Positions 1-32,000 of a DNA stretch of 32,000 bases are shown here, piece by piece (the stretch's first letter is position 1; every line of letters begins with the position of its first letter). The notes under the pieces are model-generated. The model ran no database searches. It was not told where the DNA came from and saw only the letters and a list, made by a program, of their open reading frames with translations. Origin of the DNA: Candidatus Electrothrix yaqonensis (GTDB lineage Bacteria; Desulfobacterota; Desulfobulbia; Desulfobulbales; Desulfobulbaceae). The DNA is taken from assembly GCA_047651235.1 (NCBI GenBank), contig CP178758.1:630001-662000 (forward strand), written 5' to 3'. The position numbers were made by a program, and so were the translations under genes.

Positions 1-15
1 ATTCTACTTTGGCAC

Positions 16-474
16 TCACAAAGGCTGTGGTAATAATTTGCAATTCCGTTGTTTCTCATATGCGAAATCAATCGAAGCTTGCCTCTTTTCATGCCGTTGA
101 CAAAGCTGTCTTATAACTTCATCTTCGTTTACATCTCGACGTGGAAGAATTGACTTGAGTAATGTTGTTATATCAGCGCAACTCAATAACGGGACACCGA
201 CTTGATGGTATAATCGTTGCTCGACCATAAACAACATGGCCATCATGACCATAGTCATATGATGATGCCAAGCCAGCCATCCCCGAGCCTGATAATCACC
301 CATTCCACATTCATTTTTTGCATCCTGAAATGGCCGTTCAACCCAATATCGTTGAGCTTGCATATATGCAAGTCGTCTTGTTGACGTGTTACTTTCCGCA
401 TTACTTAGGCTATATTTAATTTTTTTCGGGGACTTAACCTCACGTCTGACAACTAATTCTACTTTGGTGACCAT
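16..474 (-). pseudogene. IS701-family transposase, C-terminal fragment
   Basis: The 152-aa ORF begins inside the element and carries only the C-terminal DDE-region motifs. The upstream catalytic middle part is missing. Confidence 0.6.
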
Positions 475-572
475 ACCATTAACTATTTAATAATATTAAT
501 AATACTAAAAACAGGGGTTTTTAAATACTTAATAAAAATAAGCTAGTTATGTTTATGATCGCCAAAGTAGAA
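457..572. mobile_element. 116-bp AT-rich miniature element nested in the IS, bounded by the IS's own terminal repeat
   Basis: TTCTACTTTGG at 457-467 and its exact inverse CCAAAGTAGAA at 562-572 flank about 90 bp of very AT-rich non-coding DNA. The same 11-mer forms the outer IS ends. The insert sits exactly where the transposase reading frame breaks (…NCQV|VLLWRS*). Confidence 0.45.
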
Positions 573-1004
573 CTACTTGACAGTTGTCGGTTTTACCAAG
601 CTGCCCGCACCATTGACGAGAAACCCCAACAGACATTTTACCCTTTTTGGGTATCCCGGATTCATCAATTAAAAGAGCGCTATCTTCCTTTCCTCCTAAA
701 AGTTTATCTGCATCTTTAGCTACTTGGTTGTTTACAGGACGCCAATCCCAGTTCGAGTCGGAAAGAAAATACTGGAGGGGCTCATATTTAACGCCCGGAA
801 CCTTTTCCTCCATACGTTCCATGTTTTTTTGTCAGACTGGAATAAACCTTTCAAGTATTGGAATGCTTTATCTGACAAACTTACTGTATGTCTCTTAAAA
901 AAGAGATGATATCTTTCGTGAAAAGACGTAAGTTGCCGGGCGATGCCGGTCAACTCAAAGAATTTGTCATGGGGACTTCTTTTTTCGGGGCTGGGAGCGT
1001 TCAT
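553..1004 (-). pseudogene. IS701-family transposase, N-terminal part, frameshifted
   Basis: Two overlapping minus-strand ORFs (732-1004 and 553-822) together read as one N-terminal transposase region (…YLKGLFQSDKK / MERMEEKVPGVKYEPLQYFLSDSNWDW…IDESGIPKKGKMSVGVSRQW). The frames switch at a T7 homopolymer at 824-830. Confidence 0.55.
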
Positions 1005-1189
1005 AAAAAGAATAAAGTTATAATCAGGGCGATTGACGGGTATTTTTTTGATAGCTGTTATCAGGTGCTATCTTGATCAAAAAGCGATAAAATTTTCCTA
1101 ATGAAAGATACAACTTTATCCGGATACTGCAAGAAGTTTTTACAAATAGATCAAAAGGTTATGGTTGACAAAGTAGAAGTAATCGTATG

Positions 1190-1696
1190 CTAATCAATCG
1201 GTAACTTCTGTTTCAATTTTTCTTCCTCTTCGTACATGCTGTCCAATGTCTGCTCAATAAGATCAATGATGGAATCAATATTTTCTAATTCCTCGGTACC
1301 GTGAACAACGTTTCGAACGTAACCAGCAATTTTTCCATAAGGTGACTCTTCCACATATACTTTTGCATATAGGACTGTTAGATCGCCATGCGCGTGTATT
1401 TGATCCCGTGCATCTATAATCCTTTGGTGCAGAGATAAATACTCAGGAGGTATACAATTCTGATCAAGTTGATGTTGATTAAGCTTTCCTTTAGCATTCT
1501 TGATATTCCCATACGAGTGTTTGTATGGTTTACAGTACTCGATGAGTGCAAACTGAAAAGCAGCATTAACTAATATTGGAGTTCCTGCTCCGGTCTTTAT
1601 CTCCTTTAATATTCTCCAAGCCGTATTCAGGTGCCAGATGCTCTCTCGGAAGAATACGAAATAGTCTCTTGCTGGTGTCATATATCTAAAGTACAA
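1190..1696 (-). CDS. Hypothetical protein, possible HEPN-type (Abi-like) domain
   Basis: The 168-aa ORF is AT-rich and abuts the IS end. The motif ARDQIHAHGD (about 1382-1408) fits the HEPN Rx4-6H signature in the RxxxxAHxD form seen in AbiU2-like families. This assignment is from memory, not from an HMM. Confidence 0.4.
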   Translation of the reverse strand: MYFRYMTPARDYFVFFRESIWHLNTAWRILKEIKTGAGTPILVNAAFQFALIEYCKPYKHSYGNIKNAKGKLNQHQLDQNCIPPEYLSLHQRIIDARDQIHAHGDLTVLYAKVYVEESPYGKIAGYVRNVVHGTEELENIDSIIDLIEQTLDSMYEEEEKLKQKLPID

Positions 1697-1979
1697 TTAT
1701 ATTTTGGGGTTCATTAATCAACTAACGGTAAGCCTCATAACTGCTTCTGTCAACTGGAAAAGGAGGAGCCTTCTCCCTTCACTCCCCGCCGTTAAAACGG
1801 CGCGCTATTCTCTGCCGCCCCTCCGGGGCTGGGGCCGGAGGAAGACAGCGTCCCGGAGGTACTGCCGGAAATAGCCCGGTCTTTCAAGACCGGGATCGAA
1901 CTTCAAGCCCCTGTCCAGCGTAGACACGAAGAATTTCCCTCTGCCCTTCACCCATCGGGCCGATACCAAAGAAGATTAG

Positions 1980-4313
<2,334 letters not shown>

Positions 4314-4679
4314 TCGGAACATCTTTGCCCCGATGCAGTCATCGGAGTGCTGGGCAGAACTGTTCGCAAGCGCTCTGCCTGTTACACCACGCAGATGGTA
4401 TTGCAGAGTTTCTGCAGGTAAAGGGAGGCAGGGTGCAGCTTTGAGGGAGCTGGAAATTGCTTCGCTCTCCCCAATCTGCAGGACGATCCACAGGCCAGTT
4501 TTAAGGTTATGATTTTGCTGCGTACCGTTATCCTGTTGCTCATTCTTGCATTCGGACTAATAGGATCAGAGCAATATGCCTCGTTGAAAATCTGGTCGCA
4601 TGTGCCCTATAATGTGGATCAGGAAAAGGTATTGGTTGGCGAGCCGGATTATCTATTGGGTACTTAACAAAGTTAATCA

Positions 4680-5027
4680 TTGAAAACAGGTACTCATAAG
4701 GTGAATCTGCTGTTTGTCTGTAGCGAAAATAAATTAAGGAGTCCGACAGGAGAGGAGATCTTTTCAAAATATGAGGGTATTAACGCTATCGGAGCGGGCA
4801 CCAATAAGGATGCGGTCACACCCGTAAGCGGTGACTTGATTGAATGGGCGGACATCATTTTTGTTATGGAAAAATCTCATCGCAACAAAGTATCGAAAAA
4901 ATTCAGCCCGTTGCTGAAAGGAAAAAAGTTGGTTTGTCTCGATATTCCGGATAAATATGAACGTATGGAACCGCAGTTAATTCGCTCGCTTGAGGCCAGA
5001 GTTTCCAAGCATGTTCTGCTGAAATAG
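4680..5027 (+). CDS. Small low-molecular-weight phosphotyrosine-phosphatase-like protein (COG4551-type)
   Basis: CX5R(S) P-loop motif LLFVCSENKLRSP near the N-terminus; length about 110 aa. The start is uncertain: TTG at 4680 or GTG at 4701. Confidence 0.7.
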   Translation: MKTGTHKVNLLFVCSENKLRSPTGEEIFSKYEGINAIGAGTNKDAVTPVSGDLIEWADIIFVMEKSHRNKVSKKFSPLLKGKKLVCLDIPDKYERMEPQLIRSLEARVSKHVLLK

Positions 5028-5229
5028 ACGATCTGTTGAACTAAACGAGAAACAGGAGCAGGAGATGCCTGGAGCAAGGCATGTTTACACGAGAACCTCA
5101 GCAGATATCGGCAACAAGAGAGCTCCAGGTGGTCTTTGATACGTTAAACTGGGTGTTCAGTGAAATTAATCCGTGAAATGACCTTTGTGGTCGGAATCAT
5201 TCAGTTGATGAATTGGCGAAAAAATTATT

Positions 5230-5528
5230 GTGAATTCTAAATCCAATAGAATAGCTCTGCTGATTGACGCGGATAACATTTCACATATTTCTATTGAACT
5301 GATATCAATACACTGAGAAATGCTATTGCGGTATCATGGACAAACGGCGAATGGGTGCCGCTTTCGACAGTCGGTTCATATCTGTCAAAGCATGCTTTTT
5401 TTGGTCCGAAAGACTATGGTTTTACCCGGTTGAGCGATCTGATGAAGCAAATCGATCTTTTTGAGATAAAGCGGGGAAAGGGGCAAAGTTATATTGTACG
5501 GGATATACGCAATAAAAAGGCAACCTGA
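5230..5528 (+). pseudogene. NYN-domain/LOTUS(OST-HTH) protein remnant with internal deletion and frameshift
   Basis: The first 28 codons (VNSKSNRIALLIDADNISHISIELISIH*) match the NYN-domain N-terminus and stop at 5314-5316. A different frame from 5298 reads …WTNGEWVPLSTVGSYLSKHAFFGPKDYGFTRLSDLMKQIDLFEIKRGKGQSYIVRD…*, a typical C-terminal LOTUS/OST-HTH domain. About 200 aa of NYN core are absent. Confidence 0.5.
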
Positions 5529-5574
5529 CCCTGTTATTCCATTTTCTGAATTTCAACAAACAGGAGGATACACC

Positions 5575-6366
5575 ATGAAGAAAGCAATACTCACTGCCTG
5601 CAGTCTGTTTGCCCTGCTGGTCGCCAGCCCGGTTATGGCGGAAGATGTCAATGTGGAAGAGGTCATTAACAAGGCCAACTTGGCTGCCTATTATGCCGGT
5701 GATGACGGCAAGGCTGAGGTTAACATGACCATCACGGACAGCCAGGGCCGTGAACGCAACCGCGAGTTCATCATTCTTCGTAAGGACAAGGAAGACGGCG
5801 GACCGCAGTTCTTTTACGTTTATTTCAAGAAACCTTCGGATGTCAGCAAGATGGTCTTTATGGTCCATAAAAATGTGGACAAGGACGATGACCGCTGGAT
5901 GTACCTGCCTGCCCTGGATCTGGTCAAGCGGATTGCCGCCTCGGACAAACGTACCTCCTTTGTCGGCAGTAATTTCATGTACGAGGATGTCTCCGGCCGG
6001 AATCTGTCTGAGGATACCCGTGAGCTGGTGAAGAGTACCGACACCCATTATGTGATCAAGAATACCCCCAAGAAGCCGGATGATGTGGAGTTCTCTTCCT
6101 ATACGGTGCAGATCGACAAAAAAACCTTCCTGCCGGTCAAGGCGGTCTACCTGGACAAGAACGGCAAGGAGTACCGCATTGTCGAGGCCACAAAGGTTGA
6201 GGAAGTTGACGGCATTCCCACAGTGACCGAATCCAAGGTGACCGATCTGGCAGCAGGCAGTCACACCGTGTCCAAATTCAGTAATGTGAAGTACAATATC
6301 GGGCTGAAGGAAAATATCTTCACAGAGCGCTACCTGCGCCGGCCGCCCCGTGAAGCCAGAAGATAG
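5575..6366 (+). CDS. Outer-membrane lipoprotein-sorting (LolA-like) family protein
   Basis: Signal peptide MKKAILTACSLFALLVASPVMA; AGGAGG RBS at 5562-5567. Family-typical motifs DDRWMYLPALDLVKRIAASDKRTSFVGSNFMYEDV. The internal ATG at 5575 was used rather than the ORF-track start at 5494. Confidence 0.7.
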   Translation: MKKAILTACSLFALLVASPVMAEDVNVEEVINKANLAAYYAGDDGKAEVNMTITDSQGRERNREFIILRKDKEDGGPQFFYVYFKKPSDVSKMVFMVHKNVDKDDDRWMYLPALDLVKRIAASDKRTSFVGSNFMYEDVSGRNLSEDTRELVKSTDTHYVIKNTPKKPDDVEFSSYTVQIDKKTFLPVKAVYLDKNGKEYRIVEATKVEEVDGIPTVTESKVTDLAAGSHTVSKFSNVKYNIGLKENIFTERYLRRPPREARR

Positions 6367-6375
6367 GAACACGTT

Positions 6376-7668
6376 ATGAAGAAAGTACGTTTTACAGGCA
6401 TCGTCCTGTCCGCCCTGCTGGCCTGCAGTGCCGGGACAGCAGCGGCTGAGGGGGATGACAGGTCGCTGACCGACCGGCTCTACGATGATTACGGCATTGA
6501 AATGCTCGGTTTTGCCGAGACCCGCTGGGGATCCCGGCTGGTGGATGATGAGCATGAAGATACCCTGAGCATCGGCGAGGCCCGTGCCCAGCTGGAGTTG
6601 ACCCGCTTCTTTGATGCCTTTACCCTCCAATTCAAAGGCGATCTGCTGGCTGATGCCGTGACCGAGGAACTGGACGCGGACGTCCGGGAGCTGAACGCGG
6701 CGTTCCGGCCCAGCGATATCCTGGATGTCAAGATCGGCCGCATGGTCTCCACCTGGGGAACCGGTGATCTGGTTTTTATCAATGATATGTTTCCCAAGGA
6801 CTGGCAGTCCTTTTTCATCGGCCGGGATGACGAGTACCTCAAGCAGGCATCCAATGCCGTCCGCACCGGGATCTTTCTCGGCGATTATACCATTGACGTG
6901 GTCTACACCCCGCGCTTCCAGGGATCCGAGTACGTTAAAGGCGAGCGGCTTTCCTATTTTAATCCCGGTGCCGGGCAGATTGTCGGCGAGAACATGATCA
7001 TGGCTGATGACAAGCCGGATGACTATTTTCAGGATGACGAGACTGCTGTGCGCCTGTCCCGCAGATTCGGCGGGGTCGAGGCGGCCCTGTACGGCTATAT
7101 GGGGTTCTGGCAGGAGCCGGAGGGCATGGATGCCACCACAGGCAAGGCCATCTATCCCCGGCTCAATGTCTGGGGTGCTTCGGCCCGTTCACCCCTACTG
7201 GGCGGTATCGGCAATATCGAAGCAGGCTATTACGACTCCTTTGATGACGGGGACGGCCTGAATCCGTATATCCGGCCTTCGGAATACCGTTTCCTGCTCG
7301 GTTTCGAGCGGGAACTGGCCCATGAGCTTACCGGTGGATTCCAGTATTATCTGGAAATGATCGACGAATACGAAAACTATGAGCAGACTGTCGCGCCGGG
7401 TATGGAGGCCAGGGATGAGTACCGGCAGATGCTGACCATGCGCCTGACCAAGCTGCTCATGCAGCAGACTTTGACTCTGTCGCTTTTTGTTTATTATTCG
7501 CCTACGGATCAGGACGGCTATGTCCGGCCCAAATTCAAATATAAAGTAACCGATAACTGGCTGGTGGACGGCGGTTTCAATCTGTTCTGGGGAGAGGATG
7601 AGCACACCTTCTGGGGCAGGTTTCAGGACAACACCAACGCCTTTGTCGGTGTACGCTACAGTTTTTAA
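6376..7668 (+). CDS. Outer-membrane beta-barrel (porin-like) protein, partner of the LolA-like gene
   Basis: Signal peptide (…LLACSAGTAAAEG), alternating amphipathic beta-strand pattern and a C-terminal …VGVRYSF aromatic terminus typical of BAM substrates. It starts 10 nt after the upstream gene. Confidence 0.55.
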   Translation: MKKVRFTGIVLSALLACSAGTAAAEGDDRSLTDRLYDDYGIEMLGFAETRWGSRLVDDEHEDTLSIGEARAQLELTRFFDAFTLQFKGDLLADAVTEELDADVRELNAAFRPSDILDVKIGRMVSTWGTGDLVFINDMFPKDWQSFFIGRDDEYLKQASNAVRTGIFLGDYTIDVVYTPRFQGSEYVKGERLSYFNPGAGQIVGENMIMADDKPDDYFQDDETAVRLSRRFGGVEAALYGYMGFWQEPEGMDATTGKAIYPRLNVWGASARSPLLGGIGNIEAGYYDSFDDGDGLNPYIRPSEYRFLLGFERELAHELTGGFQYYLEMIDEYENYEQTVAPGMEARDEYRQMLTMRLTKLLMQQTLTLSLFVYYSPTDQDGYVRPKFKYKVTDNWLVDGGFNLFWGEDEHTFWGRFQDNTNAFVGVRYSF

Positions 7669-7698
7669 CAAGGTTCCGGAAGGAACCGGGAGGCAGGT

Positions 7699-7941
7699 AT
7701 GATTGTAACAGACTGGATTCACAGTATTGCAGGTTTTTTTGTCATCCTCGGCTTGGCCCTGGGCTTTGACTGCGGTGGCAGTCCGCTTTTTGTCCATCAG
7801 TATTTTCTCTTTCTGCCGCTTTTTGTCGGCCTGAACCTGTTTCAGTTCGGTTTCACGAAATTCTGCCCGTTAGGCATTATTCTGAAAAAGATGGGCGTGC
7901 CGGAAACTAGGCAGGGAGGCGGAAGTTGCTGCGGGAAGTAA
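7699..7941 (+). CDS. DUF2892 (YgaP-like) small membrane protein
   Basis: 80 aa with two TM helices and the characteristic GLNLFQFGFTKFCPLG motif. RBS GGGAGG lies upstream. Confidence 0.6.
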   Translation: MIVTDWIHSIAGFFVILGLALGFDCGGSPLFVHQYFLFLPLFVGLNLFQFGFTKFCPLGIILKKMGVPETRQGGGSCCGK

Positions 7942-8034
7942 GGCTGAGTTACGGGTAGTTTCCGGTCGGCTCACGCTCTCCTGACGTACAGAAGCGGTCA
8001 GTGAATCTTTTCCGTTGTCGGCGAGGATTTTGAT

Positions 8035-8301
8035 ATGCCTGAATTATGCAGATTCTACAACATCGTCATCAAAATGCTGTTTTCCGACAACGTACAGCAC
8101 AACAAGCCGCACATTCATGTCTACTACAATGAATACGAGGCATCTGTCGGAGTTGACGGGGAATTTCTGGCAGGCAGCCTGCCGGTCAAACAACTGCGGC
8201 TGGTTCTGGCATGGATAACGATCCATGAGGATGAATTGTATGCCGCCTGGAACAAAGCGGTCAGAAATGAACCGTTCGGAAAAATTGAACCGTTAAGATA
8301 A
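8035..8301 (+). CDS. DUF4160 domain protein
   Basis: The N-terminus MPELCRFYNIVIKMLFSDNVQHNKPHIHVYY matches the DUF4160 hallmark (FYGIxIxMYxxDHxPPHFHxxY). Confidence 0.7.
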   Translation: MPELCRFYNIVIKMLFSDNVQHNKPHIHVYYNEYEASVGVDGEFLAGSLPVKQLRLVLAWITIHEDELYAAWNKAVRNEPFGKIEPLR

Positions 8302-8313
8302 GGGAGATGCGGC

Positions 8314-8652
8314 ATGTATACTGTTGATGGCATTGCTTATGCCGGTGAACCTCAGCCCCTTCTCCGGGTTGTCTCAGTGCATCCGCTGAACGACTGGAAA
8401 CTCCGACTGCGCTTTTCCACGGAGGAGGTAAAAATATTTGATTTCAGTCCTCTCCTTGACGACCCCGGCTTCAAACCACTGCAGGATGAAACCGTTTTCA
8501 GAAATGTATCTCTTGAACACGGAGTTCCTGTCTGGTGCAGCGGCCAAATAGATATTGCTCCGGAAAAACTCTATCAGGGCGGAATATCGGAAGATAATCC
8601 GCCGTCCTGCGACACTTTAGAGCAGGCCGGAAATTCTTCTTCTGTCGCCTAA
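8314..8652 (+). CDS. DUF2442 domain protein
   Basis: Pattern …VVSVHPLNDWKLRLRFSTEEVKIFDFSPLLD…PLQDETVFRNVSLEHGVPVW… is typical of DUF2442. It starts 13 nt after the DUF4160 gene, the classical pairing. Confidence 0.7.
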   Translation: MYTVDGIAYAGEPQPLLRVVSVHPLNDWKLRLRFSTEEVKIFDFSPLLDDPGFKPLQDETVFRNVSLEHGVPVWCSGQIDIAPEKLYQGGISEDNPPSCDTLEQAGNSSSVA

Positions 8653-8671
8653 AGGCGGAATCTAAAAAATA

Positions 8672-9340
8672 TCATTTTATCGTCTTATTTTGTAACTTCC
8701 ATTCTTCAAGTGTTTCTTTTGATGGATATTTTGTCTTCGATGTAACGATTACAGACTGTATAGCAACAACCTGATGTTTTGTATTATCAAATAATTGAAT
8801 CTGAAATTTAGGGCGTTCTTTTATGTCGTCAATAAAAGGAGCGATAACTTGAAATCTTATTTCTATATCACGCCCTTCGTTGTCAATAAATGGAAATATT
8901 GTACATAACGGTCTGCTTATTTCTTTTTTATTAATATCTAATAGTTTAAAATCGGTTTTTTTATTAGTTGAATTTATTTGACTTATTGATACATTATCAA
9001 TGAATCCAGGAAAGAAGAAAGACTTGTTTTTAATACGAAAACTTGTAATAAGAATATCTTTTTTAACTCCATTTTCATAGGTGGAAAGATGTTCAAATGG
9101 GAGTATTCCTTTAGGACTATATTTTCGATCAATATATAGTTCAGGTTTTCCATTATATTTAATGTAATTAGTCATAAATGGAGCTGAGAAAGCTGCTGCA
9201 ATACCTATGATAGGTAGTATTTTACTCAATTTACTTATTATAGATTTCTTCTTTTTTATATTATTTACTCGCGTTACAGGTCGTTTTGTTTGTCGCGTTT
9301 TATTAGATCGATTTCTCTTGTTACGTCTTTTCTTTTTCAT
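8672..9340 (-). CDS. Hypothetical membrane-anchored protein with polybasic N-terminus
   Basis: The 222-aa ORF is markedly AT-rich. It has a K/R-rich N-terminus (MKKKRRNKRNRSNKTRQTKR…), one TM helix (ILPIIGIAAAFSAPFM), then a beta-rich domain. I recognise no family. Confidence 0.5.
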   Translation of the reverse strand: MKKKRRNKRNRSNKTRQTKRPVTRVNNIKKKKSIISKLSKILPIIGIAAAFSAPFMTNYIKYNGKPELYIDRKYSPKGILPFEHLSTYENGVKKDILITSFRIKNKSFFFPGFIDNVSISQINSTNKKTDFKLLDINKKEISRPLCTIFPFIDNEGRDIEIRFQVIAPFIDDIKERPKFQIQLFDNTKHQVVAIQSVIVTSKTKYPSKETLEEWKLQNKTIK

Positions 9341-9438
9341 CGTTACTTTTCAAACTATTATATGATCCGACTAAGGAGAGTACTTGACACCCCGGTCCAA
9401 AGGACGGGGTCATTCATTTTCGTTTTTCCAGCGAAGTT

Positions 9439-10494
9439 CTATTTTTCCTCCTGACGCGGTTTCACCAAGGCTGCCAACCGATCCACCTCCTTACGCAGCC
9501 GCCGCAGCTCCCTGAACATCTCCGGCAGACGGCTGAACACGGCAGATGCCCTGCCCCATTTTTTCACATCAATGGCCGGAATCCCGCCGACAACGGCTCC
9601 TTTCTTCTGATCGTTATGCACACCGGATTTCCCCGCGACCATCACGCCGTCATCAAGATGTACATGCCCCGTGACAGCGGCCTGACCGGCTATAATAACA
9701 TTGCGGCCCAAGGTCGTGCTGCCGGCAATTCCGGCTTGACCGACTAAAATTGAATTTTCCCCGATCACGCAGTTATGCGCGACCATGACCAGATTGTCAA
9801 TGCGAACCCCGCGTTTCACGTGGGTTACGTTGAAGGCGGCCCGGTCCACGCAGGCATTTGCGCCGATCTGCACGTCATCATCAAGCCGTACTGTCCCCAC
9901 CTGGGGATTACTGACGTGTTCACCGGTGGCCGGGTCTATGGCAAAGCCGAACCCGTCACTGCCTATAATCGCCCCGTGATGGAGCACCACCCGGTTACCG
10001 AGAGAGCAGCCGTATGACACAACAGCATTGGCGTGCAACACGCAGTCATCGCCGATCCGGACATCATCCCCGATCACCACACCCGGCGCAATCAGCACCC
10101 GGTCGCCGATGCTTACCCGGTCGCCGATACAGGCCAGAGCAGCAATGGAAACCTGCTCACTGATTGTGCAGTCCCTGCCGATAACCGCCCGTTCATGAAT
10201 CCCTGCCACCTGAAATTCCTCGGCCAGCAGGTAATTATGAATCTTGGCTGCAGAAAGATCGACATTATCGACGCGGATCAGCGGGATTTCCGCCTCACTG
10301 AAATCCACCGGAACAATGCAGGCTGATGCCTTGCTTGCGGCCAGCTGGTCAGCCAGTTTTGCGTTGTTAATAAAGGTCAGCTGACCGGGCTCGGCCAACT
10401 CCAAATTATTCAGAGTCGTGACCGTGATACGTTCATCGCCGGAAACTGTCCCGCCGACCAGAGCGGCGAGTTCACCAAGGGTTGCTGTGTTCAT
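9439..10494 (-). CDS. lpxD: UDP-3-O-(3-hydroxyacyl)glucosamine N-acyltransferase LpxD
   Basis: LpxD-type N-terminal domain (LGELAALVGG…) followed by a long left-handed beta-helix of hexapeptide repeats and a C-terminal helical tail. Confidence 0.9.
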   Translation of the reverse strand: MNTATLGELAALVGGTVSGDERITVTTLNNLELAEPGQLTFINNAKLADQLAASKASACIVPVDFSEAEIPLIRVDNVDLSAAKIHNYLLAEEFQVAGIHERAVIGRDCTISEQVSIAALACIGDRVSIGDRVLIAPGVVIGDDVRIGDDCVLHANAVVSYGCSLGNRVVLHHGAIIGSDGFGFAIDPATGEHVSNPQVGTVRLDDDVQIGANACVDRAAFNVTHVKRGVRIDNLVMVAHNCVIGENSILVGQAGIAGSTTLGRNVIIAGQAAVTGHVHLDDGVMVAGKSGVHNDQKKGAVVGGIPAIDVKKWGRASAVFSRLPEMFRELRRLRKEVDRLAALVKPRQEEK

Positions 10495-10590
10495 AGAGTT
10501 CCTGTTCTGACATGTTATTCTTCTGTGCAGAAAAACATAGCGTATTTATCCGGCAGGGTAAAGAGGCACCGATTCGGATTTTATTTTTTT

Positions 10591-10620
10591 TTGACATATA
10601 CCGCAGCGTGGTGATAGCAT
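10591..10620 (+). promoter_or_regulatory. Putative sigma70 promoter of the TM2 gene
   Basis: TTGACA (10591-10596), an 18-nt spacer, then TAGCAT (10615-10620) with TGa immediately upstream (extended -10) and a T-rich UP-like tract. Confidence 0.35.
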
Positions 10621-10687
10621 ACGTCTGTTCATCGAACATGCGAGGAAACAAAAAAATGTATCAGGCAACATAAAAAGGAGAAGAGTT

Positions 10688-11006
10688 ATGGAGAAAAGTG
10701 AAAAAGGATTTGTTCCCACCGCGCTGCTGTGTTTCTTTTTGGGCGCGTTTGGTGTGCACAGATTTTACGTCGGCAAAATCGGCACCGGAATTTTGATGCT
10801 TCTGACCCTAGTGCTCAGTCATAGCTAAATTTTAGGATTGCTATCTCCAAATAAGATACGAATATTAAACGAGTGCGATATGTTCAACCCTAAATTTTAG
10901 GCTTTACAAAGCACTAGGCGGCTTGGGAATCTGGGCGCTTATTGATCTTATTATGATTATTGTCGGTTCGTTTACAGACAAAGATGGGCGGGTGATAAAA
11001 AACTGA
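10688..11006 (+). pseudogene. TM2-domain membrane protein gene interrupted by a MITE
   Basis: MEKSEKGFVPTALLCFFLGAFGVHRFYVGKIGTGILMLLTL then runs into the insert and stops at 10826-10828. After the insert the same frame continues GGLGIWALIDLIMIIVGSFTDKDGRVIKN*. Removing 10812-10917 restores a 70-codon TM2-domain ORF. Confidence 0.75.
10812..10913. mobile_element. 102-bp MITE flanked by a CTAG target-site duplication
   Basis: CTAG at 10808-10811 and 10914-10917. Imperfect terminal inverted repeats of about 25 bp (TGCTCAGTCATAGCTAAATTTTAGG versus the reverse complement TGCTTTGTAAAGCCTAAAATTTAGG, 18/25 by eye). AT-rich, with no coding capacity. Confidence 0.65.
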
Positions 11007-11073
11007 CCTGCAGACTGCACGGCCTGTATCTGTTCCGTCTGTTCCGGCAGTCAGAAAGAAAGCCGGGATACGC

Positions 11074-14000
11074 TCAATGCTCCCAGGACCAGAGCAGGTC
11101 GGCACCGCTTGTTTTTGCATTTGTTGCTGTTTCAACGGAAAAACCGTATTTCAAATCATACCGGGCTTTGAAGGTTCCTCCGGCACCGGTCAGATCCTTA
11201 CCGTAACTGATATACAGATCCTTATAGATCTCTTTTCCCATCACCAGCGAGACATCCGAGGCGTCATCTCCTCCGCCTATGCTCAGATCCACCAGATTTT
11301 CCATATCCAGGGTTCCGAGAGGATCAACCTGCTTGAGGAGCGCACCGCCGCCGACCTTGCCCAGGGTGGCGGCCGCCGGAGAAAGGGCTGCATCTTGTCC
11401 GGACGAGGACTTGGAGATATCCTGACCGGTCAGCAGATAAGAAAGGATCTCAGAGTCCTCCATCGGGGTATTTGAATACAGCCTCATATTCATGTCATTC
11501 ACTTTGCCTGCTAGGCGGAGGCCTACTTCAATTTTATCTGTTTCCCTGGATGCCTGAATATCCAGTCCCGGATCATCTATCGGGCCGCCCTGATAAAAAA
11601 CCCGTCCCCGGCTGAGCTGCAGAACATTTCCTTCAAATTCAAACGTGGCATCACGCAGATCCAGGCTACCGAGCCCGGTGACAGGGCCTCCGGGCTTTGC
11701 GTTGATCTGCAGGCTGCCGTCCAGAAACCCTTTCAGTCCGAAGGTATTTAACGCCACTTCTTTGCCCATGACCAGCTTGAGATCAAGGAATATGGGCGAG
11801 GTTCCTTGCTGTTCGGTTCCGTCTTCATCAACCACAATTACATCCTTGGAGGAAGAAACCGCTCCGCTGAATCCCACAGGTGCTATTGTGGCTTTGGGCA
11901 GAACCACCGTGCCGTTGAGCGTAGTGCCTGTTTTACCATAAAGCAGATGAAGATCCGGGCTGATCACCACCCGGTACTCCGGAAGGTTGACTGCCTGAAA
12001 ATCTTTCCCTGAAAGAGTGAAATCGGCGGTCCACTGCTGGTCGGTGTTCTGCTGAATAAGATGCTGAACAACGCCTTCGGCCTGAAGAATTCCTGCCCCG
12101 GAGGCTAACTGCACTTTCACCTTGTTGGACCGGCCGTTCCCTTCAAGTCCGAGGCTTATTTTTTTAAGGTTGATACCGGCTGCCGGAAGATAAATTTCTC
12201 CCTCCCTGTCGGCACTATTGGTGAGTGCTATCTCACCGTTCAGGCCGGGGCTGCCCGCTGTTCCGGTGAAACGGACCGTCCCGGCAAGACCTCCGTTGGC
12301 CTGAACCGCATCATTGCTGAAGCGGGCGAAAGGCTGGAGATCCCTGATGTTCAGATTCAGCTGACCGCTCAGGGGCATTGCTTCAGGTTGACTGAAATCT
12401 CCGCAGTTTTTTACTGTAACATCCAGATCCGTATCACTGCCGTCCTGAAACCGGGTCTGCACCTGCAGCATGGCGGTATTCTCACGGAGGCGGGCAGTTA
12501 TTTTGTTATCCTCCCAGCGCCAGACGGTTTTGCCGCTTTTTTCCTCTGCATCTTCCGCATCATTGACCGTGGTCAGGCTAAGCTGCGGCAAAGTGACTGT
12601 CAGCTCTGCCTGCTCCGGGATGGCGCCTTTGCCCTGTGCTGTCAGCGATACGTTTGCCATGCCGTCGAGATCAGGAACAGGCAGATCCCATTCCTTGAGC
12701 AGACTGAGGGCAAAATCTTTGGCCTCAGCGGAGTCTACCTGCCAGCCATTTTCTTGGTTCCATGTTCCACTGAGTGCGATCTGCAGGGGATCATGACCAA
12801 GGGTAAAATCGGTTACTGCACAGTCTGTTGCGGAGAAAAGCAGCTCCGCCGGGCGCAGGGTTTTCCAGTCGCCGAACTGCCTGCTGAACAGGACGAGCTC
12901 AGTCAGTTTTCCCTGCCATTGTTGTTCCTGCATCCCGCCTGCCGCCGTAAGCTGCGCCTTGCCCCGCCTGCTGTCTGCAGAAAAATGCAGGGTATGCTGC
13001 TCCGTGCTGCCCTGGACCTGCAAAGAGGCCCTGCTGATTTCTTCCTCTTTGATGCGCAGCCCGTTGATCCTGATTTCTGCATCAATTACTCCGTTCTTTG
13101 CCAGGTCCGCTTTGATTCTGCTGTCCAGTTTATTCACGCTGTAGTTCTTAAACTGCAGGGCGGATGCCTGCAGGTCCAGCGCCAGATCAGGCTGCTCCCG
13201 CGTGCCGCTCAGCTTCCCCTGAACATGAAACTGTCCTGCAGCATCGGGCAGAAACGTTGCCAGTTTCTTTGCGTCCGCCTGAAAGGTGAGATCAAACTGA
13301 CCGGTCGGATCAGCCGAGCCGTTGACCTGCAGATCAGCAGTTCCCAACTGCAGGTGCAGATTATCCAGCAGCACGGCTGTGCCGTTGATCTGTGCCCTGC
13401 CGCTGCCGCTCAGGGGATGGCTGCGCAGTTCTCCGTCCAGCCGGTCAAGCCGGACATCCGCCACCAATTTGTCTGCGTCTTTCTTTCCCTGACTCCGAAT
13501 TGCAGCGCTGATCTTTCCCGGCCATTGCGGGAGAAACAGGGACGGATCAAGCTGTTTGCCGGTCAGTTCCGCCTGCCAGGACAGGCCGTCTCCCCAGCCG
13601 ATATGACCGGTCGCGCTGAGGGGCATGGCCTCATTCAGGAGCAGAGAGAACTTGTTGATTGTCATGCCGCTCTCCTTCCCCTCCATGATCAGGTCGGCAT
13701 CGAGTTCACTCTGCAGATTACGGAGAGCATAGCCGTTGATATCAAGATCGGTTCCCTGCAGCGAGACAGCAATGCCGGGATTCTTCGGGTTGCCGTTTGC
13801 CGTGCCCTGGAGTTGAATGCTCCCGCTGTATTCCGGCAGAAAGGCGGAAATATCCTCTGCCGAGGCCTGAACTGCGAGATCAAGCGAGGCGTCTGCGGCA
13901 ATGCGTCCGTCAACCTCTGCACGGGCTGACCCGGCCTGCAGTTTGAGGGTCTTGAGGTTTATTCCCTGCTTGTCCAGTTCCATGCCGCCGCTGCCTGTCA

Positions 14001-15249
14001 GCGGGAACCCGAGCAGCTCGCCGCGCAGTTGGTCGATATTCACAGAGAGCTCTTTGCCGGAGGCCGTCAGTTTGCCCCTGCTGCGGATCAGCCCGCTGAT
14101 CTTGCCCGGCCATTGTGCCGCAACCAGGGAGGGATCAACTTCCCTGCTTTCCAGTTCCGCCTGCCAAGAAAAACCACCTTGCCAGTGCATCATTCCCCGC
14201 AGGGTCAGAGCGGATGCCCCGTGCGAGACGGTGAGAGAGTGAATGGTCAGACCGGCATAGTCTGCCGCAGTCACTTCCGCCTCGGCCCGCACAGCCGGAT
14301 AGCCCTGATAATGGATGTCCGCAGCCAGGGTACCTTGGTAGCTGCCGGTCGTGCCGGAGGCCTCCACAATTGTCAGGGCACCATCGACTGGCACATCCAC
14401 CTTGATATCATTGAGATGGAAATGTCCGGTTTTGGCCTTGGCCTGCCAGTGCAGATCAGTGAGGATGTCGGTCAGTTGCCCCTGGAGAGTGACTTCGGCC
14501 GGAGCAGCAAGGGCAAGATCAACAGCAAGCCGGTTCATATCTCCTGCAGCCTTGAGCGAACCCTTGAGATCGTTGATGCCGGGATCAGCGACCCGCCATG
14601 TTCCCTGCAGGCTCAGAGGCCAGGCATCATGGAAAGCGACCTGTCCTTGGAGATCAGCCCCGTATTGCGGGCTGTCCAGTTTGAGCCGTTGAATATCAAC
14701 CCGGGTCTTCTGCTGCGTGTTTCTGGCAGAAGCCCGGAGCACAAATTCACGAATAACGAACGGCTCTGCTTTGCCGGGAGAAAAGATACGCCCGTCACGG
14801 AGCTGCAGATCCTCGATGTCTATGGCAAAGGGAAGCCTGATCTCCGGCAGCACGGGCGGCCTGTCTTTCTCCTGTTCCTTTTCTCTGCCGGATGCAGGAC
14901 GGACCGTGAGTCCCTGTGCAGCGACCTGATGCAGGACCAGCCGTTTTTCCAGCAGCTTTTCCGGGGACCAGCTGAGCCGCAGTTCGTCCGCTGCAACATC
15001 CACCGTGTCCTGAAGATGCACCTGAACTTTTTCCAGACGCCAGCGGCTCAACAGATGCCCCTCAATCTGGTGCACGGAAAATACCGAACCACTGAGGCGA
15101 TCCGCCGTGCGCAGCAGCAGCTGAAACCCGGGTTCCGTGGTCAGGGCGACAACAAACGCAATACCCAGCAGGGCAAAGAGGAACAGGACGGAAAGACATT
15201 TCCGTAATAGGCTAAAGCTGAAGACAGCGGCTGTTTTTCCGGACTTCAT
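11074..15249 (-). CDS. tamB: Translocation and assembly module subunit TamB (AsmA-like, DUF490 C-terminus)
   Basis: 1391 aa with an N-terminal signal anchor (LSVLFLFALLGIAFVVALT), a long repetitive beta-rich body, and a C-terminal DUF490-type end (…LYISYGKDLTGAGGTFKARYDLKYGFSVETAT…). Confidence 0.85.
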   Translation of the reverse strand: MKSGKTAAVFSFSLLRKCLSVLFLFALLGIAFVVALTTEPGFQLLLRTADRLSGSVFSVHQIEGHLLSRWRLEKVQVHLQDTVDVAADELRLSWSPEKLLEKRLVLHQVAAQGLTVRPASGREKEQEKDRPPVLPEIRLPFAIDIEDLQLRDGRIFSPGKAEPFVIREFVLRASARNTQQKTRVDIQRLKLDSPQYGADLQGQVAFHDAWPLSLQGTWRVADPGINDLKGSLKAAGDMNRLAVDLALAAPAEVTLQGQLTDILTDLHWQAKAKTGHFHLNDIKVDVPVDGALTIVEASGTTGSYQGTLAADIHYQGYPAVRAEAEVTAADYAGLTIHSLTVSHGASALTLRGMMHWQGGFSWQAELESREVDPSLVAAQWPGKISGLIRSRGKLTASGKELSVNIDQLRGELLGFPLTGSGGMELDKQGINLKTLKLQAGSARAEVDGRIAADASLDLAVQASAEDISAFLPEYSGSIQLQGTANGNPKNPGIAVSLQGTDLDINGYALRNLQSELDADLIMEGKESGMTINKFSLLLNEAMPLSATGHIGWGDGLSWQAELTGKQLDPSLFLPQWPGKISAAIRSQGKKDADKLVADVRLDRLDGELRSHPLSGSGRAQINGTAVLLDNLHLQLGTADLQVNGSADPTGQFDLTFQADAKKLATFLPDAAGQFHVQGKLSGTREQPDLALDLQASALQFKNYSVNKLDSRIKADLAKNGVIDAEIRINGLRIKEEEISRASLQVQGSTEQHTLHFSADSRRGKAQLTAAGGMQEQQWQGKLTELVLFSRQFGDWKTLRPAELLFSATDCAVTDFTLGHDPLQIALSGTWNQENGWQVDSAEAKDFALSLLKEWDLPVPDLDGMANVSLTAQGKGAIPEQAELTVTLPQLSLTTVNDAEDAEEKSGKTVWRWEDNKITARLRENTAMLQVQTRFQDGSDTDLDVTVKNCGDFSQPEAMPLSGQLNLNIRDLQPFARFSNDAVQANGGLAGTVRFTGTAGSPGLNGEIALTNSADREGEIYLPAAGINLKKISLGLEGNGRSNKVKVQLASGAGILQAEGVVQHLIQQNTDQQWTADFTLSGKDFQAVNLPEYRVVISPDLHLLYGKTGTTLNGTVVLPKATIAPVGFSGAVSSSKDVIVVDEDGTEQQGTSPIFLDLKLVMGKEVALNTFGLKGFLDGSLQINAKPGGPVTGLGSLDLRDATFEFEGNVLQLSRGRVFYQGGPIDDPGLDIQASRETDKIEVGLRLAGKVNDMNMRLYSNTPMEDSEILSYLLTGQDISKSSSGQDAALSPAAATLGKVGGGALLKQVDPLGTLDMENLVDLSIGGGDDASDVSLVMGKEIYKDLYISYGKDLTGAGGTFKARYDLKYGFSVETATNAKTSGADLLWSWEH

Positions 15250-15306
15250 AGATGGAGAACGTATGAGTTGGCCACTTGGTGCGGAACATCTGCCGCATAC
15301 CCTCCC

Positions 15307-16380
15307 CTAGGCCAGCCGCACATCCAGCACATCCACCAGCCTGCCGGAGTAGTCGTTACGGATCATATCCCATAAGGCGGTGTAGTCGTTGACCGTGACC
15401 TCCAGAGTGCTGACTGCCGAGCCGCTGAACCCGGGCAGGATGTATTCGCCGTTCTGGGTCACGGTCACCTGGTCCGCAACCAAGCCTCCCTCCGTCATGT
15501 CCAGCAGACTGAAGCGCAGGCAGTTGTCCGCCAGATCCTGGATCACCTGAATGCGCAGCATGGTGTCCGCGCTCACCGTGCCGCCGTTGATGCCGACATG
15601 GGCTGTCAGGCTGCTGCCGGTGAGGATGCCGGTCTCCGGCACTGTGGGCAGGCCCAGCCCGGGCACGGTCAGCGGGGTGCGGAGCATCCGGCCGCAGGTG
15701 CCGGTGCGCAGGGTACCGTGCTCGGTGTAGCGGGTGGTCACGGAAAGCCGGTATTCGTTGTTCCAGGGATCCTCCTGGGCAGGCACATCAGGCATGAGCA
15801 CGATCTCGCTGTTGGTGATGGTGCCGACCCGGCTCTGCACCGCACTGCCGCTGCGGGTGCCCTCGATCAGGCAGTGCTGGCCGCTGTCGTTGCGGTCGAA
15901 CAGGAGATTGCAGCCCGTGATGCGGAGCATGCCGTCCGGGCGCAGCACATCGCGCAGCCCCAGCACTGTGTCTTCCGCAGCAGTAATCACCGGCGCCTTC
16001 TCGGTCGCAGCCAGGCGCTGCGTCTGCGCATTCCGGCGGAATTCCGTGACAAAAGGAGCCGAGACGCGGACGTTGAGCTGCAGGCACTGGTCCGGCGGGG
16101 GCAGCGGGTCGTCCGGGTTGTCCAGCCTGGCCGTGAATGAGGGAAACCAGGTGCAGCAGCCCTCCTTGGTCACCTGCTCGCCGCTCAGCAGCCGCAGGGC
16201 AATGACCTCATCCTCGGTGTCGAGCAGGGTCAGGATGTCCTTTCTGCTGAAGTTGGGATGGCGCAGGGCAATGTCCGCCGCAATCTCCTCCCGGCCTGCC
16301 GAGCCGCGCGGCACAAAACGGATGCGGTAGGACAGGGGCGTGGTCAGCGGATTCTCCTCGATGGTGTACTGAATGGACAT
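15307..16380 (-). CDS. HU-like (HU_HIG-type) N-terminal domain / DUF4469-like Ig-fold protein with an extra C-terminal region
   Basis: The N-terminus SIQYTIEENPLTTPLSYRIRFVPRGSAGREEIAADIA…RKDILTLLDTEDEVIALRLLSGEQV and the following …FPSFTARLDNPDDP…LQLNVRV…LRITGCNLLFDRND…LRTGTCGRML follow the architecture I recall for Bacteroidota HU-like+DUF4469 proteins. It is visibly more GC-rich than its neighbours. No HMM check was done. Confidence 0.45.
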   Translation of the reverse strand: MSIQYTIEENPLTTPLSYRIRFVPRGSAGREEIAADIALRHPNFSRKDILTLLDTEDEVIALRLLSGEQVTKEGCCTWFPSFTARLDNPDDPLPPPDQCLQLNVRVSAPFVTEFRRNAQTQRLAATEKAPVITAAEDTVLGLRDVLRPDGMLRITGCNLLFDRNDSGQHCLIEGTRSGSAVQSRVGTITNSEIVLMPDVPAQEDPWNNEYRLSVTTRYTEHGTLRTGTCGRMLRTPLTVPGLGLPTVPETGILTGSSLTAHVGINGGTVSADTMLRIQVIQDLADNCLRFSLLDMTEGGLVADQVTVTQNGEYILPGFSGSAVSTLEVTVNDYTALWDMIRNDYSGRLVDVLDVRLA

Positions 16381-16438
16381 GGCTGTTCTCCGTAAAGGTT
16401 AAGTACGAGCTGTGAACATACAGATGCTGCAGGTATTC

Positions 16439-16467
16439 ATCCTAAAAACGGGCAGGGGACTTGTCAA
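16439..16467 (-). promoter_or_regulatory. Putative sigma70 promoter for the 15307-16380 gene
   Basis: On the minus strand: TTGACA (16467-16462), a 17-nt spacer, then TAGGAT (16444-16439), about 60 nt upstream of the ATG. Confidence 0.35.
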
Positions 16468-16530
16468 GAGTATGCTGTATTTCTTCGGCATCCTGATGGC
16501 GGTTTCATGCCGGACCGGTTGACGCTTCCG

Positions 16531-16622
16531 GAGTCATAGGGTTGACTCGGCGCGAGTCATAGGTATGGTACGACGGGAGTCATACTGTTGACTCGGAGGG
16601 AGTCATAGGTATGACTCAGGCG
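16531..16622. repeat. Four tandem 23-bp repeats, each with an imperfect palindrome GAGTCA-N6-TGACTC
   Basis: The units start at 16531, 16554, 16577 and 16600, an exact 23-bp phase. They read gagtcatagggttgactcggcgc / gagtcataggtatggtacgacgg / gagtcatactgttgactcggagg / gagtcataggtatgactcaggcg. Confidence 0.9.
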
Positions 16623-16725
16623 GCATCGTAGGGGCGGCTCCCTGTGGCCGCCCTGATACGGGCGGATGCGGCAACGGGCAATCACGGGGGATTGCCCCTA
16701 CATTGCCCTGCCTGCCCCTGCATCC

Positions 16726-18105
16726 CTACCGCCCCTTCATCGCCGCCCGCAGCTCTTCCAATGCCTTGCGGTCGCTCCCCAGATCAGGATGACCAATGGC
16801 CTCATCAATCTCCACGGTACGGGCCATGTATCGCTCCGCCCTGGCAAGGTCGCCCTGATCCTTATAGATATGACCGATGTTCCAGCTTGTCACTGCTTCC
16901 CCGTATCTATTGCCTATCTCCTGCTGAATTGCCAGACTCTGCTCGTAATACTTCAATGCCGTGGCATAGTCGCCCCGTGCCTTGTAAATCTGGCCGATGT
17001 TATTCAGGGAATTATCTTCCCCGGCCCGGTCGCCGATCTCTTGGCGGATGGCAAGGCTCTGCTCCAGGTACTTGAGGGCCGTGTCGTACTCGCCCCGTGC
17101 ATCGTAAATCTGGCTGATGTTGTTCAGGGTGGTGCCTTCCCCGGCCCGGTCACCAATCTCTTGACGGATGGCAAGGCTCTGCTCCAGATACTTGAGGGCC
17201 GTAGCGTACTCGCCCTGAGCATCGTAAATCTGACTGATGTTATTCAGGGTGGTGCCTTCCCCGGCCCGGTCGCCGATCTCCCGGCAGATGTCCAGGCTCT
17301 GCTCCAGATACTTGAGGGCCGTGGCATAGTCGCCCCGTGCATCATAAATCTGGCTGATGTTGTTCAGGGTGGTGCCTTCCCCGGCCCGGTCGCCGATCTC
17401 TTGGCTGATAGCAAGGCTCTGCTCATACAGGGGCAGGGCCTCGCTGTACCGGGCAATGCGGTACAGGTCATTGCCTGCCTCGTTCAGGTAGTAGGCCCGA
17501 TCCTTCTTCTCCCCCTCCGGCAGCAGGGCAGCAGCCTTTTGCCAGTACTCTGCCGCCTTGGCATAGCGCAACTGTACTTCCTGCAACTTAGCCTGGTCAA
17601 CATTGGTTGTGGCCGCAGAGATACGCCGCTGCTTGGCAGCCTGCTCCAGCTCCTCAATAGCCTTCAGGTCAAGGGCCTCTGCCTGATTCAGCAAGTCCTC
17701 AGCCTTGTCGTACTCACCCGCCTCAATGGCCTGCCCAGCCTCCTGCTTCAGGCGTTGCACCTCCGGGTCTTCGGACTGCACTGTTGCCAGCCGGGCCAGC
17801 AGTTCCTTGTGGGTGGCGGCAATCTCCCGTAGCTTGGCATCCAAGTCATCACGGGGTATCTGTTGCTCCTCCAGTATCTTGAAGAAGTTGCGCAGTGCCA
17901 GGTCGGTAATTGAGAGGTGATCCTTCAGCTCATCAGCGCGTTCCTCGGAGATGCCGTAGTGCTTATTTACCGTCACATTACCGGTGCCGGAGAAGATGCT
18001 GTTATCTCCATCCACCTCCTGCCCGATGTTGTCCTGCCTGCCTATCGCCCCATCGCCCTGAGCAATGTTCTGGTCACCGTCCCTGTTGTCGAATCGATTG
18101 GTCAT
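16726..18105 (-). CDS. TPR-repeat protein, paralog 1 (G/D/N-rich N-terminus, coiled-coil region, five 40-aa TPR-pair units)
   Basis: 459 aa with repeats of IGDRAGEGTTLNNISQIYDARGDYATALKYLEQSLAIRQE (TPR_12-like). RBS GAAGG lies 7 nt before the ATG, and the gene starts 21 nt after the vapC stop. Confidence 0.85.
   Translation of the reverse strand: MTNRFDNRDGDQNIAQGDGAIGRQDNIGQEVDGDNSIFSGTGNVTVNKHYGISEERADELKDHLSITDLALRNFFKILEEQQIPRDDLDAKLREIAATHKELLARLATVQSEDPEVQRLKQEAGQAIEAGEYDKAEDLLNQAEALDLKAIEELEQAAKQRRISAATTNVDQAKLQEVQLRYAKAAEYWQKAAALLPEGEKKDRAYYLNEAGNDLYRIARYSEALPLYEQSLAISQEIGDRAGEGTTLNNISQIYDARGDYATALKYLEQSLDICREIGDRAGEGTTLNNISQIYDAQGEYATALKYLEQSLAIRQEIGDRAGEGTTLNNISQIYDARGEYDTALKYLEQSLAIRQEIGDRAGEDNSLNNIGQIYKARGDYATALKYYEQSLAIQQEIGNRYGEAVTSWNIGHIYKDQGDLARAERYMARTVEIDEAIGHPDLGSDRKALEELRAAMKGR
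16810..17409. repeat. 5 x 120-bp coding tandem repeat (TPR units) in paralog 1
   Basis: 120-nt periodicity is visible directly (…ggtggtgccttccccggcccggtcgccgatctc…cttgagggccgt…). Confidence 0.85.
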
Positions 18106-18126
18106 GGTTGCCTTCTGCTGGCTTTG

Positions 18127-18516
18127 TTACCAGATCAGCTCAACCGGGTAGGCGGGAAAGGCCCGGTCGCAGCTGATGATCGGCAGCCTTTCGCAGATGG
18201 CCTGGGCAATAATCAGCCGGTCAAACGGGTCTCTGTGATGCAGAGGGAGGTCAAGCAGCCGGGAGAGATGGTCGGGGTGTATCTGGAGCAGCCTGATCTG
18301 ATGCACTTCGATCTGCTGCGGGATAAGGGGGTCAAAGGGCTGAGCAAGCTCCAGCTTGCCGATAGTGATCTTGATCGCGATCTCCCAGAGGGAGGCCAGA
18401 CTCAGGTACAACCTGTTGTCAAAGTCCTCCATAAGGTCGCGGGCCGGGCGGCTCAGACGCTCGCTGCCGCCGATGAACCAGAGGAATGCGCAGGTGTCGA
18501 GCAGCACCCGCATCAC
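18127..18516 (-). CDS. vapC: PIN-domain toxin VapC
   Basis: MRVLLDTCAFLW…SLWEIAIK…HHRDPFDRLIIAQA…IISCDRAF shows the acidic PIN residues in the usual positions. It overlaps the upstream antitoxin by 4 nt. Confidence 0.85.
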   Translation of the reverse strand: MMRVLLDTCAFLWFIGGSERLSRPARDLMEDFDNRLYLSLASLWEIAIKITIGKLELAQPFDPLIPQQIEVHQIRLLQIHPDHLSRLLDLPLHHRDPFDRLIIAQAICERLPIISCDRAFPAYPVELIW

Positions 18517-18737
18517 ATATACTCCTCAAAGTCATCCGGGGTTCGGTCAAAGTCCTCGGCTATGCTGATCAGACCTTTTGCGCTGCCGAACTGCCGCTTC
18601 CCGGCCGGTTTTTTCCGTACAGCCACCAGCCTGACAATGGGCTGTCCTTCCCGGGTGATGATGATGTCGCTGCCTGCAACCGTCCGTCTGAGCAGGTCGG
18701 CAAAGCAGGTCTCCGCCTTCTTGATATCTATGTTCAT
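18513..18737 (-). CDS. Phd/YefM-type antitoxin partnered with VapC
   Basis: MNIDIKKAETCFADLLRRTVAGSDIIITREGQPIVRLVAV…GSAKGLISIAEDFDRTPDDFEEYM is the typical prevent-host-death fold plus DFD tail. The internal ATG at 18737 with a GGAGG RBS was used rather than the ORF-track start at 18821. Confidence 0.8.
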   Translation of the reverse strand: MNIDIKKAETCFADLLRRTVAGSDIIITREGQPIVRLVAVRKKPAGKRQFGSAKGLISIAEDFDRTPDDFEEYM

Positions 18738-18900
18738 GCTTTCCCAAGCGCCTCCGACCGGGTTCCTGTTCCATCGCCTCTGCTGACTGTAGATTGTACT
18801 CGGTGCGCCGCGTTTTATCAAGGGCCTGCCCCTATTGCCCCGCGATGAATCACGGGGCTCTTATCAGTTGTCCCTCCGGGACAGGGAAAACAGGCCGTCC

Positions 18901-20562
18901 CTACCGCCCCTTGATTTCCGCCCGCACCGCTTCCAATGCCTTGCGTTCCCATTCCAGATCAGGATGCCCGATGGCCTCTTCAATCTCCACGGTGCGGGCC
19001 ATGTACTGCTCCGCCTTGGCAAGGTCTCCCTGCTTCTTGTAGATCATGCCGATGTTCCAGCTCGTCACTGCCTCTCCTGCCCGGTCGCCGATCTCTTGGT
19101 GTATAGCAAGAGCCTGCTCCAGATACTTGAGGGCCGTGTCGTACTCGCCCCGTGCCTTGTAAATCTGGCCGATGTTGTTCAGGGTGGTGCCTTCCTGACT
19201 CCTATCACCGATCTCCCGGCAGATGGCAAGGCTCTGCTCCAGATACTTGAGGGCCGTGCCGTAATCACCCCGTGCATCGTAAATCTGGCTGATGTTGTTC
19301 AGGGTGGTGCCTTCCCCTGCCCGGTCGCCGATCTCTTGGCGGATGGCAAGGCTCTGCTCCAGGTACTTGAGGGCCGTGTCGTAGTCGCCCCGTGCATCAT
19401 AAATCTGGCTGATGTTGTTTAGGGTGGTGCCTTCCCCGGCCCGGTCGCCGATCTCCTGGCGGATGGCAAGGCTCTGCTCCAGATACTTGAGGGCCGTAGC
19501 GTAGTCGCCCTTGGCGTATGCAGTCGTGGCAAGGTTGTTCAGGGTGGTGCCTTCCCCTGCCCGGTCGCCGATCTCTTGGTAGATAGCAAGGCTCTGCTCC
19601 AGATACTTGAGGGCCGTGGCATAGTCGCCCCGTGCCTTGTAAATCTGGCTGATGTTGTTCAGCGTCGTGCCTTCCCCGGCCCGGTCGCCGATCTCTTGGC
19701 GGATGGTAAGGCTCTGCTCCAGATACTTGAGGGCCGTGGCATAGTCGCCCCGTGCCCGATGAATGCCTGCGATGTTATTCAGGGTGGTGCCTTCCCCGGC
19801 CCGGTCGCCGATCTCTTGGCGGATGGTAAGGCTCTGCTCCAGATACTTGAGGGCCGTGGCATAGTCGCCCCGTGCATCATAAATCTGGCTGATGTTGTTC
19901 AGGGTGGTGCCTTCCCCGGCCCGGTCGCCGATCTCTTGGCTGATAGCAAGGCTCTGCTCATACAGGGGCAGGGCCTCGCTGTACCGGGCAATGCGGTACA
20001 GGTCATTGCCTGCCTCGTTCAGGTAGTAGGCCCGATCCTTCTTCTCCCCCTCCGGCAGCAGGGCAGCAGCCTTTTGCCAGTACTCTGCCGCCTTGGCATA
20101 GCGCAACTGTACTTCCTGCAACTTAGCCTGGTCAACATTGGTTGTGGCCGCAGAGATACGCCGCTGCCGGGCAGCCTGCTCCATCTCCTCAATGGCCGCA
20201 AGGTCACGGGCCTCGGCCTGGTTCAACAAGTCCTCAGCCTTAGTGTACTCACCCGCCTCAATGGCCTGCCCGGCCTCCTGCTTCAGGCGTTGCACCTCCG
20301 GGTCTGCGGACTGCACTGTTGCCAGCCGGGCCAGCAGTTCCTTGTGGGTGGCGGCAATCTCCCGCAGCTTGGCATCCAGGTCGCCAGGCGGCACCTGCTG
20401 CTCCTCCAGTATCTTAAAGAAGCTGGCAAGGGCGGACTCGGTGACGGCCAAGTTGCCTGCAAGCTCGGCAAAGTCCTTGGAGGAGAGGCCGTAGTTCACA
20501 TCGCGGCCCGCAACAACATTACCGCTCCCCCACAGCCTCTGGATGAGTCTCTGCAGCATCAT
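18901..20562 (-). CDS. TPR-repeat protein, paralog 2 (eight 40-aa units)
   Basis: 553 aa with the same coiled-coil plus TPR architecture as paralog 1. The start ATG overlaps the stop of the upstream small ORF (ATGA). Confidence 0.85.
   Translation of the reverse strand: MMLQRLIQRLWGSGNVVAGRDVNYGLSSKDFAELAGNLAVTESALASFFKILEEQQVPPGDLDAKLREIAATHKELLARLATVQSADPEVQRLKQEAGQAIEAGEYTKAEDLLNQAEARDLAAIEEMEQAARQRRISAATTNVDQAKLQEVQLRYAKAAEYWQKAAALLPEGEKKDRAYYLNEAGNDLYRIARYSEALPLYEQSLAISQEIGDRAGEGTTLNNISQIYDARGDYATALKYLEQSLTIRQEIGDRAGEGTTLNNIAGIHRARGDYATALKYLEQSLTIRQEIGDRAGEGTTLNNISQIYKARGDYATALKYLEQSLAIYQEIGDRAGEGTTLNNLATTAYAKGDYATALKYLEQSLAIRQEIGDRAGEGTTLNNISQIYDARGDYDTALKYLEQSLAIRQEIGDRAGEGTTLNNISQIYDARGDYGTALKYLEQSLAICREIGDRSQEGTTLNNIGQIYKARGEYDTALKYLEQALAIHQEIGDRAGEAVTSWNIGMIYKKQGDLAKAEQYMARTVEIEEAIGHPDLEWERKALEAVRAEIKGR
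18985..19944. repeat. 8 x 120-bp coding tandem repeat (TPR units) in paralog 2
   Basis: The same 120-nt unit as in paralog 1. Seven units are near-identical and the terminal unit is divergent. Confidence 0.85.
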
Positions 20563-20798
20563 TGCCGCTCCACCTTCACATCACCGGTACCGGAGACGAT
20601 ATTGCTGTCCCCCTTCACTGCCTGGTTGACCCGTACCTCCTCAGCACCGGCAGCACGGCCTCTGCCCCTGTGGAACAGAGGAGCGAACAGTCTGGTAATG
20701 AGGAAGTACAGGACACCGAGTGCTGTCAACCCCGTACCGCTCCAGGTTACCTCCGGATGTTCCTTCAGATACTGCAGTATGTCAGCAAGCTGTTCCAT
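20559..20798 (-). CDS. Small single-pass membrane protein translationally coupled to TPR paralog 2
   Basis: MEQLADILQYLKEHPEVTWSGTGLTALGVLYFLITRLFAPLF-HRGRGR…KGDSNIVSGTGDVKVERQ*. A GGAGGGA RBS precedes the ATG at 20798. The tail motif SGTGDVKV matches SGTGNVTV in the N-terminus of paralog 1. Confidence 0.5.
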   Translation of the reverse strand: MEQLADILQYLKEHPEVTWSGTGLTALGVLYFLITRLFAPLFHRGRGRAAGAEEVRVNQAVKGDSNIVSGTGDVKVERQ

Positions 20799-21004
20799 AT
20801 GGACTCCCTCCATTCAGTAGGATATCATCGGTCAACCTCCTCACCATAACCCAATATCCCGCCTTCCTCCAGCAGAAACAGCCTGCCGGGCCGGAGAGCA
20901 GACCCCGCCTGCTCCTCCGCCTGAGCCGATTGAGGACAAAGCTGTAGTGCTCGGCAGTCTCCTCAGCGACCGACAGGGCGGGGCCGCAAGGTTCCGCCTT
21001 TCTT

Positions 21005-21469
21005 TTATGCCCGGCCTGCCCAGTTGATGCGCAGAACAAGCTCCCGGACTGTTTCGTAGATCTTCTCGTCACTGCCAGCCCTTGGCCCGGCGATATTCAG
21101 TACGCTGACCGCATGTTTTGACAGCCATTGTTCAACCGTGCGGACAGCGCTGTCTATGGCGTAATATTCCATATTGAGATGCAGACAGGGGCGGTCATAG
21201 CGGATCGCCAGGGCTTCGGTCAGGGCGGAACCGCCGGTGAGCGGCCCGGACGAGACGATCAGGGTGGCGTCGCTTTCCACCACATTTTTCCGGGTCCGGT
21301 CCCGGTAGCGGTACGAGTCGAGTTCCTGCAGGCAGTAATGCTGGGCAAGCGGGCCGTCTTCTGTTATTCTGCCGCGCGGCAGCCAGCCGCCGTGGGGGAT
21401 ACCCAGCTCTATGGCGGCATCCAGAGCAGCGCGGTCAGCCCCTGTCTGCCCTCCTGAAATAATCTTCAT
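21005..21469 (-). CDS. Circularly permuted YpsA/SLOG-family protein (formerly 'putative molybdenum carrier')
   Basis: MKIISGGQTGADRAALDAAIELGIPHGGWLPRGRITEDG…RTRKNVVESDATLIV is a hallmark of this family. The internal ATG at 21469 with an AGGA RBS was used. Confidence 0.6.
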   Translation of the reverse strand: MKIISGGQTGADRAALDAAIELGIPHGGWLPRGRITEDGPLAQHYCLQELDSYRYRDRTRKNVVESDATLIVSSGPLTGGSALTEALAIRYDRPCLHLNMEYYAIDSAVRTVEQWLSKHAVSVLNIAGPRAGSDEKIYETVRELVLRINWAGRA

Positions 21470-21596
21470 ATCCTGTTTTTCCTGTCCGTTTGTCGTTTCC
21501 GGCTTGGCAGACAGCGGATAATAACGTATTTTTTTCTTATAGGCATCTTCTTCCTGTTGCGCAACCGTTAATTCCCTGAATGCGGAGGGCCGGATC

Positions 21597-22631
21597 ATGA
21601 GAGAGGCAGAGCTGTACATCTGGGAAAAGGACAAAATGGTTGCATGTTCTCTCTGCAGTCACCGCTGTCATATCGGGATAGGAAAACGGGGGATCTGTGG
21701 GGTCCGGGAGAATCGGGACGGAAATCTGTATTCCCTGGTGTACGGCAGGCTGATTGCCGGAAGCGCTGATCCGATTGAAAAAAAACCGCTTTTTCATTTT
21801 CTTCCGGCAAGCCGTTCCTATTCTGTTGCCACAGTGGGCTGCAATTTTTCCTGTCAGCATTGTCAGAACTACCGTATTTCCCGGTATCCGCAGATACATC
21901 GGGGCAGGATTTCGGGCACTCGCTTTACTCCGGAGCAGGTTGTCGAGGCTGCGGAACAGAGCGGCTGCCAAAGCATCAGCTATACCTATGTGGAACCGAC
22001 CATTTTTTATGAATTTGCCCGCGACTGCATGGAGCTGGCCCATGAACGGGGCCTGGCCAATATCTTTGTCAGCAACGGCTACATGACCCCGGAATGCTGC
22101 CGGGAACTCACCTCTCTGCTTGACGGTATCAACATTGACATCAAAGCATTTTCTGATGATTTTTATCGGACGGTCTGTAAAGCATCCCTGCAGCCTGTCC
22201 TGGATACCGTGCGTTTAATGCGGGAACTCGGAGTCTGGGTGGAGGTAACCACGCTGGTTATTCCCGACCTGAACGATTCGGCTGAAGAACTGCGGAACAT
22301 CGCCGCCTTCATCAGCAGTATCGACCCGGCAATTCCCTGGCATGTGAGCGGTTTCCATCCGACATACAAGATGAAAGACCGGGAACCGACCTCACTGGCT
22401 TCCTTGGATGGAGCGCGGCGGATCGGACTGGACATGGGGCTGCGTTATGTGTATGAGGGCAATATCCGCACTGATAACGGAGAAAGTACCTTCTGTCCGA
22501 CCTGCAGGGCAGAACTGATCTCCCGGAGCGGTTTTCTGGTCCGCAGCAACCGGCTCGATAACAACGGCAGGTGTCCCTCCTGCGGAAAGCATATTGAAGG
22601 CTGCTGGCAGTTTTCCGCTGAACGATTGTGA
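21597..22631 (+). CDS. AmmeMemoRadiSam-system radical SAM enzyme (PflA-like activase fold)
   Basis: N-terminal Cys cluster (CSLCSHRC…GICGVR) and the radical-SAM motif CNFSCQHCQN. A C-terminal zinc-ribbon-like pair, CPTC…CPSCG, is also present. Confidence 0.8.
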   Translation: MREAELYIWEKDKMVACSLCSHRCHIGIGKRGICGVRENRDGNLYSLVYGRLIAGSADPIEKKPLFHFLPASRSYSVATVGCNFSCQHCQNYRISRYPQIHRGRISGTRFTPEQVVEAAEQSGCQSISYTYVEPTIFYEFARDCMELAHERGLANIFVSNGYMTPECCRELTSLLDGINIDIKAFSDDFYRTVCKASLQPVLDTVRLMRELGVWVEVTTLVIPDLNDSAEELRNIAAFISSIDPAIPWHVSGFHPTYKMKDREPTSLASLDGARRIGLDMGLRYVYEGNIRTDNGESTFCPTCRAELISRSGFLVRSNRLDNNGRCPSCGKHIEGCWQFSAERL

Positions 22632-22650
22632 CTGAAAGCTGGAGGCAATA

Positions 22651-23877
22651 ATGCGGCTTCAGAGTTCTACGTCTCCTTTTTCGGGTCGGGGAAGAATTAT
22701 TCTTTTTGCTGCAGCCCTGGCAGGAGCTTTTCTGGCCGGGGTTTTTCTGGCAAAGAAATATTCGGCACGTCAGCCTCCGGAAGAATCGGAACCGCTGCAC
22801 GTTGAACAGCCGAAGATGCCCCCCGCAGAGGAGACCGGAAAACCGGAAACCTCGCCCTCCCCTGCCGCACAGGAAAAATTTTCCTTTCTGGAACAGTGTA
22901 CAGAACCTCATCTTGTTTTTTCTTCTCCTTTTTTTCTACCTGAAGAACCCGATCAATTGAACCTGGTAGAATTTGAACAACTCGCGCAGGTAAAGGAGGA
23001 ACAGGAAGAAAAGGAAGAACCTGAGCAGCCGGATCAACAGAAAATTCTGGAGGAACAGGAGAAGGCGGAAACGCCGAAACCGAAAGTGAAAGTACTGGCT
23101 GCACGTGCTGCTCAACCCGGCAAATTGAACCTAGTAAAATTTGAACAGCTCGCACAGATAAAGAAAGAACCTGAGCAGCCGGATCAACAGAAGAACGCAG
23201 AAACGCCGGAACTGAAAATATTGGCCGTAAATGCCAGAAAAAAAGCAATACAGAACAAGGCGGAAATTCGCAGGAGAGGTCAGGCTCGATTTGTTCAACA
23301 GGAAATAGTTACCTGCAGCGGAGGTATGCTGCCTGCCTTGCGCCAGGTCGTGGCCAACTTGGAGGCACAATCAATCCGGTACGCCAGGGGTCCGCTGAGT
23401 GATTGTTCCGGTATATTTCATCGCGTCCTTCAGGGCATGCAGCGGTGTTGTCCCGGATATGCCTATCCCTCGGTAACGCAGTATCGGGATTCCAGAGCGA
23501 TTGCCCGCTGGTATCATGAGCGGGGCAGACTGGTGCTTGTCAACGATGCTCTGCAGAATACGCATCTGATCAGACCGGGCATGGTCTTTTTTTTCGGACG
23601 GACCGGTAAGCGCTATAAAAAATTAACCGTACCGCAGGTGCTGTCACGCTGGAGCGGTATTTATCATGTCGGTATTGTGGTCCGGGTGCATCGGGATAAA
23701 CGGGGCAGGGTAGTACGGTATGAGCTTTTTCACGGCCACGGCAGAAGAGGCAGGACTCCGGCCTCCACCACGGCCTGGCACCGCCGGAACCCGAGCAGAT
23801 CGGTCTATCCGCCCTTCGGCAACGGTCGGCAGCAGTGGATCGCTGCTGCGCCTCTGCTGGGGTCCGGGAAAAGATGA
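22651..23877 (+). CDS. Membrane-anchored protein with duplicated acidic linker and a C-terminal NlpC/P60-like domain
   Basis: N-terminal TM helix (IILFAAALAGAFLAGVFLA). An E/Q/P/K-rich linker contains an internal duplication (22954-23110 versus 23122-23235). The C-terminus carries PLSDCSGIFHRV…YHVGIVV…HGHG, which resembles the Cys/His core of NlpC/P60. Confidence 0.45.
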   Translation: MRLQSSTSPFSGRGRIILFAAALAGAFLAGVFLAKKYSARQPPEESEPLHVEQPKMPPAEETGKPETSPSPAAQEKFSFLEQCTEPHLVFSSPFFLPEEPDQLNLVEFEQLAQVKEEQEEKEEPEQPDQQKILEEQEKAETPKPKVKVLAARAAQPGKLNLVKFEQLAQIKKEPEQPDQQKNAETPELKILAVNARKKAIQNKAEIRRRGQARFVQQEIVTCSGGMLPALRQVVANLEAQSIRYARGPLSDCSGIFHRVLQGMQRCCPGYAYPSVTQYRDSRAIARWYHERGRLVLVNDALQNTHLIRPGMVFFFGRTGKRYKKLTVPQVLSRWSGIYHVGIVVRVHRDKRGRVVRYELFHGHGRRGRTPASTTAWHRRNPSRSVYPPFGNGRQQWIAAAPLLGSGKR

Positions 23878-24057
23878 TGGCGTTATGCTTATACGGATCA
23901 GTTAGAAGATAATAATTTCATACAGATAGGGGTTACGCAGTTTGTTTTACAACCAGTTGATTTTGTTCAACTGATGGTTTGTAGTTCTAACAAACGAACC
24001 TACTGTAACAACTGTACTTCCTGTTTTAACTGCTTGATTGAAAATCAAGAGGTTGTT

Positions 24058-25023
24058 ATGCAGATTAACAGAAAGAAAAATTTTATATCTATGTTATCAG
24101 TTGCTGCTCTGATCATTTTTACCGGCAGCTCTGCTGCAGCATTCGCCGATGATACATCAGATCAAAACCATAATACAGAAACGAACTGGATGGTGGAGTA
24201 CGTGCAGTCACGGGTAATAGAAAGAACCCTGAGGGACATTCCGGACGGTACTGCCAAGGCACAGCTGCGCTCTATAATCACAGCGAGAATAGTTGGCGGT
24301 ACAAACGCCGGAACGGATGATAATCCATTCCAGGTTGCATTGCTGGACAAAGCGCAGGCTGATAATTATCAAGCGCAGTTCTGCGGCGGCACTTTGGTGC
24401 AACCAAATTTTGTAGTTACTGCAGCGCATTGCAGTGATTTCACTACTGCTGATCAGGTACAGGTGCTCACCGGCACCAGACGTTTAGATGGTACCGGTGA
24501 ACGCCGCGATGTCGTAAGAATTGCTGTCCATCCGGAATGGAGCGACATCACATTCGATAATGACGTTGCTGTCTGGAAATTGTCCACCAACGCAACCGAT
24601 ATCCCCTTGGCCTCGCTTGCAACGGCAGATGGAGCGGTGGGTGAAAACCTGCTTGCAACCGGATGGGGCACTCTTTCCGAGGGAGGTGTCCGCCCAGTCG
24701 ATCTCCAACGGGTGGAGGTACCTCTTGTCGATAGAACAAATTGCAACGATTCCGACTCATACAACGGGGCAGTTACAGAAAACATGCTTTGCGCCGGTCT
24801 GGATGGAGGTGGAAAAGATGCCTGCCAGGGTGATTCCGGCGGCCCGCTTACACGGGGCAATGTATTGACCGGAATTACAAGTTGGGGGACGGGGTGCGCT
24901 CAACCGAATCTCTACGGCGTCTATACCCGTGTTTCAAAAGAAAACATCAGGCAATTCATCAAGGAAGAAATCGGCAGTTACAATATACTCCTTTTTATTC
25001 CGGCTATCTTGGGCGGAAATTGA
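24058..25023 (+). CDS. Secreted trypsin-like serine protease (S1 family)
   Basis: Signal peptide (…IIFTGSSAAAFADD), an IVGG mature N-terminus, and the catalytic triad contexts TAAHC, DNDVAVWKL and CQGDSGGPL. RBS AAGAGG lies before the ATG at 24058. Confidence 0.85.
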   Translation: MQINRKKNFISMLSVAALIIFTGSSAAAFADDTSDQNHNTETNWMVEYVQSRVIERTLRDIPDGTAKAQLRSIITARIVGGTNAGTDDNPFQVALLDKAQADNYQAQFCGGTLVQPNFVVTAAHCSDFTTADQVQVLTGTRRLDGTGERRDVVRIAVHPEWSDITFDNDVAVWKLSTNATDIPLASLATADGAVGENLLATGWGTLSEGGVRPVDLQRVEVPLVDRTNCNDSDSYNGAVTENMLCAGLDGGGKDACQGDSGGPLTRGNVLTGITSWGTGCAQPNLYGVYTRVSKENIRQFIKEEIGSYNILLFIPAILGGN

Positions 25024-25305
25024 GTGTTCAGCCTCACAATTTTTTTTGCTGATTTAACAGGAGGTCCAGCTGCGTAGCAGTTATATTGCTGGCAGAGTTG
25101 TCGTGTGGTATGCAAAGGTCTTCTGGATGGACGGCCTTTTTCTATTTCAGGTAGATCAACCAGTATCCGGAATGCGCTGGAATGAAATGCGCTTTACTTC
25201 AGGCCAGAGGGCTGTTAAAAATAGCTGTGCACCGAGCGATTGGTGCAGGCGCTGGTGCGGGGATTGGATTTATTTTATTTATGACTACAGTTGCAGCAGG
25301 ATAAG

Positions 25306-27147
25306 ATGAACGATTTGTCATCAGCAATTGAAACATTATATGAAAACAGGCAGAAGTTTATCGTAATTGGGCTGACAGGGAGGACAGGTTCAGGGTGTAC
25401 TTCAACAGCTGAATTGCTCAAACAGGACATTCAGACTTTAAAACTCCCTAAGCCACATATTGTAAATAAAAATGAAGAGAGAAAATATCGAATTGTTTAC
25501 GAATTTGCTAGCAGTAATTGGAAGCCATTCCATGTGATCCAAGTAAAAGATGTAATAACTTCATTTATTTTGGAAAACCCCTTTGATAAATTTCTCGCCT
25601 ACGTAACTGAAAAAATAGAACATGAAAATATAGAGTCGCTTCTAAAAAAGAATATAGAAGAAGAATATTCAAAGCTTCACGAGGAAAGAGTTTTTCTTAA
25701 AAAATTAAGAAAGAAGATGGAAAAACGGAATAAAGTAAATAAGAAAAAAACAGAAGAACGTCGAGAGAAGTCCTATAAATTTTATTTTGAAAAACTTCCT
25801 CCATTCACAGAGAAACTAAAAAAAATTTTAAACGATCTTGCTGGTGATAGCTATACGTCACTCTATCAAGTTGCTGGAAACAATATACGGTCATCAGGTA
25901 ATGCCCTTGACGAAAATTTCGATTCAAAAAATATCCTGAGACTGGCCATAAGAGCAAATAAACTAATAAAAATATTTACAAACTTGGCTAAGGCAAACAA
26001 AGAAGAAGTATATATTGTTATTGATGCTATACGGAATCCATTTGAAGCAATTTTTTTTCGAGAACGCTATGCCGCATTCTACTTAATGTCTATTAACACA
26101 GATAATAACGATAGAATTTATAGATTGAAAAAACTCCTTGATCTTAATGACAGTCAACTAGCAAGTATTGACAATAATGAATATGAAAAGAAATTAAGAG
26201 AAGCCGAGGTATTCTACTCTCAAGATATATCAAAATGTATAGAATTAGCAGATATACATATAAATAATCCTCAAAAAGGTGAAAACGATTTCATAACGCT
26301 CAAAAGACAGTTATCTTGTTATATTGCTCTGATAATGCATCCTGGGTTAATAACTCCTTCAAGTACAGAACGTTGCATGCAGGTAGCATATACTGCAAAG
26401 TTAAATTCAGCATGCCTTTCCAGGCAAGTAGGTGCTGCTGTAGCAGACAGAAATTTTTCGATCAAATCTATTGGCTGGAACAACTCTCCTGAAGGGCAAC
26501 CTCCATGTGCTTTAAGAAATATAGAGCATCTTATTGATAACGAAGACCAAGAAGCATATAGTCACTATGAAAAGTATAATAAAAATTTTAGAGATTTCGT
26601 AAGAAATAGATATCAAGACAAAATTGATTCTCAAGAGATACGAGATAAACTTTGCGGACGAAATATATCTTATTGTTTCAAAGATCTTCAAAATAGTTTA
26701 GAGGAAGAAAAAAATCAAGTTCATACCCGTTCATTACATGCAGAGGAAAATGCATTCTTACAACTGGCAAAATATGGTGGATCAGGTATTCAAGGAGGAA
26801 TATTATTTACAACTGCCAGTCCTTGTGAATTATGCTCAAAGAAAGCCTACCAGCTTGGAATAAAGAGAATAATTTTCATTGATCCCTATCCTGGAATTGC
26901 CAAGGAGCATGTTTTAGATATTGGTGCAACAATTCCAAAGTTAGAACTTTTTCACGGAGCAATAGGCCGGGCTTTCAATCAGCTTTTCGAGCCTATTTTA
27001 CCCTATAAAGATGAGCTGTCTTTCATTCTCAATACCGAATGGCCCCGACATATTGTCGAACTGGCAGGGAGCTGGAAAGGCGCTTTTCCTTCTGCCGAGG
27101 AGCTGCGCTCGAATAACGGTAAGGATTTTCCGAGAGAAGATCTGTAG
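25306..27147 (+). CDS. P-loop (kinase-like) / CMP-dCMP-type deaminase fusion of the anti-phage dCTP-deaminase type, with a chimeric 3' tail
   Basis: N-terminal P-loop IVIGLTGRTGSGCTS, with Cys where the Walker A Lys is expected. The C-terminal deaminase zinc motifs are HAEENA and PCELCSKK. The gene is strongly AT-rich except for the last ~100 nt. The architecture matches the published dCTP-deaminase defence genes as I recall them. Confidence 0.7.
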   Translation: MNDLSSAIETLYENRQKFIVIGLTGRTGSGCTSTAELLKQDIQTLKLPKPHIVNKNEERKYRIVYEFASSNWKPFHVIQVKDVITSFILENPFDKFLAYVTEKIEHENIESLLKKNIEEEYSKLHEERVFLKKLRKKMEKRNKVNKKKTEERREKSYKFYFEKLPPFTEKLKKILNDLAGDSYTSLYQVAGNNIRSSGNALDENFDSKNILRLAIRANKLIKIFTNLAKANKEEVYIVIDAIRNPFEAIFFRERYAAFYLMSINTDNNDRIYRLKKLLDLNDSQLASIDNNEYEKKLREAEVFYSQDISKCIELADIHINNPQKGENDFITLKRQLSCYIALIMHPGLITPSSTERCMQVAYTAKLNSACLSRQVGAAVADRNFSIKSIGWNNSPEGQPPCALRNIEHLIDNEDQEAYSHYEKYNKNFRDFVRNRYQDKIDSQEIRDKLCGRNISYCFKDLQNSLEEEKNQVHTRSLHAEENAFLQLAKYGGSGIQGGILFTTASPCELCSKKAYQLGIKRIIFIDPYPGIAKEHVLDIGATIPKLELFHGAIGRAFNQLFEPILPYKDELSFILNTEWPRHIVELAGSWKGAFPSAEELRSNNGKDFPREDL

Positions 27148-27150
27148 TCC

Positions 27151-27543
27151 ATGTATCTGCTTGATACCAATACGCTGATCTACTTTTTTAAGGGCAAGGG
27201 CAGGGTAGCTGAAAATTTACTTTCCAAGTCACCAAAAGAGATCGCTGTCTCTTCTATTGTATTGTTTGAGCTGGAAGTGGGTATCGCCAAATCGGACAGC
27301 CCTGCAAAAAGGCGGCAGCAGTTGAATGTATTGACGTCGGTTATCACCACAATCCCTTTTACATATAAAGAGGCAAAAACTGCGGCAATTATCCGGGCAG
27401 AACTGGAAAAATCGGGCACTCCCATCGGGCCGTATGATACATTAATCGCAGGCACGGCCTTACGTGCCGATTGCGTTCTCGTAACAAATAACACGAAAGA
27501 ATTCTCGCGGGTTGAAAATCTGCAGCTCGAAGATTGGTTTTGA
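27151..27543 (+). CDS. vapC: PIN-domain toxin VapC with no separate antitoxin ORF upstream
   Basis: MYLLDTNTLIYFFKG…VLFELEVG…PIGPYDTLIAGTAL…LVTNNTKEF is a canonical VapC layout. The ATG lies 3 nt after the stop of the deaminase ORF. Confidence 0.85.
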   Translation: MYLLDTNTLIYFFKGKGRVAENLLSKSPKEIAVSSIVLFELEVGIAKSDSPAKRRQQLNVLTSVITTIPFTYKEAKTAAIIRAELEKSGTPIGPYDTLIAGTALRADCVLVTNNTKEFSRVENLQLEDWF

Positions 27544-27580
27544 CGGAGAATTTCCGTTGCCCATACAAGGAAAGAAAAAA

Positions 27581-28660
27581 ATGCTGAAAAACGAACTTGA
27601 TGTCACCCTGAACAGGACAGAAACCCTGAAGAAAAAGCCGGATCAGAATAAGCTGGGATTCGGTCAGTATTTCACCGATCACATGCTGACCATGCGCTGG
27701 AACAGGGAACAGGGGTGGCATGATGCGGAAATCAGGCCCTACGGCAACTTCAGCCTTGATCCCGCTGCAATGGCCTTGCATTACAGCCAGGAGATCTTTG
27801 AGGGGCTCAAAGCCTACCGAGGGGCTGACGATTCGGTGCTTCTGTTCCGGCCTATGGATAACCTCCATCGCTTCAATGCCTCGGCAGTCCGCATGTGTAT
27901 GCCTCGTATTCCGGCGGACAAGGTGCTGCAGGCTCTAAAAGGATTAATTTACCTTGAGCGGGACTGGATTCCGCAGAATGAAGGTGCAGCCCTGTATATC
28001 CGGCCTGCCATGATTGCCAGCGAAGCGGCTCTGGGCGTCCGGCCGGCCAATGAATATCTGTTTTTCATTATTTGCAGCCCGGTGGGCGCCTATTATGCGG
28101 AAGGCTTCAGTCCGACCAGAATTTATGTTGAAGATCAGTATGTCCGGGCTGTACGGGGCGGGGTGGGCAATGTCAAAACCGGGGGCAATTATGCAGCCTC
28201 CATCAGGGCTCACACCGAATCCCGACAGAAGGGCTACACCCAGGTACTATGGCTGGATGCTGTTGAGCGGAAATACGTTGAAGAAGTGGGCACTTCAAAT
28301 ATCTTTTTTGTCATCAATGATGAACTGATCACCCCGCCGCTGGGCGGCACCATCCTGCCCGGCATCACCCGCGACACTGTACTGCAGCTGGCTGCGGACT
28401 GGAGTCTCAGCACCTGCGAACGCCGCATCACCATTGACGAGGTCATGGCTGCGGCTGCGGACGGCTCGCTGAGCGAAGCCTTCGGCTCAGGTACGGCCGC
28501 AGTGATTTCACCCATCGGCGAACTGGGGTATCAGGGAAACTCTATCATGATCGACAACGGCACAACCGGGCCGCTTGCCCAACGTTTTTTTGATGGCATC
28601 CAGCAGCTGCAGCGCGGCGCAGCCCCGGACCCGCATAACTGGACTGTCCGGGTAAAATAA
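27581..28660 (+). CDS. ilvE: Branched-chain amino acid aminotransferase
   Basis: Class IV aminotransferase motifs (FGQYFTDHM, EIFEGLKAYR, GNVKTGGNYAAS, EVGTSNIFFV, LPGITR). The ATG at 27581 was used rather than the ORF-track TTG at 27512, which overlaps vapC. Confidence 0.9.
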   Translation: MLKNELDVTLNRTETLKKKPDQNKLGFGQYFTDHMLTMRWNREQGWHDAEIRPYGNFSLDPAAMALHYSQEIFEGLKAYRGADDSVLLFRPMDNLHRFNASAVRMCMPRIPADKVLQALKGLIYLERDWIPQNEGAALYIRPAMIASEAALGVRPANEYLFFIICSPVGAYYAEGFSPTRIYVEDQYVRAVRGGVGNVKTGGNYAASIRAHTESRQKGYTQVLWLDAVERKYVEEVGTSNIFFVINDELITPPLGGTILPGITRDTVLQLAADWSLSTCERRITIDEVMAAAADGSLSEAFGSGTAAVISPIGELGYQGNSIMIDNGTTGPLAQRFFDGIQQLQRGAAPDPHNWTVRVK

Positions 28661-28716
28661 TCCTCCTGTTTTCTCTTTTTTCTTGATTTCAGACAATTGA
28701 GATGTGATTTTTTTTT

Positions 28717-28755
28717 CTCTCCCTCCCTTGATTTTTCAAAATCCATCCCTATTGT
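28717..28755 (+). promoter_or_regulatory. Putative sigma32 (RpoH)-type heat-shock promoter of groESL
   Basis: tctctCCCTCCCTTGATT (CTTGATT at 28727-28733), a 13-nt spacer, then CCCTATTG (28747-28754). This resembles the CCCTTGAA-N13-15-CCCCATNT consensus. Confidence 0.35.
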
Positions 28756-28817
28756 TTCTCGCAACCCGATGACGGAACCGGATTGCAACGGTTTCTGTTC
28801 ACGAGAAACAGAGAAAG

Positions 28818-28858
28818 CCGGAACACTGCTATAGAAAAAAAGTTCCGGTTTCTTCTTC
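28818..28858 (+). promoter_or_regulatory. Terminator-like hairpin in the groES leader
   Basis: CCGGAAC (28818-28824) pairs with GTTCCGG (28842-28848) and is followed by TTTCTTCTTC, about 40 nt before the groES ATG. The loop is large (17 nt), so this is tentative. Confidence 0.25.
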
Positions 28859-28898
28859 AAATCATAAAAACAATCTATGTACCAAGGAGGATCAATCC

Positions 28899-29189
28899 AT
28901 GAACATTCGTCCGCTGAATGACCGCGTGCTGGTCAAACGTCTGGAGGAAGAGGACAAAACCGCAGGCGGTATCATCATCCCCGACTCTGCCAAGGAAAAA
29001 CCGGCTGAAGGCGCAGTGATTGCTGTCGGCCCCGGCAAAATGAGTAAGGCGGGAGAGCGTTGTGCTATGGATGTCAAGGCCGGTGACCGGGTTCTGTTTT
29101 CCAAATACGGCGGCACAGATGTCAAACTGGACGGCCAGGATTATCTCATCATGCGCGAGGACGATATCCTCGGTGTTGTGGCCAGCTAA
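28899..29189 (+). CDS. groES: Co-chaperonin GroES
   Basis: [35 protein letters not shown]… is canonical. RBS AAGGAGG is present. Confidence 0.95.
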
Positions 29190-29205
29190 TCCGTTGCTGT
29201 CTGTT

Positions 29206-29241
29206 TTCTGACTATTCTGACTATTCTGATTATTCTGATTT
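29206..29241. repeat. 4 x 9-bp tandem repeat in the groES-groEL spacer
   Basis: ttctgacta ttctgacta ttctgatta ttctgattt, followed by ctgattTaacac / ctgattaacac. Confidence 0.8.
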
Positions 29242-29287
29242 AACACCTGATTAACACGCATAAAACCATAGAAGGAGTTTAAGTACG

Positions 29288-30949
29288 ATGTCCAAAGAAC
29301 TGAACTACAGCGCCAAAGCCCGCGAGAAGATGCTTTGCGGCGTAAACAGCCTGGCAAATGCAGTAAAAGTTACCCTCGGTCCCAAAGGCCGCAATGTTCT
29401 GATTGAAAAATCCTTCGGCGCTCCGGTCATCACCAAAGACGGTGTGACTGTTGCCAAAGAGATTGAGCTTAAGGATAAATTCGAGAACATGGGCGCCCAG
29501 ATGGTCAAGGAAGTTGCTTCCAAGACCTCTGATGTTGCCGGTGACGGAACCACTACTGCCACAGTTCTGGCCCAGGCTATTTATCGGGAAGGCGCAAAAA
29601 TGGTTGCTGCCGGTTCCAACCCGATGGAGATCAAGCGCGGTATTGACGCTTCTGTAGCGACTGTTATTGCCGAGCTGTCCAAGATTTCTCAGCCCACCAA
29701 AGAGCAGAGCGAGATTGCTCAGGTCGGCACCATCTCTGCCAACAACGATTCCACTATCGGCAACATCATTGCCGAGGCCATGGACAAGGTGGGCAAGGAA
29801 GGTGTTATCACGGTAGAGGAAGCAAAATCCATGGAGACCTCCCTGGATGTTGTGGAAGGTATGCAGTTTGACCGCGGCTACCTTTCTCCCTACTTTGTCA
29901 CCGATGCCGAGCGCATGGAAGTCAACATGGAAGATCCGCTGATTCTCATCAACGAGAAGAAGATCTCTAATATGAAGGATCTCCTGCCCGTACTTGAGTC
30001 TGTTGCCAAGATGGGCAAGCCGCTGTGCATTATTGCAGAAGATGTTGACGGCGAAGCCTTGGCTACCCTGGTGGTCAATAAGCTGCGCGGCACCTTGAAC
30101 GTTGCTGCTGTCAAGGCTCCGGGCTTCGGCGATCGCCGCAAGGCAATGCTGGAAGACATCGCCATCCTCACCGGTGGTCAGGTCATTACCGAAGATCTGG
30201 GCATCAAACTGGAAAATATCACAGTTAACGACCTCGGAACCGCCAAGCGGATCGTGATCGACAAGGACAACACTACGGTTGTGGACGGTGCCGGTGACAA
30301 GGACAAACTGGCTGCACGGGTTAAGCAGATTCGTACCCAGGCCGAAGACTCCACCTCCGACTATGACCGTGAGAAACTCCAGGAGCGTCTGGCCAAGCTG
30401 ATCGGCGGTGTTGCCGTGATCAATGTCGGTGCTGCCACCGAGGTTGAAATGAAGGAGAAAAAAGCCCGTGTTGAGGATGCCCTGAACGCCACCCGCGCTG
30501 CCGTTGAAGAGGGTGTGGTTCCCGGCGGCGGTGTTGCCTTCCTGCGCTGCATCAAAGCACTTCAGGAGATGAAACTGGTAGGCGAGCAGGATCTCGGCCG
30601 TCAGATCATCATGCGCGCTCTTGAAGAGCCAGTTCGGCAGATCGCCTGTAACTGCGGTCGTGAGGGTTCTGTGGTTGTGGAAAAAGTGAAATCATTGGAA
30701 GGTGCCAACGGTTTCAACGCAGCGACTGAAGAGTACGGTGACCTCATTGCTGCCGGTGTTATTGATCCCACCAAGGTAACCCGCACAGCCCTGCAGAATG
30801 CGGCTTCTGTCTCCGGTATGCTGCTCACTACCGAGTGCATGATCGCTGATGAGCCGGAAAAAGAGGACCGTGCCGGAATGGGTGCCGGAATGGGTGCCGG
30901 CGGAATGGGTGGCATGGGCGGAATGGGTGGCATGGGCGGAATGATGTAA
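29288..30949 (+). CDS. groEL: Chaperonin GroEL
   Basis: Canonical sequence ([15 protein letters not shown]…) with a C-terminal GGM repeat tail. Confidence 0.97.
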
Positions 30950-31000
30950 CCTGCTCTGCTCCTGACTGCTTGTCAGACCCGTCACTCCATGACGGAACAG

Positions 31001-31039
31001 GCGGCATTATCCGAAAGGGTGATGCCGCTTTATTTTTTC
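31001..31039 (+). terminator. Rho-independent terminator of groESL
   Basis: A 12-bp stem GCGGCATTATCC/GGGTGATGCCGC (two G-U pairs) with a GAAA tetraloop, followed by TTTATTTTTT. Confidence 0.8.
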
Positions 31040-31060
31040 TGCTGCAGGTATGTTTTTTTC

Positions 31061-31090
31061 TTGACAGAAATACGCAGATAATGCTATATA
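31061..31090 (+). promoter_or_regulatory. Putative sigma70 promoter of the tRNA gene
   Basis: TTGACA (31061-31066), an 18-nt spacer, then TATATA (31085-31090), about 20 nt upstream of the tRNA 5' end. Confidence 0.45.
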
Positions 31091-31111
31091 ATCGCCTCAT
31101 AAAAAAATTAT

Positions 31112-31188
31112 GGCGATGTAGCTCAGCCGGTTAGAGCGCACGGCTCATATCCGTGGTGTCCGGGGTTCAAGTCCCTGCATCGCCACCA
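31112..31188 (+). tRNA. tRNA with CAU anticodon (elongator Met type; lysidine-modified Ile2 not excluded)
   Basis: Cloverleaf: acceptor GGCGATG/CATCGCC, D arm GCTC…GAGC, anticodon arm CACGG-CTCATAT-CCGTG, T arm CGGGG-TTCAAGT-CCCTG, with encoded CCA. It lacks the initiator features (C1:A72 mismatch, three consecutive G-C pairs). Confidence 0.9.
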
Positions 31189-31223
31189 TAAAGCAATCCG
31201 GTACAGTCCGGTTAAGTATATAG

Positions 31224-31262
31224 CCCCGATTCCTGACAAGGAATTCGGGGTTCTTTGTTTTC
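31224..31262 (+). terminator. Rho-independent terminator after the tRNA
   Basis: CCCCGATTCC pairs with GGAATTCGGGG (10 bp, one bulge), with loop TGACAA, followed by TTCTTTGTTTT. Confidence 0.6.
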
Positions 31263-31431
31263 TGCCTGTAAGAAGCTGTCCGGGGCTGTGTTTCCGGCAG
31301 GGGCTTTGCACCGCGCTGCGGTCAGGCCAGGAAAAGTTGCACGACGTTATGTGTGGCAAATATCTTGATCCAGAAAGGACAAATTTTATGCAACGAGCTG
31401 AACTCCACTTTATCGGCACCGTGCACAGCGA

Positions 31432-31538
31432 TATAGCTGGAGCAACATAATTTGAATATGCCCACAAGAGGCATAAGTTTTGCCATCACGCCTTTCAGAT
31501 AGCTGATCCTGTATTCAGTTTATACTGCTCCAGCTATA
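31432..31538. mobile_element. IS630/Tc1-type miniature element (inverted-repeat pair, no ORF)
   Basis: The left IR tatagctggagcaacataatttga (31432-31455) is the inverse of tcagtttatactgctccagctata (31515-31538). TA dinucleotides sit at both ends, consistent with IS630-family TA target duplication. Confidence 0.55.
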
Positions 31539-31540
31539 TC

Positions 31541-31720
31541 CGGGAGGCTGTAACATCTTCCGGGCATCTGATCGAGTACCTGCCTGTTTACTCTCCCGAC
31601 CTGAATCCCATCGAACATAAATGGGCGCAGGCCAAAGCTCTCAGGAGAAAACATCGCTGTTCCGTTGATGAGCTTTTTCAGCGGTACAAATTATAGTCAG
31701 TTTATATTGCTCCAGCTATA
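31541..31720 (+). pseudogene. IS630-family transposase C-terminal remnant plus right inverted repeat
   Basis: The translation …LIEYLPVYSPDLNPIEHKWAQAKALRRKHRCSVDELFQRYKL* (stop at 31694-31696) is the DDE_3 C-terminus containing the catalytic E region. It is followed by IR tcagtttatattgctccagctata (31697-31720). No N-terminal part is present. Confidence 0.65.
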
Positions 31721-31964
31721 ATTACCAATTACCCGGAAGGAGCCGGTCTCTGTTCCTGGCCCGCGAACGGATAAAATGTCAACCGAGCCGAAGCTGTCGC
31801 CAGCATGGAGTCAGGAGAAAGAGCCAATGGAGAAAATTGACCCGCAGGGGTTGACAGCTGTCCGAATGTACAATAACCTCGAAATGATATCAGATAGGAT
31901 TGTCGCACCCTGCGCAGTCCTGATTATTCATTCCGGCCATCCTGCACCAGGATAAGGAGTCTGT

Positions 31965-32000
31965 ATGACTGCAGCAAAACAAGGAGACAGCGTCAAAGTC
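31965..32000 (+). CDS. 5' end of an ORF running off the window (MTAAKQGDSVKV…; possibly an FKBP-type PPIase)
   Basis: ATG at 31965 is preceded by the RBS AAGGAG. Only 12 codons are visible, and the functional guess rests on an SlyD/FKBP-like N-terminal pattern only. Confidence 0.25.
   Translation, partial: MTAAKQGDSVKV

Follow-up and report, generated by a model that had tools for sequence, protein, structure and literature searches.

The closest described counterparts of the locus analysed here are the EAD-coupled conflict systems of multicellular bacteria (Kaur, Burroughs, Iyer, Aravind 2020, PMC7159879; Kaur et al. 2021, PMC8195603). Passages of the first paper (PMC7159879) describe EAD8-type adaptors that recruit effectors, as well as TPR and coiled-coil 'superstructure-forming' domains that take effector positions, and the logic of a variable N-terminus combined with a constant TPR region is set out in a passage of the second (PMC8195603). 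Relatives of the two TPR proteins considered here, TPR1 and TPR2, likewise carry variable N-termini on a constant TPR region, and the likeness extends to solitary, dispersed genes and to filamentous or multicellular hosts. The proteins of our window, by which we mean the whole analysed stretch of 32,000 nucleotides from the cable bacterium Candidatus Electrothrix yaqonensis, differ in that they have neither an EAD nor an effector, and a core NTPase (STAND, vWA-MoxR or GAP1) was not found among the window ORFs scanned. Term searches of both papers gave no mention of the constant helical module of TPR1, TPR2 and their relatives, of a membrane helix between effector and TPR, or of the split membrane micro-protein.

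STAND/NLR-type sensors (Avs/AVAST, AP-ATPase-TPR; MalT-like) resemble TPR1 and TPR2 in the highly regular TPR_12 array, which is probably the ligand-binding part. TPR1 and TPR2 differ from these sensors by having no NTPase domain, and oligomerisation would need the helical module. A Toll-like receptor-type topology (repeat ectodomain, one TM helix, cytoplasmic TIR) is approached by the TIR-TM-module-TPR relatives, for which an N-in/C-out orientation is predicted from charge bias. However, the TIR domain of these relatives is N-terminal, so that the order is reversed, the homology is limited to the TIR, and the window proteins are without a TIR altogether. The earlier note had taken the locus for one of the conflict or abortive-infection type. 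PADLOC recognised no defined system there (PADLOC-DB 2.0), returning the generic TPR model PDLC01169 and weak chance matches, with none to the membrane peptide, Phd or VapC.

The locus and its immediate downstream neighbour are laid out as follows.

20559..20798, minus strand: membrane micro-protein gene, 79 aa
18901..20562, minus strand: TPR2, 553 aa
18793..18821, minus strand: sigma-70-like promoter match ahead of the antitoxin gene, within the gap of 163 nt
18513..18737, minus strand: Phd/VapB-type antitoxin, 74 aa
18127..18516, minus strand: VapC PIN-domain toxin, 129 aa
16726..18105, minus strand: TPR1, 459 aa
15307..16380, minus strand: HU-like DNA-binding/DUF4469 protein, 357 aa

The five genes from the micro-protein to TPR1 were confirmed in the window sequence in the order and positions first reported. 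TPR2 and the antitoxin gene are separated by 163 nt, vapC overlaps the antitoxin stop codon, and TPR1 starts 21 nt past the vapC stop; neither the TPR2-phd nor the vapC-TPR1 interval yielded a terminator-like site. A dCTP-deaminase defence gene recognised by PADLOC lies 4.5 kb from the locus. The proposed duplication of a unit made of a membrane peptide and a TPR protein was borne out for the TPR gene; the membrane peptide stands beside TPR2 only, and the pair as such is not duplicated.

TPR1 and TPR2 are paralogues of approximately 90% identity (357 identities by BLASTP, with all gaps falling within differences in TPR repeat number), and their DNA is 90% identical across 989 nt, which shows that the helical segment they were said to share is real. 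TPR2 consists of an N-terminal motif, MMLQRLIQRLWGSGNVVAGRDV, a helical module spanning roughly aa 28-168 (nt 20059-20481) and some eight TPR_12 repeats, with a 120-nt tandem array of 7.3 copies at 19079-19959. The motif is specific to membrane-peptide partners and also forms the N-terminus of the partners at three further family loci (L034, L035 and L036). TPR1 has a G/D/N/Q-rich N-terminus (aa 1-44), the helical module at aa 54-194 (nt 17524-17946) and about six TPR_12 repeats, and its 120-nt array at 16937-17424 comprises 4.1 copies. Profile matches to TPR_12 in Pfam reached E=4e-63 and 7.5e-81 for the two proteins, alongside weak matches to the TPR regions of TPR_MalT and AfsR. The AlphaFold2 model of TPR1 (pLDDT 90.5) contains regular helix pairs from aa 200 on; TPR1 is a soluble paralogue and has no export signal. 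Its G/D/N-rich stretch had been considered an effector-like part, but is a disordered linker motif (pLDDT below 50 for aa 1-44) that recurs throughout the family, and no effector. As had been claimed, neither TPR protein contains a recognisable enzymatic domain, and searches of Pfam, PADLOC and NCBIfam found no enzymatic, effector or EAD domain in TPR1, TPR2 or the membrane peptide.

The N-terminal helical region of both proteins matched no Pfam family or PDB fold. It nevertheless defines a family of at least 1285 relatives (representatives at E<=1e-3), and this large, so far undescribed module connects, by way of a membrane helix, TPR arrays with domains of the TIR, protease and Death-like adaptor kinds. 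A scan of 27 long N-termini among the relatives identified TIR_2 in six, EAD8 in five, trypsin-like domains (Trypsin_2) in two, and EAD1 and EAD2 in one each, so that the tie to effector-TPR conflict proteins, which the earlier note had drawn, held up. Outside the cable bacteria, the layout is a variable TIR, trypsin-like or EAD1/2/8 domain followed by a membrane helix and the helical module, a TM helix being located upstream of the module in most of these relatives. Judged by these profile matches, the domain layout of the relatives is that of conflict-system proteins. With regard to topology, the positive-inside rule predicts from charge bias an extracytoplasmic constant region in 47 of 65 single-TM relatives, and the same rule, on charge bias alone, predicts N-in/C-out for 15 of the 17 forms with long N-termini; some relatives have signal-peptide-like N-termini. 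The family is common among bacteria with a filamentous or multicellular habit, for instance cable bacteria and Parabeggiatoa. Within the cable bacteria it is expanded, with 79 close homologues, 20 of the 22 genome loci and several loci within single genome assemblies.

The ORF of the membrane micro-protein spans 20559-20813, but translation truly starts at its second ATG (20798), which gives 79 aa. The gene has a GGAGGG ribosome-binding site, and all homologues begin with MEQL. Its TGA stop overlaps the TPR2 start as ATGA. A short acidic N-terminal helix, an invariant HPEVTWSG motif and one TM helix are followed by a basic RGRGR stretch and, at the C-terminus, by a Gly-rich strand motif, VNQAVKGDSNIVSGTGDVKVERQ; the tail is predicted to be cytoplasmic. 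A 79-aa protein of Ca. Electrothrix sp. YB6 has the identical sequence (100%), and neither Pfam nor PADLOC gave a match to the micro-protein. A fused gene broken by a frameshift or a sequencing error could account for the split between this gene and TPR2, and misassembly of repetitive TPR DNA for the duplication. In-frame fusions of micro-protein and TPR do exist (L001, L008, P0037, P0061), and short-read assemblies of the same samples break at the TPR1 repeats. However, 28 of the 33 clusters of the micro-protein family are standalone proteins of 66-81 aa whose C-terminal end, '...GTGDVKVERR', is conserved, and the gene overlaps a TPR2-type partner not only in the window, but also in four other loci, another phylum included (L018 from Methylovulum, L034, L035 and L036). 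The frame offsets of the overlap vary between loci, and the difference between the window and L035 means that there is no conserved frameshift site. The paralogues, moreover, have different N-termini and repeat numbers, and their DNA diverges by about 10%. An artefact is hardly credible given these observations. The micro-protein is a conserved standalone gene, and the coupling of membrane peptide and TPR protein that had been proposed is a real, conserved overlapping gene pair.

The toxin-antitoxin (TA) pair is well recognised by profiles. The antitoxin scored 24.6 bits against TIGR01552 (NCBIfam, cut-off 20.8) and matched TA_VapB (E=9e-10) and, in Pfam, PhdYeFM (E=9e-5) and DUF2281 (E=1e-4), its C-terminus being DUF2281/VapB-like. 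VapC matched Pfam PIN above cut-off (E=4e-15), and the acidic residues D7, E45, D96/D99 and D117 (D-E-D-D) are visible in its translation. Like type II VapBC systems, the pair combines a PIN toxin with an antitoxin gene that lies upstream and overlaps the toxin gene; it has its own promoter-like site (TTGATA-17-TACAAT, 10/12, a consensus match only) and is widely and autonomously distributed. Canonical VapBC membership covers 18127-18737 alone, and neither the TPR genes nor the membrane peptide. Tripartite toxin-antitoxin-chaperone systems have a SecB-like chaperone as third gene and an antitoxin with a chaperone-addiction extension. Such a system was rejected for the locus, as TPR1 is not SecB-like and the C-terminus of the 74-aa antitoxin is the VapB/DUF2281 toxin-binding region.

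The earlier note had treated the TA pair as part of the module. In an integrated module, VapC would be the effector, the TPR proteins would sense a trigger and control Phd-VapC, and the membrane peptide would provide a second output. Such an arrangement would be in line with the TA genes that immediately precede a TPR gene, in the same orientation, in the window (at the 21-nt spacing), in L002 (DUF2281-PIN-TPR) and in L035 (DUF6364-PIN-peptide-TPR), and with the order TPR, antitoxin remnant, TPR, HU-like in L007, which equals that of the window. It would also agree with the enrichment of TA cassettes by approximately 3-4x within 2 kb of family members (8 toxin-type matches in 87.5 kb of proximal against 5-6 in 238.6 kb of distal DNA, binomial p ~0.02), a borderline value from loci that are partly orthologous or paralogous and hence not independent. 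Against this, the TAs beside family members are drawn from unrelated families (PIN, ParE, HigB, HipA-N) and lie in varied orientations, with those of L029 and L032 on the opposite strand, and most family loci have none. The window pair has its own promoter-like site, and neither its VapC nor its antitoxin is similar to the counterpart at the equivalent position in L002. Among the 80 closest of at least 582 metagenomic VapC relatives, 59 loci contain a Phd-like antitoxin homologue and none the TPR module, from which the pair can be regarded as an autonomous cassette. In L007 and L036 the TA has decayed, and the TPR genes persist intact. An integrated module is therefore decidedly improbable on these counts, and Phd-VapC is, to judge from the compared neighbourhoods, an independent insertion, a passenger rather than a module component. 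As to the association of the family with TA genes, membrane peptides and defence islands that had been anticipated, the TA enrichment and the recurrent pairing with the membrane peptide stand, but many members, an EAD8 form among them, occur singly in housekeeping surroundings.

The best explanation, to which we give about an even chance, is that TPR1 and TPR2 represent a conflict-type TPR family in a form that lacks the effector, with the TA pair as a passenger, and the function that we infer for it is as follows. TPR1 and TPR2 are tandem paralogues of a family expanded in cable bacteria, with a constant region of three parts, namely Gly/Asn/Gln-rich strand motifs, the all-helical module and the highly regular TPR_12 array. 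Elsewhere, this region would act as the sensor or scaffold half, with a membrane helix linking it to a variable N-terminal domain of the TIR, trypsin-like, alpha/beta-hydrolase-like or Death-like EAD type. Here, the effector half is missing, and TPR2 would be co-made with the 79-aa micro-protein via the overlapping stop and start codons. The micro-protein would sit in the membrane N-out/C-in, and its C-terminal Gly-rich strand motif could pair with the matching N-terminal motif of TPR2, which would tether TPR2 at the inner membrane face. A protein or peptide ligand may be bound by the TPR array and oligomerisation driven by the helical module. In effector-bearing relatives, this would switch on TIR, protease or adaptor domains; at the locus itself, it would cluster the membrane peptide or serve as a scaffold or decoy. 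Phd-VapC would be a mobile autonomous cassette inserted between the paralogues, whose promoter-like site probably now gives read-through into TPR1. TA cassettes may repeatedly land beside the family because it occupies variable, defence-island-like spots. Counting against this explanation are the negative PADLOC result, the lack of an effector in the window proteins and of an NTPase core among the window ORFs scanned, the many solitary homologues, and the topology of the relatives, since charge bias places the constant region of most single-TM forms outside the cytoplasm, contrary to the cytoplasmic tail predicted for the micro-protein.

A bolder extension, which we consider fairly unlikely, would make the family bacterial TM receptors whose periplasmic TPR ectodomain is connected through a single membrane helix to a TIR, protease or Death-like adaptor in the cytoplasm, much as in Toll-like and death receptors. 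The micro-protein/TPR2 pair would then be a split, effector-less derivative with the membrane peptide as output. If so, this output would consist of clustering or permeabilisation as in abortive infection, and the TA cassettes that recur beside the family would flag its loci as immune islets of a multicellular filament.

As one infected or damaged cell endangers a centimetre-long conducting filament, an expanded family of conflict-type sensors would bear on multicellular cell policing. The conserved, translationally coupled micro-protein/TPR pair also offers a compact two-gene system that is directly testable in a heterologous host, and for annotation, the locus is a reminder that TA genes found inside a gene cluster can be passengers and not parts of it.

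Alternatively, the cable-bacterial members could be structural or assembly adaptors of the envelope, the cell junctions or, through the HU-like partner, the nucleoid, with no role in conflict; the TIR and EAD relatives would then have put a generic TPR scaffold to a use of their own. A lineage-specific expansion in a filamentous multicellular organism, the absent effector domain, the many loci among housekeeping genes, the conserved HU-like neighbour, the negative PADLOC result and the nature of TPR proteins as generic interaction platforms are all consistent with such a housekeeping role. We nevertheless regard it as somewhat unlikely, as the nearest non-identical relatives include EAD8-TM-module-TPR forms of 55-58% identity, TA cassettes are enriched nearby with a defence gene close, and repeat number, paralogue number and N-terminal architecture vary, as is typical for conflict genes. 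The HU-like/DUF4469 gene, with which TPR1 forms a conserved pair, is the steadiest neighbour of TPR1-type genes, steadier than the TA pair. It recurs beside family genes although the outer flanks differ, being found downstream of the TPR gene in L007, L016, L021, L025 and L036 and as fragments in L002 and L009. The window protein is 60% identical to the L036 gene product annotated as PF14848 HU-DNA_bdg and has a weak DUF4469 match, and a promoter-like site for its gene is located at 16467-16439.

The five minus-strand open reading frames of the locus are all present, in the order that the earlier note had claimed:

20559-20813, minus strand: membrane-peptide ORF; translation actually begins with its second ATG (20798), which has GGAGGG ahead of it
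18901-20562, minus strand: TPR2, followed by a 163-nt gap to the antitoxin gene
18513-18737, minus strand: Phd/VapB-type antitoxin (phd), 74 aa, with Phd, VapB and DUF2281 matches
18127-18516, minus strand: VapC PIN toxin, with a PIN match, overlapping the antitoxin gene
16726-18105, minus strand: TPR1, beginning 21 nt after vapC

Starting at 20798, the peptide gene yields a 79-aa product, as in every peptide homologue, and its TGA stop overlaps the ATG of TPR2. TPR1 and TPR2 matched only TPR families in Pfam, NCBIfam and PADLOC, and the peptide matched nothing in any of the three. In a relaxed scan (E≤1) against NCBIfam and Pfam, the first 200-215 aa of the TPR proteins, small Gly-rich proteins and the peptide gave TPR-type or chance matches only. 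The PADLOC check suggested earlier identified no defence system among the locus proteins, and term searches of the papers on the YB6 and E. gigas genomes brought up no mention of the TPR family, toxin-antitoxin (TA) systems or defence genes.

A duplication of the whole unit of membrane peptide and TPR protein had been proposed as well, which holds for the TPR gene but not for the peptide, as the latter accompanies TPR2 alone. At the DNA level, TPR1 and TPR2 are 90% identical over 989 nt, beginning at the helical module (the N-terminal all-helical region common to both proteins and their relatives), while their extreme N-termini differ. Gaps in the alignment are confined to differences in TPR repeat number, and tandem DNA repeats of 120 nt (86% matching) were located at two positions:

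16937-17424: 4.1 copies
19079-19959: 7.3 copies

Copy number varies between the paralogues and among orthologues. Across 13 repeats, amino-acid variation is concentrated at positions 14, 15, 18, 20, 24, 35, 37 and 38 of the 40-aa unit, though the data are too few for a claim of diversifying selection. In the full AlphaFold2 model of TPR1 (pLDDT 90.5), residues 1-44 are disordered, helices span 54-64, 68-81, 85-108 and 114-128, and a 46-residue helix at 132-177 and a helix at 181-194 lead into regular TPR hairpins. Long antisense ORFs at 16666-17832 (plus strand, 388 aa) and 19576-20820 (plus strand, 414 aa) span the TPR genes and mirror the repeat structure. They are almost certainly not genes; comparable antisense ORFs lie opposite the TPR genes of related loci.

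The peptide matches a hypothetical protein encoded by Candidatus Electrothrix sp. YB6 at 100% identity; for TPR2 and VapC, exact look-ups in the assembly index found no entry. The peptide is matched by 33 clusters (90% identity), 28 of which are standalone proteins of 66-81 aa that share the invariant motif HPEVTWSG and have the conserved C-terminus '...GTGDVKVERR'. The peptide gene is overlapped by the next gene in all five loci examined:

window: ATGA overlap (4 nt), partner TPR2
L018, Methylovulum (Gammaproteobacteria): ATGA overlap (4 nt), partner a 580-aa TPR protein
L034: overlap of 4 nt, partner a 137-aa protein without TPR repeats
L035: overlap of 11 nt, partner a TPR protein
L036: overlap of 11 nt, partner a TPR protein

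With the overlapping pair recurring and most peptide clusters standing alone, the pairing of peptide and TPR protein in the earlier note proved to be real. All cable-bacterial partners start with M-x3-[KR]-L-[IL]-Q-[KR]-x2-G-S-G-N-x-V-A-G, which resembles the Gly-rich motif at the C-terminus of the peptide, and in-frame peptide-module fusions occur in locus L001, in E. gigas (L008) and in the relatives P0037 and P0061. A programmed frameshift at the peptide/TPR2 junction was rejected, since a stop seven codons upstream of the TPR2 ATG closes the TPR2 frame, no slippery heptamer is present, and the overlap in L035 has another frame offset than that in the window. The differing offsets and the closed frame also rule out a frameshift error as the origin of the split, which is therefore a conserved two-gene arrangement; judged from the overlap, the two genes are probably translationally coupled. 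With the in-frame fusions on one side and the recurrent overlapping pair on the other, an artefact is hardly credible as an explanation.

The first 215 aa of TPR1 retrieved 79 close homologues, and those with names belong nearly all to Electrothrix, Electronema or cable-bacterial 'Desulfobulbus' bins. Cable bacteria account for 20 of the 22 genome loci, with several of the loci coming from a single genome assembly. Beyond them, an exhaustive HMMER search with residues 1-200 of TPR2 yielded 1285 cluster representatives with E≤1e-3, of which 631 reached E≤1e-10; named examples belong to Methylocaldum, Methylovulum, Parabeggiatoa and a deltaproteobacterium. The module of these wider relatives opens with a unit of three helices ('...ELGVT..AL..FFKILEQ..VP..DLD..LREIA..YKEL...') and continues with more helices, one of them long; a hydrophobic helix usually lies ~50-80 residues upstream. 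The longest relatives also carry a globular N-terminal domain ahead of the module. Among 27 such long N-termini, Pfam detected TIR_2 in six, the effector-associated adaptor-type domain EAD8 in five, a trypsin-like domain in two, and EAD1 and EAD2 in one each; the N-terminus of one Parabeggiatoa relative resembles an alpha/beta hydrolase by reading, without Pfam confirmation. The link to effector-TPR conflict proteins drawn in the earlier note was thus correct for the family. No Pfam family matched the module itself, even at E≤1, and a PDB sequence search found no relative of it or of the HU-like protein encoded next to TPR1. Its AlphaFold2 model (pLDDT 92.5) gave no Foldseek match in the PDB with E below 2, and a profile from a 24-sequence module alignment produced only 24 short matches and added nothing.

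Topology was predicted for single-TM relatives from the positive-inside rule. The more basic flank lies N-terminal of the TM helix in 32 of the 48 relatives with a short stub and in 15 of the 17 with a long N-terminus, and several relatives have signal-peptide-like or lipobox-like N-termini (charge bias and/or signal type in P0133, P0135, P0138, P0160, P0116, P0164, P0169, P0194, P0196 and P0198, among others). Many relatives are accordingly predicted to have the module and TPR array in the periplasm and the TIR, EAD or protease domains in the cytoplasm, which, if true, would amount to a receptor-like topology. In the window peptide, whose helix is followed by RGRGR, the charge bias is reversed, and TPR1 has no export signal, so a location in the cytoplasm or on the inner face of the membrane is predicted for the cable-bacterial forms, at odds with the periplasmic TPR array predicted for many relatives.

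Conflict systems of multicellular bacteria are known to join a constant TPR region to an N-terminal effector or adaptor that varies (PMC7159879, PMC8195603), and the family studied here is alike in kind. In the sources searched, we found no description of this particular helical module, of a membrane helix lying between effector and TPR, of a split form with a micro-protein or of the cable-bacterial expansion. With about even confidence, we regard the TPR genes as members of a conflict-type sensor/scaffold family, in a variant that lacks an effector and is expanded in this lineage; in it, the TPR2 paralogue would be tethered to, or signal through, the co-translated membrane micro-protein; mechanistic steps beyond domain architecture and gene linkage are what we infer. 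The proteins could also be housekeeping scaffolds, a view that we consider less likely: PADLOC recognised no system at the locus, and P0084, an EAD8-TM-module-TPR relative, stands solitary between PPDK, TopA and NrdD genes, but EAD domains recur on the N-termini of the family. EAD-bearing components that stand alone, away from the core component, have been described (PMC7159879).

An integrated TA-effector module appears improbable. A sigma-70-like match (10/12) lies within the 163-nt gap upstream of phd, and no terminator-like site was found between vapC and TPR1. At least 582 metagenomic relatives of VapC were found; within the best 80 loci (393 kb), a Phd-like antitoxin homologue occurs in 59, and the TPR module, the peptide and the HU-like gene occur in none. 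Other cable bacteria carry different TAs at equivalent positions, so that the TA pair as part of the module, as initially suggested, is not supported:

L002: DUF2281-PIN directly upstream of the TPR gene, neither protein similar to the window's pair
L007: decayed remnant of DUF2281, flanked by two TPR genes in tandem
L021: HigBA between TPR and HU-like genes
L014: MazE-PIN
L012 and L029: PIN pairs
L006: ParE/RelE toxin
L035, 3901-5858 (Ca. Electronema sp. TJ): DUF4160+DUF2442, HigB+HTH and DUF6364+PIN in tandem, immediately upstream of the peptide/TPR pair

In a count of Pfam toxin-type matches among small ORFs of 23 loci, with the window left out, eight (four PIN, two ParE, HigB, HipA-N) lay within 2 kb of TPR genes (87.5 kb), compared with 5-6 (three to four PIN, BrnT, HepT) more than 3 kb away (238.6 kb). 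This ~3-4-fold enrichment (binomial p ~0.016-0.05) is only suggestive, because some of the loci are orthologues or paralogues of one another. In our reading, the TPR family occupies variable spots where TA cassettes accumulate, and the window's pair is a passenger rather than a functional component of the TPR module. A tripartite TA-chaperone system was dismissed, as TPR1 is not SecB-like and the C-terminus of the 74-aa antitoxin is the VapB/DUF2281 toxin-binding region. The MazE-PIN pair of L014 (11547-12382) has a 58-codon ORF on one side and a ParC/GyrA-like gene on the other, and nearly all residues of the ORF recur in the N-terminal region of that gene; the pair looks as if it had inserted there and duplicated the 5' end of its target gene.

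A steadier partner of TPR1-type genes than any TA is the gene that follows TPR1:

15307-16380, minus strand: HU-like DNA-binding/DUF4469 gene, ~357 aa

It follows TPR1-type genes in L007 (13839-14918), L016 (11702-12775), L021 (11811-12887), L025 (9517-10593) and L036 (4023-5090), with fragments in L002 and L009. The pairing spans two cable-bacterial genera although the outer flanking genes differ, and the TPR and HU-like genes may be the real conserved cassette. A second small-protein family is encoded just upstream of family TPR genes (L002 8865-9224, L003 9353-9778, L025 7654-7911) and also forms the C-terminus of P0047. It has an N-terminal motif 'G.QNIAQGD.AIGK', common to TPR1, a conserved helical tail '..LLAEIKARLPELPDK.QVKLRNAVEE..' and no Pfam match.

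A defence gene was found 4.5 kb from the peptide gene:

25291-27147, plus strand: dCTP-deaminase ('dCTPase') defence protein, 618 aa (PADLOC E=9.6e-143; Pfam dCMP_cyt_deam_1)

It lies in an island of 33-37% GC, whereas the surroundings have 50-60%, which suggests horizontal acquisition. Upstream of the membrane peptide, the locus is flanked by a circularly permuted YpsA (SLOG) gene (21005-21634, minus strand) and a divergent radical-SAM gene (21597-22631, plus strand). Since the longest ORFs of the two share 38 nt in a head-to-head overlap, an internal ATG is probably the start of the SLOG gene. Finally, an Rfam Acido-Lenti-1 sRNA match (window 1785-1830, plus strand; 38.0 bits against a gathering score of 37) lies upstream of a KatG-type peroxidase gene (2052-4313).

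Follow-up and report, generated by a model that had tools for sequence, protein, structure and literature searches.

Some toxin-antitoxin (TA) modules protect the DNA beside them from loss, as in integron cassettes, ICEs and genomic islands: when the linked DNA goes, so does the antitoxin, and the toxin is freed. In CapRelSJ46, toxin and antitoxin are combined in a single-polypeptide defence protein. In solved VapBC complexes, the C-terminal helix and extension of the antitoxin VapB fill the lateral site and both active sites of VapC, and the two arginines of the extension lie 8 residues apart, with 7 intervening (PMC5389673). Tail-only antitoxin fragments have been seen bound to their toxins in crystals (VapB5 53-86 with VapC5, CcdA 37-72 with CcdB; PMC4803016), which identifies the C-terminal segment as the part of RHH-type antitoxins that binds the toxin. 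The anti-phage dCTP deaminase (Tal et al., bioRxiv 10.1101/2021.04.26.441389) and DcdV-DifV of Vibrio cholerae (Hsueh et al., bioRxiv 10.1101/2021.03.31.437871) are two-domain defence enzymes; in DcdV-like enzymes the N-terminal P-loop kinase-like domain and the C-terminal Zn-binding deaminase motifs are both needed for defence, and DcdV tolerates a C-terminal tag.

We analysed a locus within a 32 kb window (the whole stretch of DNA under analysis, 32,000 nucleotides) of the chromosome of the cable bacterium Candidatus Electrothrix yaqonensis YB6, where elements of both kinds of system are joined. The enzyme encoded there shares the two-domain architecture and motifs of the anti-phage dCTP deaminase and of DcdV, with no recognisable DifV-like element; compared with known dCTP deaminases, it adds a 37-aa antitoxin-derived C-terminus, loses the native last 1-2 residues and precedes a toxin gene. 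That toxin falls into the same PIN family as those of the tRNA(fMet)-specific VapBC modules (Shigella/Salmonella, 3TND and 6IFC; Leptospira), with the four acidic residues present here too, and gene order and near-abutting cistrons are as in the pairs of 77-aa RHH ('CopG family') VapB and VapC of Desulfobulbaceae. In contrast to VapBC modules, the fusion has neither the ribbon-helix-helix (RHH) domain nor the vapB promoter/operator, and its toxin-binding segment sits on a 576-residue enzyme. The C-terminal segment is separable from the DNA-binding domain in the fusion as in the VapB5 and CcdA fragments, but those are laboratory or crystallographic, whereas here both separation and re-attachment occurred in a genome. 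CapRelSJ46 and P0246, a natural VapB-VapC read-through, likewise carry an antitoxin element covalently on another module; theirs is attached to its own toxin, whereas here the partner is a defence enzyme with no relation to it, and the toxin stays a separate protein. The fusion is not a single-polypeptide TA, since between the tail and vapC lie a stop codon and 3 nt of spacer. Finally, compared with DNA-stabilising TA modules, the linkage here would be one reading frame rather than adjacency, so that a mere frameshift in the defence gene would be enough to abolish the antitoxin. The features of the locus, in window coordinates, are as follows.

25024-25305, + strand: intergenic region 5' of the fusion gene (282 nt, GC 0.465)
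25306-27033, + strand: deaminase-derived part, codons 1-576, with P-loop kinase-like and Zn-dependent dCMP/dCTP deaminase domains
27033-27034, + strand: recombination junction AAT/ACC, where codon 576 of the deaminase (Asn) runs in frame into codon 41 of vapB (Thr)
27034-27147, + strand: VapB-derived tail, codons 577-613 and TAG, corresponding to the toxin-binding half of an RHH-type VapB
27132-27140, + strand: candidate Shine-Dalgarno for vapC, GAGAGAAGA, purine-rich, within the tail end, 10 nt before the vapC ATG
27151-27543, + strand: vapC, PIN-domain toxin of the tRNA(fMet)-cleaving VapC family
27581-28660, + strand: ilvE-like class IV aminotransferase (PF01063, E 1.6e-31), first gene of the conserved right flank

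The fusion ORF has 613 codons (25306-27147, + strand), starts at an ATG at 25306 (a TTG at 25291 is likewise open) and has a C-terminus reading ...NTEWPRHIVELAGSWKGAFPSAEELRSNNGKDFPREDL; its stop, TAG at 27145-27147, is followed by the spacer tcc (27148-27150) and the vapC ATG at 27151, just as an earlier, sequence-only reading of this DNA had described. That reading had also noticed a return to host-like GC at the end of the ORF, and the switch in composition is indeed sharp, from GC 0.335 and GC3 0.255 in the deaminase part to 0.535 and 0.526 in the tail. The tail that it had put at some 35 codons from 27040 exists but comprises 37 codons, with its junction 6 nt earlier, at 27033/27034. Low GC was dropped as proof of recent transfer: in all the genomic contexts that were examined, genes of the anti-phage dCTP deaminase family are richer in AT than their flanks, and low GC alone does not prove recent arrival.

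By models, domains and motifs, the deaminase part belongs to the anti-phage dCTP deaminase (DcdV-like) family. It scored 400.8 bits against a cutoff of 400 with the NCBIfam model NF041025 for this enzyme (aa 18-568), matched PF00383 (E 1.9e-15) and the PADLOC dCTPase model (E 2.9e-142), and its Walker A (GLTGRTGSGC), HAEEN and PCELC motifs each occupy columns that do not vary among 64 homologues. The AF2 model of the fusion protein reached a pLDDT of 86 and a pTM of 0.86, with the tail as a low-confidence, partly helical appendage that the alignment used did not cover. The closest four homologues are 580-583 aa long and 75-62% identical, and all nine closest aligned homologues (577-588 aa) stop before the tail, as the chimera proposed by the sequence-only reading implies, ending in ...DELSF(V/I)L(G/N)F(K) and a stop. 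The native C-terminus, ...LNF(K) in close homologues of ~580 aa, is absent from the fusion; the deaminase part is complete save for the last 1-2 native codons and stop, in whose place stands the 37-aa VapB segment.

The identity of the tail was established only via the neighbours of VapC orthologues. A tblastn search with the VapB whose gene precedes the closest orthologue of this vapC matched positions 27028-27144 (E 2.4e-17, 72% identity), the sole significant match in the window, so that the likeness to VapB termini suspected from the letters goes far beyond chance. Against VapB families at large the outcome was divided: cognate antitoxins matched, while Pfam and NCBIfam scans of the tail returned no curated HMM matches, and the 44-aa tail, used as query in a word-indexed protein search, had no matches either. 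The tail is identical to the VapB of Ca. Electrothrix aarhusensis at 28 of 37 residues and to P0122 at 29 of 37, and it keeps 16 of the 17 VapB family positions conserved at 90% or more, with W43, P44, L50, G52, W54, F58, R65, D71, R74 and E75 (VapB numbering) among the residues kept. It is predicted to begin with a short helix (residues 582-593 of the fusion) and to continue as an extended stretch that holds two conserved arginines, R65 and R74 (fusion residues 601 and 610), similar to those which reach into the active sites of VapC toxins. This R-x8-R fits the VapB C-terminal pattern defined in PMC5389673; two details count against function, namely an arginine spacing that exceeds that of the solved AbrB-type examples by one residue and an alanine in place of the family-conserved D57, a position that also varies within the Electrothrix clade. 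In intact VapB, RHH_1 covers residues 3-39 (AF2 helices 10-22 and 27-38), and the break falls at the end of this DNA-binding domain, that is, at a domain boundary. By homology, then, the tail is VapB codons 41-77, orthologous to the toxin-binding half. Its dN/dS is 0.24 relative to L001, a value that spans the whole divergence from E. aarhusensis, before and after the fusion, and in which selection before and after cannot be separated because there is one genome only.

Nucleotide synteny with two relatives (L001 and L002) begins exactly at 27034, position 3885 of L001 and the first base of vapB codon 41, and runs through the vapB 3' half, vapC, ilvE, groES and groEL with ~81% identity over 27034-31259; the groES and groEL genes that follow ilvE in the right flank make this block the anchor of the comparison. 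Homology to a third relative (L087) begins slightly earlier, at 27029, and deaminase nucleotide homology ends at 27020-27026. All three relatives carry an intact vapB-vapC-ilvE without the deaminase, the left flank differs in each, and in a relative the variable spot bears a type I R-M methylase gene. The synteny break at codon 41 supports the earlier proposal that an incoming cassette replaced the vapB 5' half and created an in-frame deaminase::VapB-tail chimera, and the chimera almost certainly originated in this manner, by recombination that joined the deaminase in frame to vapB codons 41-77. The DNA-binding half, which that proposal took to be lost, is missing from the whole window: neither VapB residues 1-40 nor the DNA upstream of L001 vapB has a match anywhere in it, and a displaced vapB 5' half or promoter was found neither there nor in the 282-nt upstream region. 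No direct or inverted repeats flank the junction, and around 25024-27034 there are no flanking repeats, target-site duplications, tRNA or integrase signatures, so that illegitimate recombination was preferred, and mechanisms based on a specific site or on transposition were discarded.

Transcription of vapC, together with that of the fusion gene, presumably now starts from a promoter in 25024-25305. This region holds a possible ribosome-binding site (AGGA, 25298-25301) before the fusion ATG, no consensus promoter and no + strand terminator, and it has no homology to upstream DNA of deaminase homologues and no vapB 5' remnant. No DifV-like RNA was recognised there: an Rfam search gave no match and folding was not above that of shuffles (z -0.12), with the proviso that DifV elements, which encode the DcdV-inhibiting sRNA just upstream of the enzyme, are not conserved in sequence.

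VapC matches PF01850 (E 1.6e-17) and the NCBIfam model NF047863 for tRNA(fMet)-specific VapC (141.2 bits, cutoff 140), and is 88% identical to its Electrothrix orthologues. Its acidic residues D5, E40, D96 and E117 align with the catalytic ones in the Shigella and Salmonella structures 3TND and 6IFC, its dN/dS is 0.089 and no inactivating change was seen; judged by its residues, the toxin is catalytically intact, contrary to the usual order of TA decay, in which the toxin is inactivated first (PMC13617665). Orthologous vapB-vapC pairs have a 2-nt spacer or overlap by 1-4 nt, compared with the 3 nt found here, and GAGAGAAGA, at a site that reads AGGGAAAAG in L001, is likely to be the Shine-Dalgarno of vapC, inherited from vapB. 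On neither side of vapC does the window hold a separate antitoxin ORF, which extends to both sides the absence already remarked on for the upstream side, and both the N-terminal RHH domain and the autoregulated promoter of a VapBC antitoxin are missing. Among the best 120 of 170 matches there was no VapB homologue on a contig as long as the YB6 chromosome. Antitoxin paralogues that rank below these 120, or that belong to other families, could act in trans. Because the deaminase is fused in frame to the back half of VapB, the sole antitoxin of VapC would be the tail of a defence enzyme.

We propose that illegitimate recombination in the Electrothrix sp. YB6 lineage set a deaminase gene upstream of the chromosomal vapBC-ilvE-groESL block, at a spot that would be a variable hotspot and with the right-hand junction inside vapB. 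The event deleted the vapB promoter/operator and the RHH domain (codons 1-40) and brought the deaminase ORF, shorn of its stop and of the final 1-2 codons, into frame with vapB codons 41-77; a single transcription unit would now yield the fusion protein and VapC from adjacent, probably translationally coupled cistrons. Since the tail would bring the whole toxin-binding module of VapB, with the helix for the lateral site and the two-arginine stretch for the active-site groove, its most likely role is still to bind and silence VapC, as the only antitoxin of that toxin, a reading that the tolerance of DcdV for a C-terminal tag supports, and the recombinant probably survived because the in-frame junction preserved the tail. 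A junction would be in frame by chance one time in three anyway, which counts against the functional reading. In the absence of the RHH domain and of the vapB promoter/operator, autoregulation of VapBC and RHH-mediated dimerisation of VapB would be lost, and VapC dimers would sit held on the defence enzyme. Any deletion, frameshift or early stop in the deaminase ORF would strip VapC of its antitoxin, leaving the deaminase frame 'addicted'. We regard this explanation as a whole, recombination origin together with a tail still functional as sole VapC antitoxin, as rather probable. That the product is a working bifunctional protein, at once a nucleotide-depleting defence enzyme and the sole antitoxin of a tRNA(fMet)-cleaving VapC, with a self-enforcing reading frame, we consider unlikely; if true, truncating mutations would unleash the toxin, and during a phage attack what becomes of the first abortive-infection effector could also govern a second one.

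The protein cluster of the fusion has one member, no second copy was found in the protein or metagenome collections searched, and the junction 24-mer is absent from the JGI metagenomes. An exhaustive phmmer search with the tail gave 11 matches, none of them a long enzyme with the full tail. Several candidates were set aside: a 1293-aa and a 254-aa protein, considered as enzyme::VapB-tail fusions, had short repeat matches only (phmmer); the longer matches in L092 and L093 are ordinary deaminases whose alignment crosses a stop codon; and a recurrent break at 'TEWP' shared by P0242 and P0249 was discarded, as their VapB homology reaches further upstream. P0242, in L089, is a VapB tail-only remnant without a partner toxin. 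The natural chimera of a defence deaminase and an antitoxin tail is thus a one-off among the collections searched, and it resembles an isolated accident in one lineage more than a designed system in wide use.

This singularity, together with tail-only remnants such as P0242, the paralogous vapBC loci of Electrothrix (for example E. communis L085) and the one-in-three chance of an in-frame result, would also fit a neutral relic, in which the tail is idle, VapC is barely expressed, weak or neutralised in trans, and the module is decaying. We consider this rather unlikely: vapC starts 3 nt after a long, expressed-looking ORF, with no terminator between and with its purine-rich candidate ribosome-binding site retained, which makes silence improbable; the toxin has no inactivating change, although decay usually strikes it first; and the best 120 matches include no similar VapB from the YB6 chromosome. 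An adaptive two-effector defence, in which infection triggers dCTP depletion and frees VapC to cut initiator tRNA, or in which VapC mainly makes the defence gene un-losable, is distinctly unlikely. Host transcription shut-off or proteolysis of the fusion would be examples of its trigger. For both modules, responses to the disappearance of a labile inhibitor or to interference with the RNA polymerase of the host have been reported (DifV sRNA for DcdV; T7 gp5.7 escape mutants; the protease lability of type II antitoxins is cited in PMC5389673), the tail and VapC are intact, and the variable spot holds the type I R-M methylase gene in a relative; against this, recurrence in no other genome argues against a selected, spreading design, and nothing indicates that the tail makes the 613-aa protein unstable. 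An assembly or sequencing artefact, with a chimeric join or a lost stop giving an ORF not present in the organism, is highly improbable: the genome does come from a metagenome of an enrichment culture and a look-up of contigs encoding the exact protein came back empty, but the YB6 chromosome (3,738,687 bp) is a closed circle obtained from a clonal enrichment of the living bacterium and was assembled from ONT reads >10 kb at Q>20 with Illumina polishing (PMC12093952), a second assembly source (Logan) likewise lists this 613-aa protein in identical form, the join keeps the frame and coincides with a domain boundary, and the missing half of vapB is more than a single-base matter.

The locus is a clean natural experiment in antitoxin modularity: VapB has been severed at its domain boundary and its toxin-binding half attached to a 576-residue enzyme of unrelated origin, and the host is a living, culturable cable bacterium with the toxin intact. 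Were the tail idle, the locus would still be a dated snapshot of TA erosion, in an order opposite to toxin-first. If the tail works, 37 residues of VapB would suffice as a neutralising tag that can be moved between proteins, autoregulation would be dispensable for VapBC, and a TA module could guard the reading frame of the gene next to it, a stricter form of addiction than linkage. Defence genes that land in TA loci may in this way give rise to new regulatory couplings.

Analysis of the 3′ end of the deaminase gene in Candidatus Electrothrix sp. YB6 identified an in-frame fusion of an anti-phage dCTP deaminase to the C-terminal segment of a VapB antitoxin, directly followed by a vapC toxin gene:

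25306–27147, forward strand: fusion ORF (protein XOF34281.1), 613 codons from its ATG; the frame can also be read from an open TTG at 25291
27151–27543, forward strand: vapC (protein XOF34282.1), a 130-codon ORF whose ATG lies three bases (tcc) after the fusion TAG

The fusion ORF matched NCBIfam NF041025 (400.8 bits, cutoff 400), with the model ending at residue 568, as well as PADLOC dCTPase (E 2.9e-142) and Pfam dCMP_cyt_deam_1 (1.9e-15), and its Walker A, HAEEN and PCELC motifs all fell in invariant alignment columns, consistent with an intact deaminase. Its C-terminal end reads ...DELSFILNTEWPRHIVELAGSWKGAFPSAEELRSNNGKDFPREDL-TAG. In line with the return to host-like GC described in the sequence-only reading, GC rose from 0.335 (GC3 0.255) in the deaminase part, up to 27033, to 0.535 (GC3 0.526) in the final 37 codons. 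In each of the four genomic contexts (window 25306–27033 and the homologue loci L081, L082 and L084), the deaminase-family gene was AT-rich compared with the DNA around it (GC 0.33–0.35, GC3 0.23–0.30), indicating that low GC characterises the family and does not signal very recent transfer. At L084:1992–2285, a HigB toxin gene and two small ORFs come after a close deaminase homologue (71% identity), so deaminase genes of this clade adjoin toxin-antitoxin (TA) modules elsewhere too.

Since neither curated HMM libraries nor a word-indexed protein search identified the 37-codon tail, we examined the gene immediately 5′ of vapC in 80 genomic loci coding for relatives of the YB6 VapC. The closest relatives (88% identity), from Ca. 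Electrothrix aarhusensis (L001) and an Electrothrix MAG (L002), both occur with a 77-aa antitoxin VapB, MGQVTIYLDNETEDKLKKAAKSSQLSVSRLVADMIKKHVRTEWPQHVVELVGSWKESFPSVEELRSSNGKDSPREKL. The last 37 residues of the fusion aligned gap-free to residues 41–77 of this VapB (28/37 identical), and the sole significant VapB match in the whole 32-kb window was 27028–27144 (E 2.4e-17). The tail is therefore the captured VapB terminus that had been proposed, although 37 rather than ~35 codons long, and its expected kinship with VapB was found among antitoxins 5′ of related vapC genes but not in the HMM libraries. Aligned with 115 family members, the tail retained all invariant positions (W43, P44, L50, G52, W54 and F58, in intact VapB numbering) and all but one of the ≥90% conserved ones, including R65, D71, R74 and E75. 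In intact VapB, the ribbon-helix-helix domain spans residues 3–39 (sub-threshold RHH_1 match; AF2 helices 10–22 and 27–38) and is followed, as modelled, by a short helix and an extended tail. The AF2 model of the fusion was confident for the enzyme body (pLDDT 86) and low-confidence, partly helical, for the tail, of which it says little because the alignment did not cover it. Among the 80 loci, tails of this style, with (D/K)RE-x-(L/F) at their end, were found on RHH, AbrB or other N-terminal domains, showing that exchange of the antitoxin front half is normal for this VapB/VapC family. A metagenomic VapB of the family, P0246, reads through into VapC (...GKDVPREILQMFALDTNTVIFFFKG...) in an ORF cut by the contig end; either VapB and VapC are naturally fused here or the read-through stems from a sequencing error. 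In Ca. Electrothrix communis, a paralogous vapBC of the same type lies between MacB/FtsX-type transporter genes and acetyltransferase genes (L085:8001–8628), an unrelated context indicating that this vapBC family is mobile within the genus.

Nucleotide homology with L001 and L002 (~81% identity) started at 27034, the first base of vapB codon 41, and ran to about 31259, through the vapB 3′ half, vapC, an ilvE-like aminotransferase gene, groES and groEL. Homology with the nearest deaminase genes (69–73% nucleotide identity) stopped at 27020–27026. The nine closest aligned deaminase proteins (75–56% identity, 577–588 aa) all end before the tail, finishing ...DELSF(V/I)L(G/N)F(K)-stop or in a close variant, so that the YB6 gene is short of only 1–2 codons and its stop. 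Deaminase and vapB sequence meet at 27033|27034 (AAT|ACC), a position that coincides with a domain boundary, since the ribbon-helix-helix ends at VapB residue 39. Both vapB codons 1–40, whose replacement had been postulated, and the conserved ~75 nt 5′ of vapB were absent throughout the 32-kb window; the insert was not bordered by repeats, nor by tRNA or recombinase signatures. We consider it very probable that a rearrangement joined the deaminase gene in frame to the vapB 3′ half.

Intact vapB-vapC-ilvE, sought in syntenic genomes, was present in L001, L002 and a third, metagenomic relative (L087). The DNA left of the vapBC-ilvE-groESL block differed among L001 (1–3764), L087 (1–1215) and YB6 (window 25024–27033):

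L001, left of vapB: two hsp20 genes and atpDC
L087, left of vapB: a type I restriction-modification methylase gene
YB6, left of the vapB part: the deaminase gene, itself preceded by a trypsin-like protease gene

Being different in all three, this DNA marks the left edge of vapBC as a variable spot and suggests a recombination or defence-gene hotspot just 5′ of the block; the right end of the YB6 rearrangement is 120 nt deeper than that edge. Left neighbours in YB6 (18901–21634, reverse strand; 21597–25023, forward strand) include a large TPR protein, a circularly permuted YpsA/SLOG-family protein, a radical SAM enzyme and a 408-aa protein with an acidic repeat region and no Pfam match; SLOG and TPR pairs are known from conflict systems. 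The protease has a hydrophobic N-terminal segment and is possibly secreted. Further DNA may have been acquired at 1–2000 and 8000–9500, two more low-GC patches (0.35–0.42, against a window GC of 0.52).

The vapC product belongs to the tRNA(fMet)-specific PIN-domain family (PF01850 1.6e-17; NF047863 141.2 bits, cutoff 140), and in alignments with the Shigella and Salmonella structures its D5, E40, D96 and E117 fall on the catalytic residues, so the toxin appears intact, as had been supposed. No other candidate antitoxin ORF was seen beside it among the window ORFs or by homology search, again as first read. No terminator was predicted between tail and vapC, and a purine-rich stretch lies 10 nt 5′ of the vapC ATG. 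A tRNA-Met (CAT) gene is found at 31112–31188, 3.5 kb 3′ of this member of an initiator-tRNA-cleaving family; the paired G1-C72 at the start of its acceptor stem suggests an elongator or tRNA-Ile2 type and not an initiator.

In VapBC complexes of known structure, a VapB helix occupies a lateral site on VapC and the extended C-terminus sits in the VapC-dimer groove, where two Arg 8 residues apart (7 intervening) enter both active sites; truncating this extension weakens antitoxin activity (PMC5389673). In several crystal structures, the antitoxin C-terminal fragment alone is visible on the toxin (PMC4803016), and DcdV, the Vibrio cholerae anti-phage dCTP deaminase, tolerates a C-terminal tag. 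In YB6 the toxin-binding half of VapB appears to be kept intact, in frame and 3 nt from vapC. It would still neutralise VapC, a function we consider somewhat favoured, and serve as sole antitoxin; the deaminase promoter would now drive vapC, whose expression would no longer be autoregulated, the deaminase would carry bound VapC dimers, and mutations truncating the deaminase ORF would release the toxin. Relative to E. aarhusensis, dN/dS was 0.089 for vapC and 0.24 for the tail, the latter integrating pre-fusion time and thus being no proof of selection since the fusion.

Alternatively, though we judge it unlikely, the fusion could be a neutral relic in which VapC is silent or weak, or is countered by an antitoxin acting in trans. 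Toxin-less, tail-only VapB remnants known elsewhere speak for this, such as P0242 (L089:3001–3156), a small ORF with little beyond the VapB tail and no adjoining PIN gene, representing a decayed module; the similarly small P0249 abuts a gene of opposite orientation. Chromosomal TA modules usually decay toxin first (PMC13617665), and a search for a trans-acting cognate antitoxin was negative in that none of the best 120 of 170 VapB homologues was on a contig as long as the YB6 chromosome. An adaptive two-effector defence combining deaminase and VapC would have its appeal, given that each module is linked to the loss of a labile inhibitor or to interference with host transcription; it seems quite improbable, undercut by the absence of a second occurrence of the fusion. 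The 90% cluster of the fusion protein has one member, and the runner-up match (75% identical) terminates before the tail. An exhaustive phmmer search of 1.84 billion representative proteins with the tail gave 11 matches, two of them false positives in repeat proteins and the others VapBs, either ordinary or fragmentary; none was a second enzyme::tail chimera. The junction 24-mer was not found in JGI metagenome contigs, where a protein-guided scan returned normally terminated deaminases only. An assembly artefact is scarcely credible, since the YB6 genome, obtained from a clonal enrichment, is a closed circular chromosome (3,738,687 bp) built from ONT reads >10 kb with Illumina polishing (PMC12093952), making chimeric misassembly or a missed stop unlikely.

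Judged by its sequence, the locus resembles a VapBC module whose antitoxin DNA-binding domain has been swapped for an enzyme. It differs from VapBC in lacking an autoregulating, DNA-binding antitoxin, and from anti-phage dCTP deaminases in lacking the native C-terminus; in all remaining sequence-level features it agrees with both families. A predicted enzyme where a VapBC-family antitoxin normally has its DNA-binding front half is an arrangement of which a literature search found no description. The locus would provide, in one genome, a natural test of antitoxin portability and of the frame-level addiction of a defence gene.
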